64,000 nt of DNA from positions 1-64,000 of the forward strand of contig JBIOIY010000005.1 in the NCBI GenBank assembly GCA_044450345.1, written 5' to 3'. The notes under the pieces are model-generated. The model did not search any database. It was given only the letters and a program-made list of their open reading frames with translations, and was not told the DNA's origin. This document shows positions 1 to 64,000 of this stretch, one piece after another; within the stretch, counting starts at the first letter, position 1, and every line of letters starts with the position of its first letter. The translations under genes and the position numbers were made by a program. Source of the stretch: Thermodesulfovibrionales bacterium. GTDB lineage: Bacteria; Nitrospirota; Thermodesulfovibrionia; Thermodesulfovibrionales; UBA6898.

Positions 1-1140
1 AGGGAGAACAATGACCTGAGGTACCGGTTTCGGCTGAAGAGAAAGCGATATCTTTCGCTTCTCCAGGTCGACCCCGAGCACATATACCTCGACCGTCTGT
101 CCCATCTCGACAACCTCTTTCGGATGGTTGATGCGTCTGCCCGCGCCGAGGTTCGAAATATGAATCAGGCCTTCGACTCCGGGTTCGAGCATAACAAAGG
201 CGCCGAAAGGCGCAAGGCGCATTATTGTGCCGCTGGCCCTCGCGTCGACGAGATATTTTTCGTTTACACCTTCCCACGGGTCCGCTTCCAGAGCCTTCAT
301 ACTCAGGGTCAAACGGTTGGCGCCCCAGTCGAGGGCAATTATCTTTGCAGTCACTTCCTGTGCTGCAGAAAATACGTCCTCAGGCCTCCTGCTCCTGTCC
401 CATGAGATCTCACTCGCGGGGATCAGACCGTCGACCCCGCCGAGGTCGACGAAGGCGCCGAAATTCTGTATCGAACGGACAGTGGCCTTTACGGTCATGC
501 CTACGGAGAGTTCTTCTTTGAGCTTATCGATCCTGGTCCTCCGCTCTTCTTCGAGCATGGCCCTTCTGGACAATATTACGTTCTTCCCGTTTTCCTCATA
601 TTCGAGCACCTTGAACGGAAATGTCTGCCCCAGGAAGATGCCCCCTTCCCGTCCGCCCTTCAGATCGATCTGCGAAAAAGGACAGAAACAGCGCACGCCT
701 CCGACAGACACCTCGAAGCCGCCCTTCACTTCACGTTTCACTGTCCCGTTCACCGGCACCCCCGCCTCAAAGGAGTCGCGTACAGCTGCCAGAGTGGACG
801 CCGAATAGCCGTTCACAGTTGTGGTAAGCCTCCTGACACCGTCTTTGACATTGATATAAAATGCATCAATCTCGTCGCCGACATGCACGGATAGCGTCCC
901 GTCTTCGGCCTTGAACTCCGTTACATCGATAACACCCTCGCTCTTTCCCCCGAGGTCGATATACACGAAGTCACCTGAAATACTGACGACCTTCGCCCTC
1001 ACCTTCTGGCCGGGGCCGAGCCTTTCATGGGCCGTGCTCTTCGCCAGGAGTTCTGCAAAGTCCTCTTTCACTTCTGCAGCGACTTCCGTGCCTGCGTTAT
1101 GATTTACATCTGAAGGATTTTCGATATTTTCATTCGACAT
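1..1140 (-). CDS. rpsA: 30S ribosomal protein S1-like multi-S1-domain protein (runs off the window start)
   Basis: Manual translation from ATG at 1140 gives repeated S1 motifs: FVYIDLGGKSEGVI, FGAFVDLGGVDGLIPASEISW, FGAFVMLEPGVEGLIHISNL. May be an S1 paralog. Confidence 0.8.
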   Translation of the reverse strand, partial: MSNENIENPSDVNHNAGTEVAAEVKEDFAELLAKSTAHERLGPGQKVRAKVVSISGDFVYIDLGGKSEGVIDVTEFKAEDGTLSVHVGDEIDAFYINVKDGVRRLTTTVNGYSASTLAAVRDSFEAGVPVNGTVKREVKGGFEVSVGGVRCFCPFSQIDLKGGREGGIFLGQTFPFKVLEYEENGKNVILSRRAMLEEERRTRIDKLKEELSVGMTVKATVRSIQNFGAFVDLGGVDGLIPASEISWDRSRRPEDVFSAAQEVTAKIIALDWGANRLTLSMKALEADPWEGVNEKYLVDARASGTIMRLAPFGAFVMLEPGVEGLIHISNLGAGRRINHPKEVVEMGQTVEVYVLGVDLEKRKISLSLQPKPVPQVIVLP

Positions 1141-1360
1141 AGCTTAATACCTCACTTGTTAAAGTCCTCAGGCTTTTCCACCTTGAAGCAGTTTGATACA
1201 GACAGAGGTATTAAGTGTATAGGATTTGCCGCTCCCGAGTCAATGGTGGGATATAAACGGGAAGCGATGGGATGTCAGATTACAAAATGCCGCCAAAAGG
1301 AGGCCATGATGCGCCTTTCCGCTTTACCCCGATACGACGGAGGACATATACTATGTATAT

Positions 1361-1522
1361 ATGGACAAGAAAGCCGTCTTAAAGAAGAACCCCTGTCCCG
1401 ACTGCACGTTCTGCCAGTACTGCAGCAAGACCCGCTGCAGCATGTGCCTGCCGAAGGGCTGCAAGAAACCTAAGAAGGAAAACACGAACAAAATACATAT
1501 ACCGCTATTTCGCCCTTACTGA
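1361..1522 (+). CDS. Small Cys-rich protein, 53 aa (MDKKAVLKKNPCPDCTFCQYCSKTRCSMCLPKGCKKPKKENTNKIHIPLFRPY)
   Basis: Below the ORF-track cutoff. Seven Cys including CxxCxxCxxCx4CxxC. GGAGG at 1339-1343 is rather far upstream. Confidence 0.6.
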   Translation: MDKKAVLKKNPCPDCTFCQYCSKTRCSMCLPKGCKKPKKENTNKIHIPLFRPY

Positions 1523-1606
1523 CCGCCCGTCCGTCGAAAAATAAGAAATATCCCGTTGAGGCGCCGGCATCGCCGCTCCTGAGGGGGCTTGAGAATTCCT
1601 GTCCAG

Positions 1607-1634
1607 TTGACTCTCCCCGCAGGTTTGATACAAT
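1607..1634 (+). promoter_or_regulatory. Putative sigma70 promoter TTGACT-N16-TACAAT
   Basis: Near-consensus -35/-10 boxes upstream of the binding-protein/kinase operon. Confidence 0.45.
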
Positions 1635-1739
1635 GTGAGTAGACAAAGGGATCCAACGTATCGAATCGGTCTGCAAACACATGAAATGGTAGATAAAAGT
1701 CTTCGTATACGTATACTGGAAGATGTCCCCGGGGATATA

Positions 1740-2597
1740 ATGCTGGTCGACTACAAAATCCGCAAGTCCTTGCGCATAGTCACTATCGCCGTCTTCATTA
1801 GCCTCGTACTGTTTCAGTCAAACGCTTGTTCCTGGGCCGACGATCAACAGGTCACGATAAAGATCGGCGGCACCGGGGGCGCGATAGGTGCGATGAAGGA
1901 GCTTGCGGCAGCCTTTCAGAAAAAACATTCGTCTGTAAGGATCGTCTTTATCCCGAATCTTGGTACAAGGGGCGGAATTAAGGCGGTTGCCGAGGGAGCA
2001 ATTGATATCGGGATTTCCGGCAGAGCGCTCACCGCCGCAGAGTTGTCCCAGGGCCTAAAACAGATCGAGTATGCGAGGAGCCCCTTTGTATTTGTTACGT
2101 CATGTAATGGAGCGGGGATAAACCTGACGCCTGACATGGTAATTAAAATCTACAGAGGCGAGATAAAAACGTGGCCCGACGGCACGCCGATACGCATAAT
2201 ACTGAGGACGGATGGCGATATGGACACGATCATGCTGAAAGCCCTTTCGCCCGGGCTGAAAGACGCCGTGGGGACAGCGCAATCCAGGGAGGGGATGATC
2301 ACTGCCATTACCGACCAGGACAGCGCGGATCACGTCGAGAAGATCAAGGGCTCCTTCGGTACTTCAACGCTCACACAGATCATTTCTGAAAAGAGGGAGG
2401 TCACTATGCTTCCCTTTAACGGGGTGATGCCGGGCGTTGAAACTGCTGTCAAAGGCGCTTATCCATTTTCCAAACCTTTTGTCATGATCACGGGACCGAA
2501 GTCCGCGGTGGCCGGAAGCTTTGCCGGATTTGTCGGCTCACCGGAGGGCAGGGCAATACTGACGAAAACGGGCAACATGGTACCAAAGGGGAAATGA
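1740..2597 (+). CDS. PstS-like periplasmic substrate-binding protein
   Basis: Signal peptide, IKIGGTG, LGTRGGIKAV..GAIDIGISGR and YPFSKPF motifs of the phosphate-binding PBP2 family. Start chosen at ATG 1740. Confidence 0.8.
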   Translation: MLVDYKIRKSLRIVTIAVFISLVLFQSNACSWADDQQVTIKIGGTGGAIGAMKELAAAFQKKHSSVRIVFIPNLGTRGGIKAVAEGAIDIGISGRALTAAELSQGLKQIEYARSPFVFVTSCNGAGINLTPDMVIKIYRGEIKTWPDGTPIRIILRTDGDMDTIMLKALSPGLKDAVGTAQSREGMITAITDQDSADHVEKIKGSFGTSTLTQIISEKREVTMLPFNGVMPGVETAVKGAYPFSKPFVMITGPKSAVAGSFAGFVGSPEGRAILTKTGNMVPKGK

Positions 2598-4697
2598 ATG
2601 GACGCGATCAGGAAAATGACGAGATTCTCGGTGGTCTTTTTTAGTGTCCTTGCGGTTATGATCGCACTCCTCATCCCGGCCGGCTATTTTATTCTCGGAT
2701 ATCAGAACCAGAGGGCGGTCTTCGAAACAGAGGCGCACATGAATTCCGTTTTCCTCTCCGAGATCATAAGCGCAAACCCCGGATACTGGCGCTACGAACA
2801 GTTCAGGCTTGTCGAATCTCTCACCGCGCATACGTCCAGGAGGTACGGAGAGATGCGCCGCGTTATCGATAGCAAGGATTCAGTAGTTGCACAAACGGGG
2901 GGGAAGATAGAGTCGCCGGTGATTACCGTTTCGCACGCTGTGTATGATTCGGGTGTGCCGGTGGGGAGGGTTGAGATAACGGGGTCTCTTCGTCCTCTGC
3001 TGAAATATACTTCTGCAGTGGGGTCGTTCAGTGTTTGTCTCGGGGCAGTGATCTTCCTTGCGCTGAAGGCATTCCCGCTCCGTGCCTTGGCAAAGGCCAT
3101 GCAGTCAGCATATGAGGAGAAGGAAACGGCGCATGCGATCCTGAATAATATTCCGGACATAGCCTGGTTGAAGGACAAGGACGACAGGTATATCGCGGCG
3201 AATGAACCGTTCGGAACGATCTGCGGCGTGGCCCCGGCTGATCTGGCAGGGAAGACTGATCTGGATCTCTGGCCCCGCGACTTGGCGGAGCGGTACAGGG
3301 CGGATGACAGAGAGGTGATGGCCACGGGCAAAAGAAAGTATATCGACGAGCCCCTTGTCGACAAAGATGGAAAGACGACCTGGATATTAACCATAAAAAC
3401 GCCTATTTTCAATGACAAGGGGGAGGCAATAGGAACGATAGGAATAGCACGGGATTTTACAGAGCGGAAGCAGATAGAGGATGAGCTGAGATACAAGAAA
3501 ACCGTCCTCTCCATCCTTCAACAGATCTCCCCCAGCGCGCTACTGTTGGTTGACGAAAACTCCAGGATCACCTCCTATAATCAACAATTCATCGACTTAT
3601 GGGGTCTGCCCGGAGAGATGGTCAGCGCCGGTATCGATGAGCCCGTGCTTCGGGTAGTCTGCCAACGGATGGAAAATCCCGAGGCATTTCTCGCCAAAGT
3701 CAATTACCTGTATGAGCATAAGGAGGAAACGAGCCACGACGAGCTTCAGTTGCGGGACGGAAGGATCATTGACCGGTATTCGTCGCCGGTGACTGGAGAT
3801 GATGGCAGGTACTATGGCCGGGTCTGGGATTTCCGAGATATCACAGAACTCAAACGGGCTGTGGAAGAAGTCCGCAAGCTGAATGAAGGACTTGAACTGA
3901 GGGTGGCGGAAAGAACAAAACAGCTTCTCGATGCACAGGAGGAACTGGTCCTGAAGGAAAAACTCTCCACACTCGGGCAGCTTGCAGGAAGTGTGAGTCA
4001 TGAACTGAGAAACCCGCTTGGGGTAATGAGTAATGCCATATATTATCTGAAGACTATAATGTCCGGCGCCGATGAAACTGTCAAAGAATATCTGAACATA
4101 ATTAAGAGTGAGATTGACATATCAGAGCGGATCATCACAGACCTCCTTGATTTTACGAGGACAAGGACGTCTCAGACTAATATGGTTGCAGTGGATGATC
4201 TTATAACGCAGAGCATCGGGGAGTGCAAAGTTCCCCAGTGTATTTCGCTTCGGGTCGAAATACCGGACACGCTTCCGGCGGTGAAGGTCGATCCGCTCCA
4301 GATGGGGCAGGTGTTTCAGAACCTGGTAACCAATGCGGTCCAGGCGATGCCTAATGGAGGCGAGTTGTGCATCAGCGCACGTCTGGCGGATAATGTAGGG
4401 GGAGCCCTGCGTGGCTCCCCTGTTTCGGGCGACCACACAGGGTCGCCCCTACAAAAGGACACTGATTTCATCGAAATCAGTGTCACCGACACCGGAGAGG
4501 GGATATCGCCGGAGAATATGAAAAAACTTTTCCAACCTCTGTTCACGACCAAAGCACGGGGGATAGGCTTGGGGCTTACGGTTGTGAAAAATCTCACAGA
4601 GGCAAACGGCGGAAGGTTAGAGGTCAAGAGCGAATCAGGCAAGGGGACAGCATTTACGGTGATACTGCCGGCAATAGTAAATAGGGGAGGGGGATAG
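2598..4697 (+). CDS. Membrane PAS-PAS sensor histidine kinase
   Basis: Two TM segments, two PAS/PAC domains, H-box SHELRNPL, N-box NLVTNAVQA, DTGEGI, FTTK, GIGLGL. Confidence 0.95.
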   Translation: MDAIRKMTRFSVVFFSVLAVMIALLIPAGYFILGYQNQRAVFETEAHMNSVFLSEIISANPGYWRYEQFRLVESLTAHTSRRYGEMRRVIDSKDSVVAQTGGKIESPVITVSHAVYDSGVPVGRVEITGSLRPLLKYTSAVGSFSVCLGAVIFLALKAFPLRALAKAMQSAYEEKETAHAILNNIPDIAWLKDKDDRYIAANEPFGTICGVAPADLAGKTDLDLWPRDLAERYRADDREVMATGKRKYIDEPLVDKDGKTTWILTIKTPIFNDKGEAIGTIGIARDFTERKQIEDELRYKKTVLSILQQISPSALLLVDENSRITSYNQQFIDLWGLPGEMVSAGIDEPVLRVVCQRMENPEAFLAKVNYLYEHKEETSHDELQLRDGRIIDRYSSPVTGDDGRYYGRVWDFRDITELKRAVEEVRKLNEGLELRVAERTKQLLDAQEELVLKEKLSTLGQLAGSVSHELRNPLGVMSNAIYYLKTIMSGADETVKEYLNIIKSEIDISERIITDLLDFTRTRTSQTNMVAVDDLITQSIGECKVPQCISLRVEIPDTLPAVKVDPLQMGQVFQNLVTNAVQAMPNGGELCISARLADNVGGALRGSPVSGDHTGSPLQKDTDFIEISVTDTGEGISPENMKKLFQPLFTTKARGIGLGLTVVKNLTEANGGRLEVKSESGKGTAFTVILPAIVNRGGG
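4394..4453 (+). repeat. GTAG-type REP doublet (60 bp) lying in frame inside the kinase gene
   Basis: TGTAGGGG...CCCCTACA ends enclose two hairpins, GGGGAGCC-n6-GGCTCCCC and GGGCGACC-n6-GGTCGCCC. Confidence 0.8.
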
Positions 4698-4700
4698 AAA

Positions 4701-5474
4701 ATGGGAGAAAAGACAAAGGTGCTTGTCGTGGACGACGACCGGAGGATGGTCAGGACGATCTGCGACATCCTGAAGGTAAAAGGCTATGAAGCTGCGGAAG
4801 CATATACAGGCGAGGAGGCGGTTGAAAAAGTGAAGTCCGATAATCCGGACTGTGTGCTGATGGACGTCAGGATGCCCGGGCTCAACGGGGTGGAGGCGTT
4901 GAAGATGATCAAGGGCACATCCCCAGATCTTCCGGTTGTGCTGATGAGCGCCTATGCCACGGAGGAGCAGGTGGCGGAGGCCAAACAGCTTGGGGCAGAC
5001 ACTGTACTGACAAAACCGGTTGACCTTCAGATGATCTTTTCCTTCCTCGCGCTTCTCAGAAAGGAAGAGAGCATCCTGATTGTGGACGATGATCCGAATT
5101 TCTGCAGGACTGTCGGCGATGTTCTGCGATCGAGGGGTTACCGGGTAGAGACCGAAGCAGACCCTAAAAATGTCCTCGGGCATATGGAGCAGAATTACAA
5201 ACTGGCGGTCATACTTGACCTTAAACTCGGAGATACGGACGGACTGGAAGTACTGAAGGCCGTTCGGTCCAGATATCCCTCAAAACCGGTAGTGCTGGTA
5301 ACGGGCTACAGAGAAGAGATGACCGATACGATCGAAAAAGGACTTAAAATAGGGGCCTATACATGCCTGTATAAGCCTTTTGAGATGGAGGGGCTGCTGG
5401 ATACGATAAAGGAAATAAGCCGGAAAAAGCGCGGGAACGTGCTCGGGGAGACATTCTACGGCAGAGGACATTAA
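4701..5474 (+). CDS. Tandem two-receiver-domain response regulator
   Basis: Two REC domains (VVDDD..LMDVRMP..KP; IVDDD..ILDLKL..KP) and no output domain. Confidence 0.9.
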   Translation: MGEKTKVLVVDDDRRMVRTICDILKVKGYEAAEAYTGEEAVEKVKSDNPDCVLMDVRMPGLNGVEALKMIKGTSPDLPVVLMSAYATEEQVAEAKQLGADTVLTKPVDLQMIFSFLALLRKEESILIVDDDPNFCRTVGDVLRSRGYRVETEADPKNVLGHMEQNYKLAVILDLKLGDTDGLEVLKAVRSRYPSKPVVLVTGYREEMTDTIEKGLKIGAYTCLYKPFEMEGLLDTIKEISRKKRGNVLGETFYGRGH

Positions 5475-5475
5475 C

Positions 5476-6423
5476 ATGATACACAAAGCCCGGATATTGA
5501 TTATCGACGATGACCCCAATCTGAGGAAAACCCTTTCCGACATTCTCGGGGCAAAGGGCTATGAAACATTGACGGCCAAAGACGGGGCAGAGGGGCTTGA
5601 TCTGTTGAAGCAGTGCTCCGTCGATGTCGTTCTCATCGACCTGGGGCTTCCCGATGTTCCCGGAATCGAGGTGCTGAATACGGTAAAGGCCTCATGCCCG
5701 GCCACAGAGTCCATCATCCTTACCGGGAATGCCACCCTTGATTCCGCGATCGAGGCAACGAACAAAGGGGCTTTTTCTTATCTTCAAAAACCGTATGATA
5801 TCGATCAGCTCATGCTGCATATAAAACGCGCTATCGAAAAACGGGAGGCAGGAAGGAAGATCTTGATGCAGAGCACTGAACTGAAAAAAATCAACGCAGA
5901 GTTAAGGGTCCTTTATGCAAAAGCAAACGTCTCTTCACTCCACGATTCTCTTACGGGACTCGCCAACAGGCGCTTTCTTGAAGTCCAGCTGGAGAAAAAT
6001 TATGGATCCGCAAAACGCTACGGTCAGCCTCCCTCCATCATCATGCTGGACATAGACCATTTTAAACAATATAACGACACCCACGGCCATGTTGAAGGAG
6101 ACGGACTGCTGGTGAAGATTGCGCATATATTTTTAAAAGTCATAAGGAAGGCCGACTATGTTTTCAGATACGGAGGAGAGGAGTTCCTGGTCATGCTGCC
6201 CATGACCAATATTACTAATGCCTGCAAAGCCGCCGAACGGCTGAGGAGAACGGTGGAGTCTGAGGCCGGGATCACCGTAAGCCTCGGCGTATCTTCGTAT
6301 CATGAGTCCATGCAGGACAAGGAATCCTTGATCAGGGACGCAGACAATGCATTGTCCCGGGCAAAACAGAACGGCAGGAACAGAGTCGAGGTGAGCACGC
6401 TGCCCTGTGAAAGGGAAAAATGA
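5476..6423 (+). CDS. REC-GGDEF diguanylate cyclase
   Basis: REC domain, DSLTGLANRR, LDIDHFK, RKAD I-site and GGEEF. Confidence 0.93.
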   Translation: MIHKARILIIDDDPNLRKTLSDILGAKGYETLTAKDGAEGLDLLKQCSVDVVLIDLGLPDVPGIEVLNTVKASCPATESIILTGNATLDSAIEATNKGAFSYLQKPYDIDQLMLHIKRAIEKREAGRKILMQSTELKKINAELRVLYAKANVSSLHDSLTGLANRRFLEVQLEKNYGSAKRYGQPPSIIMLDIDHFKQYNDTHGHVEGDGLLVKIAHIFLKVIRKADYVFRYGGEEFLVMLPMTNITNACKAAERLRRTVESEAGITVSLGVSSYHESMQDKESLIRDADNALSRAKQNGRNRVEVSTLPCEREK

Positions 6424-6459
6424 TAAAAAGAAGAAAAAAAAAGGCGGATGGGGGATCTT

Positions 6460-7467
6460 ATGGATAAACCAAGAATTCTGATAATAGACGATGACGCCAA
6501 TCTCAGAAAGACCCTCTCAGATATATTGAGGGCGAAAGGATATGATGCGCTGGCAGCCAAAGACGGCGCAGAGGGGCTTGATCTGTTGAGGCGGTGTTCC
6601 GTAGATGTCGTGCTTATCGACCTGGAACTTCCCGATATTCCCGGGATCGAAGTGCTTGACGCGGGGAAAGCATCCTGCCCGTCCACAGAGGCCATCATTC
6701 TTACCGGGAATGCCACCCTTGATTCAGCAATCGAGGCAACAAACAGGGGGGCCTTTTCCTATCTGCAGAAACCATATGATATCGACCAGTTGATGCTCCA
6801 TATCAAACGTGCTGTCGCTAAACAGCAGACAGAAAAGGCGCTGCTGGAATCGGAGAACAAGTTCCGTGATCTATCGGAAAAATCGTTAGTCGGTATTTAC
6901 CTCATACAAGGCGATATATTCAGTTATGTTAATCCAAAGTTGGCCGAGATATTCGGTTATACGGCCGATGAGTTGACTGATAAAAAGGGACCCGTTGACC
7001 TGGTCATGCCGGAGGATTGGCCCCTCGTCGAAGAAAATGTGCTGAAAAGGCTGTCTGGGGAGGCTGAGTCCATTCATTATAGTTTCCGGGGCATAACAAA
7101 GAACAGCGAAGAAGTGTATGTCGAGGTATATGGATCGAGAACACTTTATCGGGGAAAACCCGCTGTCATCGGGACGCTCCTTGACATTACGGAGCGTAAA
7201 CGCTTAGGGGATGAACGGGAAAAACTCATCACCAAGCTTCAGGACGCGCTCTCAAAGGTGAAGACCTTGAGCGGAATGCTGCCGATCTGCTCTTTCTGCA
7301 AAAAGATCAGGAATGACAGCGGATATTGGTTTCAGCTAGAAGCCTATATCAGCGAGCATTCTGAAGCTGAATTCAGTCATGGCCTCTGTCCCGAGTGTGA
7401 GAAAAGGCAATATGAAGAACTTGAAAAGCTAAAAAAACATGGAGACAGAGACGGCAGTGATAGATGA
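6460..7467 (+). CDS. REC-PAS protein with C-terminal Cys/His motif
   Basis: REC and PAS domains, then LPICSFCKKIR...FSHGLCPEC. Confidence 0.88.
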   Translation: MDKPRILIIDDDANLRKTLSDILRAKGYDALAAKDGAEGLDLLRRCSVDVVLIDLELPDIPGIEVLDAGKASCPSTEAIILTGNATLDSAIEATNRGAFSYLQKPYDIDQLMLHIKRAVAKQQTEKALLESENKFRDLSEKSLVGIYLIQGDIFSYVNPKLAEIFGYTADELTDKKGPVDLVMPEDWPLVEENVLKRLSGEAESIHYSFRGITKNSEEVYVEVYGSRTLYRGKPAVIGTLLDITERKRLGDEREKLITKLQDALSKVKTLSGMLPICSFCKKIRNDSGYWFQLEAYISEHSEAEFSHGLCPECEKRQYEELEKLKKHGDRDGSDR

Positions 7468-7538
7468 TGCCTCTTAGAAGACCATCTGAACGTCATGTAG
7501 GCCTTTCCCGATATCCCCAACACTTTCCGCCTCGCTCC

Positions 7539-7568
7539 TTGACAAGCCTTTAAGTATTGATTTATGTT
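7539..7568 (+). promoter_or_regulatory. Putative sigma70 promoter TTGACA-N18-TATGTT
   Basis: Perfect -35 box in an AT-rich gap upstream of the hyf-like operon. Confidence 0.4.
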
Positions 7569-7735
7569 AGAGAGTTTTCATAAATTTTATATTTTCTAAA
7601 CGCTTATAGATAGATTGGACCGAAATGAAGCTTAGTGCGAAGGACGTCACCGGACTCCTCGACCTGTCTTGCGGAGAAAATATCTGTGAGGTTTTTCTCC
7701 GCAATGAGGCGGGGATAGAGTGAGGCAGCAGATTA

Positions 7736-9781
7736 ATGATGCCTGAGCAGATAGACCTGGCCTCCTTTTCCGTTCTCCTGCTTTTACTGCCGGTTGTACT
7801 TGCGCCGTTCATCGCGCGCAGCCAGCGTCTTCTTTCGTACTTCACCTTTTCCGTGACTGCGACCGCCTCTCTTCTATCGGTAACCGCCGGGGCCTGGGCC
7901 GTCCTGACCGGCCGGACGCAGAAGATCCAGCTGCTTATAGGGCTTCCCGACCTCCATTTCCATCTGAGACTCGATCCCCTTTCCGGCTTCTTTGTAACGG
8001 TCGTCGGTCTTCTGGCCTTCTTTGTTTCCATCTATTCGATAGGGTATATCAAGGGGTTTCTGGGCAAGAGGTCCGTGACCAGCCTCGCTATTTTCTACTG
8101 TCTCTTCCTTGCCGGAATGTATATGGTAGTCCTCTCCGACGACGCGTTGATCTTTCTGATTTCCTGGGAAGTTATGGCCGCGGCCTCTTATTTCCTGGTG
8201 ATGTTCGAAAATGAGCGCATTGAAAACAGGCGGGCCGCTTTCCTCTATATGGTCATCGCTCATGTGGGTGCAATCGCAATCCTTCTCTCCTTCGGAGTGC
8301 TGGCGGGCCTCGCCGCAGGTTTCGGGAGTTTCAGCGGCTATACCTTCGATGCGATGCGCAGCGCCCATTTTCCGGTCGAATGGGCCACTGCGGCATTTCT
8401 CCTTTCGTTCTTCGGGTTCGCTGCAAAGGCGGGCGTCGTCCCCCTGCACGTATGGCTGCCGGAGGCACACCCCGTTGCGCCGTCGAACATCTCTGCACTC
8501 ATGTCCGGCGTAATGCTCAAGACCGCGATCTACGGGATCATCCGCGTCACCTTCGACCTCATAAAAGTGTTCCCGTGGTGGTGGGGGGCGATAGTACTCG
8601 TATTTGGACTCGTTTCCGCGGTCATGGGCGTGCTCTATGCGCTGATGCAGCACGATCTGAAAAGACTTCTCGCCTATCACTCTGTCGAGAACATCGGCAT
8701 CATCCTTATAGGAGTGGGACTGGCGATGATCTTCACCTCCTTCAAACTGCCGCTCCTTGCCGCCCTGGCCCTTACTGCGGGCATCTATCACACCCTTAAC
8801 CACGCTATGTTCAAGGGGCTCCTTTTCATGGGAGCAGGCGCGGTTCTGCATGCGACACACGAACGCAACATGGAGGAGATGGGAGGACTCATTCACGTGA
8901 TGCCCTGGACCGCTGCGCTTTTTCTGATCGGCTGTGTGTCGATATCCGCGCTGCCGCCCTTCAACGGCTTTGTGTCCGAATGGCTCACGTTCCAGGCGTT
9001 CCTCCTCTCCCCGTCCCTCCCGAGCCCGCTTCTGAAGCTGCTCATACCTATGGGTGCTGCACTTCTTGCGCTTACAGGGGCCCTTGCTGCCGCCTGTTTC
9101 GTAAAGGCCTTCGGGGTGACGTTCCTGGGCCACTGGCGCGGACACCGCCGGCCGAATGTTCGGGAGGCCGACTGGTTTATGCGCCTGGGCATGATCATGG
9201 CGGCCCTGACCTGCTTCTGCCTCGGTATTTTCCCGACACTCGTCATCGGCTGGATGGACTCCATCCCCGAACAGTTGGTCGGCACCGGGCTCGTTACTTC
9301 GGCAGGGACCTTCGGCTGGATGTGGCTTACCCCGGTGGCCTATGAACGTGCGTCTTATTCAGGCCCGATAGTCTTCTTCGGCATACTTTCGGTCGTAGTT
9401 GCCGCATACTTTCTTCTGCACGTAAAGCCGGGCGCCATAAAAAGGGTCCCGATCTGGGACTGCGGCTTCGAGAAGATCAACCGGAGGATGCAGTACAACG
9501 CAACCTCTTTTGCGATGCCTATACGGAGGATCTTCGGCTTCCTCTTCCACATAAAGGAACACACCGGGATAGGCCCTCAAAGCGCTCATAAAGCCTTTCC
9601 GAAAAAGCTCTACTATTCCCTGAGGGTCAGGGACCGGTTCTGGGGATGGCTCTATAAGCCGGTAATCGAGCTGAGCTTCTGGATCTCGCGCAAGGTCGGG
9701 AGGCTTCAGCAGGGCAGGATCCAGGCGTATCTTATCTATTCGTTCCTGACGATAATAGTCCTTCTGGTGTTCCTGCGATGA
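7736..9781 (+). CDS. hyfB: Hydrogenase-4 component B-like antiporter subunit (NuoL/MrpA family)
   Basis: Multi-TM protein with FLISWEVM, PLHVWLPEAHPVAP and LKRLLAYHSVENIG. Confidence 0.9.
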   Translation: MMPEQIDLASFSVLLLLLPVVLAPFIARSQRLLSYFTFSVTATASLLSVTAGAWAVLTGRTQKIQLLIGLPDLHFHLRLDPLSGFFVTVVGLLAFFVSIYSIGYIKGFLGKRSVTSLAIFYCLFLAGMYMVVLSDDALIFLISWEVMAAASYFLVMFENERIENRRAAFLYMVIAHVGAIAILLSFGVLAGLAAGFGSFSGYTFDAMRSAHFPVEWATAAFLLSFFGFAAKAGVVPLHVWLPEAHPVAPSNISALMSGVMLKTAIYGIIRVTFDLIKVFPWWWGAIVLVFGLVSAVMGVLYALMQHDLKRLLAYHSVENIGIILIGVGLAMIFTSFKLPLLAALALTAGIYHTLNHAMFKGLLFMGAGAVLHATHERNMEEMGGLIHVMPWTAALFLIGCVSISALPPFNGFVSEWLTFQAFLLSPSLPSPLLKLLIPMGAALLALTGALAAACFVKAFGVTFLGHWRGHRRPNVREADWFMRLGMIMAALTCFCLGIFPTLVIGWMDSIPEQLVGTGLVTSAGTFGWMWLTPVAYERASYSGPIVFFGILSVVVAAYFLLHVKPGAIKRVPIWDCGFEKINRRMQYNATSFAMPIRRIFGFLFHIKEHTGIGPQSAHKAFPKKLYYSLRVRDRFWGWLYKPVIELSFWISRKVGRLQQGRIQAYLIYSFLTIIVLLVFLR

Positions 9782-10722
9782 TCGTGTATCCTTTTTTGAT
9801 AGAGATATTGCAGGTGCTGATCCTCCTTGCGGTCGCGCCGGCATTCGTCGGATGGGTCAGGGTGCTGAAATGCTGGTCCCAGAGCAGAAGTTCGGCAGGA
9901 ATATTTCAGCCTTACAGGGACATCATAAAACTTTTTTCAAAGGACGTCGTACTCGCGGAAAACGCCTCCTGGATATTCCGCTTCACCCCCTACCTTGTCT
10001 TCGGCACAGCGGTGATCGCCGGAGGTATCATTCCTATATTGTCTGTCGACCTTCCCCTCGCGGCTACAGCGGATGTCATAGTGCTCGTCGCCCTCTTTGC
10101 GATAGCGCGGTTTTTCACCGCCCTTGCAGGGATGGATATCGGCACCGCGTTCGGCGGCATGGGGTCGAGCCGTGAAATGACCATCTCGTCGCTCGCCGAA
10201 CCGGCGATGCTCATGGCTATCTTTACGATGTCCCTTGCAAGCGGATCGACGTCGCTTTCACATATGGCACAGGTCATCCTGAGCGGCCAGCCTGTTTTGA
10301 GGCCCTCGATCGTCTTTGCGTTGTTCGCCTTTATACTCATCGCGCTTGCCGAAACCGGCAGGATCCCCGTTGACAACCCGGCGACACACCTGGAGCTGAC
10401 GATGATCCACGAGGCGATGATCCTCGAATATTCCGGAAGACACCTCGCTCTGATCGAGTGGGCGTCGATGATGAAACTTTTTCTCTTCGTGGTGCTCGGG
10501 ATCGCTGCCTTCGCGCCCTGGGGCATCGCGCCCTCGGGCAATCTTCTGGCGGTCCCGGCGGCGTTCCTTTTTATGGTGATCAAGCTGTGCATAGCGGGCA
10601 TCGGCCTCGTGCTCATAGAGACAGGCCTCGCTAAGATGAGATTATTCAGACTAACCGAATTCCTAGGGTCGGCCTTCCTGCTGGCCACGCTGGGGATGTT
10701 GTCCTATTTTATTTTGGAGTGA
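9778..10722 (+). CDS. hyfC: HyfC/NuoH-like membrane subunit
   Basis: QPYRDIIKLFSK, AETGRIPVD, ELTMIHEAMILEYSG. Confidence 0.9.
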   Translation: MIVYPFLIEILQVLILLAVAPAFVGWVRVLKCWSQSRSSAGIFQPYRDIIKLFSKDVVLAENASWIFRFTPYLVFGTAVIAGGIIPILSVDLPLAATADVIVLVALFAIARFFTALAGMDIGTAFGGMGSSREMTISSLAEPAMLMAIFTMSLASGSTSLSHMAQVILSGQPVLRPSIVFALFAFILIALAETGRIPVDNPATHLELTMIHEAMILEYSGRHLALIEWASMMKLFLFVVLGIAAFAPWGIAPSGNLLAVPAAFLFMVIKLCIAGIGLVLIETGLAKMRLFRLTEFLGSAFLLATLGMLSYFILE

Positions 10723-10723
10723 G

Positions 10724-11389
10724 ATGAGCCTTCAGGTAGCGGCACAGATCAATAGTTTTCTTGCGGCGCTCGTGCTCCTCACCGCATTCGGCATGCTGGT
10801 GCAGCGGAGGATGTACGGCCTGATACATCTTTTTGCCTGGCAGGGGCTCTTCCTCTCGATCAGCACGGCCATAGTCGGCTTTGTCGCGGGGAAACATCAC
10901 CTCTATATCTCTTCGGTCCTCACGCTATCGCTCAAGGTGGTCCTCCTGCCTTACATCCTGCATGTCCTGATCCTGCGTCTGAAGATACAAAAGGAGGTTG
11001 AGACGATCGTCAACGTGCCGCTCACAATGCTGATCGGCATCGCACTCGTGATCTTGTCCTATCACCTGACCGCACCTGTTCGGGAGCTCTCGACACTGGT
11101 GACCCGTTCGACCCTTGCGGTCGCGCTCGCCACCGTCATGATCGGGCTTCTGATGATGATCACCAGAAGGCATGCGGTCACCCAGATCATAGGGTTTCTG
11201 GCAATGGAAAACGGACTCTTCTTTGCGGCGACCAGCGCGACGTACGGCATGCCCCTTGTGGTTGAACTCGGGGTGGCGCTCGACGTCCTGATCGCGGCGT
11301 TTATATTCGGGATATTCTTTTTCCACATACACACCACCTTTGACAGCCTCGATGTGGAACGGATGGCGCGGCTGAAGGAGGGAGACTGA
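10724..11389 (+). CDS. hyfE: HyfE-like membrane subunit
   Basis: QIIGFLAMENG and MPLVVELG motifs; operon position. Confidence 0.88.
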   Translation: MSLQVAAQINSFLAALVLLTAFGMLVQRRMYGLIHLFAWQGLFLSISTAIVGFVAGKHHLYISSVLTLSLKVVLLPYILHVLILRLKIQKEVETIVNVPLTMLIGIALVILSYHLTAPVRELSTLVTRSTLAVALATVMIGLLMMITRRHAVTQIIGFLAMENGLFFAATSATYGMPLVVELGVALDVLIAAFIFGIFFFHIHTTFDSLDVERMARLKEGD

Positions 11390-11426
11390 AAGATGCCTGT
11401 TTACAAACACGACGGCTGCCGGTTAT

Positions 11427-11498
11427 ATGTCATTCCGGCTTGTCCGGAATCTTTCTTCCGGATGGATTCCCGATGCGCTTTGCTTGCGGGAATGACAT
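11427..11498. repeat. GTCATTCC...GGAATGAC palindromic REP-like element between hyfE and hyfF
   Basis: Terminal inverted repeat ATGTCATTCC/GGAATGACAT with internal hairpins; related to the elements at 23609 and 51232. Confidence 0.75.
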
Positions 11499-11526
11499 GC
11501 AATCGAATGCATGTTGAGGTAAATAG

Positions 11527-12975
11527 ATGATGCTGCTTATTTTGTTGGTTGTGCCTCTTGCTGCGGCGATCATACTTGCCTTTGTAGGAGACAGAAAGTT
11601 TGCTCCGGAGATCAATATCTTTTGCTCGGCCGCAAATTTTGCCGCAGGGCTGGGGTTGGCCTTCCAGGTCTATTATCACGGACCTATGCTGGCTGGAGGG
11701 AAGTTTTTCTTCGTAGATGCCTTTAATGTCTACCTCGCGGTCCTCACCTCTTTTGTCTCGATGACTACCGCTGTCTTCAGCAGGCGCTATATGCGCAGGG
11801 AGAGGGAACACGGTCGCGTCGGACATATAGGGATGCGGTTCTATCATGCGATGTTCCAGCTCTTTATCTTCGCCATGCTCCTTTGCCTCCTGACGAACAA
11901 TGTCGGCATATTATGGATCGCGATGGAACTGGCCACACTCTCGACGGTCCTTCTGGTCTCACTCTACCGCACACCTACCGCGATCGAGGCGGCCTGGAAA
12001 TATTTTATCCTCTGCGGCGTTGGCATTGCCCAGGCTCTGTTCGGGACGGTGCTCCTTTACTTTGCCGCTGAGAAGGTCCTGGGTGAGGGAGGAGAGGCCC
12101 TGCTCTGGACAAACCTCAGCCGGGTGAGCGGTCAACTGGAGCCGACGGTCCTGTCCCTTGCCTTCGTCTTTCTCATGGTGGGATACGGCACGAAGGTCGG
12201 CCTTGTGCCTCTTCATAACTGGCTTCCGGACGCGCACAGCGAAGGTCCCACCCCGATCTCGGCAGTGCTCTCCGGCCTGCTGCTGAACGTCGCTCTCTAT
12301 GCGCTCGTCAGGTGCAAGGTCCTGGTGGACGGCTCTACCGGCACTCATCACGCCGGCGACATCATGATGGGCTTCGGGCTCATCTCGCTACTTGTCGCGG
12401 CCTTCTCGCTCCTGAGGCAAAAGGACATTAAACGGATGTTCTCATATTCGTCCATCGAGCATATGGGGATCGCCACCTTTGCATTCGGTCTGGGCGGCCC
12501 GATCGCGACCTTCGGTGGCCTTCTCCATATGCTCGTCCACAGCCTTGCCAAGTCGTCCATTTTCTTCACCGTCGGCCACGCATCGCAGATGCACCGTACG
12601 CAGGACATGGACAGGATAAAGGGACTCTTCAAGGGCAATCCGCTCGTCGGATGGGGACTGATGTTCGGGGTGATGGCGATCGTCGGCATGCCGCCCTTCG
12701 GCGTATTCACGAGCGAGTTCCTCATCCTGACCGCCACGATAAAAGACGCCCCTCTTCTTACTCCGTTTCTCCTTCTCGGTCTCGGCGTCGCCTTTGCAGC
12801 ACTATTCCGCAGGGTCCAGCCGATGGTCTCCGGAGAGGTCCCTTCGTACCAAAAATCTATGCGGGTCGCCCATCTGCCTGTCCTGCTCCATATGGCCTTG
12901 GTCCTTTTCATAGGAATCTACCTGCCTGATTTTCTGAACCAGTGGTTTCATACCGCGGTGGAGCTACTGAGATGA
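11527..12975 (+). CDS. hyfF: HyfF-like antiporter subunit
   Basis: EAAWKYFIL, PLHNWLPDAHSEGP, KRMFSYSSIEHMG. Confidence 0.9.
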   Translation: MMLLILLVVPLAAAIILAFVGDRKFAPEINIFCSAANFAAGLGLAFQVYYHGPMLAGGKFFFVDAFNVYLAVLTSFVSMTTAVFSRRYMRREREHGRVGHIGMRFYHAMFQLFIFAMLLCLLTNNVGILWIAMELATLSTVLLVSLYRTPTAIEAAWKYFILCGVGIAQALFGTVLLYFAAEKVLGEGGEALLWTNLSRVSGQLEPTVLSLAFVFLMVGYGTKVGLVPLHNWLPDAHSEGPTPISAVLSGLLLNVALYALVRCKVLVDGSTGTHHAGDIMMGFGLISLLVAAFSLLRQKDIKRMFSYSSIEHMGIATFAFGLGGPIATFGGLLHMLVHSLAKSSIFFTVGHASQMHRTQDMDRIKGLFKGNPLVGWGLMFGVMAIVGMPPFGVFTSEFLILTATIKDAPLLTPFLLLGLGVAFAALFRRVQPMVSGEVPSYQKSMRVAHLPVLLHMALVLFIGIYLPDFLNQWFHTAVELLR

Positions 12976-14555
12976 GCATACTGAAAGACGCTATAACTTC
13001 ACTGCTTAAAGAGGATGTCCATTTCGTAGAGGGATATCAATACCCGGCCCGTGTAGTCTTCTGCTCCGTGCCTAGAGAAAAATTCGTTGAGGCGGCGAGG
13101 TCAATGAAAAAGGCCTATGCACTGCTTGCGGCCGAATGGGCAACTGACGAGACATCCCTGGGGAGGGGGTACGGGATATTCGCATGTTATCGTTGGGGTT
13201 CCGAATATCTCATCGTAAAGACAGAGGCACCGGCCGATGACCCGGCTTTCCCGAGCCTCACGAAGAAGTTCCTTCCGGCCTATCGCTTCGAGCGGCAGAT
13301 ACAGAGCCTTATGGGTATTACTCCGCTTGACCACCCCGATACGCGTCCATGGATAAAATTCGAGGATTGGCCCGAGGATGCCTGGCCGCTTCGGAAATCC
13401 TTCGATCCATCGAAGCCGATGCTGCGAGTAAAAGGCGAATACAAGTGGACGAAGGCCGAGGGGGAAGGTGTATACGAGATACCAGTCGGACCTGTCCATG
13501 CCGGGATCATCGAGCCCGGCCATTTCCGTTTCCAGGCGGTTGGGGAAGATGTCCTGAACCTCGAAGAGAGGCTTGGATACGTGCATAAGGGCATAGAGAA
13601 AAGGTTTGAAGCACTTTCCTGGCAAGAAGGCTTCAGGTTGGCAGGCCGCGTCTCAGGGGACACTACCGTGGCCCACAGTCTCACTTACTGCATGGCGCTG
13701 GAATCCCTGGCAGGATGTAATCCGCCCGAAAGGGCGCACTGGCTAAGGGCCCTTTTCCTTGAAAGGGAGCGCATCGCCAACCACCTGGGAGACATAGGCG
13801 CGATCTGCAACGACGCCGCCTTTGCCTTCATGCTGTATCAGATGATGAGGCTCAAGGAAATGCTCCTCCGCACAAACCATACGCTCTTCGGCCACAGGTT
13901 CATCATGGACAGGGTAATACCCGGTGGCGTCGCGGTCGACATAGATGCTGAAGGGAAGAATGAAATACTGTCTGAACTTGCGCGTCTTTTAAAAGACTTC
14001 GAGAGGCTCGTCACAATATATGAAGAAAACCCGTCTCTGGAAGACAGGGTAAGAAATACCGGGATGCTTAAACCCAAAAGGGCAAGGGAGATATGCGCAG
14101 TCGGCATCGTTGCAAGGGCGAGCGGTCTGAACCTCGACTGCCGGATATTCAACCCCTTCCCGCCTTACGATCAATATCACAGGCTGGAACTCGATGTGCC
14201 GGTAATGATCTCGGGCGACGTCCATGCAAGGATATGGGTCAGGGTCCAGGAGATACGCGAATCGATAAGGATCATCGGCTGGATACTGGAAAACATGCCT
14301 GACGGGGCAACATCTGTCCCTCTCGAAACGCCTCCTCCTGACAAGGCAGGATTTGCAGCGGTCGAGGGCTGGCGCGGTGAAATCATCTACTGGCTCCAGT
14401 CCGGACCGGCAGGAGAAGTCAACCGCTGCATGGTCAGGGACCCTTCCAGCGTCAACTGGCTGGGGCTTGAGCGGGCGATACACGGTAATATAGTGCCTGA
14501 CTTTCCCCTCTGCAACAAGAGTTTTAACCAGTCCTACTCGGGTCATGATCTATGA
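12972..14555 (+). CDS. NuoC+D-like / HyfG-like large subunit lacking NiFe ligands (Ehr large subunit)
   Basis: GPVHAGIIEPGHFRF and GYVHKGIEK present. RVSGD replaces RxCxxC, and the C-terminus DFPLCNKSFNQSYSGHDL lacks DPCxxC. ATGA overlap with hyfF. Confidence 0.88.
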   Translation: MSILKDAITSLLKEDVHFVEGYQYPARVVFCSVPREKFVEAARSMKKAYALLAAEWATDETSLGRGYGIFACYRWGSEYLIVKTEAPADDPAFPSLTKKFLPAYRFERQIQSLMGITPLDHPDTRPWIKFEDWPEDAWPLRKSFDPSKPMLRVKGEYKWTKAEGEGVYEIPVGPVHAGIIEPGHFRFQAVGEDVLNLEERLGYVHKGIEKRFEALSWQEGFRLAGRVSGDTTVAHSLTYCMALESLAGCNPPERAHWLRALFLERERIANHLGDIGAICNDAAFAFMLYQMMRLKEMLLRTNHTLFGHRFIMDRVIPGGVAVDIDAEGKNEILSELARLLKDFERLVTIYEENPSLEDRVRNTGMLKPKRAREICAVGIVARASGLNLDCRIFNPFPPYDQYHRLELDVPVMISGDVHARIWVRVQEIRESIRIIGWILENMPDGATSVPLETPPPDKAGFAAVEGWRGEIIYWLQSGPAGEVNRCMVRDPSSVNWLGLERAIHGNIVPDFPLCNKSFNQSYSGHDL

Positions 14556-15082
14556 TTAGGATTCTCAAACAGATATTCCGTACAGGCATCGTTACCGAGC
14601 CGCTTCCCCCTGATGCGGCGCAGGAGATCGAGATCGTCGGGCTCAAGCTGGAAGAGGCGGTCAGAAAGCGCTTCAGGAGGAGCCTCGCCATACGTCAGGT
14701 CGACGCGGGCTCATGTAACGGCTGCGAGCTCGAGATCCATGCGATCAACAACCCGATCTACAATTGCGAAAAGTACGGTATCCATTTCACCGCATCTCCA
14801 CGTTTCGCCGACATGCTCCTTGTCACGGGACCGGTCACTCACAATATGGAGATCGCCCTTCGCAGGACGTATGCCGCCACTCCCTCTCCGAAGCTCGTAG
14901 TGGCGGTTGGCGATTGCGCATGCAACGGCGGGATCTTCGGAGAAAGCTACGCCTCTCTCGGCGGCATCGACAAAGTAATACCCGTCGATGCCCGGATCCC
15001 CGGTTGCCCGCCGACGCCGTTTCAGCTCATGCAGGGACTGACCCGCCTCCTGGAGAACACGGAAGAACGAAAGTCCCGATAA
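14552..15082 (+). CDS. NuoB/HyfI-like Fe-S small subunit
   Basis: AGSCNGCE, ASPRFAD, GDCA, IPGCPP. Confidence 0.9.
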   Translation: MIRILKQIFRTGIVTEPLPPDAAQEIEIVGLKLEEAVRKRFRRSLAIRQVDAGSCNGCELEIHAINNPIYNCEKYGIHFTASPRFADMLLVTGPVTHNMEIALRRTYAATPSPKLVVAVGDCACNGGIFGESYASLGGIDKVIPVDARIPGCPPTPFQLMQGLTRLLENTEERKSR

Positions 15083-15133
15083 ATTCGAGCCGCGTCACGG
15101 GGCAGCTGCATGGTGACGAAGAATCGGAAAAAA

Positions 15134-16480
15134 TTATGATTCCGCAGAAGTGTCGGCAGGGGGCAGAGTAAAATAAAAGGTGGCCCCTTTGCCGGGTTCA
15201 CCCTCCGCCCAGACCCTTCCGCCGTGGCCGGTGACTATACGATGCACGATTGCAAGACCTATCCCGGTGCCGGCGAACTCTTCTCCCGAAAGAAGCCTAT
15301 GAAACGGGAGGAAGAGTTTGTCCGCATAGGCCATATCAAATCCGATACCGTTGTCCCTGACATAATAAATGGTCCCCTCTTGGGAGGGGCCTGTCTGTCC
15401 GGTAGGCAGGTGCGGGGGTGGGTTCCTGACGGCCCCGAACTCGATTCTTGCATGTTCCTGCTTCACTGTAAACTTCCATGCGTTGCCGATGAGGTTTTCG
15501 AGAAGAGGACGCAGGAGGTTAAGGTTTCCGGAGGCATACAAGCCGTCCTGGATGACAAAATCCACCTTCCGCTCCGGCTCCTCAGAGGAAAATTTCCTGG
15601 CGGCCTCCGACGCCACCGCGCTCAGGTTGACCGTGGTAATCACAGGGTCGGCCCGGCCGACAAGAGAGAGTTTCACCAGATCATCGATAAGATCGGACAT
15701 GCGACTGCCGGCCTTAATTATGCGCTTGAAGTAATCCTTCCCCTGCTCATCGAGTCTCTCCGCATAATCCTCCATTATTATCTTGGTGAATCCGGTGATG
15801 CTCCTGAGAGGGGCGCGAAGGTCATGAGAGACGGCGTAGGTGAAGGACCCCATTTCCCGGTTGAAGGCCGACAGTTCGGCGACCTTCCCCACCAATTGCG
15901 CATTCAGTGAGGCGATGCGCTCTTCCGCCTGTTTCCGCTGCGATATATCGATCACCGCGGTGCGGCACCTTCCTGCTTTGCCGTCTTCATCCTCTGAAAA
16001 AACGCTCTGGAGCTGAACAGGGATTTCGGTTTCTCCCTTACTTGTCAGTCTCACCTCAATCGTCTGTCTCATCCTGCTGCCGAAGACCTCCCGCAGGTGT
16101 CCGAAAAAGGCGTCCCGGTCTTCTTTCACAAGAAATTTCGAAAAGGGCATCTTAAGGACTCTGCTCCTTTCAAGCCCGAGCATCGTGGCCCCTGTGATAT
16201 TTACGGAATGGACCACCCCTTTTTCGCCGAGGGTGAAATAGGCGACAGGGGCGAAGTCATAGAGGTCGGCATAGTTTCGCATCGTCTTTTCGAGGTCGCC
16301 CTGCGCCCTCCTCAGTTCCTCGTTCTGCATTTCGAGTTCGATCTGGTGGGTCCCCAATTCATGGACCAGCTCATCGGTACTTTGTCCGGAGAGAGCCGAG
16401 AGCCGCTCGGTCTGAGACTTCAGCTTCTCTTCAGCCATTTTCCGCAGATCTGCAGGCCCTGTTCGAGAGGTCTTTTTCAT
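15134..16480 (-). CDS. PAS sensor histidine kinase (CheB/CheR-fusion partner type)
   Basis: HQIELEMQNEEL coiled coil, PAS, SHDLRAPL, NAWKF, DNGIG, GTGIGL. Confidence 0.93.
   Translation of the reverse strand: MKKTSRTGPADLRKMAEEKLKSQTERLSALSGQSTDELVHELGTHQIELEMQNEELRRAQGDLEKTMRNYADLYDFAPVAYFTLGEKGVVHSVNITGATMLGLERSRVLKMPFSKFLVKEDRDAFFGHLREVFGSRMRQTIEVRLTSKGETEIPVQLQSVFSEDEDGKAGRCRTAVIDISQRKQAEERIASLNAQLVGKVAELSAFNREMGSFTYAVSHDLRAPLRSITGFTKIIMEDYAERLDEQGKDYFKRIIKAGSRMSDLIDDLVKLSLVGRADPVITTVNLSAVASEAARKFSSEEPERKVDFVIQDGLYASGNLNLLRPLLENLIGNAWKFTVKQEHARIEFGAVRNPPPHLPTGQTGPSQEGTIYYVRDNGIGFDMAYADKLFLPFHRLLSGEEFAGTGIGLAIVHRIVTGHGGRVWAEGEPGKGATFYFTLPPADTSAES
15373..15424. repeat. Nested palindromic element lying in frame in the kinase gene
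   Basis: CCCCTCTTGGGAGGGG[CCTGTCTGTCCGGTAGGCAGG]TGCGGGGGTGGG; encodes NPPPHLPTGQTGPSQEG. Confidence 0.65.
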
Positions 16481-19400
16481 GACCGCCCCCTGTCGACTTT
16501 GTTGACAACGAGGAGGACCATCTCAGTCCCGATCCCCCGGTGGGTTATTCTCCGGGCGTTGAGGAGCATCTTCATAGGCCCGATTTTCGGTATGTCGGCC
16601 TCGACGACAAAGTCCTTGAACGGGATGTTTTCAGAGAATATCTTCTGCAGCATTTCCTTGAGCTCCGGGATATTCCAGTGGCCTTCGTCCAGTTCAAAGA
16701 TCGGCTTGTTTTCAGCCTCCCCCGATGATGTCTTGAAGATTGAGTAGAATGCCCTGTTCGCAGATATAACTGACAGGTCCTTATCAAGGACTACAAGCGG
16801 TTCGGAGATCGTCTCGTATATCCCTTCGCTGAAGGCCAGCGCATCCTGTAGTGCCTGCATCTTCTTATGCTCCGTCACGTCGATAAAGGTTACGATAGCG
16901 CCCGCTATCATATTGCCGGAAGTCCTGTAGGGGATGATCCTGGTCAGGTACCACCTGCCGTCCTGATGCCTCATAGGAACCTCTTTCATCGCAAGGGTGT
17001 CGAGAACCCGCTTGACGTCAGCAGTCAGTTCAGGGTATTCGACCTTGAAAGTGAAATCGGTGATCGGGCGGCCGATGTCGGACTCGAGGAGATTCACGAT
17101 GTCTTTTATCGGCGGCGTGAAGTTCTTGATGGCGAGGTCGTTGTCAAGGAAGAGCGTGGCTATCTGCGTGCTTGCAGTCAGGTTACGCAGGTCATCGTAT
17201 GCCTTGGAGAGCTCATCGATCTTGCCCTGGTATTCGGCGTTCATCGTGATCAGTTCTTCGTTTACCGACTGGAGCTCCTCCCGTGAGGTTTCGAGTTCCT
17301 CGTTCGTACTCTGGAATTCTTCGTTCGCAGACTGCAATTCTTCGTTCGCCGATTTCAGCTCTTCGTTGGCGGTCTCAAGTTCTTCGATAGTCGTCTGGAG
17401 CCGCTCTCTTGTCGCCTTCAACTCAAATTCGAGTTCATCTATGCGGCGGCTGTCCTGCGTCTTCATGCGTTTCTGCCTCCGCCCGGCCTTTTCCTTCTCG
17501 TGGACTTTAACTTCCCTGAAGACAACGGTGAAGAGAGAGGTAAGTGCCTCCGGCCGCTTGACGGGCGTGACCTCGAAATCGATGATATGAAAACTCCCGT
17601 TCGTCTTTACCTGAACGCCTCCGATCCGCATCTCCTTCTTCTTCCTGGCCGCCTCCCGGAGGGCCGCCCGCAGTTCGAGCCGCAGCCCTTCCCGTGCCAT
17701 TTCGAGCACGTTCATCTGCGCCGCCTTCCCTGCCGGTGGTTCGAGGTAGTTTCCTGTGCGGCCGTGGATGTAAAGAATGTCTCCCCTATCGTTCACAATC
17801 ACGCAGGGGGGCGCGTATTTTTCGAGTATAAGACGCTCGGCCAGGTCGCTGAACCCAGGTTCTACCGGCAGCTTCGCAGCAGTGATCTTTTCCGGAAGAA
17901 TTTTCTTCACGGCAGGCAAGGCCTTCAGACCGATCGGCAAGGGCAGGCCGGTCTTGAGGGCCTTAAATATTTTCCACTTCCTGTCGATTACCGAGAAAAG
18001 GTCGGTGGCGACGCCGATTGTCTCCGAAGGACCGAGGAAGAGGACCCCTTCGGGGTTAAGCGCGTAGCTGAAGGTACTGAGCACCCTCTTCTGGAGCGCC
18101 GAATTCAGGTAGATAAGGAGGTTCCTGCAGCTTATCAGGTCGAGCCTTGAAAAGGGGGGGTCTTTTGTGACGTTCTGCACCGAAAATATTATCATCTCCC
18201 TTATCTCGTCTTTTACCTTATAAACGTTTCCCTTCCTGGTGAAGTACCGTGAAAGCCGTTCGGGCGATACATCGACAGTGATGTTCTCCGCATAAGCGCC
18301 GGTCCGGGCGGTGTCGATGGCCTCTGCGTCGATGTCGGTCCCGAATATCTGGGCCTTGAAGTCCAGGTTTGCCTTCTGCATATATTCACGGATGAGGATA
18401 GCCAGGGAATATGCCTCTTCACCGGTCGAACAGCCGGGGACCCAGACCCGCAGAGGGTTTTCGAAGGACTTGTCTCTTGTGATAAGAGGCAGGGCCTCTT
18501 TCCTGACGGCATCGAAGGCGTCGCTGTCCCTGAAAAAGTTAGTGACCCTGATGAGAAGCTCCTTGAAGAGGACATCGATCTCCTGGGGGTTATGGCGGAG
18601 ATATGACACATAGTCGGTCAGGCCCTTGATCTGGTGGATCACGGTCCGTTTTTCGATCCTGCGGAGGATGGTGCTCTGCTTATAGAGAGAAAAATCATTG
18701 CCGGTCTTCGCCCTGATCAGGACGAATATCTTCTGAAGAGGGTCTATACGCTGCTCCTCCGGCCCGTCGACCGGTCTCAATGGTCTCTTGATGATCCGGC
18801 TTATGAAGCCGAGCAACTGCTCGGGTATTTTTGCAGCAGGAAGGACAAAATCGACCAGCCCTGTGGCGATCGAGCTTGCGGGCATCCCGTCATACTTTGC
18901 GTCCTTCGGGTCCTGGACCACAAGCAGTCCATCTTCGCCTTTGATCGCCCTGATTCCGAGAGCGCCTTCAGTGCCGGTGCCGGAAAGTACTACAGCCACC
19001 GCCTTTTCCCTTTGGTCCTGGGCAAGGGCGCGGAAGAAAAAGTCGATCGGGTGTCTCAGACCCCGGCTTTCTACGGGTACAAAAAGGTGGAGCTTCCCGT
19101 GGAGTATCGCCATGTCCTTATTCGGAGGAATTATGTAAACGCAGTCAGGCCTCACCTCCATGCCGTCCTTCGTCTCGAATATGGACATCTTTGTGTAACG
19201 TTTGAGGAGCTCGGGCAGTATGCTCTTGTGCGAGGGATCAAGGTGAGATACCAGGACAAAGGCCATTCCGCTGTCCGGCGGCATATTCAGAAAAAAATGT
19301 TCGAGCGCCTCCAGTCCGCCGGCCGATGACCCGATCCCTACGACAAAGAAGTCCTTGCCGGGAGCAGGGCTTTTTTCCCTGACATCGGCCGCGGCCTTCT

Positions 19401-19494
19401 TCTCAGGCGGCGCAGGGGCAACGGCCTTTTTGCGCACCGCTGGCGATTGTTTCTTTGCCTTGCCCTTTTTAGCTCCTGGCGTTCCCATTTTCAT
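16477..19494 (-). CDS. CheB methylesterase-CheR methyltransferase-PAS fusion
   Basis: GIGSSAGG, PIDFFF, VWVPGCSTGEEAYS, DLISCRNLLIY, ELQSANEE coiled coil and PAS domains. Start uncertain (ORF opens at 19602). Confidence 0.92.
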   Translation of the reverse strand: MKMGTPGAKKGKAKKQSPAVRKKAVAPAPPEKKAAADVREKSPAPGKDFFVVGIGSSAGGLEALEHFFLNMPPDSGMAFVLVSHLDPSHKSILPELLKRYTKMSIFETKDGMEVRPDCVYIIPPNKDMAILHGKLHLFVPVESRGLRHPIDFFFRALAQDQREKAVAVVLSGTGTEGALGIRAIKGEDGLLVVQDPKDAKYDGMPASSIATGLVDFVLPAAKIPEQLLGFISRIIKRPLRPVDGPEEQRIDPLQKIFVLIRAKTGNDFSLYKQSTILRRIEKRTVIHQIKGLTDYVSYLRHNPQEIDVLFKELLIRVTNFFRDSDAFDAVRKEALPLITRDKSFENPLRVWVPGCSTGEEAYSLAILIREYMQKANLDFKAQIFGTDIDAEAIDTARTGAYAENITVDVSPERLSRYFTRKGNVYKVKDEIREMIIFSVQNVTKDPPFSRLDLISCRNLLIYLNSALQKRVLSTFSYALNPEGVLFLGPSETIGVATDLFSVIDRKWKIFKALKTGLPLPIGLKALPAVKKILPEKITAAKLPVEPGFSDLAERLILEKYAPPCVIVNDRGDILYIHGRTGNYLEPPAGKAAQMNVLEMAREGLRLELRAALREAARKKKEMRIGGVQVKTNGSFHIIDFEVTPVKRPEALTSLFTVVFREVKVHEKEKAGRRQKRMKTQDSRRIDELEFELKATRERLQTTIEELETANEELKSANEELQSANEEFQSTNEELETSREELQSVNEELITMNAEYQGKIDELSKAYDDLRNLTASTQIATLFLDNDLAIKNFTPPIKDIVNLLESDIGRPITDFTFKVEYPELTADVKRVLDTLAMKEVPMRHQDGRWYLTRIIPYRTSGNMIAGAIVTFIDVTEHKKMQALQDALAFSEGIYETISEPLVVLDKDLSVISANRAFYSIFKTSSGEAENKPIFELDEGHWNIPELKEMLQKIFSENIPFKDFVVEADIPKIGPMKMLLNARRITHRGIGTEMVLLVVNKVDRGRS

Positions 19495-19532
19495 CTTTTT
19501 ATGCGTATCGACGGCGGCAGTTCCTCCCGTCG

Positions 19533-19931
19533 TTATCCCTCTTTCCCGTAAGGGTCCTTCCCTTCCAGTGCGGCCTTCGTGGTCTGTATCAGGTCTTCCC
19601 ATCGGATCGGTTTCGCCATATAATCAAAGACACCGAGACGTGCAGCATCTACCGCAGTCTCGACAGTGGGCGCGCCGGTGATTATGACGACGGGACAGGT
19701 TATGCCGCTTTCCCTCGCCCCACGGATGACGTCAATACCCGTTTTGCCTCCGCCCAGGATTATGTCGGCGTATATCATGTCGAACGCCGTCGTTTCTATC
19801 ATCTCTCTTGCCTCGCCGTAATTCTTAGCGGTAACGACCTCATACCCTTCTTCCGTGAGAAAACATTCGAGGGTAAATCTGATGCTCTCCTCATCGTCGA
19901 CGATGAGGATCCTATGCTTTTTCTCCACCAT
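19533..19931 (-). CDS. Single-domain response regulator
   Basis: ILIVDDE, YADIIL, ITG, KP. Confidence 0.9.
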   Translation of the reverse strand: MVEKKHRILIVDDEESIRFTLECFLTEEGYEVVTAKNYGEAREMIETTAFDMIYADIILGGGKTGIDVIRGARESGITCPVVIITGAPTVETAVDAARLGVFDYMAKPIRWEDLIQTTKAALEGKDPYGKEG

Positions 19932-20023
19932 CCCTCCTTGACGGCAGGTCTACAATAATCCGTGTGTAACTGCCTTCCTTGCTCTCGATCATGATCCGGC
20001 CTCCCCGCGGTTATGGGCTGTCC

Positions 20024-21496
20024 TTACTTGTCCCTGATATGCTCGTATATGTTCAGGTAGTGCTGTCCGGGATGGTTCCAGGAAAAGTCGTACCGCATCC
20101 CATTGACCATCAGTTCCTTGAAGTACTGGGGATACGCATACCACATACCGATGGCGCGGTGGAGCGCCGACTCCAGTCCCTTGAAATTGAAGTCATTGAA
20201 TACGTAGCCGTTTCTTTCATGGTACGGCCTAGGCGAGTAGTCAGCGTCAAAGACGGTGTCCCTCAATCCGCCCGTTGAACGGACGACCGGGACTGTGCCG
20301 TATCTCAGCGCGATCATCTGGGTCAGCCCGCACGGTTCGAACAGACTCGGCAGCACTATCATATCCGAACCGGCATAAATGAGATGAGAGAGCTCCTCGT
20401 CAAAGCCGATCTCTAGATGGCAGTCGGGGTTGTCGTTCAGCTGCCGCTTAAGCTGCATGAAGTAGTTATTGGTCCCGTGCTCAGGGCTGGACCCGAGAAG
20501 GACAAACTGGCATCCGTTGGCAAGACAATAGAAGAGCGCATCCCTGATAAGGTCAACCCCCTTCTGGTGGTCCAGCCTGCCGACATACGAAATAATCGGC
20601 TTGTACACCTGCCGCAGAAGAAGCCTGTGGCGCAAGACATCCTTGTTTTTATATTTGTCCTGGACAGTAGCAATGGAGTACCGGCGAGAGATGTGCCCGT
20701 CTATCTCCGGGTTCCAGACGCCGTAGTCAATGCCGTTGAGGATCCCGCCCAATTTCTGCGCATGCACGTGAAGGGTTTGGCCGAGGCCGTAGGACAGAGA
20801 TGTATTCTGTATCTCCCATGCGTAACTCGGGGAGACGGTGGTCACGAAGTTCGAGTACACGATGCCGCCCTTCATCAGGTTGACCGCGGAAGGGTTGAAA
20901 TTGTCCCGAAGCCTGTCAGGATGGAGGTAATAGTCCGCCCTGCCGAGCCCGGCTGCGTGCAGTATGAACTCCCCGGTCACTCCCTGATGTTTAAGATTAT
21001 GGAGTGTATAGCATACGCGGGGATGGGTCATACCGAGATGTTTGTAGATGTCGAACAGGAGCACAGGCACGATGCCGGTCTGCCAGTCATGGCAGTGGAT
21101 GACGTCGGGATGCTTGTTAGCCTTTAACATGAATTCAAGGGCGGCCCTGCAGAAAAAGGTGAACCGCTCCGGGTCGTCGCGATGTCCGTAAAAAACACCC
21201 CTGTTGAAAAAGTTCCTCTCGGAGTGGGGCTCGATGAAAAAACATCTTCTTCCGTGGACAAACCCGAAGAAGACAGAGCAGTGGACCCAACGGTCGTAGA
21301 AGGGGACCCAGAGATCATTAAAGACCCGCTGAAGACCGTAGATCTGGTCATATCGCATGCAGTCGTATTTCGGCAGGATGATCTCTACATCATTGCCCCG
21401 TATTTCCAATTCGTGCGTGAGCCCGTATACGACGTCGGCAAGCCCTCCCACCTTGGCGACCGGTGCGCATTCCGGCGTTATCATGACGATGAACAT
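20024..21496 (-). CDS. glgA: Glycogen synthase
   Basis: KVGGLADV, IHCHDWQ, PSLFEPCGLTQM, TGGLRDTV. Confidence 0.95.
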   Translation of the reverse strand: MFIVMITPECAPVAKVGGLADVVYGLTHELEIRGNDVEIILPKYDCMRYDQIYGLQRVFNDLWVPFYDRWVHCSVFFGFVHGRRCFFIEPHSERNFFNRGVFYGHRDDPERFTFFCRAALEFMLKANKHPDVIHCHDWQTGIVPVLLFDIYKHLGMTHPRVCYTLHNLKHQGVTGEFILHAAGLGRADYYLHPDRLRDNFNPSAVNLMKGGIVYSNFVTTVSPSYAWEIQNTSLSYGLGQTLHVHAQKLGGILNGIDYGVWNPEIDGHISRRYSIATVQDKYKNKDVLRHRLLLRQVYKPIISYVGRLDHQKGVDLIRDALFYCLANGCQFVLLGSSPEHGTNNYFMQLKRQLNDNPDCHLEIGFDEELSHLIYAGSDMIVLPSLFEPCGLTQMIALRYGTVPVVRSTGGLRDTVFDADYSPRPYHERNGYVFNDFNFKGLESALHRAIGMWYAYPQYFKELMVNGMRYDFSWNHPGQHYLNIYEHIRDK

Positions 21497-21657
21497 CTTT
21501 TCCCTCTTCCTCGTGGGTGGATCGAACTGTCTGTGAAGACTTCCTGTTCCGCTGACCCGCATCTTGACGGGTCAAGGACATTGTATATCATTACCTCCGG
21601 ATCCGCCACATTTTTTATGACGCCCTTTGGGTCGTCTGCGCGATAAAATCACCCGGC

Positions 21658-22320
21658 CTAAAAAACACCCTTATGAAAACGGTACCCTTCGCAGGAGAAG
21701 ACGACCCCGTCAGGGGCAATCCGTTCCAGTATTACACCTGGCGCTGCAGCATCGCCTTCATGGAGGATCCTGCCTCCGACAGTCACAATGCGGGAGGGAG
21801 GCCTGCTGTCGTAAAAATGGCCTGAGATAGTCAGGTCTGGGAGCTTTTGCCTGACGGATAAAGGCAGCTCGCTCATATTGATCACTCTCTTATCGCCACC
21901 TGTTTTATCCGTTGAAGGACGTGGAGCCTGAGATAAAACAACGGCCGCACCATCCCCATGTCCGGCCCCATATCCCGCAGAGAAACCCGTTTCAGTCTTC
22001 ATTAACGGCTGCAGTTGTCGGACGCGAGGTCCGGGCATACCTGCCATACTTTCCTTGCCCATGTCCCGCGGCCTCTGGACCGGCGCTTTCCGGGTGACGT
22101 TCCTCACCCCGGTCTCCACATCCTTTTCAATACTCCACGGGTGGAGCCACCAGAGAACGATTCCTGCGTTCAGGAACAAGGCGAAGGCAATGAGATACCC
22201 CCAGGGGAAATGTCCCCTCCGGCCCTGCCGGCCCGAATACCCTTCAGAGATAAAATACGGTGCGGTTTCACGCCGGCGTTTTTCTTCGAGCTTCTTTAAT
22301 GCCTCAAGTATATACGACAT
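21658..22320 (-). CDS. GspB/ExeB-like protein
   Basis: MSYILEALKK N-terminus, one TM, and a C-terminal LPDLTISGHFY..ILHEGD..LERI domain; follows exeA. Confidence 0.8.
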   Translation of the reverse strand: MSYILEALKKLEEKRRRETAPYFISEGYSGRQGRRGHFPWGYLIAFALFLNAGIVLWWLHPWSIEKDVETGVRNVTRKAPVQRPRDMGKESMAGMPGPRVRQLQPLMKTETGFSAGYGAGHGDGAAVVLSQAPRPSTDKTGGDKRVINMSELPLSVRQKLPDLTISGHFYDSRPPSRIVTVGGRILHEGDAAAPGVILERIAPDGVVFSCEGYRFHKGVF

Positions 22321-22322
22321 CT

Positions 22323-23516
22323 CTAATCTTCCGTGCCCCGGATGGCCGCATCGTTGGCCTGCTCGTCCGCCTGATCGTTCTGTTTCTGTCCATGGACTTC
22401 TTCACTTGCCGGCGGCTGTCTGCGCAGCCGTCCCGTTCCAGCCCATCGGTCCTCATAACGCATCGGCACGTCCTGTTCATTGACCCCTTTCCATCGCATG
22501 GACCGTCGGTCGAACCACCACAAGGTATCGAGACGAGGACGTTCGGAAGCCTGCCCGCCCATATCGTACTCGTGCACAATTTCCGCGGCTTCCCGGGAGC
22601 GGGCGGTCCTTTGATGATAGTAAAACGCCGATAAGGCAATGCCGATGACGATAATCATCGCACCGGCAAGCAACTTCTCATATCCGGCTGTTAACAGCCC
22701 CCATTTTGCATTGCCGGAGACCTCCCGGGCAGCTTTTGCAAGCGTCACCGTATCGACCCCGTCCTTCCCCTGGACGTAGGCGCCGAGCAAGGCCCTGTCG
22801 CAGAGGACATTGATGAGCCTCGGGATACCGCCCGTAAGACGGAAGAGTTTTCTCATTGCGGACGCCGGGAATAACGTGCCGGACCCGCCTGCAACCGATA
22901 GGCGATGAGACACATAGAAGGCCACTTCTTCACCGGAAAGAGGACCGAGGTGATAGCGTGCCGTAATCCGCTGGGCCAGTTGTCGGAGTTCGCGCTTCGC
23001 CAGCATGTCCCTGAGCTCGGGCTGTCCTACCATGATGATCTGCAGGAGTTTTCGCTCATTCGTCTCGAGATTGGTCAGCAGCCTCAGCTGCTCCAGCACG
23101 TCGAAGCACAGGTTCTGAGCCTCCTCGATGATCAGTACCGCTCCTCGTCCTTTCGCATAGGTCCCGATAAGAAATTCGTTGATCCTGTCGACAAAGACCT
23201 TCACGCTTATACGCCCTTCAGGATACGCAATACCCAGTTCGTCGCAGACAGTCGCCAGAAGCTCCTCGACGGTGACCCTCGGATTCAGTATAAATGCTAC
23301 GTCTAAATCGTCGGGGATCTGTTCGAGCAAGCGTCTGCAGACGGTCGTTTTACCGGTCCCCACTTCACCGGTGAGGAGTACAAAACCTCCGTCACCACGG
23401 AGGCCATATTCAAGATGGGCGAGCGCCTCCCTATGCCCTTCGCTCATATAAAGATAGCGGGGATCGGGTGCTATGGAAAAGGGGGTCTCTTTCAGTCCGA
23501 AATATTCTTTATACAT
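22323..23516 (-). CDS. ExeA/GspA-family AAA ATPase
   Basis: MYKEYFGLKETPFSIAPDP, GEVGTGKT, IIEEAQNL, GQPEL, GIPRLINVLCDRALL. Confidence 0.9.
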   Translation of the reverse strand: MYKEYFGLKETPFSIAPDPRYLYMSEGHREALAHLEYGLRGDGGFVLLTGEVGTGKTTVCRRLLEQIPDDLDVAFILNPRVTVEELLATVCDELGIAYPEGRISVKVFVDRINEFLIGTYAKGRGAVLIIEEAQNLCFDVLEQLRLLTNLETNERKLLQIIMVGQPELRDMLAKRELRQLAQRITARYHLGPLSGEEVAFYVSHRLSVAGGSGTLFPASAMRKLFRLTGGIPRLINVLCDRALLGAYVQGKDGVDTVTLAKAAREVSGNAKWGLLTAGYEKLLAGAMIIVIGIALSAFYYHQRTARSREAAEIVHEYDMGGQASERPRLDTLWWFDRRSMRWKGVNEQDVPMRYEDRWAGTGRLRRQPPASEEVHGQKQNDQADEQANDAAIRGTED

Positions 23517-23608
23517 ACCACCAGCTTGAAGTCAGTCTCTCTAAAAGATTAATACAATAACAAAAGTAAATACAATGGCCTGTTGAAAAATCCATTTCGC
23601 CCTTAGGC

Positions 23609-23691
23609 GTCATTCCCGTGAAAACGGGTCTACGACTCGTAGAGAATCCAGGTTTTTCAGGCTTCTGGATACCCGCATGCGCGGGTATGAC
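23609..23691. repeat. GTCATTCCCG-type REP-like element with nested TCTACGACTCGTAGA palindrome
   Basis: GTCATTCCCGTGAAAACGGG[TCTACGACTCGTAGA]GAATCCAG...CTGGATACCCGCATGCGCGGGTATGAC. Confidence 0.8.
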
Positions 23692-23816
23692 AGGCATTGA
23701 CGAGAATGAGCGAGAATACTATATTCCGCCTTATAATTCCCAATAGTTTATGAATAAATGTGGGCTAGTACTTCCCAGGGGGCCGGGTGTGATATTATAA
23801 ATCACTTGGCACTTGA

Positions 23817-24545
23817 ATGATAAACAGGCATGAGATGTCGGGAATAAACAGAGATCTTCTGGGCCGGATATCCGGCGTACTGCTTTTTACAACTTTTCTT
23901 TCATTTCACATATGGTATATAAGAAGGGGGTGGCATGCGTTCACCCTCATCGGGATCATCAACAGCCTTCTCATCACCTTCACTATCATTCTGTTTCTTG
24001 CCGCTTATTTCCTGCGGACGAAAGCCGTTTCCCATTCAAGAGGATTCATGGAGACGGGATACCCGCTTTTCTGTTCAGCCCTTCCTCTTGTCATATTCCA
24101 CAATAGCGAGATATTAAAACTCTTTACCCCGTATGGCAGGTTTTCCGGACTTTTTAATTCGATTTTCGGCATTCATGATCACATACTGTTGAGATGGGAT
24201 GTCTTGCCGACGACGCTTGTAATAATCGGGAACTCCGTTACACTGATAGGGATCATATATCTGAAGCGTTCGTTCAGCATTATGGCAGAGGCAAGGCAGC
24301 CCGTATACCGGGGCATCTACAAGTATATGAGGCATCCACTCTATTTCGGCGAAGGCATGGCGACGGCCGGGATACTTGTTTTCAAGTTGTCGATGATCAA
24401 TATTGCGCTGACCGCACTCTTTATCATCGGCCAGGTCGTCAGGGCGGGCATTGAAGAAAAGAAACTGACGCTCGCCTTTCCGGAGTATGGGGAGTATAAA
24501 CAAAAAACCGGGGCCTTTTTCCCCAGACTCAGAGCGAGGGAGTAA
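23817..24545 (+). CDS. Isoprenylcysteine carboxyl methyltransferase / PEMT-family membrane protein
   Basis: SFSIMAEAR, GIYKYMRHPLYFGE, EEKKL..FPEYGEYK..T..FFP. Confidence 0.8.
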   Translation: MINRHEMSGINRDLLGRISGVLLFTTFLSFHIWYIRRGWHAFTLIGIINSLLITFTIILFLAAYFLRTKAVSHSRGFMETGYPLFCSALPLVIFHNSEILKLFTPYGRFSGLFNSIFGIHDHILLRWDVLPTTLVIIGNSVTLIGIIYLKRSFSIMAEARQPVYRGIYKYMRHPLYFGEGMATAGILVFKLSMINIALTALFIIGQVVRAGIEEKKLTLAFPEYGEYKQKTGAFFPRLRARE

Positions 24546-24609
24546 ACCCCGTGTTCGCTCAGAAAGGAATATTAATAAGCCATAACTTCTGAAATCAAAG
24601 ATGAATTTA

Positions 24610-25239
24610 TCAGGCCCCTCTGCTGTCAGTGGGTTTATATGATGCTGTTAGCTTTTCAGCGATTTCCTTGGCATGCCAAGCTATCGCCTTAATTGCATCC
24701 AAGATAACAAGAAACAGCGGAGACGCATTAGGCATGCATAGCCCCTCGATAAGCCGCTCTTCATGCATGGTTGCAAAGTCGTTGGCCCTCCTGTCTATCT
24801 CTGCTACCGATTCTTTTACGTATTCCCTTATTATTGCATTCCTCGCTAAGATTATATCGCTTACGTTATTTAATACTTCCCTCATTCTTTCCATAAGAAA
24901 GGTTATTTCTGAGGCCGCTCCATCACTGAAGAAAATACCCTCCCTTATTTTTTCCCTTTTACAACGAATGATATCATCAATAAAATGCCCCATTCTTTCT
25001 ATATGTCCGGGAACGGGAACATACACTCTTAGGACAAGATATTCCTTCGCTCTCTCAACTAATTCCGCAGTAAGTATCTTTTCGTTCTCCTTTATCTCCT
25101 TTATCTTCGCCTCGCATACTTCAAGTGACTTTGAAGAATTATAAATCAGTGCGTTCTGCAGAAGGTAAACACATTCCTCCGCATTTTGGCTCATATCATG
25201 GAGTTTACTGACAAGTTCCTTCGGAGATATCTCTTTCAT
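24610..25239 (-). CDS. PhoU-like helical protein resembling the C-terminal domain of Na/Pi cotransporters
   Basis: HIERMG and HEERLIEGLC..AS..F..ILD..K.IA.H motifs; AT-rich. Confidence 0.6.
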   Translation of the reverse strand: MKEISPKELVSKLHDMSQNAEECVYLLQNALIYNSSKSLEVCEAKIKEIKENEKILTAELVERAKEYLVLRVYVPVPGHIERMGHFIDDIIRCKREKIREGIFFSDGAASEITFLMERMREVLNNVSDIILARNAIIREYVKESVAEIDRRANDFATMHEERLIEGLCMPNASPLFLVILDAIKAIAWHAKEIAEKLTASYKPTDSRGA

Positions 25240-25489
25240 AGTACCACCCCACATTTCTAATGGAGTATTTGCTCAAATCATAGCAGAGTCTTTATCTACT
25301 GGCAATGCATATTCCACTTAAAATCTTCATTTCTTAGAGAATGGCCCAGGCGCTGACTGCAGGAAGCACACCACGCACCGGGTATGCTGGCGGTCGGCTG
25401 TCAGGTACTGTGAGAAAACATTTCAGAAAACGTACGGCGAGCTACTTAAATAGTGCTGCGGTTGGTTATAATATGGCAGTAGAAAAACA

Positions 25490-26041
25490 ATGACAAAAAC
25501 CGCAATCGTCGATATAGACAATACCTTATGGCAATTCTGTGATGCCTTTTATGAGGAATTGCGGAAGGTGAACAAGGACTTTCCGATCCCCGATAAATGG
25601 AGCCGATGGGATATTTGGGAGGGATACTGTACAGAGGATGATTTCTACAAGGCAGTCAATGCCATTCACGTCAATCAGGACAGTGACGGATATTTGCCTT
25701 ACCCTGAATCAAAGAACTTCCTTGAGACCATGGCGCGCGAGGGATATCACATCACGATAGCGAGTCATCGGTCCCCTGATTTCATGCCTCAGACCGAGAG
25801 ATGGCTGGATAAGCATGGTCTGGTGCATGACGAGCTGCATCTTTCCTTCAATAAGACCAGCCTGTTTAATGAACTGACTGCGGTAGTCGTGGACGATTCC
25901 CCCGATGTCTTGGAGAAGGCTGTTGAAAATGGTGCATTGGCAACAGGGCTGCTGTTCCCCTGGAACCGGGCGTATAGCGGTAATGGATTCAGGCTATGCA
26001 GTAACCTCGATGAGATCCTGGAGGGTATCCTCAGGCGATAA
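25490..26041 (+). CDS. HAD-superfamily 5'(3')-deoxyribonucleotidase-like protein
   Basis: VDIDNTL, IASHR, VVDDSP, PWN. Confidence 0.75.
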   Translation: MTKTAIVDIDNTLWQFCDAFYEELRKVNKDFPIPDKWSRWDIWEGYCTEDDFYKAVNAIHVNQDSDGYLPYPESKNFLETMAREGYHITIASHRSPDFMPQTERWLDKHGLVHDELHLSFNKTSLFNELTAVVVDDSPDVLEKAVENGALATGLLFPWNRAYSGNGFRLCSNLDEILEGILRR

Positions 26042-26091
26042 TGAGCTATAGGATGCGTAAGACGCAAATTGCAAAGATGAGCTATCAACCC

Positions 26092-27477
26092 TCAGAACGC
26101 GGCCAGGGACTTGAGGGTGCGGAGCCTGCTCGGGTGCTTCAGCTTCCTCATCGCCTGGACCTCGATCTGTCGCACCCTTTCACGGGTTATTGAGAGGCGC
26201 TTTCCGACCTCTTCGAGCGTGTGGTCCCTGTCCACCCCAATGCCGAACCTCATCCTCAGCACCCTCTCCTCGCGATGGGAAAGCGTCTTCAGGATCTTGA
26301 GCACATGTCTGGATATCTCCTTCTTCTCGACATCCACATCCGGAGGCGGCGTGCTGCCGTCGCTGATGAAGTCTTCGAGGTCGGCACTTTCGTCGCCTAT
26401 CGGGGTCTGGAGGGCTACCGGCGTCTGCACTGCCTTTATGACTTCTTCGACCTTCCTCGCCGGGATCCCCATTTTTTTTGCTATCTCCCTTGTTCCGGGT
26501 TCCCTTCCATGCTCCTGAATCAACTGCGCTGTCGCCCGGCTGACCCTGTTATAAAAATCCATAATGTGCACAGGCACCCTGATGGTCTTGGACTGGTCGA
26601 TGAGGGCGCGGGATATAGCCTGCCTTATCCACCAGGTGGCGTAAGTGCTGAACTTGAAACCCATTTGATACTTGAACCTGTCTACCGCCTTCAACAAACC
26701 TATGTTGCCTTCCTGGACAAGGTCCAGTAGAGGAAGCCCCCTCCCCACATAATACTTGGCGACATTAATGACCAGCCTCAGGTTTCTCGTTATCAGTTCA
26801 TTCTTGGCCCCGGCGATCGACTCCCTGGCCCTCGTGATCATTTCCCACTTGACCTTTAATTCCCCGATATTGATCTTCACCTTCGAGCCGGCAAACCGGT
26901 ATTCGCAGCGGCCCCCGCTCACGTGCGCACCATACGCTGCCGCGCCTAGGGCTTTGTATGAGGCCGAATCCGGTCGTTCCGGAACTATATAGTCCCGCAC
27001 GACAAGTTTATCGGACCTTGCCGTCCTTTCCATAATATCTTCGAGTATGTCCAGACAAACCTCCAAAGCCTTCGCTTCCTTTTCCTCCTGCGGAACGTCC
27101 AGACTTGCCTCGACCCCGCGGTACAGAGGCAGGGACTTTACTATTTCGCCGATGCACTTTTTTCCCTCCTCGAGCCTCCTCGAGAGCGAGATCTCCTGAT
27201 CTCTTGTAAGCACCCGTATATCACCCAAGGAATGAAAATACTGCTGAACAAGGTTCTGCCCGCGTTGACCGTACGGGGTCTGCTCTATGATCTCTCCATC
27301 TTCCGCGATCTCCGATTCGAGTTCAGAGAGATAGGCCTCATCTTCTTCGGGAAGTCCGAAATCCTCCCGTGTCTCCCCGGCTTCGCACATATCCGGAAAT
27401 TCCGGAGTTTCATCGCAGACTATGGTACCGCACACTTCCCTCTCGATGTCTTCCTGAAAAATATTGTTTCTTCTCAT
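26092..27477 (-). CDS. RpoD-like sigma70-family factor (paralog)
   Basis: NLRLVINVAK, DLVQEGNIGL, KFSTYATWWIRQ, TLEEVG..TRERVRQIE. Confidence 0.92.
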   Translation of the reverse strand: MRRNNIFQEDIEREVCGTIVCDETPEFPDMCEAGETREDFGLPEEDEAYLSELESEIAEDGEIIEQTPYGQRGQNLVQQYFHSLGDIRVLTRDQEISLSRRLEEGKKCIGEIVKSLPLYRGVEASLDVPQEEKEAKALEVCLDILEDIMERTARSDKLVVRDYIVPERPDSASYKALGAAAYGAHVSGGRCEYRFAGSKVKINIGELKVKWEMITRARESIAGAKNELITRNLRLVINVAKYYVGRGLPLLDLVQEGNIGLLKAVDRFKYQMGFKFSTYATWWIRQAISRALIDQSKTIRVPVHIMDFYNRVSRATAQLIQEHGREPGTREIAKKMGIPARKVEEVIKAVQTPVALQTPIGDESADLEDFISDGSTPPPDVDVEKKEISRHVLKILKTLSHREERVLRMRFGIGVDRDHTLEEVGKRLSITRERVRQIEVQAMRKLKHPSRLRTLKSLAAF

Positions 27478-27605
27478 CCCGTACCTGCCATTCTTTTGAT
27501 TTTCTCCGGGAGACCCATGCGATTACTGTCCAAGCGATACGCCCTTCCAGTGCTGCGCAGACTTCGCTCCTCCCATTCAGATTACTTACAGGGAGAACAA
27601 ATTGA

Positions 27606-27621
27606 TGTAATCCAAATCACA
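27606..27621. promoter_or_regulatory. CRP-type box TGTAA-N6-TCACA
   Basis: One mismatch to TGTGA-N6-TCACA, in the gap between the divergent sigma and crp-family genes. Confidence 0.6.
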
Positions 27622-27693
27622 ATACGGGTGAACACCTCCGGTAACGAACGTTTACATTACCGGCATATTTGCGGTAACCTTTACCTATATAGC

Positions 27694-28374
27694 ATGGAAA
27701 ATGTAAAAATCGAATTCCTGAAGAATATCGCACTCTTTCATTCTCTCACCGACGAGGAATTGCTCCAGATCAGCAACAGGATCATCGTCAAGGAATTTTC
27801 GAGAAACGAGACGATCCTCCGTGAGGAAGAAACTACCGAATTCATGTATATCATATTGCTGGGGAAGGTGAAAGTCGTCCAGATTACCGAGGAGGGGAAG
27901 GAGATCATCCTCGCGATCCATCAGGCAGAAAAGTTTTTCGGTGAACTTTCCCTGATAGACGGGAAAACGTCCAGTGCAACGGTAATAGCCATGGAAGACT
28001 CCCTGATAGCCATTATTTCAAAGAAGAACTTCTTCGCCCTTCTTTACAGCCAGAGCAAGGTGCTTGAGAACCTTCTCCTCATACTCTGCTCACGCCTTCG
28101 CGAGTCATGGAAACGGATCCACATATTGAATTTCAGGGAGGCGCCGCTGAGGATAAAGATGCTGCTTACGATCCTCTCAGGAGAAAACGGTGAAAAGACA
28201 CCGGACGGGACGGTCCTCAACCTGAAGCTGACGCATCAGGAAATAGCCGATATGTCGGGGCTCACTCGCGAGACGGTCACCAGAGTGCTCGGGCAGTGGC
28301 AAAGGGAAGGATTGATAACGGTTTTCAGGAACAGGCATATCCTCCTGCATAACAGTTTTTCCCTGAAGGACTAG
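27694..28374 (+). CDS. Crp/Fnr-family transcriptional regulator
   Basis: cNMP domain FFGELSLID and HTH LTHQEIADMSGLTRETVTR. Start at ATG 27694, not the long ORF start. Confidence 0.92.
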   Translation: MENVKIEFLKNIALFHSLTDEELLQISNRIIVKEFSRNETILREEETTEFMYIILLGKVKVVQITEEGKEIILAIHQAEKFFGELSLIDGKTSSATVIAMEDSLIAIISKKNFFALLYSQSKVLENLLLILCSRLRESWKRIHILNFREAPLRIKMLLTILSGENGEKTPDGTVLNLKLTHQEIADMSGLTRETVTRVLGQWQREGLITVFRNRHILLHNSFSLKD

Positions 28375-28380
28375 ACCGGA

Positions 28381-28447
28381 AATAATTGGTAGTTTCCTGG
28401 GAGACTACCCAATAATTTGGTAGTGTCCTAGGACACTACCAATTATT
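28381..28447. repeat. Tandem pair of GGTAG...CTACC palindromes between convergent genes
   Basis: Perfect 26-bp palindrome TTGGTAGTGTCCTAGGACACTACCAA (28417-28442), preceded by a degenerate copy. Confidence 0.7.
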
Positions 28448-30806
28448 TCATCTCCTCAAGTTTTTTCTTCGCCCTGCTGTTTCCCGGATCGAGGATCAGG
28501 GCCTTTCGGTATTCTTCGGCCGCCCTGTACGGGATGCCGGCCTTTGTATAGGTATCTGCAAGGGTCATCCTTATGCCCGCGTCCTTGGGCAAGGCATCTC
28601 CCGCCTTCCTCATAACCGTGACCGCGTCATCATACATTCCCCTTTTCATAAAATATTCGTGGGCCTTATAAAAAGGGCCCGCCTCAAGCTGTTTTTCATT
28701 TCTTACGTAATCCAACGAGGAACGATACTCCTCGTCCGCCATGTCCTGGCGCCGCGTTTTATCAAGATAGTCGCCAAAGAGAAGATGGGGCTTGACCAAT
28801 GCAGGCAGAACCCCCCGTATCTCCATGTCGGTCCACCCGTCAAGAACCAGCATGGCTATATATTCCCTTGTCTTTTCCGGCGTCAGCGCCAATGAGGCAC
28901 TGAGATATTTCGAGGCCGTTTCCTTATCGCCCTTCGTTATGAGCCATATAACATATCTCTTGTACATCAAGGGGTTCGTCTTGTCATATGTTATCCCGCT
29001 CTGCAAAAGACGGGCTGTTACCCTGTCGTCACCCGACCCTGCCACGCGAAGACCAAGGGCCTGAAGATACTCGCCGTTCACAGGGTCCAGACGCACCGCC
29101 TTTTTGTATTGTCCTACCGCTTCGCCTTTATTTCCCAGTACCCATTCCGCGCCTGCTGCAGCGAAGGGGTATCTGCCTTCTGTCATGTCGAAAGAAGAAG
29201 CCCTGCGTGCTGCGTTTCTGAGTCCGATAAGTTCCTCCCTCGACGTGCTCGGGCCTGCGCCTTTCCTCTCATAGGGGAAAAAGCTGACCCTGGCCGCGAG
29301 GACCCCCGCGATGAAGACTGTGCCTGTCACTAAGACTACGAGCGCTGTAACGAGGAGACCCTTCGACAGGAAAGGCCGTGCCCTCCCAAGAAGTGTTCCT
29401 GCCGGTCCATCGTGAATCCTCGTGTTCGCTGCCGAAACCGCCAGCCCTATGAGAAAGAAGAAATAGAGTCCGTTTGCTCCGATGTGGAGATTGAAATCGG
29501 TGAGACTGTGGATGAGCATCGAGACTATCCCTGAAACAGCGCCCATAAAAAGGTAAACAGAGTAACGGTCCCGCCGCCCACGGAATCTGTTGTATGCCTT
29601 ATGGATGGCCGTTGCGACGAACCAGCCGAAGAGCAAAACCGCCACGGCTCCTCCCTCGGAAAAAAGTTCCAGATAATCATTGTGAGCGTGGTCGACAATT
29701 CCCTCCGCTGATACGGTGCGATATTTCGGATAGATGCGGATGTAACTGCCCAGTCCGGTTCCGGTCACCGGAAAATCTTTTGTGATATTAAGGCTGTCCC
29801 GCCAGATATCCACCCTCGCATCGGATATATTGCCCTGGGCATCCCTTAAACTCGTAAACCTTTCAAAAACCCTGTCCCATCCGAACCACCCGACAGAGTA
29901 GAATACGAGCGTGAGGATGAAAGCGACGAGGAGCCAGCCCTTCCATTCCTTACCTTTATTCCTTATCACACCTGCCAGGAATACCAGGGACAGGCAGAGG
30001 CTTAGGATGCCTCCCTTTGAGAGACTCAGGAAGACAGATGTCGCCATGAGCACCCCGGAAAACCCCAGGAGTATGTGTACATTGGTCCGTGGATTGCTGA
30101 ACGCTTCAACCGCCCGGTCCTTCAGCGAGTCGTTGAAGTATCGAGGCCGGTAATAAATGAAAAGACTTACAGCCAAGGGGATGACCATATCGATGAGTCC
30201 GGAGTAATGGTTGCGGTTGACATAAGGGCCGAAAGGCACCCCCCCCCGGGTCAGTTCCCTTACCCAATAAATTTTATCGTTCCAGAGAAAATGCTGGATC
30301 ATGCCAAAAAACGCGAGTACTGAAGCAAAGACCACTACGGTCCCGACGGTCTTTTTCAGCAGTTCCTTCCTTGTGAGCAACTGGACTGTCAGGACATAAA
30401 ATGCCGCATATGAGCCCAGCCTGAAGAACTCCGACAAAGTGGCCTTATTGCTTATCGAGACGGAAACCCATGCGCCGGGGTTTGCGGCCCAGGTCGTGTC
30501 TTTGTATAGGGCATAGGTACCCGGTGAAACAATTTTCAATACACCGGGCGGCAACGGAACAAGCTGCAGAAAGACATACCCCAGAAGAAGGGAAAGGGGG
30601 AGAAGCCCCGGGACCTCATAGAGGAACGGGTCCTTCTCCCGCCTCTTGCCGATAAGGAAAATTACCAGGGCCGATACACACAGGGATTCCATCACGGCTA
30701 ATGACCACGGTTCGACCGTGCCGAAGGCCAGAGGAGAAAAAATCAGAAGGAATATGAATATATAGATCACCCTTAAAGAGCTAGACTGAGGTGTCCCGGT
30801 CGCCAT
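28443..30806 (-). CDS. O-antigen ligase/Wzy_C-family membrane protein with C-terminal TPR repeats
   Basis: FGPYVNRNHYSG, SLSKGG, TGTGLGSY, HAHNDYLEL, IHSLTDFNL and a TPR-like tail. Start uncertain. Confidence 0.88.
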   Translation of the reverse strand: MATGTPQSSSLRVIYIFIFLLIFSPLAFGTVEPWSLAVMESLCVSALVIFLIGKRREKDPFLYEVPGLLPLSLLLGYVFLQLVPLPPGVLKIVSPGTYALYKDTTWAANPGAWVSVSISNKATLSEFFRLGSYAAFYVLTVQLLTRKELLKKTVGTVVVFASVLAFFGMIQHFLWNDKIYWVRELTRGGVPFGPYVNRNHYSGLIDMVIPLAVSLFIYYRPRYFNDSLKDRAVEAFSNPRTNVHILLGFSGVLMATSVFLSLSKGGILSLCLSLVFLAGVIRNKGKEWKGWLLVAFILTLVFYSVGWFGWDRVFERFTSLRDAQGNISDARVDIWRDSLNITKDFPVTGTGLGSYIRIYPKYRTVSAEGIVDHAHNDYLELFSEGGAVAVLLFGWFVATAIHKAYNRFRGRRDRYSVYLFMGAVSGIVSMLIHSLTDFNLHIGANGLYFFFLIGLAVSAANTRIHDGPAGTLLGRARPFLSKGLLVTALVVLVTGTVFIAGVLAARVSFFPYERKGAGPSTSREELIGLRNAARRASSFDMTEGRYPFAAAGAEWVLGNKGEAVGQYKKAVRLDPVNGEYLQALGLRVAGSGDDRVTARLLQSGITYDKTNPLMYKRYVIWLITKGDKETASKYLSASLALTPEKTREYIAMLVLDGWTDMEIRGVLPALVKPHLLFGDYLDKTRRQDMADEEYRSSLDYVRNEKQLEAGPFYKAHEYFMKRGMYDDAVTVMRKAGDALPKDAGIRMTLADTYTKAGIPYRAAEEYRKALILDPGNSRAKKKLEEMK

Positions 30807-32982
30807 AGCCGTACTGGTATTGCCGGTAATAATACTCATTCTTCCTGATATCGAGTCCATTAATGACGACCCCTAGAAAATGAGCTTCGATGTCATTAAG
30901 GGATTTCAGCGCCCTGCTTACACTTTCATACGTGGTTTGTCCCGCTCTTGTCACAATAATAGTCCCATCCAGGATCTTGCTGAGGACGAGACTATCCGTG
31001 ACCGTCAGCAGAGGAGCAGCGTCCCAGATGATAATATCGAATTTCTCATTCAGCACCCCGATTAAATCGTACATCCTGCCGGAACTCAGGAGCTCTGAAG
31101 GGTTCGGAGGCACCGGGCCCGAGGGTATGATACTAAGGTTCGGTACCGTCCCCTTGCAGATGATATCGATGCCGGAGGCACCGGCAAGATACGTACTCAG
31201 CCCCTTGGAATTGTCCAGTCCGAAGATCTTGTGGATACGCGGTTTTCTCAGATCGCTGTCTACCAGAAGAACTCGATGCGCCGCCTGTGCAATCGTTATT
31301 GAAAGGTTTACCGAAGTTACCGTTTTGCCTTCACCGGGCGACGGACTCGTCACGAGAACGTTTTTCGGAGGGGTAACGGCAGAGGAAAGCAATATCGCCG
31401 TTCTCAGCACCTTGTAACTCTCCGCGAAAACAGAATGCGGTTCTTTCAAGAGTATCTCTTCCATGCTGTTTCCGCCGGACTTCAGCAGAGAGACGACCCC
31501 GAGGACCGGAACGCCCAGTTTTGTCTCGACGTCTTCGGTTGACTTGACCGTGTTGTCAAGATACTCAACAAAGAAAGCGGCCCCGATCCCCCCAAAAAGT
31601 CCTATGACCAGCCCGAGGAGAGCGTCACGGGCATTGTTCGGTTTAAAGGGCATCTTCGGAACCTCGGCCTTTTCGACGACCCACACGTCGACAGTCCGGA
31701 TGTCCTGAGAAATGTCTTGTTCCTTGATCTTCTTTATGATGGCGTCGAAGAGCTGTTTGCTCGTTTCCGCTTCCCGCTTCAACGCCTCATACTGGACGAA
31801 TTTCTCATTCAGTGTCAGTGTCTCGCTTTTTGTCTGTGAGGCCATCTTGCGAAAATTCTCTTCGTTTGCCCTGGCGAGTTCATAATCGTTCTTGATTGAC
31901 TCCACAACCCTCCTGATTTCCTGCTCCTTCTTTTCCTTCAATCCCTTCAGGTCGGCCACAGCCGTAATCATTGCCGGATGTTTCTGACCATACTTCTTCG
32001 ACATCTCTCCGATATTCTGCTCGGCCTTGAGTATCTGCACCCGCAACGACTGAATGGTAGGGTCGGACGTGATCACCGGTATCGTCTCGGCCTTGTCGGG
32101 GTTATGCATCACCTCCTTGACCTTATTGTAAAGAGATTCCAGTTCTTTTCTCCTGGACTCGGAGACCGCTATCTTTGTAGCGACTTCAGACAGCTTTTCC
32201 GGCACCATGGTAAGCCTGTTTTCGAGCGTAACGATATCTTTCGTCCTTTGATACTCCTGAAGCGTCTTTTCCGATGTTTCGAGCTTAGACTTTTCCTCAT
32301 CCGCCTTTTCGGTCAGCCACCGCATCGCATTCCTGGAAGAACTCATCTTCATATCAAGGAGGTCGTCAATGTATGCCTTTGCAACGGAGTTCACTATCAG
32401 GGCAGAGAATTCCGGGTTTGAGGACACGTACCCGATGTCCACCAGTTTGCTGTTCTTTATAGGCGTCACGACAATCGAGGCGCTTATCGTCTTTGCTATC
32501 GCAGTGGCCCTCGCATTAGCCTCCCCTTCAGAGTCTTTTTTGACGGAAGAGGTCGGATCGGGCCTGGTTATGCCGGTCACATTCAGTATTACGTTAAATA
32601 TCCCCTTAAACCAGTCTATGGTCCCCGCCACGATATTGAATCCTGTGCTATCCTTCTTAAAATAAGACTCGTAATTCTTATCAAGGGAAAGCGTCCTGAC
32701 TACCTTATTGGCGACTGAGGCACTCCTAATGAGCTGGTACTGCGTCTCATAAAAATCCGGATCATAAGACGAGTAATACATGTTCATAGGCCCGAGGTTA
32801 CCGGGCTCGCTCTTTTCTATCAAGACCTTCGTCGTCGCCACGTAAATCGGCGTTGCGGAAAAAGTCATTATCAGAGATATAGCAAACACCACGCCAAAGA
32901 ACGTGTACACCAGCTGCCTTCTCTTGACGATGACTTTCAGGTAGTCCCTTAAATGTATTTCTCTCTCTTCCATATCACTCAT
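30781..32982 (-). CDS. Polysaccharide co-polymerase / tyrosine autokinase (Wzc family)
   Basis: Wzz-like N-terminus, SPSPGEGKT, DSDLRKP, and a C-terminal Tyr cluster EYYYRQYQYGY. Confidence 0.93.
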   Translation of the reverse strand: MSDMEEREIHLRDYLKVIVKRRQLVYTFFGVVFAISLIMTFSATPIYVATTKVLIEKSEPGNLGPMNMYYSSYDPDFYETQYQLIRSASVANKVVRTLSLDKNYESYFKKDSTGFNIVAGTIDWFKGIFNVILNVTGITRPDPTSSVKKDSEGEANARATAIAKTISASIVVTPIKNSKLVDIGYVSSNPEFSALIVNSVAKAYIDDLLDMKMSSSRNAMRWLTEKADEEKSKLETSEKTLQEYQRTKDIVTLENRLTMVPEKLSEVATKIAVSESRRKELESLYNKVKEVMHNPDKAETIPVITSDPTIQSLRVQILKAEQNIGEMSKKYGQKHPAMITAVADLKGLKEKKEQEIRRVVESIKNDYELARANEENFRKMASQTKSETLTLNEKFVQYEALKREAETSKQLFDAIIKKIKEQDISQDIRTVDVWVVEKAEVPKMPFKPNNARDALLGLVIGLFGGIGAAFFVEYLDNTVKSTEDVETKLGVPVLGVVSLLKSGGNSMEEILLKEPHSVFAESYKVLRTAILLSSAVTPPKNVLVTSPSPGEGKTVTSVNLSITIAQAAHRVLLVDSDLRKPRIHKIFGLDNSKGLSTYLAGASGIDIICKGTVPNLSIIPSGPVPPNPSELLSSGRMYDLIGVLNEKFDIIIWDAAPLLTVTDSLVLSKILDGTIIVTRAGQTTYESVSRALKSLNDIEAHFLGVVINGLDIRKNEYYYRQYQYGYGDRDTSV

Positions 32983-32987
32983 CCCGC

Positions 32988-33782
32988 TCAGAAAAAACTC
33001 TCGGGAACGACTATAATGTCACCGGCCATGACCGGTTCGTCCATCGCCGCCCTTTCGATGATCTTCTCTTTCCCATCGACTTTCCGAATGATCTTTATCC
33101 TCCCCTGCGATGCCTTGTCAGTAAATCCCCCGGCCATCGTTGCAGCCTTGATCACGGTAGTGCCTTCCTCGCATTTATAGGCATCGGGCTTCTTGATCTC
33201 TCCCGTGATATAAAAAACACCTGCCTTGGCGATATATACGTTATCGTTGTCCAACAAGAGAACATCCGAAGAAGTGTCCCCCTCTTCAACGAGTTTCTTG
33301 AGGTCGATGGTAATGATACTTTCCTGTTTTACGGGCGAAACGGTCTTCCTTTTTATTACGGCTTTGTCTCCGGCCTCCTTGGTGAGGCCCCCGGCCCTGG
33401 ACAGCAGTTCGAGGAACGTAGTGTTCCCGCTGAGCGCGTAAATACCCGGTTTGTTCACCTGCCCCATGATAATGGTCTTCCTGCTTCTAAACTCTTCGAC
33501 AAAAACAGATACATGGGGGTCAACGATATACCCGTCGGCGAGAAGATCGGTTATCTCTTGAGCGATCTGTGAAGTAGTCAGTCCCGACACTTTAATCGCA
33601 CTTATCAGCGGCAACTTTATGAACCCGTCGCCGCTTACCCGCGCCACAGCAGTAAGATCGGGATGATCGTATACCGTGATCTTCAGCACGTCCTCTTCCC
33701 CAACCAGGTAATCCTGGGCAAAGAGAATACCGACGTTCCAGAAGATAACGATGCCCAGCATGAGTATAAGGTATTTTCTCAT
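32988..33782 (-). CDS. Polysaccharide export protein (Wza/OPX, SLBB domains)
   Basis: YLVGEEDVLKITV, DGFIKLPLI, GQVNKPG, AGGFT. Confidence 0.9.
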   Translation of the reverse strand: MRKYLILMLGIVIFWNVGILFAQDYLVGEEDVLKITVYDHPDLTAVARVSGDGFIKLPLISAIKVSGLTTSQIAQEITDLLADGYIVDPHVSVFVEEFRSRKTIIMGQVNKPGIYALSGNTTFLELLSRAGGLTKEAGDKAVIKRKTVSPVKQESIITIDLKKLVEEGDTSSDVLLLDNDNVYIAKAGVFYITGEIKKPDAYKCEEGTTVIKAATMAGGFTDKASQGRIKIIRKVDGKEKIIERAAMDEPVMAGDIIVVPESFF

Positions 33783-33848
33783 TGTTGCTACTTATACAAA
33801 TTATAGAATAAATGGGGGAATAAATACACGAACGTGCTGTCGCAGAAG

Positions 33849-35438
33849 CTAGAGCGAGCCCGTCACCCTGAAAAAAATGGTATTACTGGAATAGTTGAAA
33901 TCAGGGAAATTGGACTCCCTTGTCGCATACGTGTAGTAAATCCCTGCCTTGAGCCATTTTCTGAAATCGTATTGGAACCCGAGAGTGGCCTGATAAAGAT
34001 TGTCTCTTCTCTTCGCGGTATTGCCGCCGAAGGTCAGATCCTCCCCGTAACTCTCCTGAGTGTACCCCAGGTCCAGAGACCCTGTGATCTTGGAGGTGAG
34101 CATCTGTTGATATCTCACCGCGAAGGCATTCGTAAGCACAAAGAAGGTGGAAGGTATGTTGGACTCGTCAATCCTCCTCGATGCAGTTAATGTCAAAGAA
34201 GTCTTCGGGGTAAATTTATGATCCACATTGCCCTCAAAGACAAAAGTCCTGCTATTTGCCACTGGATCCGAGAAGTCCCGGAGGCTATAGCCTGCCCTGA
34301 CGCTCCCCTTTGATTTAGCCGTGATTTGCCACTCCATGCCCAAGAGGAAATTATGCTCCTTGCTGTTGAGAGAGGCGTCGTTCGAATATCCTATATCCTT
34401 AAAGACATATTCAAAGAAAAGTGACGTCTTAGATCGGAGTTTGTAGAAGAGATACGTCGAAAACGAATTATCCACCCGGTCTCTCAAGGAGTTCCTTTCG
34501 GCATCATAACTCACAAGAAAGTGGGAGTAATCAAAACGGAACCGGAGCTTGTTGCCCGTGTCGTACGACAACATCGCATAAAAAAGATTGCTGTTATATT
34601 GGTCCACTTCGCCCGGGCCAACCAGCACCGACGTATCGGTCGTCTCATAATTTCTTGAGAATTCGTCGTTCACTGCTATAGAAAGACCGCCGCGGAAATT
34701 ATAGGCAAGGCCCCCCTGCACGTTTTGGGTTATCATATTCCCGGAGGGGGAGTTCTGCGAATGAATTGGGATGTCCGACTGGTAGAGCAAAAATGCCTGG
34801 TAGCGTTTCGCTGTTCCTCCCCCTTCCCTGCTCAAAGAGAGCCCCCCCCCTGAACGCGGGTCAATGAGACCCAGACCCTCAGGTTTCTCATTTACTCCCG
34901 GCATTGATATCCAGACTTCGGGGGACAGGACCGTGTATAGGTCGCTTTTTTTGTCCGTCCTGGTGTTGAATGCGTTGTCGGTGTAGATTTCCGAGACGGT
35001 CAAGTCTGCATGGAAATATCTCGCCGAACGCAACAAGATATCCGTGGCTGTCTTCTTCTTTCCGACAGGAGGTTCAGCTTCGGAAGAAAGTCCCGGCTCA
35101 CCGCTACCTTTGGGAGGCGGTTTTTGCATACCGGCCGCCGGTTCCCGGTGTATGATTACAAAGACTCCGTATACCGTCTTGCTGTCCTTTGCTTCATACT
35201 CACGGAAATACGTTTCGAAACCGTCGCTTCTGATCTTCTCAGAGAGCTTTTCCGCCTCCTCTCTTGTCGTAAACACCGATATCTCGACCTCGTTCTGGGG
35301 ATCTTTCTTGCCGGCACTTCCTTCCTGCGGTATGCCTTCTTTTTGCCCGGCGAAACAGACGGGATTTGGGAACAAAAGACTACTGATCAAAAAAGCAGTT
35401 ATACAACTAATTATGCTACCCAGCGCCCATTTTATCAT
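33849..35438 (-). CDS. Outer-membrane beta-barrel of polysaccharide export loci, with an N-terminal SPOR-like segment
   Basis: Amphipathic beta strands, YTDNAF, terminal FFRVTGSL; F.TREEAEKL..KI...GFETY resembles SPOR. Confidence 0.7.
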   Translation of the reverse strand: MIKWALGSIISCITAFLISSLLFPNPVCFAGQKEGIPQEGSAGKKDPQNEVEISVFTTREEAEKLSEKIRSDGFETYFREYEAKDSKTVYGVFVIIHREPAAGMQKPPPKGSGEPGLSSEAEPPVGKKKTATDILLRSARYFHADLTVSEIYTDNAFNTRTDKKSDLYTVLSPEVWISMPGVNEKPEGLGLIDPRSGGGLSLSREGGGTAKRYQAFLLYQSDIPIHSQNSPSGNMITQNVQGGLAYNFRGGLSIAVNDEFSRNYETTDTSVLVGPGEVDQYNSNLFYAMLSYDTGNKLRFRFDYSHFLVSYDAERNSLRDRVDNSFSTYLFYKLRSKTSLFFEYVFKDIGYSNDASLNSKEHNFLLGMEWQITAKSKGSVRAGYSLRDFSDPVANSRTFVFEGNVDHKFTPKTSLTLTASRRIDESNIPSTFFVLTNAFAVRYQQMLTSKITGSLDLGYTQESYGEDLTFGGNTAKRRDNLYQATLGFQYDFRKWLKAGIYYTYATRESNFPDFNYSSNTIFFRVTGSL

Positions 35439-35546
35439 AATTTCTTTTCAAAAACATTGTGTTAAGGGAAATACCTTTACCATATTCTCAGGGAATAACC
35501 CCAAATTGTCAAGAAAAAAAGTGTTTTCGGGGTTATTGACGCGTCG

Positions 35547-36329
35547 ATGACTTTTTCCGGCCGGTCTGATATACTTCTCTTAGCTGAGGTATTATTGAAA
35601 TATATCTACTACATTATCGTCATTTTGCTGATACTGTCGGCCCTGATCGGATATGCGCTGATACCTGCGCGAGTACCTGAAAATAAGGCCGCCCTTATCA
35701 TCAACGGCAAAACCGTGTCGGCCGATGAGTTCAATAAACTCTTTTCATCACAGTCAGGACCCCATCCTGACCGCGAAACCTTCATAAACTCCCTGATAAC
35801 CCGTGAGTTGCTTATCCAGGAGTCTCAAAAGGAGGGCATCGACAAGGAAGAGACATTCAGGAGATCGATACAGAATTTCTACGAACAATCGCTGATTAAA
35901 CTTCTCATGGACAGAAAGTTCGCCTCATTGGGAGCTTCGGTAAGCGATGATGAACTCAACAATTATATCTCCCTTCTGAACAGGAAGATGCAGCTCACGA
36001 TATTCAATTTCAGAAGTCCAGGAGAGGCTAAGAAAAGCAACTTGGCAGGCGGAGAACGCAGGACTATGTACCTTGAGGACCTCTCTTGGGATCTGAGGGT
36101 CCCGATCGCGGCGCTTGCAGTCGGTGGGCATACCGGGCCGATCAAGACAGGCGGGAATTTCGTGGTGGTGAGACTCGACGGAATGGAGAAGCCGTCGGCC
36201 CGTCCCGCCACGCCGGATCGGGAGAGCATCCGGAAAATGGTAGCCGAAAAAAAAAGGGAAAAGATGATCAACGACTGGATCGACGATCTCAGGGAAAAGG
36301 CCAAGGTAAAAATACTGATCAAGGAGTAG
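35547..36329 (+). CDS. SurA/PpiC-like chaperone
   Basis: IINGKTVS..EF, LITRELLIQE, GPIKT..F.VV, WIDDLREKAKVKI. Confidence 0.65.
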   Translation: MTFSGRSDILLLAEVLLKYIYYIIVILLILSALIGYALIPARVPENKAALIINGKTVSADEFNKLFSSQSGPHPDRETFINSLITRELLIQESQKEGIDKEETFRRSIQNFYEQSLIKLLMDRKFASLGASVSDDELNNYISLLNRKMQLTIFNFRSPGEAKKSNLAGGERRTMYLEDLSWDLRVPIAALAVGGHTGPIKTGGNFVVVRLDGMEKPSARPATPDRESIRKMVAEKKREKMINDWIDDLREKAKVKILIKE

Positions 36330-36330
36330 C

Positions 36331-36933
36331 ATGGGGGAGATGGACATGGAAAGGAAATGGAGAAGAAAAAACTATTTCATAAAGAAAGAGCTCCAGGGGA
36401 GATTTATTTTCAGTTTTTTCATCTTTGTCGTGGTCGGAAGTTTTTTTTTTACAGTAATCTTCAGCCTGCTCTCGGCCGATACGCTGACGATCGCGTATAA
36501 GAATTATGACCTCAGGCTGGGCAAGACCCCGGTGATCCTTTTGAGAGAGACCCTGAGCGCACATTGGATATTTATTTTCACCGGCGGACTCCTCGTGGTC
36601 CTCGCCTCGATGTTCCTCACCCACCGTTTTGCAGGACCGGTTTACCGGTTTGAGAAGTCCCTCGAAGAGATGATGAAGGGCAACTTTGACTTCGAGATCA
36701 GACTGAGGGCCAAGGACGAGGCCAAGGAACTCGCACAGATGATGAATGATTTCAATTCCCGCCTCTCCTCGCAGCTGAAGGAGATAAGGGACCTCGCGGA
36801 CGATGTGGGATCACACATTTCGAAGGCAAAGGGGTCGTCGGGCGCGGAGGCCGGCGTTGAACTCGATGAAGCAGAGGCCAACAACAGAAGGATCAGAGAG
36901 ATACTCCGCAATTTTACGCTGAAGAATGAGTAG
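36331..36933 (+). CDS. Two-TM HAMP-domain protein
   Basis: RRKNYFIKKELQ, THRFAGPVYRF, IRLRAKDE. Confidence 0.75.
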   Translation: MGEMDMERKWRRKNYFIKKELQGRFIFSFFIFVVVGSFFFTVIFSLLSADTLTIAYKNYDLRLGKTPVILLRETLSAHWIFIFTGGLLVVLASMFLTHRFAGPVYRFEKSLEEMMKGNFDFEIRLRAKDEAKELAQMMNDFNSRLSSQLKEIRDLADDVGSHISKAKGSSGAEAGVELDEAEANNRRIREILRNFTLKNE

Positions 36934-36935
36934 TT

Positions 36936-37469
36936 ATGCCCCGAGGCCTGTTCAGTGCAATTCTTGCTGGATTCCTCCTGGTCGCGTCGGCCACTGCGGC
37001 TTTCGCATCGGAGTTGAGGACGCAGTACACAACCATCGCATACGATAAAGAAGAACAGCTTCGGAAATTCAACAGAGGGGTTTCCCTTGGAAGCCTCTCA
37101 TACCTCCTCAGGAACAAGAGGAGTATAACCTCCGACGATGAAGCGAGAAACAAGGTAGACGTCCTGGTCGAAAGGGTTGAAGCGATCCTTGATATGTTCC
37201 CCAGGGATCTGAAGTTCAAGATAGTCCTTCTCTCCACGGATACCGATGTACAGAGGGTCTATAAAAATAAATATGGTGCGGCCGTCGATTATATATCCTT
37301 TTACTCTCCGAGGGAAAAAACCGTGTATATTTCAGTCGACGATATAAGGATCGGCGTCTTAGCGCACGAGATGGCTCACGTCATACTCGACTTTTATTTC
37401 GGTGTGTCCCCGCCCGTAAAGATACATGAGGTCCTCGCACAGTTCGTGGAATCCCATCTGAAGGATTAG
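36936..37469 (+). CDS. Secreted protein with HEXXH zincin-like motif
   Basis: Signal peptide; LAHEMAH followed by HEVLA. Confidence 0.65.
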   Translation: MPRGLFSAILAGFLLVASATAAFASELRTQYTTIAYDKEEQLRKFNRGVSLGSLSYLLRNKRSITSDDEARNKVDVLVERVEAILDMFPRDLKFKIVLLSTDTDVQRVYKNKYGAAVDYISFYSPREKTVYISVDDIRIGVLAHEMAHVILDFYFGVSPPVKIHEVLAQFVESHLKD

Positions 37470-37484
37470 GCCCCCGGGCCGGGA

Positions 37485-38264
37485 TCAAAAAGAGGAGGGA
37501 CTTATGGACCTGCCTGCAGTATTTCCTCTCGGGGCAGAATCCATGGGTACTAATTCATCTGCGGGGGGAGGCGAATACCCCAGACCGGAGACGGGCTGGA
37601 AATAACAGAGGCTTGTCGTACCTGCCAGGACAAGGCACCTTACCACTTCAGTAGCCTCGGCGCCTGCATCGATAGCACACCTCGATACGACATCAGGAGT
37701 TGCACCCGCCTCGACCGCACCGGCGATGATCTGGTTCAGATCACCCCCGCCCGAAATGGCGCATTTCACAACATAACAGGCGTTATAGCCCATTTCAATG
37801 CCCGTCTTTACGATCTTCTTTATTTCATCGCCCTTTTGGACGCTCGCCTTTATAACTGAACAAACTTTTTCCCCCTCGTGAAGATCGACATTAGGGGTAT
37901 TTTTGACCTCTGGAATCTCTTCTTTGGGGAAGACATGGTTGTCACTTTTCTGATTTGTAGTAGCAATTGAACCCGGAGAATTTTCTATTGTTATGTTTCC
38001 ATCCTTTTCACTCTTGTTAGATGGTTCCGGGGTTGAGTTTCCCGATTCAGCTTTTGGGATGATAGGTTGAACCTTTGCGACCTCATTCTTTACTTCTTGC
38101 GCCGGAGCACGTTGAGGCTGTTGATCCCGTGAGGAGGCGAGCTGGGGCACTTTTGGTAATGGTGCAATTGCGGAGACATTTGGTTGCTTATGATAATAAA
38201 AAAACAATGATGAGGCTGAAATTAATAATCCTCCAATAATAAGTATCAAAAGGAGCTTTTTCAT
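37485..38264 (-). CDS. Membrane-anchored hypothetical protein with helical Ala/Cys repeats and a GLGYSPP...SPS tail
   Basis: N-terminal TM, Pro/Gln-rich linker, repeated VVxxAIxAG-like units. Confidence 0.65.
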   Translation of the reverse strand: MKKLLLILIIGGLLISASSLFFYYHKQPNVSAIAPLPKVPQLASSRDQQPQRAPAQEVKNEVAKVQPIIPKAESGNSTPEPSNKSEKDGNITIENSPGSIATTNQKSDNHVFPKEEIPEVKNTPNVDLHEGEKVCSVIKASVQKGDEIKKIVKTGIEMGYNACYVVKCAISGGGDLNQIIAGAVEAGATPDVVSRCAIDAGAEATEVVRCLVLAGTTSLCYFQPVSGLGYSPPPADELVPMDSAPRGNTAGRSISPSSF

Positions 38265-38376
38265 GGCCTTATCTCGGAAATACCGGGGCCATAATATATG
38301 CCAAACCGCTTCTCATAATAAAAACATACCACAATTCTAGGGATTTGTCATCAAAAAAATTCCGGGACAGGTTTCC

Positions 38377-39333
38377 TTATTTCGCACATCGGAAACCAAT
38401 ATCCCGGCTTCTTATCGCGGGATCGAGCCAATAACGGTATGAACTCCTCAGCATTTTTTCTTCGCTTTCTTCCCATGACCCCCCGCGAAGCACCTTGAAA
38501 ATTCCGATCGGCGGCCCCTTAGGGTCATATTTCGGCGGCATATCAGGCCCCTTTTTGTCTTTTGTCTCCGGCTTCTTGTCGGTCCCAATTAGTCTGGAAG
38601 CGTTCTCCAAATAATCAGCGCTGTCAGGATCACAGTAATTACAGTAATTCTGCCGGTACCAGTCATTAACCCACTCCCGGCAATTTCCGGCCATATTGAG
38701 AACGCCGTAATACGAAGCCCCTTCGGGAAGAGCATCTACCGGGACCATCGCTCTCAACCCCTGCCCTTCCCATTTTTGGTGATATCTGGCCTTAACGTCA
38801 TCCGCCGGGTCGTCACCCCAGGGGTAAAGCCTTCCCTCATTTCCCCTCGCCGCCTTCTCCCACTCTGCCTCGAACGGCAGACGTTTCCCCTTCCATCGAC
38901 AGTATTCATCTGCTCCGTACCATGAGACGTTGTTGGCGGGATAGTTCTCAAAACCCTTACGGGGGGCATACTGCGGATTTCCGCTTTTGCCGTTTCTTTC
39001 CTTTTCTTCGACTATGGTCGAGTAATCGTCGGAAGAAAAATATTTATTATCAGGGTTGCCTTTCTCGTTGAGAAACAGGGCAAAATCCCTTGCGGATACC
39101 TCATACTTGTCCATCATGAAGGCATCCAGGAAGACATCATGCTCCGGTCTTTCATTCAGTTCCGAATTATTGGCCCCCATCTTGAACCAACTCTCGCTAA
39201 TGATGACCATGTCAGTGGCTTCCTCGGAGGAAAAATCGACTCCTTTGTTCTTATTCACTGATGAACAGGAGATAAAGAGGAACACCGAAGCGAGAGAAAT
39301 AAAAAAAATGCCGGCTAATCTTCGTCTTCTCAT
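38377..39333 (-). CDS. FGE-sulfatase (SUMF1) domain lipoprotein
   Basis: Lipobox-like FISC, FKMG, ERPEH.V.LD.F.MDKYEV, RLPFEAEWEKAARG, NMAGN..EW, RGGSW, GFRC. Confidence 0.88.
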   Translation of the reverse strand: MRRRRLAGIFFISLASVFLFISCSSVNKNKGVDFSSEEATDMVIISESWFKMGANNSELNERPEHDVFLDAFMMDKYEVSARDFALFLNEKGNPDNKYFSSDDYSTIVEEKERNGKSGNPQYAPRKGFENYPANNVSWYGADEYCRWKGKRLPFEAEWEKAARGNEGRLYPWGDDPADDVKARYHQKWEGQGLRAMVPVDALPEGASYYGVLNMAGNCREWVNDWYRQNYCNYCDPDSADYLENASRLIGTDKKPETKDKKGPDMPPKYDPKGPPIGIFKVLRGGSWEESEEKMLRSSYRYWLDPAIRSRDIGFRCAK

Positions 39334-39855
39334 CGTCTGTATTATACATTTTTTCGAGGGCGCGTCAACACAAGCCCGAAAGGGATTTTTCCTGGAAAAA
39401 GCAATCCGGAAAAGGCTCCGGTCTTCCAGGCTGCGCTCACCTTGCTATAATCCTTTGCCAAAATTACCCCCTACCCAGGTAGGATTGAATATCCGTCTCA
39501 TAAATCGCAAACTATACATAAATAGCGGAGTGAATTGATTATTTTGTCGCCAGGCTTCTCAACATGGCAGTAAAATGTTATTATTATTAATCAAAAATTA
39601 TAAAAAAGAGTTGTCTGCCAACTCGGAGAGAAATATGCACAAAACAACTTCTTCAGGTATGGCCAACGTAGTGTCTCATAAAGACCCTTTTTCTAATTAT
39701 CATGCCGGCTTCTCCGGCCTGAGACTCATAGAGAATCTTGAAGAAGGATTGCATACAAGCCGAAACTACATCCGGCGTAATCATACTTGCTTTCCTTACG
39801 GTACGTATTTAGTTTCGAGTAATAACGTATGTCCCTATGTAGCGGAGGTATAGCA

Positions 39856-42800
39856 ATGTCTAAAAAGAAATTCACAAAATCGACACTCATCCTTTTTAAG
39901 CTGTTATTAGCTCTTACATTCTTATTATTTTGCGCGACATACGGCTATGCCGCCGGTCCTGCGGGCTACTCGGAATACTATATTCCGGGTGACGAAGACG
40001 ATATGGGCCTCGTCCTCTGCTCCTATGGGGCGACTGCTTGCCCCGCAGGCTACCACATGCACACCGTGATCAGCGTGACCGCCTGGTCGGACAACACGAC
40101 AATCTATTACGACCAATGGGAAAACGGCTATAACTTTGATCCGAACAACCCCGGTGCTACTGCCGATGAGACATACACGCTCAACGCTGGTCAGGTCATG
40201 GTTTTCGAGAGCGCAAACATAGCCTTACCCCGCACTGCTACCCCCCCGGCAACAACTTGCACCAACTACCGCAACGGGACACTTATCGGCACCTCTACGA
40301 CTTGCTACGACGGAAAAGACAGGATCTACGTGGCGGGAGGAACTGTAACAGTCACGCGCGTAAGCTACATTGAGGAGAGGGGTGTGGGTCTCCAGGGGGC
40401 GGCGTGGGAGATCTACCCTCTCCAGCCACAGTTGACGACCTATGCCGTCCCTTTTGGGGAAACCAACGGTTGGTACGGCTTCCAGCGAGTGAGCACACTC
40501 ATCCAGGCCACGCAAAATAATACTGTTGTTACCGTGGACCTCAACCACGACGGCACCCCGGACCCATTATATACCCAGGCTGGCGTCCTCATTGGTCCCA
40601 GCGTCACGCTGCAACAAGGACAGACCTTTCTGTTGAACGACGTGAGCGCTAACGTTGCCGCGGGGACCATGGCCGGCGGAGCGATAATCACGGGGTCCAG
40701 TACGCTTCAGGTCAAATACCTCGCCGGGCGTACGGACGTTAACAATTGCACGCGCGGGTTCAGCGCCTTTCCGCGCGGATTCTGGACAAAGGACTATTAT
40801 GCGCCGCTAAGCCAGCCCGGCGTAGATCTCACCGGGCAGGCGAGCGACACCGACTACTACCTGTATAACCCAAACTCTGCTGCCATCACGGTTAACTGGC
40901 AAGGCACCGCCACTTCGGGGTCATTCCCTATCCCTGCCACCTCCACCGTCTCTTTCCGGACGGCTTCGGGCGGCGCGGTACCGACCGGCTCGGGGCTTTA
41001 TTTCAATGGAAGCGATATCTTCTGGGGGGTCGGTTCAAACGATACCGATAACATCGGCGGCGCGAGCGGATACGCCCACGAGTGGGGATTCAGCCTGCTG
41101 CCGTCTACTATGCTCTTCACAGAGCACTATCTCGGCTGGGCCCCTGACGGCCTTCCCCTTGCTGCCGGGCAAACCGAGATGGGCGTCTTTCTCACACCCG
41201 CCCAGGACAACACGCGCGTCTTCGTGGACTTCAACAACGACGGCATTATCGATCAGACGTATACGCTGAACCGGTTGCAGACCCAGTACATCACAAATCC
41301 CAACGGCGACTTGTCGGGGGCGCACTTCTGGGCGAGCGGCCCCTTCACCATGGCCTACGGCCAGAACTCCGCCACATCGAACCTCAGTTCCCCCGCGCTG
41401 GACCTCGGCTACATCGCCATCCCCGGAAGCGACTTTGTCTCCCTTGTACTCACGGTTGCCAAGTCCGTCAGCCCACAAGTCGTGCCCACTGCGTCAGGTT
41501 CAGTTGCGACATTCACGATCAAGGTTGACTCCCAAAAATACACGGTTGATGGGGTGAACGTCACCGACTATTTGCCGCCGAACTGGAACTACGTTGTCGG
41601 CACAGACACCACAACCATAACTAGACCTGACCTGACCACGGTCACCGGCTCTTCAGCAGACCCTACGAAAACCGGCGCCGGACCTTACACCCTCACCTGG
41701 AGCAGCGCCCAGCTCGGCACGAACGGAACTCCCGGTATGGCCACAAACCAGGAGGTCACTATCACCTTCACCTCACGGACAACGGCTGTACTTGCCGTCG
41801 GAACTTTGAGCCAAAACAAGGTAAAGGCCGTCGGTACAAGGACGTTCGGCACGCCGAGTCAGACACAAACCTTCACGGCATCAGACTTCGTCTACGTTAC
41901 CTCCGGTGCAGTCACCATCACTAAAACATCGAGTGTTCCTGCTGCTACCCCTGTTTCTCCCGGCGACAGCTTCACGTACTCCGTGGTGGTTGCCAACCCG
42001 TCTGCTAGCGGAGTCACTTTGACTAACCTCTCGCTGTACGATGCTCTGCCCACCGGCGTGACCAATGTCGCTGGGACGACCACCATCAGCCGCGCATCAA
42101 CTGTCGCAGATACTTTCACGACCCAGGCATACAGCAACAACGACGGCACCCAACCCTGGGCAGGCAACTGGACCGAGACGGACATTAGCGGAACAAACCC
42201 CGGCCCCGCCGGGCCGACTACGGGGTTTGTGCAGGTCGCAGGCAATGCGCTGAGATTCGGATATCAGGCTTCAAACGTGGCCGACAACTTCAACACGGGC
42301 AGCGTCTTCACTCAGAATGACGGCAACACCAACTGGTCCGGAAACTGGACGGAAACCGGCGATAACAATAACCCCGCCACAGGAACCATCCAGTTCAATG
42401 TGGCTGCGGCCGGGAAGGTCGATTTTACGAGATGTGGTGCGGCCGGCTGCAACATCCAGAGGTCAGCTCCGTTCTCGGGAGGCAATGTCACCATAAGCTT
42501 TGTGCTTACCCAGAATGGTCTTGCAGTCAACGAGTTTCTGGAGGGTGACTACAGCCTCAATGGCGGCACAACCTGGGTCGGTATGCAGAGGATTACAACG
42601 GGCAACGCACTTTCAACACCGCCGGGCGGCTGCGGCAATCCATGCACGATCTCCACTGCTGGCGCCACTTCGCTTACAGTTCGTTTCCAGGAGACTACTC
42701 GGTGGGCCACCAACACCCACCATGCGCAGGTCGATAATGTCAACATCGCCTTTAATGATTCCATCGGATCTGCCGCTCAGCGGACCGCGAACCTTACCGG

Positions 42801-45800
42801 CGCTACCAGCGCAACGCTCAACTTCACTTACGCTTCCGCGAACCTCGCGGGGACCGATACTGTGGTAGTCCAAGCGAGCAATGCCGCAGCCGGGCCCTTC
42901 ACCACACTGGCGACGTTTACTGCGGGAACTCCTAATGTTGCGCCCCCATACAATCTGACTACTTATATCTCGGCCAACACCACTATTCGATTCCTTGTTA
43001 CGGGCGGAATCAACGCTCCGACCAAGACCTTCTCCGTCGATAACGTCACATTGGCCTATAACACATCCCTGGCAGGCGCTAATCCGCCTGAACTGGTCTC
43101 TTCCAGTTCCGCCTACAATCTTACTCCCGGCGAAACACTTACAGCATCTTTCGACGTTACAGTGGACAATCCCCTGGCAGCAGGGATCGACACCATAACC
43201 AACACCGCCTCGACAACATCAACCCAGTTCCCGATACAACTCAGCGCGAGCGTCACTAATCTTGTCGTCAACCCTTCTTCCGGGAGCGCCAGTGTGGGAA
43301 ATAGGGTCTGGCTGGACTCAGACGGCGACGGCGTACCGGAAGTGGGAGAGCCCGGTCTGGCCAATGTGGAGGTGATGCTGAAGGACCAGTTCGGCACGCC
43401 GGTTATGGTGACTACCACTGACGCCACAGGGCATTACCAGTTCACTGGCGTGAAAGCCGGAAGCGGGTATTATGTCGAGGCAACCTCAAGTACCATTCCG
43501 TCCGGGTTGACCCAATCCGCCGCAACCGGTAGTAACAACCGCACGAGTGCCTTCAATCTGACCGCGGGTCAGTCTTATACGAGTGCGAACTTGGGGTATA
43601 AACCTGTTACTGGGACTGCCACCATCGGCAATTTTGTATGGTCCGATGCAAACGCCGACAACATACGTAATCCCGGTGAGCCCGGCATAGCCGGAGTTAC
43701 CGTCAGACTTTACATAGACACTAACCGCAACGGCACCTACGAGGCCGGGACCGATACCCTTTGTACTATCGCCACTTGCGGTACAAACGGCACTACCACA
43801 ACCGCTCCGGACGGAAGCTATTTGTTTACCGGCGTGACCGCCAGCGGAACTCAGGATTACATCGTTTATATCGACGAGACAGCCCTATTGGCAGCGGGAT
43901 ATGTGCGGACGTCTCCTCCCAGCGGCGGCCCCCTGTTCTCTATCATGAATGTCAGCGCCGGGGCCTCCATCCTCTATGCGAACTTCGGCTATCAGGGGAC
44001 GACATACTCGATCGCAGAACGCGTCTGGTTTGATGTCAATGGTAGCGGCACTCCGGACGCAGGCGAATCAGGGATTGGCCTGGTGACGGTTGAACTGCTT
44101 GATGCCAGCCTCAACGCGATCGCAACTACAACGACTGACGCCAATGGGTATTTTACTTTCTCCGGAGTGAAGGGGGGCGGGGCCAACTACACAGTCAAGA
44201 TCACCGACACGAACGCTGTACTGGCCAATTATTTCGGCACAACTGTCGCAGCTACGGCCGGCAGTGAAAAAATCAATAACCTCAGCGGCAATATCGACTA
44301 TACCTCGACGCCTCATTTTGGGTTTAATCTAAGCAGGAGCATCAGCGGCACCGTGTTCAACGACAATGGGGCCGGCGGCGGTACCCTTGGCGACGGCATC
44401 AAAAACGGCAGCGAGCCTGGAATCTCCGGGGTGGTCGTAAAATTATACAACGACGCAAACGGTAATGGGCAGATCAATGCACCTAGCGATGCCGTGATCG
44501 CCACCGTAACGACCGATGCCAACGGCAACTATATTTTCTCCGGTCTGAGCAACGGCAATTACATCGTCAGTATCGAATCACCTCCTGCCGGGTACACGTA
44601 CGCCGGGACCGATAGCGATGCAGGCACCACGGGGCAGCAGAGAGCAGCAAGTATTGTCAGTAACGGCAACGCGCCGAACATAAACTTCGGGTATCATGCT
44701 TCTACGCCCCGCAGTGTATCAGGCACGCTGTGGGAAGACACCAATAAGAACGGTGTTATGGATAGCGGTGAGGCCGACATATCTGGAGTGACGATCGATT
44801 TGCTCAATGCAAGTCTCGCCGTTGTTGCCACCGCAACCACGGACGCCCACGGCTTTTACAGCTTCACCGGCATAGCAAGCGGCACTCCTTATTATGTCAA
44901 GATTACCGACAACAACGGTGTTTTGAGCGGATACACTCCAACCTACCAAATTACCGGGGGCACCGCAGGTCCTTTCACAGGGCAGGAAACCGTTAATCTG
45001 AGCAGCGGGGACAAAAACGGCGTCAATTTCGGCTACTATAATCCCATCCCCACTCTGGCTGTCATCTCTTATTTCGGTGCCTATGAAAAAGACGGCAAGG
45101 TTATAGTACAGTGGGAGACGGCCTCTGAGATAAATACACTGGGATTTAATCTTCTCAGGCTCGATCCTCTCACGGGAGAATACAAGCAAGTCAATTCGGG
45201 TCTCCTCCCCTCTATGCTCAAGCCCCACCGGGGGGGGAAATATACCTTCAAAGACACCGGGTCCCTGCCAGGAAAAACCTATACATACAAGCTAATCGAG
45301 ATTGAAGTGGATGGGAATGAGCGGTCCTATGGCCCATTCGCAGTCTTCCCCGCAAGGATAACGGATGACAAAGGTCTTGACCTCTCCACCAATGCAGATT
45401 ACGGACGGACTGAGCGTGACAAGCCTGAAATGCATAAGGTCCGCACAGACGGTAGAAAGTCCGGGCAGCCGGGCAATGTCAAGACTGGAAGCGGAGAACG
45501 AATAAAAATATCTGTTATGGACAGCGGGATTTATTACGTGGATGCGAAGGACATCTCCTCTTTACTCGGGATATCTGCGGACAAGATCCCTTCCATGATA
45601 GGTCACGGCCAGTTGTCTCTGAGTAATCAGGGCAAGCAGGTCGCCTATCTGCCTGCAGCAAATAACGCCGGCCTTTACTTTTACGGGACAGGGATAGACA
45701 GCATCTACACAAAAGAGAACGTCTACTGGCTCGACAAGGGCGCAGGGACACTCATGCCCGTGGTTGAGGGCACAGGCCCAGCGCCGTCGCCGGAGGGAGG

Positions 45801-47574
45801 CAGCTTCACCGAGACAGTGCATCTTGAGGAAGATGTGATTCCGTGGGAAACACTTTTCAACGACCCCAATGTCGATTACTGGTTCTGGAACCAGATATTT
45901 GCGAGCAATTTTTACACCGATCCCGCGAGGAGTTTCACGTTCCAGCCGCTTGGGCCGGCTCCCCAGACCACGGCCGTGATGCAGGTTCATCTTTTCGGCG
46001 GATCAGATGCGGGAGTAACGAATGACCACCATGTTGTGGTGAGTCTCAACGGTCTGTCGGTAGAGGACTGGTGGAGCGGTTTGACCCCCCATACCATTAC
46101 CGGAAGGTTTCCTTTGCAGCCGGGCGAAAACATCATTACGGTAGCGGCTGAGGCCGACGAAGGGGTTTCGTCGAGTTTTATTTTAATTGATTCATTCGAT
46201 ATTACTTATAAGCGGCTTTACGATGCTGACGGCGACAAACTCTTCTTCAGAGGAGACGGAGCCCCGTCGGTGACCATCGGAGGATTTGCGTCAGCCGGCA
46301 TCAAGGTCTTTGACCTCACGAATCCCATCATACCGAAATTAAATGCGGCCACCACGATCGAATCTTCCTCAGCATCAGGGACGGCCAGCTATACCGTCAG
46401 CCTGAAACCCGCTTCTGCAAATACCCCTTATATTGCCGTAGCTTCCGCAGGGATAAAAGCGGCGTCTGCCAAGGCGGCGTCTTTTTCCAAACTTTCTGCG
46501 AAGCAAAATTCGGCCGACTACATCGTCATCGCCCCTTCTGAATTGGTTTCCACCGCCCAGGGCCTTGCCGACTACCGGGCAGGACAGGGTATGAAGACGA
46601 TGGTGGTGAATCTGGAAGATATCATGAACGAATTCAACTATGGGATATCAAGCCCGGAGGCTATTAAGTCATTCCTGTCTGTTGCCCATTCGAAATGGAA
46701 AAAGTCACCAAGATATGTAGTCCTGGTCGGAGACGGAAGCTTGGACTATAAAGATAATCTGGGATTCGGCGGGAACCTCATTCCATCGAAGTTGGTGCCT
46801 ACCGACTTTGGTCTTGCCATGTCGGACAATTACCTTGCAGATATCAACGGAGACCATCTGCCGGAGATTGCCATTGGAAGACTGCCGGTAGCAAACCCTG
46901 CCGAGTTGCAAACCGTCATCGGCAAGATAAAGACCTATGAGCGCAACCTCGGAAACACCCGCGTGGTCCTCGTGGCTGATACTCCCGGTGATGGAGGAGA
47001 CTTTATCGCCGATAGCGAAACGCTTGCGGGCCTTTTCCCATACGGCTATGCTCTCACCAGGATCTACCTGGACGACCCGGCTATAGTCGACGCAAAAAGG
47101 GCGGCCCTCATAAGCGCCATAAACCAGGGGGCGGCTTTCTTTAATTATGTGGGGCATGCCGGGCCCGATCAACTTTCTAATTCAGGGTTGTTGTCTTATT
47201 ATCCCTATCCTGAGTACAATCCGCCTACAAACGATTTGCCTTCGCTGACAAACGCAGCCATACTGCCGGTGATGACCGCCATGACATGCGGACTGGGTAA
47301 TTTCTCCGACCCCTACGAAGACGTGCTGACGGAGGCGCTGCTGCTGAAGTCGGACGGTGGAGTTGCCGCCGCGTGGTCGCCGACAGGACTTTCTGATGAT
47401 TCGCAGGCGGGGATTCTCAACCGTGAGTTTTATAAGGCAGTCTTTTCCGCCAAAAAAGCTGTACTCGGTGACGCGGTCCTTCAGGCGCTTTCGGTTTACA
47501 AGAAGCAGGGATCGATGCCGTTTATGATGGATACCTATTGCATACTGGGTGATCCTGCCCTTAGAATAAGGTAA
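39856..47574 (+). CDS. Giant secreted protein (~2570 aa): Ig-like/DUF11 domains, five SdrD-B-like repeats, C-terminal C25 (gingipain-like) cysteine peptidase
   Basis: GGAGG then ATG 39856; signal peptide; DUF11-like VAKSVSP/ITKTSS..FTYSVVV; five G..VW.D....G.....EPG repeats; C25 motifs ADYIVI, YVVLVGDG, SDNYLAD, IAIGRLP, YVGHAG, MTCG, LGDP. Confidence 0.88.
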   Translation: MSKKKFTKSTLILFKLLLALTFLLFCATYGYAAGPAGYSEYYIPGDEDDMGLVLCSYGATACPAGYHMHTVISVTAWSDNTTIYYDQWENGYNFDPNNPGATADETYTLNAGQVMVFESANIALPRTATPPATTCTNYRNGTLIGTSTTCYDGKDRIYVAGGTVTVTRVSYIEERGVGLQGAAWEIYPLQPQLTTYAVPFGETNGWYGFQRVSTLIQATQNNTVVTVDLNHDGTPDPLYTQAGVLIGPSVTLQQGQTFLLNDVSANVAAGTMAGGAIITGSSTLQVKYLAGRTDVNNCTRGFSAFPRGFWTKDYYAPLSQPGVDLTGQASDTDYYLYNPNSAAITVNWQGTATSGSFPIPATSTVSFRTASGGAVPTGSGLYFNGSDIFWGVGSNDTDNIGGASGYAHEWGFSLLPSTMLFTEHYLGWAPDGLPLAAGQTEMGVFLTPAQDNTRVFVDFNNDGIIDQTYTLNRLQTQYITNPNGDLSGAHFWASGPFTMAYGQNSATSNLSSPALDLGYIAIPGSDFVSLVLTVAKSVSPQVVPTASGSVATFTIKVDSQKYTVDGVNVTDYLPPNWNYVVGTDTTTITRPDLTTVTGSSADPTKTGAGPYTLTWSSAQLGTNGTPGMATNQEVTITFTSRTTAVLAVGTLSQNKVKAVGTRTFGTPSQTQTFTASDFVYVTSGAVTITKTSSVPAATPVSPGDSFTYSVVVANPSASGVTLTNLSLYDALPTGVTNVAGTTTISRASTVADTFTTQAYSNNDGTQPWAGNWTETDISGTNPGPAGPTTGFVQVAGNALRFGYQASNVADNFNTGSVFTQNDGNTNWSGNWTETGDNNNPATGTIQFNVAAAGKVDFTRCGAAGCNIQRSAPFSGGNVTISFVLTQNGLAVNEFLEGDYSLNGGTTWVGMQRITTGNALSTPPGGCGNPCTISTAGATSLTVRFQETTRWATNTHHAQVDNVNIAFNDSIGSAAQRTANLTGATSATLNFTYASANLAGTDTVVVQASNAAAGPFTTLATFTAGTPNVAPPYNLTTYISANTTIRFLVTGGINAPTKTFSVDNVTLAYNTSLAGANPPELVSSSSAYNLTPGETLTASFDVTVDNPLAAGIDTITNTASTTSTQFPIQLSASVTNLVVNPSSGSASVGNRVWLDSDGDGVPEVGEPGLANVEVMLKDQFGTPVMVTTTDATGHYQFTGVKAGSGYYVEATSSTIPSGLTQSAATGSNNRTSAFNLTAGQSYTSANLGYKPVTGTATIGNFVWSDANADNIRNPGEPGIAGVTVRLYIDTNRNGTYEAGTDTLCTIATCGTNGTTTTAPDGSYLFTGVTASGTQDYIVYIDETALLAAGYVRTSPPSGGPLFSIMNVSAGASILYANFGYQGTTYSIAERVWFDVNGSGTPDAGESGIGLVTVELLDASLNAIATTTTDANGYFTFSGVKGGGANYTVKITDTNAVLANYFGTTVAATAGSEKINNLSGNIDYTSTPHFGFNLSRSISGTVFNDNGAGGGTLGDGIKNGSEPGISGVVVKLYNDANGNGQINAPSDAVIATVTTDANGNYIFSGLSNGNYIVSIESPPAGYTYAGTDSDAGTTGQQRAASIVSNGNAPNINFGYHASTPRSVSGTLWEDTNKNGVMDSGEADISGVTIDLLNASLAVVATATTDAHGFYSFTGIASGTPYYVKITDNNGVLSGYTPTYQITGGTAGPFTGQETVNLSSGDKNGVNFGYYNPIPTLAVISYFGAYEKDGKVIVQWETASEINTLGFNLLRLDPLTGEYKQVNSGLLPSMLKPHRGGKYTFKDTGSLPGKTYTYKLIEIEVDGNERSYGPFAVFPARITDDKGLDLSTNADYGRTERDKPEMHKVRTDGRKSGQPGNVKTGSGERIKISVMDSGIYYVDAKDISSLLGISADKIPSMIGHGQLSLSNQGKQVAYLPAANNAGLYFYGTGIDSIYTKENVYWLDKGAGTLMPVVEGTGPAPSPEGGSFTETVHLEEDVIPWETLFNDPNVDYWFWNQIFASNFYTDPARSFTFQPLGPAPQTTAVMQVHLFGGSDAGVTNDHHVVVSLNGLSVEDWWSGLTPHTITGRFPLQPGENIITVAAEADEGVSSSFILIDSFDITYKRLYDADGDKLFFRGDGAPSVTIGGFASAGIKVFDLTNPIIPKLNAATTIESSSASGTASYTVSLKPASANTPYIAVASAGIKAASAKAASFSKLSAKQNSADYIVIAPSELVSTAQGLADYRAGQGMKTMVVNLEDIMNEFNYGISSPEAIKSFLSVAHSKWKKSPRYVVLVGDGSLDYKDNLGFGGNLIPSKLVPTDFGLAMSDNYLADINGDHLPEIAIGRLPVANPAELQTVIGKIKTYERNLGNTRVVLVADTPGDGGDFIADSETLAGLFPYGYALTRIYLDDPAIVDAKRAALISAINQGAAFFNYVGHAGPDQLSNSGLLSYYPYPEYNPPTNDLPSLTNAAILPVMTAMTCGLGNFSDPYEDVLTEALLLKSDGGVAAAWSPTGLSDDSQAGILNREFYKAVFSAKKAVLGDAVLQALSVYKKQGSMPFMMDTYCILGDPALRIR

Positions 47575-47583
47575 AATACAAAT

Positions 47584-47901
47584 ATGTCTAGTGGTACAGC
47601 AGAGGACAATATCTGGATAAAGGTATTCGAGAGGCCGAAGAACATCGTCTCCCGCAGTATCGCAGGAGAGCTTTTTCTCGTCCCGGTTGCGGGAAAACTT
47701 GCCGATATGCAGAGGATGTTCGCTCTTACTGCGGTCGCTGAGTTCATTTGGGAGAGGCTGGACGGCCGAAGGAGCCTGGATGATATCCGCAACGATGTTC
47801 TGGAATATTTTGACGCCGAGGAAGAACAGGTCGAAGCTGATATCAAGGCTTTTGTGACCGAACTTATGGCAGAGGGCCTTCTCATTGAGGTAACTGGCTG
47901 A
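47584..47901 (+). CDS. PqqD-family RiPP recognition element
   Basis: R.IAGE.FLVP, L..VA.FIWE.LDG, I...V.EYFD......DI..FV.EL...GL. Confidence 0.9.
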   Translation: MSSGTAEDNIWIKVFERPKNIVSRSIAGELFLVPVAGKLADMQRMFALTAVAEFIWERLDGRRSLDDIRNDVLEYFDAEEEQVEADIKAFVTELMAEGLLIEVTG

Positions 47902-47903
47902 CC

Positions 47904-49025
47904 ATGCAATGTCACGATACAAAATGGCCGGACACAGGAGAATATCTGGAGGAGTTTATTGCGAAGGCCGAACAGCTTCATATCCCCCTTGCCGGAAGCC
48001 TGGAACTGACCCACCGATGCAATCTCAACTGCGTCCACTGTTATCTTGGACAGCAGGCCAAAAGGCAGGTACTTCGGGACCGCGAGATGAGCGCAGCCAG
48101 GATACACACTTTAATCGACGAGATTACGGAGGCCGGTTGTCTGAATCTGCTGATCACAGGGGGGGAGCCCCTTCTGAGGGAAGATTTTCCTGAGATTTAT
48201 CGCCATGCAAAGGGAAACGGGCTGTTGGTCACAGTCTTTACCAATGGGACGATTATCGGGGAGAAGACTATCGAGCTGTTCTGTGATCTCCCTCCTGTTG
48301 AAGTCGAGATAAGTGTATATGGCGCTACGGAGCATGTTTATGAGAGCATTACGAGCGTCCACGGATCATATAAGAAATGCCTGCTGGGCATCAGAGGTCT
48401 TTTGGAAAACGGCGTCAGGGTGAACCTTAAGACAATCCTCATGACCATAAACCGTCATGAGTTTACAGACATGGAAAATATGGCGAAGGAACTCGGCGTC
48501 AGGTTCCGTTTTGATGCTGCAATATCGCCGCGCATGGACGGTGACAATTCGCCGCTCGGCCTTCGCGTCCCGCCGGAGGAGGCCATAGAGAAAGAAATGT
48601 CCGGTGCCGGGAAGGTGGAAAGCTGGAAAACTTTTTTTGAGAAATTCAAAGACCGCACACTTGGTTCCGGCCTCTACGGCTGCGGTGCAGGCCTCACCGC
48701 CTTTCATATAGACCCTTTCGGCCACATTCTTCCCTGTATGATGGCCCTTGATATGAGATACGACATCTCGGAGGCAGGATTTAAGGAAGGATGGGACAAT
48801 ATTATGCACCGCATAAGGGATAAAAAGACTGCAGCCGACTTCGCCTGCAGGGGATGTGTTAAGATAAATCTCTGCGGTTACTGTCCGGGGTTTTTCAGAC
48901 TGGAAAATGGTCTTGAAGACGTCCCTTCTGAATACATCTGCCGGATGGGCGGCCTTCGTTATGAATATATTCACGATCATGCAATGAAAGGAGATCATGG
49001 TGGACAACCAGAAAAAGTCAGTTGA
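47904..49025 (+). CDS. Radical SAM/SPASM peptide maturase
   Basis: CNLNCVHC, TGGEPLLR, TNG; SPASM-type CGAG..IDPFG.ILPC..CRGC....LCGYCPG..C. Confidence 0.92.
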   Translation: MQCHDTKWPDTGEYLEEFIAKAEQLHIPLAGSLELTHRCNLNCVHCYLGQQAKRQVLRDREMSAARIHTLIDEITEAGCLNLLITGGEPLLREDFPEIYRHAKGNGLLVTVFTNGTIIGEKTIELFCDLPPVEVEISVYGATEHVYESITSVHGSYKKCLLGIRGLLENGVRVNLKTILMTINRHEFTDMENMAKELGVRFRFDAAISPRMDGDNSPLGLRVPPEEAIEKEMSGAGKVESWKTFFEKFKDRTLGSGLYGCGAGLTAFHIDPFGHILPCMMALDMRYDISEAGFKEGWDNIMHRIRDKKTAADFACRGCVKINLCGYCPGFFRLENGLEDVPSEYICRMGGLRYEYIHDHAMKGDHGGQPEKVS

Positions 49026-49176
49026 CAGGCTGCCGTATGCGAAACCAAGGTTGAGAATCATCACCCTTGTCGCTGAGGAAGTCCTCGCGATATCATGCAA
49101 GCAGGCCACTGGGGCGCCTGCAAAGAATGGACATGGGTGCGGATTTCCCAGTTGCCGTGCCGCAGGAGGCTCATAA
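48997..49176 (+). CDS. Putative RiPP precursor peptide, 59 aa (MVDNQKKSVDRLPYAKPRLRIITLVAEEVLAISCKQATGAPAKNGHGCGFPSCRAAGGS)
   Basis: Missing from the ORF track. AAGGAG at 48988-48993; YAKPRL leader motif; Cys/Gly-rich core; fills the gap between the rSAM and kinase-like genes. Confidence 0.85.
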   Translation: MVDNQKKSVDRLPYAKPRLRIITLVAEEVLAISCKQATGAPAKNGHGCGFPSCRAAGGS

Positions 49177-49209
49177 TCATGAGATGGATATGAGCCGTTA
49201 CGGAACTGG

Positions 49210-50133
49210 TTGTTTTTGAATATCGTTATCGCTGATATTCATTTCCGCATACGCTCCGGAGATATGCCCCTTCTGAATGACCCCTCGCGAAGAACCTATG
49301 GGCCGTTCATCGCAGACAGAGTCTCTTCCGGCGAAGGGGCCGCAAGCATTGATATCACCATTGAGGCAAGAGACTTCCCCAACACCGGGCAATTAATAAA
49401 GATATTTGAAACTCCGGATTCCTGGTCTATGTTCAGGGACGGAGACCAGTATTTCTGGATGGATATCTCTGCATCGTTGGGAGGGAAGCCGGATTATGTT
49501 GCCAGTTTCCATCGGCGGCCTGAAAAGGTGACGGTCTATTGCGGGGAATCTTTTGTAACGGAAAGAGACGGCAAAAAAATGCTCATGAACCCCATCGCCT
49601 ATCCCCTGGACCAACTCTTACTTATGTATGCACTGGCGGAAAGGGAAGGTGCCTGCATGCATGCAGCCGCCCTTGATTTGGACGGTAAGGGATATCTCTT
49701 TCCCGGCAGATCGGGCGCCGGCAAGAGCACGATTGCGCGAAGCTTCACAGCCAGAAACCGTGCCTTATTGAGTGACGACAGGGTGGTCGTCAGGAAGATA
49801 GGCGACAAATTCAGGTGCTTTGGGACACCATGGGCCGGCGATGCCGGGATTGCCGAAAACAGGAGTCTGCCTCTCAACGGAATCTTTTTCATCCATCATG
49901 GGAATGAAAACAGGATTGAAACAATAACACCGAGAGAGGCATTTGAGAGACTCATGCCTGTGACTTCCATCCCCTGGTACGATGATAAAGTCATGCCTGC
50001 CGTACTCTCTTTCTGTGAAGATCTGGCCCTGCATGTGCCCGCCTATGTCCTGCACTTCACGCCGGACCGCAGGGCCGCGGACTTGATTGAAGGGTTCGTT
50101 TCGGATAAGGAAATACATGGCGCTATTCCGTAA
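49210..50133 (+). CDS. HPr-kinase-like P-loop protein (ScmC/lasso-kinase-like)
   Basis: MHAAAL, GRSGAGKST, LLSDD, GTPW.G. Confidence 0.8.
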   Translation: MFLNIVIADIHFRIRSGDMPLLNDPSRRTYGPFIADRVSSGEGAASIDITIEARDFPNTGQLIKIFETPDSWSMFRDGDQYFWMDISASLGGKPDYVASFHRRPEKVTVYCGESFVTERDGKKMLMNPIAYPLDQLLLMYALAEREGACMHAAALDLDGKGYLFPGRSGAGKSTIARSFTARNRALLSDDRVVVRKIGDKFRCFGTPWAGDAGIAENRSLPLNGIFFIHHGNENRIETITPREAFERLMPVTSIPWYDDKVMPAVLSFCEDLALHVPAYVLHFTPDRRAADLIEGFVSDKEIHGAIP

Positions 50134-50148
50134 AGGATTACCTTAGGC

Positions 50149-50592
50149 ATGTTAGACATCGGCAGGGAAAATTTCCATGATATAGCGAAAGAGGTACTGG
50201 GAAGCGGCAAAGGTCTTGTCTTTGTGGCAGGCGGGAGCAGCATGTCGCCCTTCATTAAGCATGGGGATACCGTAGAGATACGACCTGACAGATCGTTACG
50301 GTTGGGCGATGTCGCTTTCTTAAGGAATCAGGAAGGCCGACTCGTATTGCACAGGGTCATAAAGATGACGGGGGCCGGCATAATTACGAGGGGCGACGCG
50401 GTCGAAGGGGATGACGACTTCACCCCGTTCGGAGATGTGCTCGGCAAGGCGGTCAAGTCTTCAGGATATAATTTTCATCTGAAATTCCCGTTCAACCGGC
50501 TCATAGCCCGGGGGTTCATCCGCCCTTCGAAACTCTCGCGAAACAGATTGTTATTCCCTCTCGCCAAAAAGATTGCCTCCCTCCTCGGTTGA
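50149..50592 (+). CDS. Soluble S24/S26-family serine peptidase
   Basis: GSSMSPFIKHGD, GDVAF, VLHRV, TRGD; no TM segment. Confidence 0.8.
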   Translation: MLDIGRENFHDIAKEVLGSGKGLVFVAGGSSMSPFIKHGDTVEIRPDRSLRLGDVAFLRNQEGRLVLHRVIKMTGAGIITRGDAVEGDDDFTPFGDVLGKAVKSSGYNFHLKFPFNRLIARGFIRPSKLSRNRLLFPLAKKIASLLG

Positions 50593-50672
50593 GGGGAGAA
50601 ACAGCATTATTTATTACGCTGTCCGGCACGCCTATTTCTCTTTTAATGCGATAGCCGCGGAGACCGTACGAG

Positions 50673-51111
50673 TTATTCGTCATGTGTCGGCTCCTGTTTC
50701 TTGATGGTTATCGGCGTATCCGCCACTCCGGCATAGAAGACAAGAATCTCTGCCGTTTTAACGCCTTCATTCTTTCCGTAATGCCGTTTATTCACGACCT
50801 CGACAATTGAATCTCCGGCTTTTAGATGTAATGTCTTGTTGTCCTCGGCAACAGCAGTCGGCTCCCCACTCAATAATACGCCTGCATTTATAACCGGATG
50901 TTTATGCAGAGATAATGGCGCTCCCGGCGGGATTTTTATTCTGAGAATCGTCAGTTCCGGGGGTGCCCTTCGGGTAGTCGGGCAGACGGCTCCCATCCCA
51001 GCTTAAACTCGTTTTTGTTAATACATCAACCTGGACGGCATTCAGATCCCCGGCAAAAACATTACTTGATAACAATAAAGCAAAACATATTACGTAAATC
51101 AGCTTTTTCAT
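50673..51111 (-). pseudogene. Secreted cupin-domain gene split by a +1 frameshift
   Basis: The MKKLIY..SWDGSRLPDYPKGTP frame joins PELTILRIKIPPG..HKHPVINAG in another frame at the G5 run 50959-50963. Confidence 0.8.
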
Positions 51112-51231
51112 TTCATAGTCCTTTCTTTTGCACGGGGGCAGAAGATCCCCCGATCCGCTGATAAATATTAATGAAAAGGGGGAATGTATGTGAAGAAGAA
51201 AACGTGAAACGTGAGAGGTCAAAGAGTGGAA

Positions 51232-51274
51232 CTGGATTCTCTACGGGTCGTAGACCCGCCTTCGCGGGCATAAC
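51232..51274 (-). repeat. Half REP-like element with nested TCTACGGGTCGTAGA palindrome
   Basis: Its reverse complement CGGGTCTACGACCCGTAGAGAATCCAG matches 23625-23651 except at one base. Confidence 0.75.
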
Positions 51275-51300
51275 GGAATCGGAAAAAACCCGGACCATCC

Positions 51301-51525
51301 TCAAAGATGGCGGGCAAGCCGTCGGTTCACTTCATATATCAACCTCACGGCTATTTTTTCGGAATCGATCTCATAAGTCCCTGCGGTCAGCGCTTTTTTG
51401 ATGGCCTCGATCTTACCAATCCTGATCTCGGGCAGCCGGCCGATAGCGTTTTTAAACCCTGCTATTTTCTCTGCCCTGAAATGAAGGTCCCGCCCTTCCG
51501 GCGGCATACCGCCATCTGTCTTCAT
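51301..51525 (-). CDS. flgM: Anti-sigma28 factor FlgM-like
   Basis: PEIR..KIEAIKKAL..GTYEIDSEKIA; AGGAGG RBS; sigma28 promoter; downstream of fliA. Confidence 0.8.
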   Translation of the reverse strand: MKTDGGMPPEGRDLHFRAEKIAGFKNAIGRLPEIRIGKIEAIKKALTAGTYEIDSEKIAVRLIYEVNRRLARHL

Positions 51526-51555
51526 TGCGACCTCCTGATGCGGGTGTTTTATTTC

Positions 51556-51582
51556 TTATCGGCACTTTTCTCAGTAACTTTA
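51556..51582 (-). promoter_or_regulatory. Sigma28 (FliA) promoter TAAA-N15-GCCGATAA
   Basis: Minus strand reads TAAAgttactgagaaaagtGCCGATAA, a perfect consensus 30 nt upstream of flgM. Confidence 0.88.
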
Positions 51583-51717
51583 CACGAAGAGCTGTGAAAC
51601 GATCTTGTCATAGACATTGACGTTAGCCGAAGCGGCGATCCTTTTGCCTTTTTTTGACCCGGTCAAAAAAACCGTTCTACCGGGCGGTAAACTCCCTCGG
51701 TGGATTGCAGAAGGTCC

Positions 51718-52524
51718 TCACCCCGCCGTGTAAGCTCCCACCAAGGCCGCACCATCGGCCATTCTTCGGTCTTTCGCAGGACACTCCTTCGGGGAGTCCT
51801 TTGCGGCCGCCATTTTCGCTTTCAGCCTTATCAACGCCTGATTATGCAGTTGGCAGATTCTTCCTTCAGTCAGTTTCATGATCTTGCCTATTTCTTTCAT
51901 CGTGAGTTCCTCCCAGTAATAGAGCGAAAGAAGCAGCCGCTCTTTCTCGGGAAGCTCATCAATAAGCCGCGCTATCATCTTTTTTCCCGCCTTTTCCTCC
52001 AGTGCTATCAGGGGATTGCACGCATTCGGATCAGGTATGCACTCCAGGATGTTCAGGCCGTCGTCCGTCGGGCCGTTGCCGTCGAAGTCCTCGAACCTGA
52101 ACTCGACAGCGCCGTTTGCTTCGCCGAGCGTCTTGTAATACTCGTCGAGCGTGAGGTTAAGCGCGCCCGCGACTTCCTCCTCTTCCGGCGGTCTGCCGAA
52201 TTCTCTTTCAAGCCCGGTATAGGCCTTCTTAAGGACGTTTACCTTCGCTTTCAGAGATCTCGGGAGCCACTCCACCGCCCGCAGTTCGTCGAGCATAGAC
52301 CCCTTGATCCTGAACTCTGCGTACGTCTTTAACTTGGCCCTGCCGCGCTCATATTTTCCCATGGCGTCGAGGAGCCCCATCAAGCCCGCGCTGATCAGGT
52401 CGTCCACCGTAAGCTGAGGCGGAAGCCGCCACGCCAGCCTGCCGGCGGTGTATTTTATAAAAGGCAAAAAATCTCGTATGACCTGTTCCTTCTCTTCTTC
52501 CCGGATTTCTTCATCTGTCTGCAT
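51718..52524 (-). CDS. fliA: RNA polymerase sigma28 factor
   Basis: DDLISAGLMGL, TYAEFRIKGSMLDELR..W.PRS, LYYWEELTMKEIG..LTEGRICQLH; GGAGG before ATG 52524. Confidence 0.92.
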   Translation of the reverse strand: MQTDEEIREEEKEQVIRDFLPFIKYTAGRLAWRLPPQLTVDDLISAGLMGLLDAMGKYERGRAKLKTYAEFRIKGSMLDELRAVEWLPRSLKAKVNVLKKAYTGLEREFGRPPEEEEVAGALNLTLDEYYKTLGEANGAVEFRFEDFDGNGPTDDGLNILECIPDPNACNPLIALEEKAGKKMIARLIDELPEKERLLLSLYYWEELTMKEIGKIMKLTEGRICQLHNQALIRLKAKMAAAKDSPKECPAKDRRMADGAALVGAYTAG

Positions 52525-52626
52525 GGTGATCCTCCCTGTCCCCCGGCCCATCACCCGCGCACGCCGGAAATGCCTCAAGTGGTTCCGGCTGCGGCACAGG
52601 TCCATGACGCCTTTGTCATTTCGTAC

Positions 52627-53466
52627 CTATACGGGTACGTTCCATTTTCCTCTGACCAAGTTCCCCCAGGAAAGCTGGAGGGTCCCTTTGACCCTGCTCG
52701 GGCGCTCACGAACGAGCCTCGAAGCTATCGCCGAAATATGTTTGGCTGCCCGGCTGCCGGGATCAGCATCTATGAACGCCTTCCGTGCCATGACCGCCTT
52801 CTGTATCGAACCGTCAAGCGGGATATATCCGAGATAATCGAGGGATATGTTCGGAAACTTCTCCGTAGCAAGAGAAAGTCTTCTGAAGACCTCGATCGCA
52901 TCATACCGGCCCTTTGCCAAGTTGACGAGGACCTTGAAGTCCTTCTCCTGATATCTCGTAAAAAGGGCCTTGATGAGCGCACAGGCGTCGGTCATGGAGG
53001 TCGGCTCCGGCGAAGTGACCACGATGATCTCCTGTGAGGCCATGCAGAAAAACGCGACGTTTGCGGATATCCCGGCGCCGGTGTCGATGAGGAGAAAATC
53101 CAAGTCGATATTACACGCTTCAAATTCTTCGATGAGTCTCATCCTCTGGAACTCATCGAGATCCGTCATCTCCTGCACCCCGGAACTGGCGGGCAGTATC
53201 CTGATACCGTAAGGCCCTTCGATGATCACGTCCATGAGCCCCTTTTCTCCGTTGAGAACATGATGGATGTCATATGGCGCCGCGAGGTCCAGCAGGACAT
53301 CGATATTGCCCAGGCCAAGGTCGGCGTCGAAGATCATCACTTTTTTCCCTATCTTCGCCAGGGCGACGGCAAGACTCACCGCCATGTTGGTCTTGCCTAC
53401 CCCTCCCTTCCCGCTTGTTATCGTGATCGTCCTGGCCATCCTGTCACCCTTTAAATCATTGTTCAT
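52627..53466 (-). CDS. flhG: FlhG/FleN MinD-like ATPase
   Basis: ITSGKGGVGKTN, DADLGLGNIDVLL, IDTGAGIS, PEPTSMTDA; upstream of fliA. Start uncertain. Confidence 0.88.
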   Translation of the reverse strand: MNNDLKGDRMARTITITSGKGGVGKTNMAVSLAVALAKIGKKVMIFDADLGLGNIDVLLDLAAPYDIHHVLNGEKGLMDVIIEGPYGIRILPASSGVQEMTDLDEFQRMRLIEEFEACNIDLDFLLIDTGAGISANVAFFCMASQEIIVVTSPEPTSMTDACALIKALFTRYQEKDFKVLVNLAKGRYDAIEVFRRLSLATEKFPNISLDYLGYIPLDGSIQKAVMARKAFIDADPGSRAAKHISAIASRLVRERPSRVKGTLQLSWGNLVRGKWNVPV

Positions 53467-53593
53467 CACACCACTTCTGTTAAGGACCATGTCTGAGGGT
53501 CGCTCGCTGTTCGGAAAATCGCTGTCCACCGGCGCCCTCTGCCCGCCGCTCTATACCCGCCATGTTTTTCGATTGATACTCGCCTGGGTAGAA

Positions 53594-53608
53594 TCAAGTA
53601 CCGTGCCA
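53594..53608 (-). promoter_or_regulatory. Sigma54-like promoter TGGCAC-N5-TTGA upstream of flhG
   Basis: Minus strand TGGCACGGTACTTGA; the -12 element deviates from TTGC by one base. Confidence 0.6.
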
Positions 53609-53662
53609 GTGGAAAAACGTTGGAAATTAAGACTTTTTAGTGAGTAGATCGTTCTGCTTGGC

Positions 53663-53676
53663 GTCAAAGAAATGAC
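53663..53676. promoter_or_regulatory. GTCA-N6-TGAC palindrome (FleQ-box-like), copy 1
   Basis: GTCAAAGAAATGAC. Confidence 0.55.
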
Positions 53677-53799
53677 AGAGTGATGGTTTTTCAGCTTTGT
53701 ATGGAAGAGGGCAAGTCAACCAGGGAATAAGTCAAAGTCATGCCGGCCGTATCATTCGCTCTCCAATGATGAAACGCGTACCTCTATACTTCATATACT

Positions 53800-53813
53800 G
53801 TCAGAGGTTTGAC
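53800..53813. promoter_or_regulatory. GTCA-N6-TGAC palindrome (FleQ-box-like), copy 2
   Basis: GTCAGAGGTTTGAC. Confidence 0.5.
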
Positions 53814-53920
53814 ATGAGTGCTGAAAGCGCTAAACTTGGAATAATGAGGGGTCTGTAGTCAGATTCAATCGCGCCTCCGAAAGGACGACGAGATACACTT
53901 TGCCGAGGTAAAGGAGGGAC

Positions 53921-55372
53921 ATGCACAACATACTCGTAATAGATGATACCGAATCGATCAGGGACTCACTAAGTATTTTTTTTGCGGAGGAAGGATTTCA
54001 TGTTGCCGCCGCCGCGGACGGCAAAACCGGACTCGATATGCTGAGACGTGAACACTTCGACATCTTTCTCGTAGATCTCATGATGCCCGGGATGGGCGGT
54101 CTCGATGTCCTCAAAGAGACCATCGCTCGCAAAATCCACGTCCCCTGCATCGTTATGACCGGCTATGCCACTGTCCAGACCGCGGTCGAAGCGATGAAAC
54201 TAGGCGCTTTCGACTATGTCACCAAACCGTTTCTGTACGAAGAGATCCTCATAAACATACGGAGGGCGCTGGATATTTCAAAGCTGCAGAGAGAAAATGA
54301 GATGCTGAAAAAGCAGCTGAAAAGTAAATACGATTTCCACGGCCTCACCGGGACCTCGCCACAGATAGAGAAGCTCCATAAATACATCGAAAAAATTGCG
54401 GATACGGAAAGCACCGTGCTTATCTCCGGCGAAAGCGGCACCGGCAAGGAAGTTGTCGCCAAAACTATTCACTACAATAGTTCGAGGTCCTCCAAACCGT
54501 TCATACCGTTAAATTGCGCAGCAATTCCTAAAGACCTCCTTGAGTCGGAGCTCTTCGGACATGAAAAAGGCTCCTTTACAGGGGCGCACACCACAAGGAT
54601 AGGCCGCTTTGAACTGGCCAACGGCGGTACCCTCCTTCTCGATGAGGTAGGCGAGCTCCATCCCAACCTCCAGGCAAAGATCCTCAGGGTGCTTCAGGAA
54701 AGGGAGTTTGAACGGTTGGGCGGCACGAAGACCATTAAAACCGATGTGAGAATACTTGCAGCGACGAACAAAGACCTCTTAAAGGCGACGAAGGACGGCA
54801 CGTTCAGGGAAGACCTCTACTACCGCCTCAACGTGATACCCCTTCATATACCTCCCCTAAGGGAAAGGAGAGAAGATATCGCCGTCCTGATCGAGCACTT
54901 CATGGGCGAGATCTGCAGGAGAAAAAAGAAAAAGCCCCTGACAATAGGTACTGCGGCGATGGAACATATCATGAACTACAGTTGGCCGGGCAACGTCAGA
55001 GAGCTCGAGAACCTAATAGAAAGACTGGTTATACTCGATGACGACGGCCTGGTTTCGACGGACGACCTCCCCGAACGTTTCTTCGAGGCGGTGCAGACCT
55101 CGGCAGAAGGCCCTGAGCAGCAGACAAAGGACCTGGCCTTCCAGACGGGAATCATTCTTCCGAGGGAGGGCATTGATATGAATGCCTGCATCGACGAAAT
55201 AGAGAGGGGCCTGATCGTGCAGGCGCTGGAAAGGGCGGGGGGGGTCAAGAAAAATGCCGCTGCGCTGCTCGGACTCAACCGAACAACCCTCCTCGACAAG
55301 TTGAAGAAGAAAGGCATTCAGACCGGTTCTCCTGCAACTGAGGACCCAAAGGAGAAAACTTTCTCTCCTTGA
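53921..55372 (+). CDS. Sigma54-dependent response regulator (REC-AAA-HTH), probably FleQ/FlrA-like by context
   Basis: GESGTGKE, ESELFGHEKGSFTGA, FREDLYYRLNV, WPGNVRELEN, Fis-type HTH LNRTTL. Confidence 0.92.
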   Translation: MHNILVIDDTESIRDSLSIFFAEEGFHVAAAADGKTGLDMLRREHFDIFLVDLMMPGMGGLDVLKETIARKIHVPCIVMTGYATVQTAVEAMKLGAFDYVTKPFLYEEILINIRRALDISKLQRENEMLKKQLKSKYDFHGLTGTSPQIEKLHKYIEKIADTESTVLISGESGTGKEVVAKTIHYNSSRSSKPFIPLNCAAIPKDLLESELFGHEKGSFTGAHTTRIGRFELANGGTLLLDEVGELHPNLQAKILRVLQEREFERLGGTKTIKTDVRILAATNKDLLKATKDGTFREDLYYRLNVIPLHIPPLRERREDIAVLIEHFMGEICRRKKKKPLTIGTAAMEHIMNYSWPGNVRELENLIERLVILDDDGLVSTDDLPERFFEAVQTSAEGPEQQTKDLAFQTGIILPREGIDMNACIDEIERGLIVQALERAGGVKKNAAALLGLNRTTLLDKLKKKGIQTGSPATEDPKEKTFSP

Positions 55373-55389
55373 AAATCATGGACACTGAG

Positions 55390-57096
55390 TCAGCTCTTCC
55401 AGAAGCTCATCAGCCTTATGGGAAGATCCGAGACCATCTCCTCAGTTGCCTCCTCGATATTGTCCTGCATATTGAGCGTCGTATAATTGACGGTTTTTGT
55501 CCGGGGCGCCGAGATTGTCTTCTTTGTCGCCGTATCGATGACCTTGATCGAAATTGTGGAGGCGTACTGTTCCATAGTCTGGCCGTAAAACTGGAGGGGC
55601 CCCGCATTCATGGTATTGACGGTAACATAGACAAGCACGTCCGCCTTCAGCTGACGCTGGTCTAACGCGTTCAGCGGTATCCCGTGTTTGGTGGAGGTCG
55701 GAAAAGACCGCTCCTGTAATTTCCTTCCGATAACGGATTCAACGATTTGTGAAATATTCGGTTCGCCGGAAGTCACGACGAGGACTGCAGGCATCACGGC
55801 ACGCTTCGACGGCCGGGACCGTTCGGCAGGAGCGGTACCGGGTTCTGTCTGCTTTGCCTCAGGGGCAAGGCTGTCCCGCGCCGCTCCTCTCACCTTACTG
55901 CCGGGCGCTGCGGGAGGGACACTCGCGATCTCATGTGAACCCGGGACATTCCCCCCGGCAGGCGGGGAAGATTCCACTCTCGAACCGTCGCCTCCCTGTG
56001 AGGACGGTTGTCCGGCCTCTCCGGCCGGCTGCGGGGCCGGGTCCCCTTTCTTTTCTTCCTGAGCAGAGGAAGGAAACACCTTAGTAAAGAGCGCCCGGTA
56101 GCCATACTTGGAGGCATAGAGGGCAGAGCCCCCCATGAGCGCAATGATCAGCACGGCCGCAACCAGAAACGGGACATTGCTTCTGGCCTTTGTCGTCGTT
56201 GCACCCCTAGTCTGCGGGGATGTCTGCGGCTGAACAGCTAAGACAGCCGCCTGCTTCGGGACCTCACCCTTTGGCTGTACTTTGTTCAGAGATTCAAGCG
56301 CCTCCCGGAATTCCACGACATTCTGAAATCGGTCCTCCGGTTTTTTGGCGATGGCCTTCAATACCACCGCCTCCGCTTGCGGGGAAATGCCGGGATTTAT
56401 CGATCTCGGAGACGGCGGCGCTTCATAGACGTGTTTGAAAATAACAGAAGATGGGGTATCGGCCTTGAAGGGGACGCTTCCCGTCAGGAGTTGGTAGAGG
56501 ACGATTCCGAGGGAATAGATGTCGGTCCGATGGTCCAGAGGCTTCCCTTCCCCCTGTTCAGGAGAAGTATAGGCCACAGTCCCCATATACATGTTGGTCT
56601 GGGTCAACTTTTTCGTCGCATCGAGGCTCTTGGCGAGCCCGAAATCGGCGATCTTGACGGTACCGTTTTTTGCGACCATGATATTGCTCGGTTTGATATC
56701 CCTGTGGATGATGTTCTTTCTCCATGCAGCCTCAAGTCCGCGGCAGACCTGGACGGTGATATCTATCGCCTCGCCCTCTGAGAAGGTGACCCCTCTCTTT
56801 ATCTTGTCGGCGAGGTCCTCCCCATCGACGTATTCCATAGCAAAGTAATGTATCCCGTCATCCGTAACACCTTTGCTGTATATCTGAAGGATATTTTCGT
56901 GCATGAGGGACGCGACCGCCTTTGCTTCAATGTCGAACCTCTCGCGGAATTCCTCGACCTCGCTGAGGTTACTCGGCAATATCTTTATCGCCACGTCCCT
57001 GTCAAGGGAAATCTGTCTAGCCTTGTACACCTGGCCCATTCCGCCCTTGCCGATCTCTTCCGTGATCTCAAAATCTCCGAATCTTTTTCCTATCAT
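55390..57096 (-). CDS. Membrane Hanks-type Ser/Thr protein kinase
   Basis: IGKGGMGQVY, VAIK, HRDIKPSN, DFG, DIYSLG; one TM and an extracytoplasmic tail. Confidence 0.93.
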   Translation of the reverse strand: MIGKRFGDFEITEEIGKGGMGQVYKARQISLDRDVAIKILPSNLSEVEEFRERFDIEAKAVASLMHENILQIYSKGVTDDGIHYFAMEYVDGEDLADKIKRGVTFSEGEAIDITVQVCRGLEAAWRKNIIHRDIKPSNIMVAKNGTVKIADFGLAKSLDATKKLTQTNMYMGTVAYTSPEQGEGKPLDHRTDIYSLGIVLYQLLTGSVPFKADTPSSVIFKHVYEAPPSPRSINPGISPQAEAVVLKAIAKKPEDRFQNVVEFREALESLNKVQPKGEVPKQAAVLAVQPQTSPQTRGATTTKARSNVPFLVAAVLIIALMGGSALYASKYGYRALFTKVFPSSAQEEKKGDPAPQPAGEAGQPSSQGGDGSRVESSPPAGGNVPGSHEIASVPPAAPGSKVRGAARDSLAPEAKQTEPGTAPAERSRPSKRAVMPAVLVVTSGEPNISQIVESVIGRKLQERSFPTSTKHGIPLNALDQRQLKADVLVYVTVNTMNAGPLQFYGQTMEQYASTISIKVIDTATKKTISAPRTKTVNYTTLNMQDNIEEATEEMVSDLPIRLMSFWKS

Positions 57097-57205
57097 AAGC
57101 GTCCTCCAACGGGTTTAGGCTTGTCAGCTATCGCCCCTGTCCCGGCCCTTCCCTTCTCGTTATCACGGATCTGTATGTCCTCCGGGACCTCCTGTGGCTA
57201 CAGGA

Positions 57206-58168
57206 TTATAAAATATTCCTCGCCCCTTCGTCATTTTTCCCGCCGCACCAGATTATTTCGTAAATGCCCGTTTTATTTTTCACGCCTTTGAGTTGTTCAT
57301 GTCCTATAAACCGGCACCGTATATCCTTGTCATCCCTGATCGCCTGATAAAGGTCCGCGGTGATGAATATGTGTTCAGGAGGCGCAATGGCCTGGACCCT
57401 GGAGGCTACATTGACGGAATTTCCAAAGACGTCATGGTCTTCGAACAATACAGCTCCCATGTTCATCCCGATCCGCAGGTAATAGCGCCCCGCTTCATCC
57501 GCTGTCCGGTTATGCTCTTTCAGGTCGGCCTGCATCTCCAGGGACGCCTTTGCCGCCTCATGAGGGTCGTCGAACACCGCAAGAATCGCATCGCCGATAT
57601 TTTTCACGTGGGCTCCCCGGTGGGCGCCTATTATCGATGACAGCATGCGATACAGGTTCAAGATCCACTTACGGGCGACGATCGTGCCCCTCTCCTGGAA
57701 GAAATCGACAGATCCTTTAAGGTCGGCAAAAAGGATTGTCATCGTCTTCCTGCGCTGTTGTATACATGCGGTCTCCTCATCTCCGGACGGATGGACTAAT
57801 GTATCATTGCCGGGTTCCGCGATCTTCACCACAGCCTCAAAAATAGGGGTGAAATTTAATCGTTGACCGTCCTTGATCCGGACCCTCTCCTTGGGCAACA
57901 GCCGTTCCCCTTCGAGGAACGTTCCGTTGCTTGAATTGAGGTCTATAACAAACCACGTCCCTTCACTCCTGACAAACCGGGCGTGTCTTCGTGATATCTC
58001 TTCGTGGATTTCAAGCACTTCCCTTCCGACCGCAGTGCGTCCCACAACATCTCCGTCTCTTACCTCGACGACCCTGCCGTCGGGCGAAGTTAAGGTGACC
58101 GTCCCTTCATGAGAAGGCCGATCATTCTTCTCCTCCTTAATCGGCTGTCTATGTTGTTCGGGGGTCAT
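57206..58168 (-). CDS. FHA domain-class III adenylate cyclase
   Basis: FHA: VGR..ISRRHA..DLNSSNGT. Cyclase: FADLKGS, KNIGDA, RIG, DVFGNSVNVASR. Confidence 0.88.
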   Translation of the reverse strand: MTPEQHRQPIKEEKNDRPSHEGTVTLTSPDGRVVEVRDGDVVGRTAVGREVLEIHEEISRRHARFVRSEGTWFVIDLNSSNGTFLEGERLLPKERVRIKDGQRLNFTPIFEAVVKIAEPGNDTLVHPSGDEETACIQQRRKTMTILFADLKGSVDFFQERGTIVARKWILNLYRMLSSIIGAHRGAHVKNIGDAILAVFDDPHEAAKASLEMQADLKEHNRTADEAGRYYLRIGMNMGAVLFEDHDVFGNSVNVASRVQAIAPPEHIFITADLYQAIRDDKDIRCRFIGHEQLKGVKNKTGIYEIIWCGGKNDEGARNIL

Positions 58169-58307
58169 AATCTTTCAGTGGAACGCTGCATTGAATCTCT
58201 TAGCTATAATGATACAGTCATAAAGAACTTTTTGGAAAGAGGGAAAATTACCCCGCGCCGCGGGAAACAAAAAAGGGCCTACATCTCTGCAGACCCTTGA
58301 TTTTAAT

Positions 58308-58384
<77 letters not shown>

Positions 58385-58396
58385 ATCGAGGTACTA

Positions 58397-58426
58397 AGAA
58401 TAACTCATTATCCTTCAGGATGTCAA
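58397..58426 (-). promoter_or_regulatory. Putative sigma70 promoter of the tRNA, TTGACA-N18-TATTCT
   Basis: Immediately upstream of the tRNA 5' end. Confidence 0.5.
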
Positions 58427-58456
58427 ATAAGGCCTTTGCCTCAATATACGCATCCT

Positions 58457-58909
58457 TTATTTGCTTACTCGGGACCTTACCGTATCGAGATATTTGATAA
58501 ATTCGTCGGGGTCCACTTTGTCGATAAAGCAGAGTTTCTTCCCTGTTGCGTCTTTCACGAGGTCTCCGCTCTTATCAAGAAAGATGAGCAGACAGTCGTT
58601 CTTAAATTCGTACTTCTCTCCTAGCTTCTGTTCTTCCTTCGAGAGTTTCCTGGTCAAATCTATCCTAATTGGTATGAAATCTTCCATTATCTTCCTGGCG
58701 ATGGAGGGGTTGTGGTAAACTTCTTTTTCGAGAAATTCGCACCTGGGACAGCCCTTTCCGAAAAAGAAATCTACGATGACCGGTTTCCCCTCGGCCTTTG
58801 ATTTTACCTGGCCTTCCGTGAGCGTATACCATCTGACGCCGCTGTCAGCTAACGCAAAGGAAGCTAAAAGCAGCCCTGCGACTATCATGACTATAACCGG
58901 CTTCTTCAT
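58457..58909 (-). CDS. Secreted thioredoxin-fold protein
   Basis: Signal peptide; KPVIVDFF..GCPRC. Confidence 0.8.
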   Translation of the reverse strand: MKKPVIVMIVAGLLLASFALADSGVRWYTLTEGQVKSKAEGKPVIVDFFFGKGCPRCEFLEKEVYHNPSIARKIMEDFIPIRIDLTRKLSKEEQKLGEKYEFKNDCLLIFLDKSGDLVKDATGKKLCFIDKVDPDEFIKYLDTVRSRVSK

Positions 58910-59066
58910 ATAGACCCCCCTTTGGAGTAAGGGCAACTCATGAATTGCCTTTACTACATCATGTTTAATTTATATTAGCACAATTCCAGACACCGGGCGC
59001 CTGATTCCAGGCCTGCCCACCGCTGAATTAGCGGGTTTTCCATCCTCATTTGTTTTACAATCAGAT

Positions 59067-61304
59067 ATGTCGATAACAGACTTTGTCAGGTACCTCGGTG
59101 ATGACAGGGAATTTCAGCTCCAGGTTGCCGGACACAAGTATATTCAGCCCAAGCCGCCCCGCTACGGGGAACTGGAGGTCGGTGACAGGCTAAAGGCCGC
59201 CTTTTCTCAAAAGGGGGTCGATCGCCTCTACCTTCACCAGACGGAGACGGTCGGACTCGTAAGAAAGGGCGTGAATGTCGTCCTGATGACCCCTACGGCC
59301 AGCGGCAAGAGCCTGGCATACAACATACCGGTACTGGAGACCATAATGGAGAACCCGGGCAGCACGGCGCTCTGCCTTTTTCCACTGAAGGGGCTCGAAC
59401 AGGACCAGTTGAGAAACCTGAATGAGCTTTCCGGTCTTCTCGGACTGGAGGAGACCGGAAAGGTATACGATGGGGACACGATCTCTTCTGCGAGAAGGGA
59501 TATCCGTGAATTCCTTCCCCATGTCATCTTCACGAACCCTGACATGCTGCATCTCGCGATTATGGCTTTCCACAATAAATGGGAAGAATTTTTTCGGAAC
59601 CTTAAATTCATAGTAATAGACGAGATCCACAGTTACCGAGGGGTCTTCGGTTCTCATGTGGCTCAGGTGTTCAGGAGGTTGAGGAGGGTATGCGATTTTT
59701 ACGACTCATCTCCGACCTTTATCGCCGCGTCCGCGACAATAGCGGACCCGTCCAAACTGGCCGGAGACCTTACCGGCCTCCCCTTCGAGACCGTGCGCGA
59801 AAACGGCGCTCCCTCGGCTGGGAAGCACTTTTATTTCATGAACCCGATCGAAAGCCCGTACACAGCGGCCACGAGACTCTTCGTGCAATGCATGAAGGCG
59901 GGCCTCCGGACGATCGTCTTTACCAAGGCGAGAAAGATCACCGAGCTCATCTACACATGGACATTGAACTACGCCCCTGAACTTCAGGGCAAGATAAGCC
60001 CGTACCGCGCCGGGTTCCTGCCGAAAGAAAGGCGCGAGATCGAGGCCAGGTTGTTCAGGGGTGAACTCCTGGGTGTGGTCTCCACCAGCGCGCTTGAACT
60101 CGGGGTCGACATAGGGGGGCTTGATTGCTGCATCCTATGCGGCTACCCCGGCTCCGTATCGAGTACGTGGCAGAGGGCGGGCCGGGTCGGCCGGCAGGGG
60201 GAAGAATCCCTCGTGGTGCTCATCGCCGGCCAGGACGCGCTCGATCATTATTTTATGAGGCACCCCGGCGAGTTCTTCGAAAAAAGCCATGAGGCCGCGG
60301 TAGTAGACGCAGAGAACAAAAACATACTGAAAAAACATTTGGTATGCGCGGCTGCAGAACTTCCCCTGAGTCGGGACGACGCTGTATATGATATGGAGAG
60401 GCATATGCCTGTTATAGATGAATTGGTGTCCGAAGGAGTGCTGTCTCCCGGAAAAAGGGGAGATGTATGGTTTTCCGTCGACAAACATCCGCAGCGGCAA
60501 GTGGCGATAAGGGCGGTGGGAGAGCGGTTCGCCCTTGTCAACGAAGCCGGGAGGCATATCGGTGAACTGAGCGGATGGAGGGTCTTCGGGGAGGCATTTC
60601 CGGGTGCGATATATCTGCACCGGGGCCGGCAGCACAGTGTCCTGGAACTTGACATCACAAAGAAGAAGGCGGTCTGCAAAGAAGTGAGGTCACAGTATTA
60701 CACTCAGCCACTAAGTGAGGGGAAAACGGAAATTATCGAAGAACAGGGAAAGAAGGGATTCAGGGGGACCGAGTTCAGTTGGGGCAGACTCAGGATGACC
60801 CAGAGAATCATCGGGTATGACAGGAAGAGGATCTTCGACAAGGTGAGGATCGCTACGCACGCGCTCTCTCTGCCGGAGTATGTCTTCGAGACCGAGGGCG
60901 TCTGGACCGTCATCGACAGGAAGATGAAGGCTGAGATCGAATCAGGAGGGTTCGACCTCGGCGGCACTCTCCACGCGCTCGAACATGCCGCAATCGCCTG
61001 CATGCCCTTGTTCGCCTTATGCGACCGCGGCGACATAGGGGGATTGAGCCATACAGGTTTCCCGGACTTCGGCCTTCCCGCGATCTTCGTGTATGATGGA
61101 CACGAAGGCGGGGTCGGACTCTCAAAAAGGGCCTTCGAGGTCCCAGGGGATTGGCTGAAGGCCACCCTTGGAATTATCGAGGAGTGTCCCTGTACGGGAG
61201 GCTGTCCGTCTTGCGTACAGGACCCCCAGTGCGGAAACAGGAACGAGCCGCTTGATAAGGAAGGCGCGAAATTTTTATTGAGGAAATGGCTGGCAGGATC
61301 ATAA
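59067..61304 (+). CDS. DEAD/DEAH helicase with C-terminal DUF1998 (MrfA/SftH/Hrq1-like)
   Basis: TPTASGKS, DEIH, SATI, STSALELGVDIG, QRAGRVGR, CPCTGGCPSC. Confidence 0.92.
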   Translation: MSITDFVRYLGDDREFQLQVAGHKYIQPKPPRYGELEVGDRLKAAFSQKGVDRLYLHQTETVGLVRKGVNVVLMTPTASGKSLAYNIPVLETIMENPGSTALCLFPLKGLEQDQLRNLNELSGLLGLEETGKVYDGDTISSARRDIREFLPHVIFTNPDMLHLAIMAFHNKWEEFFRNLKFIVIDEIHSYRGVFGSHVAQVFRRLRRVCDFYDSSPTFIAASATIADPSKLAGDLTGLPFETVRENGAPSAGKHFYFMNPIESPYTAATRLFVQCMKAGLRTIVFTKARKITELIYTWTLNYAPELQGKISPYRAGFLPKERREIEARLFRGELLGVVSTSALELGVDIGGLDCCILCGYPGSVSSTWQRAGRVGRQGEESLVVLIAGQDALDHYFMRHPGEFFEKSHEAAVVDAENKNILKKHLVCAAAELPLSRDDAVYDMERHMPVIDELVSEGVLSPGKRGDVWFSVDKHPQRQVAIRAVGERFALVNEAGRHIGELSGWRVFGEAFPGAIYLHRGRQHSVLELDITKKKAVCKEVRSQYYTQPLSEGKTEIIEEQGKKGFRGTEFSWGRLRMTQRIIGYDRKRIFDKVRIATHALSLPEYVFETEGVWTVIDRKMKAEIESGGFDLGGTLHALEHAAIACMPLFALCDRGDIGGLSHTGFPDFGLPAIFVYDGHEGGVGLSKRAFEVPGDWLKATLGIIEECPCTGGCPSCVQDPQCGNRNEPLDKEGAKFLLRKWLAGS

Positions 61305-61329
61305 CTCGAACGGAATTATTGGTTACACG

Positions 61330-61827
61330 TTAGATGCGTTTCTTGAGCCACTGAGCGGGCTTAATGACATGATACGCCCCATCGCCGTCGGAATAGACGA
61401 TCTTAACTATCCCTGCGTTGAGGATCATCCTCTTGCACATCATACAGGGCTCGGAAAGACATTCACCCGCCCCGCTGTCGGCCCCTGATATATAAATAGT
61501 CGCGCCTTTCAGTTCATCCGCAGAGGCCCGAATTATCGCATTCGCCTCGGCGTGCACGCTGTGACAGAGTTCGTACCGCTCGCCGTGAGGTATCTGCAAC
61601 TCCTTCCTCGTACACTTGCCGACGTCCAAACAATCCTTCACGCCCGATGCGGCCCCGTTATAGCCGGTGCTGACGATAATATTGTCCTTTGTAATGACCG
61701 CGCCGTATCTGCGTCTCAGGCAGGTCGCACGCGAAGAGACCGCCTTGGCTATGGTAACGAAATATTCATCCCAACCGGGTCTTGAATGTCTTAAGGTCTT
61801 TTTCGCCACGCTTTTCGGTTTGTGCAT
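61330..61827 (-). CDS. dCMP deaminase / ComEB family
   Basis: RPGWDEYF, TGYNG, HAEANAI, PCMMC. Confidence 0.9.
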   Translation of the reverse strand: MHKPKSVAKKTLRHSRPGWDEYFVTIAKAVSSRATCLRRRYGAVITKDNIIVSTGYNGAASGVKDCLDVGKCTRKELQIPHGERYELCHSVHAEANAIIRASADELKGATIYISGADSGAGECLSEPCMMCKRMILNAGIVKIVYSDGDGAYHVIKPAQWLKKRI

Positions 61828-61925
61828 GAAGTTATTATAACTAAAACCACAACCGCCTGTCTTCGCAGCGTCGTAATCGAGAAGACCTGCCGGAAAACAA
61901 CGAATCCGCTGCTATAGGCATCCCC

Positions 61926-62849
61926 TTACCTATGGGCAATTTTATCCTGACTCCACCAGTCCTTCTGCATGCTTATTCTTTTTATGAGAGACAAGGGAAG
62001 CCTTTGATACAATCTCCCGAGGTTGTAGCCCGCCAACTTTAGGGCCGTCCTTATCGCCAGTTCAGGGAGCAGGAGGTATTTCCCCTTGCGAACCAGGTAC
62101 CCCACGGCAGACCTGACATATGCCATCCCTTCGCCTTCCGCCTTGCCGAACTCCTCGAGGATCCACCCTTCGCACTGGTGAAAAACGCCGATGTCGAAGT
62201 ACCTTTTGAATTCCTGGAAGGCCGTATAATTGTGGGAGTGGTAGACCAATGCGTCTGCCGCATAGGCTATCTTGTACCCTGCGAGCAATAATTTAGCGCC
62301 CGCATAGGTATCTTCTGCCAAAATCAGTCTGTCCTTGAATCCGCCGACCCCAAGAAGTGCTTTTTTCCTATATGCCGAAAACGCATTCGACAAAAATGGA
62401 GTCTTGATCTTAAATTTTTCCTTGTCCGACATGCTCCTGAGGGAGGATGTTTCCGGATAATTAAAAAGCCTGAGGTGTGCGGCAAAGGGCGAAGCATCAG
62501 GATAGGGCACTTGCCGGCCGTACACCGCACCGACAGTCCCGTCCTCGAAAGGCCCCACGAGGTTTTCGATCGACCGGTCATCTAAAGGCAGCACATCCTG
62601 GGTGAGAAATATGACGATATCGCCCTTGGCCTCTTCTGCCGCCAGGGTGCGGGTGCCCCCGTGGTCGAACTCCCCCTTTTTGACCTTCATCAGCCTTGCT
62701 CCGAATGATGCGGCGATTAGGTGGGCCTCATCCGTTGACGAAGAGTCGACAATAATTATCTCAGACTGGACGGTCTGTGTCCTTAATTTCTCCAGGAGAT
62801 CACGCAACTCTTTCCCGGCGCCTAAAATGGGGATGATGACACTTATCAT
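61926..62849 (-). CDS. GT2 glycosyltransferase (rhamnosyltransferase-like)
   Basis: ISVIIP, VDSSSTD, FDHGGTR, FLTQD, VYHSHNY..F.RYFDIG. Confidence 0.88.
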   Translation of the reverse strand: MISVIIPILGAGKELRDLLEKLRTQTVQSEIIIVDSSSTDEAHLIAASFGARLMKVKKGEFDHGGTRTLAAEEAKGDIVIFLTQDVLPLDDRSIENLVGPFEDGTVGAVYGRQVPYPDASPFAAHLRLFNYPETSSLRSMSDKEKFKIKTPFLSNAFSAYRKKALLGVGGFKDRLILAEDTYAGAKLLLAGYKIAYAADALVYHSHNYTAFQEFKRYFDIGVFHQCEGWILEEFGKAEGEGMAYVRSAVGYLVRKGKYLLLPELAIRTALKLAGYNLGRLYQRLPLSLIKRISMQKDWWSQDKIAHR

Positions 62850-62984
62850 GATATGGATCGTCCCTTTGTCCCGCTATCCGGGTATTATACAGCAACGCCT
62901 CCTTTTCATGGGAAATGCCTTTGACAGCGCCCTCTTATGGCCCCTTTTTGGTAAAAAGATCAGCCCGTATGGTATACTTTTTGT

Positions 62985-64000
62985 ATGTCCGATTCGGATA
63001 CAAGCAGTACTTTGGATAAACCTTTTATCTCGGGCGATGACCTGCCCAAAGTGCCTTTCGTCTTAAACGGTATATCTTCGCGTTTCATCCGCGAGAGCCT
63101 GATCGTCCCGCTTGAGCTCAAACAGAACAGACTTAAGGTAGCGATGGCAAACCCTGAAGACTCGCAGACCATCGATGCCTTGAGGGTAGCAACATCGGCA
63201 GACGTAACTGTTTACGCCGCCGACCCCAAGGCCCTCAGCGACTATATAGCCAAGTTTTACGGTCAGGAGCCCCAGAACATTAACAAGATCGTCGAGGACA
63301 TGGGGGAAAAAGGATTTGAGTTCGTCAAGGATGAAGAGGAAGATGTAGGCCATTTAAAGGACCTCGCGTCGGAAGCGCCGATCATCAGACTGGTCAATCT
63401 TATCCTGACGAGGGCGATCGAGAGCAGGGCCAGCGACATCCATATAGAACCCTTCGAGGATGAATTGAAGGTCAGGTACCGGATAGACGGTGTCCTGCAC
63501 GAGACCGAATCCACGCCGAAGAAACTGCAGGCTGCGATCGTGTCGAGAATAAAGATCATGGCAAAGCTCAATATCGCCGAGAGGAGACTCCCTCAGGACG
63601 GCAGGATAAAACTCAAGGTAGGCCCCAAAGAAGTCGACCTCAGGGTTTCGACCATACCCGTCCTTCATGGCGAGAGCATAGTCATGAGGATCCTCCATAA
63701 AGAAGGCATCGTAGTAAATCTCGACCTTCTCGGGTTTCCGCCGGGAACGCTCGCGGGCTTCAACCAGGTCATCACAAAACCTAACGGGATAGTACTCGTC
63801 ACCGGCCCGACAGGCAGCGGGAAGACGACAACCCTTTACGGTGCGCTCGACAAGATAAATTCACCGGACAGGAAGATAATCACTGTCGAGGACCCCGTCG
63901 AGTACCAGCTCAAGGGTGTAAATCAGATCCAGGTCAAACCGCAGATCGGCCTGCTTTTCGCAAGTACGCTGCGTCATATCGTGAGGCAAGACCCTGACAT
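62985..64000 (+). CDS. gspE: GspE/PilB-family secretion ATPase (runs off the window end)
   Basis: Manual translation: ASDIHIEP, RIKIMAKLNIAERRLPQDGR, GPTGSGKTTTLY, TVEDPVEY, RQDPD. Confidence 0.88.
   Translation, partial: MSDSDTSSTLDKPFISGDDLPKVPFVLNGISSRFIRESLIVPLELKQNRLKVAMANPEDSQTIDALRVATSADVTVYAADPKALSDYIAKFYGQEPQNINKIVEDMGEKGFEFVKDEEEDVGHLKDLASEAPIIRLVNLILTRAIESRASDIHIEPFEDELKVRYRIDGVLHETESTPKKLQAAIVSRIKIMAKLNIAERRLPQDGRIKLKVGPKEVDLRVSTIPVLHGESIVMRILHKEGIVVNLDLLGFPPGTLAGFNQVITKPNGIVLVTGPTGSGKTTTLYGALDKINSPDRKIITVEDPVEYQLKGVNQIQVKPQIGLLFASTLRHIVRQDPD

Follow-up and report, generated by a model that had tools for sequence, protein, structure and literature searches.

Genes of the locus

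Six co-oriented open reading frames lie together on the forward (+) strand of the window, by which we mean the whole stretch of 64,000 nucleotides analysed on contig JBIOIY010000005.1 of a Thermodesulfovibrionales bacterium (assembly GCA_044450345.1). The original prediction had described them as same-strand genes with intergenic gaps of 9, 2, -29, 33 and 15 nt, headed by a giant secreted protein; the ORF listing of the window reproduces these gaps exactly, and the domain assignments made at that time hold in Pfam and NCBIfam scans of the six genes.

The first gene (39856..47574), recognised by both Pfam and NCBIfam, encodes a giant secreted SdrD-B/C25 protein. Its length is 2572 aa from the ATG at 39856 and 2581 aa from the first ATG at 39829, and we prefer the later start because GGAGG, the Shine-Dalgarno site at 39844-39848, sits 7 nt upstream of it. 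The protein begins with a signal peptide, continues with about 1150 aa of no family match, a DUF11 repeat and five SdrD_B domains, and ends with a Peptidase_C25 domain (PF01364, 1.3e-73; 248.9 bits, cut-off 23), which is the sole match of this family in the bacterium's own 3.19-Mb genome. Catalytic His2443 and Cys2487 (numbering from 39829) align with the dyad of RgpB (1cvr), and the domain also matches PDB 6za2. The last 690 residues of the protein match positions 4-732 of 1095 in the PorU model NF033707, with a score of 204.8 bits that stays below its cut-off of 420. A T9SS C-terminal domain does not follow the C25 domain. Searches of the 91%-complete genome for Por_Secre_tail and SprA_N (PF18962, PF14349) gave no match, a result that is uninformative, since the controls gave none either. 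As for the N-terminal 700 aa, where Pfam finds no match, the Atlas returns DUF11 and IgGFc_binding clusters with scores of 0.81-0.84, which may be taken as leads only.

The second gene (47584..47901) encodes a discrete PqqD-family RiPP recognition element (RRE) of 105 aa, with a PF05402 match of 3e-16 and 59.9 bits, and is the sole PqqD match in its own genome. It is followed by a gene for a radical SAM/SPASM-type peptide maturase of 373 aa (47904..49025; PF04055, 1.8e-22). The radical SAM cluster motif CxxxCxxC of this enzyme is placed at C39/C43/C46, and seven further cysteines in its C-terminal part (C260-x12-G-x4-C278, C315-x2-C-x5-C-x2-C327 and C346) have near-canonical SPASM spacing; the cysteines are invariant in an alignment of 24 sequences. 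Pfam's own SPASM model is not matched at E<=0.01, and the JGI label of the enzyme's relatives is 'radical SAM protein with 4Fe4S-binding SPASM domain'. Among solved chains the nearest by PDB sequence search are SkfB (6.4e-14), PqqE and CteB. No NCBIfam family cut-off is attained, the best matches being generic ones to MftC (TIGR03962, 109.4 bits against 265) and AhbD.

Overlapping the end of the maturase gene by 29 nt, a 59-aa precursor peptide gene (48997..49176) starts with an ATG at 48997 preceded by the Shine-Dalgarno sequence AAAGGAG. Neither Pfam nor NCBIfam gives it a family match. The leader holds PYAKPRL, an instance of YxxPxL, and an EEVLA box; the core carries C34, C48 and C53 and ends with Gly-Ser.

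The fifth gene (49210..50133, TTG start) encodes a P-loop kinase of 307 aa, HPr-kinase-like and of the ScmC/LppK-like kind, whose match to Hpr_kinase_C (PF07475, 3e-08), at 33.8 bits, passes the cut-off of 33.3. Its P-loop GRSGAGKST and the SDDR motif align to HprK 2qmh, and across 30 homologues H151, G166, S168, G171, K172 and T174 show a conservation of 90% or more. The genome holds a single copy of this kinase, and 16-49% of the members of its nearest Atlas clusters carry PF27840 ScmC. The sixth gene (50149..50592) encodes a 147-aa soluble homologue of archaeal/ER-type signal peptidases (S26B, SipW/LppS-like), presumed to be the leader peptidase, in which no N-terminal membrane helix is seen by eye. 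It matches Peptidase_S24 (PF00717) with 1.9e-05 and the archaeal-type signal peptidase I model TIGR02228 with 4.5e-09 and 36.4 bits, which is under the cut-off of 51.85; its orthologues in two related loci, L010 and L016, exceed that cut-off (62.5 and 57.6 bits). In 26 homologues, 90% or more retain residues G29, S31, M32, P34, H68, R69 and D83, the Ser/His/Asp boxes are preserved, and no PDB sequence match was obtained at E<=0.1.

No curated model names any part of this cassette. An ABC exporter was not found in the Pfam scan of the locus, flanking ORFs included, and all 16 C25-linked loci are likewise free of an ABC match, which bears out the original prediction on this point. RNA-library contigs (X19, X20) cover only a minor part of the stretch, the uncovered parts carrying no meaning; two of 151 nt each fall on the radical SAM gene with no differences, one of 377 nt falls on the C25 gene and another spans the kinase/peptidase junction (49980-50408). 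They give a weak hint at expression and cannot establish a single transcript. Consensus scans, whose matches are no proof of function, place promoter-like sites of the forward strand at 39547-39587 and the first forward-strand sites past the sixth gene at 51500 and 51634.

Conservation of the precursor and of the cassette

The order PqqD, radical SAM, precursor and HprK-like kinase, with or without the S24 gene, is kept in 38 close loci; these span at least 12 phyla, and their hosts are mostly uncultured soil and sediment bacteria. Homologues of the RRE were found in 36 of the 38 loci, the precursor at the same position in 36 as well, the kinase in 34 and the S24 protein in 27, so that the latter was not found in 11, some of them with full flanks (for example L011, L021, L028 and L043). 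Dozens of genomes with no close relationship carry this gene set again, and its arrangement is therefore far beyond chance.

The precursor itself is conserved in a pattern that rules out a spurious ORF. In the alignment of 37 sequences Y14, P17 and C34 never change, C48 and C53 show a conservation of 90% or more, and the core between the three cysteines varies freely in sequence and length. The last residue is Ser in 31 of the 37, Thr in two and Gly, His or Pro in four; three of these four stem from kinase-bearing loci, and in L041, the only kinase-free locus with full flanks, the precursor ends in Pro. An HMM recovered 25 further precursors in relatives with several radical SAM genes, of which 24 end in Ser and one in Thr. 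When the precursor profile was searched against 1.84 billion representatives, 2389 representative clusters matched at E<=0.001. Among the best 150 matches, which were inspected, 147 are short; these end in Ser (141) or Thr (6), and 139 of the 147 have three cysteines. Three long proteins atop the same search (P0121, P0122 and P0151; 854-1823 aa) were set aside, as they consist of tandem PYKSPEIEGISL-like repeats with 0-6 cysteines and are taken to resemble the leader motif by chance.

Modelling of the RRE together with the precursor gave an ipSAE of 0.54 against 0.01 for the best control. Of 157 solved complexes 116 pass the mark applied, as do 2 of 215 mismatches, and passes at or below 0.60, where our value falls, comprise just 18 of the 157 solved complexes plus both passing mismatches. 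The model runs concur in at least 96% of contacts, with a partner pLDDT of at least 53. The model thus lends weak support to a predicted binding of the precursor by the RRE, and the pass may reflect memory, because RRE-leader complexes have already been solved.

Linkage of the C25 protein to the cassette

The comparison did not refute the co-occurrence of C25 genes with homologous cassettes that the original prediction had proposed. A C25 gene adjoins the cassette in 15 of the 38 close loci, which belong to seven phyla and show two gene orders. In a sample of 401 genomes of the window's own phylum, 16 have a close orthologue of the HprK-like kinase (E<=1e-57), and in 13 of these the C25 gene is 1.6-1.9 kb away from it. 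The tree of the radical SAM enzyme and that of the C25 domain divide into the same two groups.

One may ask nevertheless whether the five smaller genes are the real cassette and the C25 gene merely a neighbour, one that is regulated or was transferred along with envelope genes but takes no part in the fate of the peptide. No C25 gene was found beside the cassette in 23 of the 38 close loci, many of which hold an NTP_transf_5 gene instead, and in 19 of the 34 phylum-sample genomes with a strong C25 match this match lies away from any HprK-like one, mostly as a shorter protein of 750-1000 aa. Furthermore, the cassette enzymes are cytoplasmic and lack signal peptides, whereas the C25 protein carries one, and polysaccharide or envelope loci, a usual setting for large surface proteins, often house the cassette. 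Against this stand the same-strand gap of 9 nt to the PqqD gene, in which the consensus scan found no terminator-like site, the adjacency across phyla, gene orders and close-orthologue genomes, the congruence of the two trees, and the fact that the linked copy is the single C25 gene of a 3.19-Mb genome. On balance we regard a mere neighbourhood as unlikely.

It is likely, in our opinion, that all six genes make up one operon for an uncharacterised RiPP pathway which is genetically tied to the giant secreted C25 protease. We are also fairly confident that this pathway joins the RRE/kinase/SpI-peptidase module, known from phosphorylated lasso peptides and from linear polyphosphorylated peptides (LPPs), to a radical SAM/SPASM enzyme.

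Relation to known peptide pathways

Among characterised systems, the one nearest to the cassette is the Bacillota LPP pathway (LppA/B/K/S/D/N), reported by Popov et al. (Nat Commun 2026, PMC13381572), and phosphorylated lasso peptides come next. According to that report, LppS is an SpI-like, RRE-assisted leader peptidase, LppK phosphorylates Ser3 of the LPP core and not the C-terminus, the clusters are located in capsule loci and LPPs are restricted to Bacillota (PMC13381572). The window shares with LPPs the discrete RRE (PF05402, 59.9 bits) and the HprK-like kinase (PF07475, 33.8 bits, P-loop conserved). Its presumed leader peptidase is a candidate counterpart of LppS, with 36.4 bits against the 51.85 of TIGR02228 and preserved Ser/His/Asp boxes; many relatives of the window cassette also have an NTP_transf_5 partner. 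In contrast, the LPPs described in the report come without a radical SAM enzyme, without conserved cysteines and without a C25 partner: the terms 'Radical SAM', 'SPASM' and 'C25' have zero occurrences in its main text, and in supplementary file 3 'Radical_SAM' and 'Peptidase_C25' appear as column heads of a domain matrix only (PMC13381572). The reported LPP leader, YxxPxVLxHQxIxFETxxS, has YxxPxL alone in common with the window precursor, and the window locus has neither the MsbA-like exporter (LppD) nor the NTP transferase (LppN) of the described LPP clusters (PMC13381572). The genome's only PF14907 gene is on a different contig, in a glycan locus.

With lasso peptides the window has in common the YxxPxL leader, a discrete B1/PqqD RRE that the lasso kinase needs too (PMC10368454), and an HprK homologue, which in paeninodin, pseudomycoidin and Bsf types phosphorylates the C-terminal Ser of the precursor (PMC8498205). 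The lasso phosphate is further glycosylated by a nucleotidyltransferase (PMC8498205), sometimes fused to the leader peptidase, which can be compared to the S24-NTP_transf_5 fusions we see in Omnitrophota relatives. The difference lies in the radical SAM/SPASM enzyme and three conserved cysteines in place of the cyclase and B2; neither a lasso cyclase (asparagine-synthetase-like C) nor a B2 cysteine protease was found by Pfam in the six genes and flanking ORFs. The original prediction had interpreted the locus as a hybrid with lasso-type leader recognition and kinase, where a radical SAM enzyme replaces the cyclase and an S24/S26 peptidase replaces B2. This reading is supported by the conservation of cassette and precursor across phyla, and published experiments on lasso and LPP systems establish HprK-like kinases that depend on an RRE, together with a leader peptidase of the SpI-like kind (PMC10368454, PMC13381572). 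The system is nevertheless less new than the original prediction supposed, because the combination of kinase, RRE and SpI peptidase appeared in print in 2026 under the name LPP.

In its combination of a PqqD-like protein, a ScmC-type HprK-like kinase and a radical SAM/SPASM enzyme the window also resembles the SynChlorMet cassette, whose models rank among the best matches for three window proteins. All these matches fall far below the cut-offs (ScmD TIGR04248, 39.8 against 100 bits; ScmC TIGR04249, 38.5 against 125; ScmE and ScmF, TIGR04250/04251, 82.3 and 75 against 400). SynChlorMet has two radical SAM genes (ScmE, ScmF) and the window one, and relatives with several of them (L068, L075) are also below the SynChlorMet cut-offs. 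Membership in GeoRSP, mycofactocin, PQQ or lasso-PqqD families was rejected together with SynChlorMet, all NCBIfam matches being far under the cut-offs. To our knowledge, the TIGRFAM text describes the SynChlorMet cassette without a precursor; with the present peptide, SynChlorMet-like cassettes gain one, which is a testable substrate.

Maturases of sacti- and ranthipeptides (SkfB, CteB, AlbA, PapB) resemble the window enzyme in their C-terminal multi-Cys auxiliary-cluster domain and in their Cys-containing, leader-bearing substrates; they usually have a fused N-terminal RRE, while the RRE of the window is a separate protein. The C25 protein shares with PorU and gingipains the fold and the catalytic His and Cys, and differs in its sub-cut-off score and in its host, which is related to Nitrospirota and not to Bacteroidota.

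Our literature searches found no description of the cassette and no paper with the term 'SynChlorMet'. For radical SAM with HPr kinase the RiPP literature gave only a lasso-peptide remark, and for PqqD with HPr kinase lasso peptides only; SPASM with HprK returned nothing relevant, nor, judged by title or abstract, did the papers listed for radical SAM with C25 and RiPP, and no paper from 2024 on was found for polyphosphorylated peptides with HPr kinase. We also found no precedent in the literature for a RiPP pathway tied to a giant C25 protease. The RRE/kinase/SpI-peptidase module, published for Bacillota only, gains here a form that contains a radical SAM enzyme, and the system could reveal new peptide chemistry along with a function of C25 proteases outside type IX secretion.

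Proposed pathway and possible role of the C25 protein

The operon would probably cross-link, phosphorylate and trim a small three-Cys peptide with a terminal Ser. The discrete PqqD RRE would bind the 59-aa precursor by its PYxKPxL leader motif, as the complex model weakly suggests, and hand it to the radical SAM/SPASM enzyme, which would act on C34, C48 and C53. By family resemblance, thioether cross-links of sacti- or ranthi-type would be the most likely product; the enzyme reaches no curated family cut-off and has no Pfam SPASM match, and therefore thioether formation is only the most common precedent. The HprK-like kinase may then phosphorylate a Ser, the best candidate being the nearly invariant C-terminal one, by analogy with lasso peptides of paeninodin type. 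The soluble S26B-type peptidase might cut off the leader between the EEVLA box and C34, in the manner of LppS. Finally, the C25 protein, exported by its own signal peptide, may act with the product or on it outside the cytoplasm, as the genetic link leads us to suggest: it could process the peptide further, attach it in a sortase-like manner or be its target.

As to the phosphorylation site, the kinase could instead, like LppK, target a residue inside the peptide close to the boundary of leader and core, with the C-terminal Ser kept for another reason such as recognition by the radical SAM enzyme or the peptidase. The sole characterised SpI-containing pathway, as reported, is phosphorylated at core Ser3 (PMC13381572), and S33 of the window peptide adjoins C34. 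In the 37 aligned sequences, however, no junction-proximal Ser is conserved and the residue preceding C34 is mostly Gly, the C-terminal Ser/Thr is found in all 147 of the best short family members, and lasso HprK homologues target the C-terminal Ser (PMC8498205). We consider an internal site doubtful, and the terminal Ser stays our preferred candidate.

Concerning the C25 protein, one could see in it a second, extracellular maturation protease, similar to NisP, that trims the exported peptide, for instance after the Lys behind C34, while the S26B-like protein does something else or acts before. Clan CD proteases such as gingipains cleave after a defined P1 residue, a Lys follows C34 in most precursors (C34-K35), all 17 cassette-linked C25 domains keep the catalytic His and Cys unchanged, and no S24 match exists in three of the fully flanked loci linked to C25 (L011, L026, L028). 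Yet Lys35 is equally conserved in the precursors of loci that lack C25 and is W, H, N or F in the C25-linked L013, L027, L028, L039 and L045; none of the 16 C25-linked loci has an exporter, and an adhesin-like protein of 2572 aa would be unusual as a leader peptidase. Such a trimming role seems to us quite improbable.

More speculatively, the matured peptide, cross-linked and C-terminally phosphorylated, would be not a diffusible antibiotic but the substrate or acceptor of a PorU-like, sortase-type C25 transpeptidase that couples the peptide or the adhesin to surface glycan or exopolysaccharide. We would expect this to be so only with rather low probability. If true, it would be the first RiPP to be built covalently into the cell envelope or the matrix of a biofilm, and PorU-like sortase activity would exist outside Bacteroidota.

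The mycofactocin gene set MftB/MftC/MftE consists of an RRE, a radical SAM/SPASM enzyme and a peptidase. The parallel with this set, together with the missing exporter, the mycofactocin maturase as best NCBIfam match of the radical SAM enzyme and PqqD itself among the best of the PqqD protein, could make one think that the peptide gives rise to a small cofactor or metabolite, after the manner of PQQ or mycofactocin, and not to a peptide product, which is very improbable given that the scores are far under the cut-offs (109 against 265 and 38.5 against 46 bits), that the core between the three cysteines varies freely, unlike PqqA or MftA, and that the kinase/SpI/RRE module is the one of pathways that make peptides, LPPs and lasso peptides among them.

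Polysaccharide-export genes are present near the window operon and in 15 of 77 loci, and this neighbourhood suggests a possible role in the cell envelope, matrix or biofilm.

Organisation of the cassette and its enzymes

The six genes share the forward strand, and the ORF listing returns the spacings of the original prediction, 9, 2, -29, 33 and 15 nt, for the giant C25 protein (39829, or with the later start 39856, to 47574; Peptidase_C25), the PqqD family protein (47584-47901), the radical SAM enzyme (47904-49025; Radical_SAM), a precursor of 59 codons (48997-49176), the HprK-like protein (49210-50133; Hpr_kinase_C) and the S24-like protein (50149-50592; Peptidase_S24). Every domain named in that prediction was recovered by Pfam and NCBIfam, and the 59-aa precursor ORF, whose ATG is preceded by AAAGGAG, matched no family of either collection. 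For the giant protein the proposed start at 39856 is preferred, because GGAGG stands 7 nt upstream and a protein begun there opens with a typical signal peptide. Counted from the two starts, this protein has 2581 or 2572 aa. Five SdrD_B stretches and a DUF11 repeat are recognised in it, its C-terminal domain is Peptidase_C25 (1.3e-73), and its final ~690 residues are matched by the PorU model at 204.8 bits against a cut-off of 420.

The radical SAM enzyme possesses CxxxCxxC and seven invariant C-terminal Cys with a spacing near to canonical SPASM, and the solved chains closest to it are SkfB, PqqE and CteB. An N-terminal RRE domain is absent from it, in agreement with the separate PqqD gene. 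The HprK-like protein exceeds the Hpr_kinase_C cut-off narrowly (33.8 bits against 33.3) and retains the HprK P-loop and DDR box; the new Pfam family PF27840, 'ScmC', occurs in 16-49% of the members of its nearest Atlas clusters. The top NCBIfam match of the S24-like protein is archaeal-type signal peptidase I, at 36.4 bits against a cut-off of 51.85, and of 26 homologues at least 90% share its GxSMxP, HR and GD boxes, the Ser/His pattern known from signal peptidases of the ER/archaeal type (S26B). No N-terminal membrane helix is seen in it by eye.

The cassette and its precursor family

Database relatives of the radical SAM protein at 52% identity or more number over 120 and bear generic names only. 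A profile built from 24 of them led to 77 loci in species-representative genomes, and all ORFs of these loci were compared with the window proteins by phmmer. In the 38 closest loci, each with one radical SAM gene, the order PqqD, radical SAM, small ORF, HprK-like, S24-like is kept, with PqqD in 36, HprK-like in 34 and S24-like in 27 of the 38. Three of the four that have no HprK-like match are cut by a contig end; L041 is the only close locus with full flanks and no kinase, and its precursor does not end in Ser or Thr. By record and tree labels, the loci come from Nitrospirota, Planctomycetota, Thermodesulfobacteriota, Myxococcota, Omnitrophota and Cloacimonadota, and further from Verrucomicrobiota, Acidobacteriota/Aminicenantes, Actinomycetota, Chloroflexota, Elusimicrobiota and Fermentibacterota, among others. 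The 39 distant loci (L047-L085, for instance L075 7865-9847, L055 and L085) have two to four radical SAM/SPASM genes each, often including an HprK-radical SAM fusion, and 13 of them have an MsbA-like ABC match. The original prediction had pointed to the SynChlorMet cassette, which combines PqqD, radical SAM/SPASM and ScmC genes; in the model search the window, the distant loci and the close loci tested all stayed below the cut-offs, so that membership is not borne out.

Of the 38 close loci, 36 have a homologous small ORF between the radical SAM gene and the kinase gene. In the alignment of 37 precursors Y14, P17 and C34 are invariant and C48 and C53 at least 90% conserved, the consensus being K-x-P-Y-x-K-P-x-h-x-x-h-x-L-x-x-E-E-x-x-L-x-x-C-K ... 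C ... C ... G-S, and the stretches separating the Cys differ in both sequence and length. The chain ends in Ser in 31, in Thr in two and in Gly, His or Pro in four (L028, L039, L041, L045). Our initial filter demanded a terminal Ser; independent of it are the filter-free phmmer matches, of which 16 out of 16 end in Ser, and the later HMM matches. The HMM of the alignment recovered 25 more precursors in the multi-radical-SAM loci, up to four per locus, where W replaces Y in a WxKPEL leader and the ends, which in most of the 25 lie outside the HMM-matched part, are Ser in 24 and Thr in one. Against 1.84 billion representative proteins the precursor profile matched 2389 clusters at E<=0.001, of which 139 remain at 1e-10. 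Among the best 150 of these 2389 matches, 147 are 51-89 aa long, ending in Ser (141) or Thr (6), in 124 cases as Gly-Ser, and containing three Cys (139) or four (8). The precursor belongs to a real and very large peptide family, whose hallmarks are the leader motif, three Cys and a terminal Ser.

Three database proteins of 854-1823 aa (P0121, P0122, P0151) carry at least 10-11 tandem repeats with a PYKSPEIEGISL-like motif that resembles the RRE-binding leader motif, and 0-6 Cys; this likeness is probably due to chance.

Genetic coupling to a secreted C25 protease

The original prediction placed the C25 protein at the head of the operon, and its co-occurrence with the cassette is well supported. 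Of the 38 close loci 15 have a C25 gene next to the cassette, as does one of the 39 distant ones; this gene lies upstream of the PqqD gene in Nitrospirota, Planctomycetota, Thermodesulfobacteriota, Verrucomicrobiota, Actinomycetota and Acidobacteriota and downstream of the kinase in Anaerolineae. A close HprK-like orthologue (E<=1e-57) is present in 16 of 401 sampled genomes of the window's phylum, and 13 of these show a strong PF01364 match on the same contig at a distance of 1.6-1.9 kb. In G272 and G312 both genes stand at contig ends, and a break between them could account for this; in G386 of the same sample a strong PF01364 match was not found. Each of the 17 cassette-linked C25 domains retains the catalytic His and Cys. 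A quick radical SAM tree, of modest support, and the C25 tree alike part the window-type group from the Anaerolineae group. We show in this way a genetic coupling of the cassette to a secreted PorU/gingipain-like protease that, judged by its residues, looks active.

Four readings of the partnership are considered. The protein may be an extracellular maturation protease, a sortase-like coupling enzyme or a target of the peptide; or it may be merely a neighbour of the cassette. The window's genome has exactly one PF01364 match, at this locus. Strong C25 matches occur in 34 genomes of the phylum sample, within 10 kb of an HprK-like match in 15 of them, and the unlinked ones are mostly shorter proteins of one family. 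ABC exporter matches are found in none of the 16 C25-linked loci, against 17 of the 77 loci overall; at the window locus itself the genes flanking the operon include no ABC exporter, as had been observed.

Relation to known peptide pathways

The review PMC8498205 describes paeninodin-type lasso clusters in which the C-terminal Ser of the precursor is phosphorylated by HprK homologues, and the addition of sugars to this phosphate by a nucleotidyltransferase, in some cases a fusion with the B2 peptidase. For the Bsf cluster, PMC10368454 gives YxxPxL as the conserved leader motif and reports that kinase and peptidase both need the RRE. According to Popov et al. 2026 (PMC13381572), clusters for linear polyphosphorylated peptides (LPP) contain an RRE, an HprK-like kinase, a SpI-like (SipW-like) leader peptidase, an NTP transferase as well as an exporter resembling MsbA, and are housed in the capsule loci of Bacillota; the kinase acts on core Ser3, which it polyphosphorylates, and the SpI-like enzyme cuts the leader with help of the RRE. 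The window cassette can therefore be described as the tailoring module of LPP and lasso clusters, extended by a radical SAM enzyme and by a core that bears Cys. Unlike the LPP clusters, it has neither exporter nor NTP transferase. Relatives that have no C25 commonly possess NTP_transf_5 (PF14907; L014, L015, L016, L019, L031, L033, L038, L043), and in Omnitrophota the S24-like peptidase is fused to it (L015 12174-13781, forward strand; L014 3889-5970; L031 3821-6067), which mirrors the B2-nucleotidyltransferase fusions of lasso clusters.

We propose, as the probable reading of these sequences, a RiPP pathway in which the RRE binds the leader, the radical SAM enzyme modifies Cys, the kinase phosphorylates Ser and the S26B-like peptidase removes the leader. 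By homology and conservation, the YxxPxL leader would be bound by the RRE, the three Cys would be modified by the radical SAM enzyme, thioether links being the foremost precedent, the C-terminal Ser would be the most plausible target of the kinase, and the leader would then be taken off by the peptidase. The ESMFold2 model of PqqD with the precursor, both given as alignments, reached 0.54 against 0.01 for the best control, which the tool rates as weak support, and this pass may reflect likeness, because RRE-leader complexes have already been solved.

The component families are known and the kinase/RRE/SpI module is already published. In the literature searched we found no description of the radical-SAM form, its precursor family or the C25 partnership, and NCBIfam holds no model naming any of the three. 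A word search of the main text of PMC13381572 gave no mention of radical SAM, SPASM or C25; 'Radical_SAM' and 'Peptidase_C25' stand once each in its supplementary file 3, as column heads of a domain matrix.

Expression and genomic neighbourhood

Contigs from two RNA libraries, where DNA carry-over is possible and from which a single transcript is not demonstrable, cover the radical SAM gene (two of 151 nt, 0 differences), the C25 gene (15 differences over 377 nt) and the junction between the kinase and peptidase genes (11 differences, at 49980-50408).

With 86 contigs and 3.19 Mb, the genome that contains the window (contig C5) is 91% complete, and the nearest relatives by radical SAM and C25 proteins are Nitrospirota MAGs. 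The genome has one PqqD and one HprK-like match, both at this locus, and its single NTP_transf_5 gene (PF14907) is on a different contig (L090, G000:C24:3000-18000, at 7011-8084, reverse strand). This gene could be a trans-encoded counterpart of LppN or of the lasso nucleotidyltransferase; it is adjoined by Glycos_transf_4, GT2, two GT1, two epimerase and a phosphomannomutase gene, a glycan-biosynthesis cluster.

A polysaccharide-export block on the reverse strand (28443-35438) lies 4-11 kb upstream of the operon, comprising Wzy_C with TPR (28443-30860), a Wzz/GNVR/P-loop tyrosine-kinase-like gene (30781-32982), Poly_export/SLBB (32988-33782) and a BBP2_2 beta-barrel porin (33849-35438); in 15 of the 77 loci, homologues of these genes occur no more than 10 kb from the cassette. 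Immediately upstream of the C25 gene and divergent from it is an FGE-sulfatase (formylglycine-generating-enzyme-like) family gene (38377-39333, reverse strand), by which a near-consensus sigma-70-like site is seen at 39368-39341. Cupin, sigma factor and ParA-like genes follow 3' of the operon.

In the closest relative, L009 (2765-11121; radical SAM identity 76%), the C25 and radical SAM genes are broken into several overlapping ORFs; since no part is lost and their order is kept, frameshift errors from a long-read assembly seem likelier than decay. A B12-binding radical SAM gene, which may encode a further tailoring enzyme, adjoins the cassette in L033 (6863-9727, TPR-fused) and L035 (1594-3153). 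Elsewhere in the window a CheB-CheR fusion with PAS domains (1041 aa) is encoded at 16477-19602 on the reverse strand, and a tRNA gene at 58311-58384, also on the reverse strand, is the sole Rfam match.

Follow-up and report, generated by a model that had tools for sequence, protein, structure and literature searches.

A six-gene cassette around a short open reading frame

The window, by which we mean the whole 64,000-nucleotide stretch that was analyzed, carries six neighboring genes of interest on its forward strand. The first gene of the operon (39829..47574, +) encodes a giant secreted repeat protein of 2581 aa with a PorU/gingipain-like C25 cysteine peptidase end, and its stop lies 10 nt ahead of the start of a gene for a discrete PqqD-family RiPP recognition element (47584..47901, +; 105 aa; Pfam PqqD 3e-16). 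These are followed by a radical SAM/SPASM peptide maturase (47904..49025, +; 373 aa; Pfam Radical_SAM 1.8e-22), the predicted precursor peptide gene (48997..49176, +), an HPr-kinase-like P-loop kinase (49210..50133, +; 307 aa; Pfam Hpr_kinase_C 33.8 bits against a cut-off of 33.3) and a soluble serine peptidase of the S24/S26 (archaeal/SipW) type (50149..50592, +; 147 aa; Pfam Peptidase_S24 24.8 bits).

A sequence-only reading of this DNA had proposed a 59-aa ORF with an AAGGAG ribosome-binding site that overlaps the end of the radical SAM gene, and the proposal holds. An ATG-initiated ORF occupies 48997-49176 (+, stop included) and encodes 59 residues with cysteines at positions 34, 48 and 53, sharing 29 nt with the radical SAM ORF. 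The AAGGAG at 48988-48993 stands 3 nt ahead of this ATG and 6 nt ahead of an in-frame GTG at 49000 that would give a peptide of 58 aa; as several close homologues begin at the position matching the GTG, either codon may be the true start. In one RNA library (run X18), just two contigs of 151 nt map to the radical SAM gene and the peptide ORF has none, but that library may contain DNA, so they say nothing about transcription or translation.

Conservation and synteny of the peptide gene

Length alone does not make this ORF special, given that 14 kb of the window hold 100 ORFs of at least 40 aa; it is conservation that raises the 59 codons above chance. We found 10 homologues in the protein collection, named ‘hypothetical protein’ or not at all, and on genome contigs we found relatives adjoining the same enzymes at 59 loci, each in a different metagenome-assembled genome, from about ten phyla that include Nitrospirota, Acidobacteriota and Desulfobacterota. 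A profile search returned 998 representative relatives (E<=1e-3, after clustering at 50%). When the 31 leader codons were compared with those of the closest locus (L003), 9 changes were synonymous and 1 was non-synonymous, a ratio that shows purifying selection in the peptide frame. Searches for a known family gave nothing: no Pfam or NCBIfam model matched the peptide, its profile had no match among PDB chains at E<=10, the ESM Atlas offered only unnamed ‘hypothetical protein’ clusters of ~59 aa, and a literature search returned no work on a matching family, the nearest finds being papers on lasso kinases.

The sequence-only reading had also named the peptide as the substrate of the adjacent radical SAM enzyme and had suggested looking for it next to homologous enzymes, and the loci bear this out. 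Starting from the peptide, the radical SAM/SPASM gene lies beside it in 56 of 59 loci, the three misses being locus ends; starting from the radical SAM enzyme, 27 of the 28 loci that could be assessed contain the peptide. Of the other genes, the kinase is found in 56 and the PqqD protein in 54 of the 59 peptide-first loci, with nearly all misses at locus ends (the PqqD protein is likewise present in 29/29 loci), the C25 homologue in 48 and the S24/S26 peptidase in 40; 12 of the loci without the peptidase extend 3 kb or more downstream. The peptide ORF is thus a conserved gene, kept by selection and tightly linked to four enzymes, and as a short gene adjoining a maturase, the two conserved together across genomes, it has the arrangement of a RiPP precursor. 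A chance open frame, or a small non-substrate protein merely lying between two genes, would fit the frequency of short ORFs in the window and the missing Pfam and NCBIfam models, but it would explain neither a leader/core pattern conserved in about ten phyla nor selection in the peptide frame, nor why the peptide is recovered from its own side and from the enzyme side alike. With the cross-phylum loci, the radical-SAM-first recovery and the codon changes against L003 all contradicting it, we rejected this reading as extremely improbable, and consider the ORF to be very probably the real precursor of the cassette.

Clustering of the flanking ORFs at the 59 loci revealed no seventh conserved gene beyond the six, the widest extra family reaching 9 loci, and no conserved transporter, exporter or immunity gene. 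An M48/Ste24-like peptidase occurs in 7 loci. In the window the cassette lies beside exopolysaccharide genes, and homologues of those upstream were found at only about 4 of the 59 loci; as the giant gene occupies the 7-kb upstream flank at most loci, this count says little about a link.

Leader, core and leader recognition

The predicted leader comprises residues 1-31 (48997..49089, +), a variable N-terminus followed by Y14-x-x-P17-x-L19 and A26-E-E-V-L-A31, and the predicted core residues 32-59 (49090..49173, +), with x-G/S-C34-K35, C48, C53 and G58-S59 separated by hypervariable stretches. Columns of residues 12-31 have a mean identity of 0.77 and those of residues 1-11 one of 0.27, a value that recurs at the variable core positions. 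Among 60 aligned sequences Y14 and P17 are invariant, position 19 is always L, I, M or V, position 29 always Val and position 31 always A, G, S or T, and the spacing from the Tyr to Val29 is fixed at 15 residues in all 82 sequences matched by the search pattern. In the core, C34, K35, C48 and C53 are invariant in the 60 sequences and 59 of them have exactly three cysteines, and 50 have Gly at core position 3. The tail after Cys53 measures 5, 6 or 8 residues and ends in Ser in 59/60 sequences, in 144/149 representatives and in 24/26 full-length peptides of the radical-SAM-first loci. Variation reaches down to strains: on a 3.6-kb strain contig (run X1), 7 of 32 differences fall within 49108-49145, that is, in the core, and none in the leader. 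The peptide fits the conserved-leader, variable-core pattern of RiPP precursors, and its core hypervariability is typical of that class.

The Y-x-x-P-x-L element had been read from the window alone as a lasso-type leader motif, and YxxPxL at -17 to -12 is described as the motif bound by lasso recognition elements (PMC10368454). The description is justified by the partner protein as well as by the conserved positions, since a profile of 54 PqqD orthologues finds lasso B1 protein TbiB1 as its best solved relative (1.5e-10), ahead of PqqD 3g2b (2.6e-6). Structure prediction of the PqqD-leader pair, which the same reading had suggested, gave weak support: over three co-folding runs of the PqqD protein with the peptide, ipSAE was 0.54 against 0.00 for the best of three controls at a partner pLDDT of 52-53, which favors binding in the model but may reflect memory of solved lasso recognition element-leader complexes. 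As the first of five steps in the pathway that we propose, the discrete PqqD-type protein, a relative of lasso B1, would grip the leader by this motif.

The radical SAM/SPASM enzyme and the three cysteines

In a second step, the radical SAM/SPASM enzyme, with the core presented to it by the PqqD-type protein, would act on the three invariant cysteines. The Cx3Cx2C motif (C39, C43 and C46) and seven SPASM cysteines (C260, C278, C315, C318, C324, C327 and C346) are conserved in 53 orthologues, and the nearest solved structures are SkfB (6.4e-14), PqqE and CteB. Every NCBIfam match lies far below its cut-off, the best being the mycofactocin maturase MftC (109.4 bits against a cut-off of 265), while the curated maturase families AlbA, SkfB, StsB and PapB give 62-75 bits against cut-offs of 300-850.

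The most likely product of this step may be a set of Cys-derived thioether crosslinks of the sactionine or ranthionine type. The complete set of SPASM cysteines, the invariance of the three core cysteines and the thioether-forming activity of SkfB and CteB speak for such chemistry; against it, the top NCBIfam score belongs to MftC, which is not a thioether synthase, and the core shows no conserved acceptor residue. We therefore put thioether formation at the three cysteines forward as a tentative prediction only, one that could well prove wrong.

The HPr-kinase-like enzyme and the terminal serine

The kinase gives weak NCBIfam matches to ScmC and HprK. Its P-loop (G166-x-S-G-A-G-K-x-T174) and an S188-D-D-R191 motif are conserved in 50 orthologues, and its AF2 model (pLDDT 94.3) has ATP-PEPCK and HprK/P as best folds. 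At the sequence level it resembles HprK around the P-loop alone; a sequence search of the PDB likewise gave matches only in the P-loop region, with no solved lasso kinase among them.

Because the terminal Ser is near-invariant and the HPr-kinase-like gene equally conserved, we predict as a third step that this enzyme phosphorylates the C-terminal Ser, in the way described for its homologues on lasso precursors of the paeninodin type. PMC8498205 reports that in lasso systems the HPr-kinase homologues act on the linear precursor, phosphorylating its C-terminal Ser, and recognize little else. Against the prediction, the two experimentally studied systems that are not of the paeninodin type, Bsf (PMC10368454) and the linear polyphosphorylated peptides (LPP; PMC13381572), are described as using core Ser3 and not the terminal Ser, and we give phosphorylation of the C-terminal Ser only a slight preference. 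The same kinase could instead initiate lanthipeptide-like chemistry, in which the Ser59 phosphate would be eliminated to dehydroalanine and a Cys thiol added to it, leaving epimerization or C-C coupling to the radical SAM enzyme. Such a route would suit a kinase linked to the peptide as tightly as the radical SAM enzyme is (56/59 each) and the narrow spacing between Cys53 and Ser59; however, the cassette has no lyase or cyclase homologue, a dehydroalanine at the C-terminus would be unstable, and the HprK-like RiPP kinases described in PMC8498205 and PMC13381572 leave a stable (poly)phosphate, so that we regard it as very unlikely.

A candidate leader peptidase

As a fourth step, the soluble SipW-type Ser/His peptidase would remove the leader, probably helped by the recognition protein. 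Its NCBIfam match to archaeal-type signal peptidase I (4.5e-9) is under the cut-off; S31-M-x-P34, H68-R69, D83 and D89 are conserved in 41 orthologues, and there is no room for an N-terminal membrane segment, as the stop-to-stop frame opens 15 nt upstream. The corresponding LPP enzyme, LppS, is described with catalytic residues S29, H68 and D93 and as cutting the LPP leader only when the LPP recognition element is present (PMC13381572). By this analogy the SipW-type peptidase is a good candidate, and probably the enzyme in question. Cleavage would most likely follow V29-L30-A31, with a small residue at -1 and a hydrophobic one at -3 as for LppS in the LPP family, but the site is uncertain between V29 and A31, since the lasso (Tyr at -17) and LPP (Tyr at -16) registers point 1-2 residues earlier.

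The giant C25 protease and the overall reading

The giant protein contains SdrD_B repeats and matches Pfam Peptidase_C25 at residues 2231-2580 (1.3e-73) and NCBIfam PorU with 204.8 bits, under the cut-off of 420; of 42 homologues, at least 90% keep its C25 residues His2443 and Cys2487. Five peptide-first loci lack the gene despite more than 4 kb of upstream sequence, so that the peptide system can do without it; the divergent radical-SAM-first loci, which offer only ~1 kb upstream, gave no C25 match. As a fifth step, the PorU-like protease may act on the product outside the cell, by processing, binding or attaching it; against this speaks that no exporter is conserved by which the product would reach an extracellular protease. 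The type IX secretion markers GldM and SprA were not found in the genome of the window (91% complete), a result that carries little weight because control genomes were equally silent.

Another explanation sees in the peptide no free natural product but the starting material for a cofactor, or for a small cross-linked subunit, in the service of the giant C25 protein, with PQQ, mycofactocin and QhpC, the gamma-subunit of quinohemoprotein amine dehydrogenase, as analogues. An MftC top match and a PqqD-like recognition protein speak for this; the few fixed core positions (GCK, two further Cys and the terminal Gly-Ser) look as if selection acted on a small chemical unit and not on a shape, exporter and immunity genes are not conserved, and the giant gene abuts the cassette and recurs in 48 of the 59 loci. 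The 5 loci that lack it weigh on the other side, as do scores to cofactor families far under all cut-offs and a core that evolves fast between its fixed residues even among strains, which is more usual for bioactive RiPPs. We consider the cofactor or subunit explanation unlikely. Similarly doubtful is a more specific proposal, that a lasso-derived recognition, kinase and peptidase module was recombined with the radical SAM/SPASM enzyme and the two now make a cross-linked, C-terminally phosphorylated mini-peptide that partners the giant protease; it could undergo sortase-like transpeptidation onto the cell surface or exopolysaccharide, or act as a covalently modified subunit or regulator of the protease. 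If true, it would be a previously unknown link of RiPP chemistry to cell-surface assembly in uncultured Gram-negative phyla.

Our preferred reading takes the ORF product as the ribosomal precursor of an uncharacterized modified peptide, which would pass through all five steps, from leader recognition to the surface protease, and on balance we think this scheme probable. The cassette is a widespread, experimentally untouched gene set for peptide modification, in which lasso-type recognition and radical SAM chemistry are combined with a serine kinase, a protease resembling signal peptidases and a giant surface protease; the profile search counts 998 representative precursors, and the genome loci span about ten phyla. 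With the substrate gene identified, the pathway becomes directly testable by heterologous expression, and one is led to ask what ties a giant PorU-like surface protease to an operon for peptide maturation. The first reading had noticed neither the near-invariant terminal Ser and the kinase next to it, nor the SipW-like candidate leader peptidase, nor the C25 protease.

Comparison with known peptide-modification systems

Sactipeptide and ranthipeptide systems (SkfB, CteB, AlbA and PapB) share with this cassette a radical SAM enzyme with a full SPASM domain, a short Cys-bearing core and leader-dependent recognition. They differ in that the recognition domain is a separate protein here and not fused; the kinase, the SipW-type peptidase and the C25 partner are foreign to them, and the scores of the present cassette are far under every family cut-off. 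Mycofactocin is a poor match, given the MftC score noted above and the ends of the two peptides: the mycofactocin precursor ends Gly-Val-Tyr, the present one Gly-Ser. The SynChlorMet (SCM) cassette (TIGR04248-TIGR04251; ScmD, ScmC, ScmE and ScmF) is similar in its PqqD-like, HprK-like and radical SAM/SPASM parts, and SCM models are the best or near-best NCBIfam matches for the PqqD protein and the kinase, but all scores fall short of the equivalog cut-offs (39.8 of 100, 38.5 of 125, 82.3 of 400 and 75 of 400) and there is one radical SAM enzyme here against two. We know of no identified SCM precursor, and a literature search for ‘SynChlorMet’ found nothing.

Lasso peptides proper can be set aside. 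Neither a lasso cyclase (asparagine-synthetase-like) nor a B2 (transglutaminase-like) peptidase is among the six cassette genes or widely present at the 59 loci, no Asp/Glu acceptor is conserved at core positions 7-9, and V-L-A precedes the core in place of a Thr at -2. The sequence-only reading had argued against a typical lasso core from the lack of Asp/Glu in this peptide; the core encoded in the window indeed has none, and the family agrees, 38 of 60 cores having neither residue; we rejected a lasso peptide on these grounds. The phosphorylated lasso peptides paeninodin and Bsf, as described in PMC8498205 and PMC10368454, are nonetheless alike in the YxxPxL leader, the B1-type PqqD protein and an HPr-kinase homologue that acts on the linear precursor, in the paeninodin type at its C-terminal Ser (PMC8498205), and differ in having a cyclase and B2 where this cassette has a radical SAM/SPASM enzyme.

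The LPP systems of Bacillota (LppA/LppB/LppK/LppS; Popov et al., Nat Commun 2026, PMC13381572) share a precursor whose leader carries YxxPx(V/L), a lasso-like recognition element that is discrete, an HprK-like kinase and, as leader peptidase, a soluble archaeal/SipW-type Ser-His-Asp signal-peptidase homologue. This hallmark set is present here, with the peptidase in only 40 of 59 loci, and LPP clusters too are described in polysaccharide loci (PMC13381572), as the window cassette lies beside exopolysaccharide genes. That paper lists an NTP-transferase, an MsbA-like exporter, a FET-xxS cleavage/phosphorylation motif and no other core-modifying enzyme; in our data the transferase and exporter are neither in the cassette nor recurrent at the 59 loci, and the motif is replaced by a leader ending in EEVLA and a core with mostly Gly at position 3. 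In that description, LPP systems have no radical SAM enzyme, Cys-rich core or C25 protease, all of which this cassette has, their phosphosite is core Ser3, while the terminal Ser is the only Ser conserved in the present peptides, and they are restricted to Bacillota, whereas the present family occurs in Nitrospirota, Acidobacteriota, Desulfobacterota and others. The cassette carries the newly described involvement of SipW-type signal peptidases and of HprK-like kinases in making RiPPs (PMC13381572) beyond Bacillota, and couples these enzymes to radical SAM chemistry.

Position and start of the precursor gene

The predicted precursor is encoded by an ATG-started ORF of 59 codons plus stop at 48997-49176 (+), whose translation is identical to that of the sequence-only reading, with cysteines at positions 34, 48 and 53. 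The overlap reported there with the end of the radical SAM (rSAM) gene is also present, the ORF covering the last 29 nt of 47904-49025, and the AAGGAG ribosome-binding site was located upstream at 48988-48993. Given that this site lies 3 nt from the ATG and 6 nt from an in-frame GTG at 49000, and that several close homologues start at the position matching the GTG, the peptide may start at either ATG 48997 or GTG 49000. The size of the ORF is ordinary by itself: in 14 kb, 100 ORFs that reach 40 aa or more are listed.

The operon comprises six genes on the forward strand, beginning with that of a 2581-aa secreted repeat protein with a C-terminal C25 (PorU/gingipain-like) peptidase (39829-47574), followed by a PqqD-family protein (105 aa; 47584-47901), the 373-aa rSAM enzyme, the precursor peptide and an HPr-kinase-like protein (307 aa; 49210-50133), and ending with an S24/S26 peptidase (147 aa; 50149-50592).

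Conservation of the peptide family

Several lines of comparative evidence indicate that the ORF is a genuine gene. Ten peptides of 58-65 aa with 57-88% identity were retrieved from a collection of 5.8 billion proteins, and scanning one genome per species with a sequence pattern yielded 59 loci that encode relatives. A 60-sequence profile, searched against 1.84 billion proteins, matched 998 representatives at E ≤ 1e-3, or 255 when the threshold was set to E ≤ 1e-10. Neither Pfam nor NCBIfam has a model that the family matches. In the alignment of these 60 sequences (the window peptide and relatives from the 59 loci), Y14, P17, L24, A26, E28, V29, C34, K35, C48 and C53 are invariant, and I22, E27, L30, G58 and S59 are each kept in at least 90%. 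Identity averaged over columns is 0.77 across residues 12-31 of the leader and 0.27 for the N-terminal eleven residues, and likewise for the non-cysteine positions of the core. Compared with the closest locus, L003, the leader carries 9 synonymous codon changes and 1 non-synonymous change over 31 codons, and is thus under purifying selection in the frame of the ORF.

A contig of a closely related strain from run X1, a soil-metagenome DNA run, covers 47021-50648 and differs from the window at 32 positions over the 3.6 kb compared. Seven of these lie in a 38-nt stretch of the core (49108-49145, codons 38-50), where six of the seven alter the encoded residue; the leader is free of differences. 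This part of the core may be under diversifying selection within a population. RiPP precursors usually combine a conserved leader with a rapidly evolving core, and the conserved leader and fast core of this family, as judged from the alignments, are that signature.

Linkage of the peptide to the cassette

To count the cassette genes, the window proteins were searched against six-frame ORFs of the 59 loci. Nearly all misses of the rSAM (found in 56 of 59), the kinase (56 of 59) and the PqqD protein (54 of 59) coincide with locus ends: upstream sequence is limited to 352 bases or fewer in the three loci lacking the rSAM, downstream sequence to 482 bases or fewer in the three lacking the kinase, and four of the five PqqD misses are at a locus end, the fifth being L047. 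The C25 protein was found in 48 loci; six of the 11 misses are truncated, and five have no C25 gene despite more than 4 kb upstream. For the peptidase (40 loci), seven of the 19 misses have less than 650 bases downstream and 12 have at least 3 kb. Clustering of the flanking ORFs showed that the widest additional gene family spans 9 of the 59 loci; an M48-like peptidase occurs in seven, and no recognisable transporter is among the 12 largest clusters. In all 56 rSAM-holding loci, the peptide adjoins the rSAM gene or is separated from it only by PqqD.

Gene order varies in L016, L017, L027, L031, L033-L035, L039, L061 and also L048, where the peptide precedes PqqD and rSAM. In several loci labelled Acidobacteriota, the rSAM gene comes first, PqqD lies between the peptide and the kinase, and the S24 peptidase is encoded on the other strand. 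L047, labelled Acidimicrobiaceae, reads C25, rSAM, peptide, kinase, and no PqqD gene was detected in the searched flanks of 1.9 kb on the upstream and 3.8 kb on the downstream side. At L004:2952-7026 the C25 and rSAM genes are several overlapping fragments in different frames, as a result either of frameshift errors in the assembly or of decay of this copy; both the peptide gene and the kinase gene of the locus are intact.

The sequence-only reading had proposed looking for relatives beside homologous rSAMs, and the association holds in this direction as well. Of 401 genomes of the phylum, 30, including the window's own, have an rSAM orthologue at E ≤ 1e-60. A full-length family peptide adjoins the rSAM in 26 of the 29 other loci, and a partial one, cut by the contig end, in L078. 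L068 ends one base past the rSAM and is not assessable, leaving L088 as the only assessable locus with no family peptide next to the rSAM. There, a VapB/VapC-like antitoxin/PIN pair directly follows the rSAM (L088:2540-4017) and the kinase gene is inverted; it looks like a disrupted cassette. The distant peptides found from the rSAM side read P-E-E-A-V-L ... C-K ... C ... C ... and are Ser-terminated as well. The comparisons from both sides show the reality of the peptide gene and its linkage to the cassette.

Cassette enzymes and a proposed maturation pathway

As the first step, the PqqD protein would bind the leader, as suggested by motif, spacing and homology. That the leader is lasso-type, as originally proposed, is supported by invariant Y14 and P17 and by a 54-sequence PqqD profile, whose top-scoring solved structure, matched over almost the full length, is that of the lasso B1 protein TbiB1 (1.5e-10). 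Next come a 'lasso peptide biosynthesis PqqD family chaperone' and a 'PqqD family protein', both entries from 2026, and PqqD itself ranks behind all three at 2.6e-6. Co-folding of PqqD with the peptide scored 0.54 in three runs, with 0.00 as the highest value among three controls and a partner pLDDT of 52-53, and so gives weak support; memory of solved lasso RRE-leader complexes could explain this score.

The rSAM would then act on the three invariant core cysteines. It retains Cx3Cx2C (C39, C43, C46) and a seven-cysteine SPASM set (C260, C278, C315, C318, C324, C327, C346) in 53 orthologues, and among solved structures it is closest to SkfB (6.4e-14), a decarboxylase, PqqE and CteB. Based on this architecture and these relatives, thioethers would be the most likely product. 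No acceptor residue is conserved in the core across the 60 sequences. All NCBIfam matches of the rSAM are far under cut-off; the strongest, to the mycofactocin maturase, scores 109 bits versus 265.

In a third step, the kinase would phosphorylate the terminal Ser, which is present in 59 of the 60 aligned sequences, 144 of 149 representatives and 24 of 26 full-length rSAM-first peptides (the others ending in Thr and Asn). Its P-loop is conserved, as is an S-D-D-R motif aligning with L-I-A-D-D-R of HprK/P, and its AF2 model (pLDDT 94.3) resembles ATP-PEPCK and HprK/P folds.

Finally, the SipW-type peptidase would remove the leader near V29-L30-A31, since all 60 sequences have A, G, S or T at position 31 and Val at position 29, consistent with a small residue at -1 and a hydrophobic one at -3. 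On the lasso or LPP register the cut would fall one or two residues earlier, given a Tyr-to-Val distance fixed at 15 residues (82 of 82 pattern-matched sequences; the other 67 of 149 are unmatched by the pattern). The peptidase conserves S31-M-x-P, H68-R69, D83 and D89, best matches archaeal-type signal peptidase I in NCBIfam, and has no space in its frame for an N-terminal membrane anchor.

In the C25 domain, at least 90% of the 42 homologues compared share His2443 and Cys2487, and the giant protein is itself the sole PorU-like match in the window's genome. Neither GldM nor SprA turned up in that genome, a negative that says little because control genomes were silent for both.

Upstream flank

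Just upstream of the giant gene, a lipoprotein-like FGE-sulfatase-domain protein (38377-39333, -) weakly matches EgtB and the T9SS ring protein GldK/PorK in NCBIfam (73.9 bits for the latter, cut-off 350); among the 59 loci, a homologue was seen only in L023. Further upstream is an exopolysaccharide-type locus (28443-35438, -). Its first and last genes, scanned against NCBIfam, weakly match an O-antigen-ligase-like/TPR protein and an EpsL/PEP-CTERM-associated outer-membrane protein, and the middle two were identified from their translations as a chain-length/tyrosine-kinase-like protein and a polysaccharide export protein. Homologues were seen in only about 4 of the 59 loci, but the flanks searched across these loci are mostly occupied by the giant gene.

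Comparison with lasso and LPP systems

In lasso leaders, B1 recognises a YxxPxL motif located at -17 to -12 (PMC10368454), and in paeninodin-type clusters HPr-kinase homologues phosphorylate the C-terminal Ser hydroxyl of the linear precursor, recognising little beyond that residue (PMC8498205). Popov et al. 2026 described the LPP family of Bacillota (PMC13381572), in which the leader is of the YxxPxV type and the RRE is a discrete protein, LppB. Its HprK-like kinase, LppK, polyphosphorylates Ser3, and LppS, a signal-peptidase homologue of the SipW type (S29, H68, D93), removes the leader only upon presentation by the RRE. LPP clusters often lie within capsule loci, where paeninodin clusters of Bacilli are also found (PMC13381572).

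Our literature search found no description of this peptide or cassette, HPr kinase with RiPP giving lasso contexts only; the supplements of PMC13381572 could list relatives. The window cassette shares with LPP the module of leader, RRE, HprK-like kinase and SipW-type peptidase, and likewise adjoins exopolysaccharide genes. It differs in that the NTP-transferase and exporter of LPP were not found in it, in the giant C25 protease that usually precedes cassettes of this type, and in having an rSAM/SPASM enzyme together with a core that contains Cys. The cassette, whose peptide family we found in no Pfam or NCBIfam model and no published description, supplements an LPP-like module with an rSAM/SPASM enzyme and a cysteine core.
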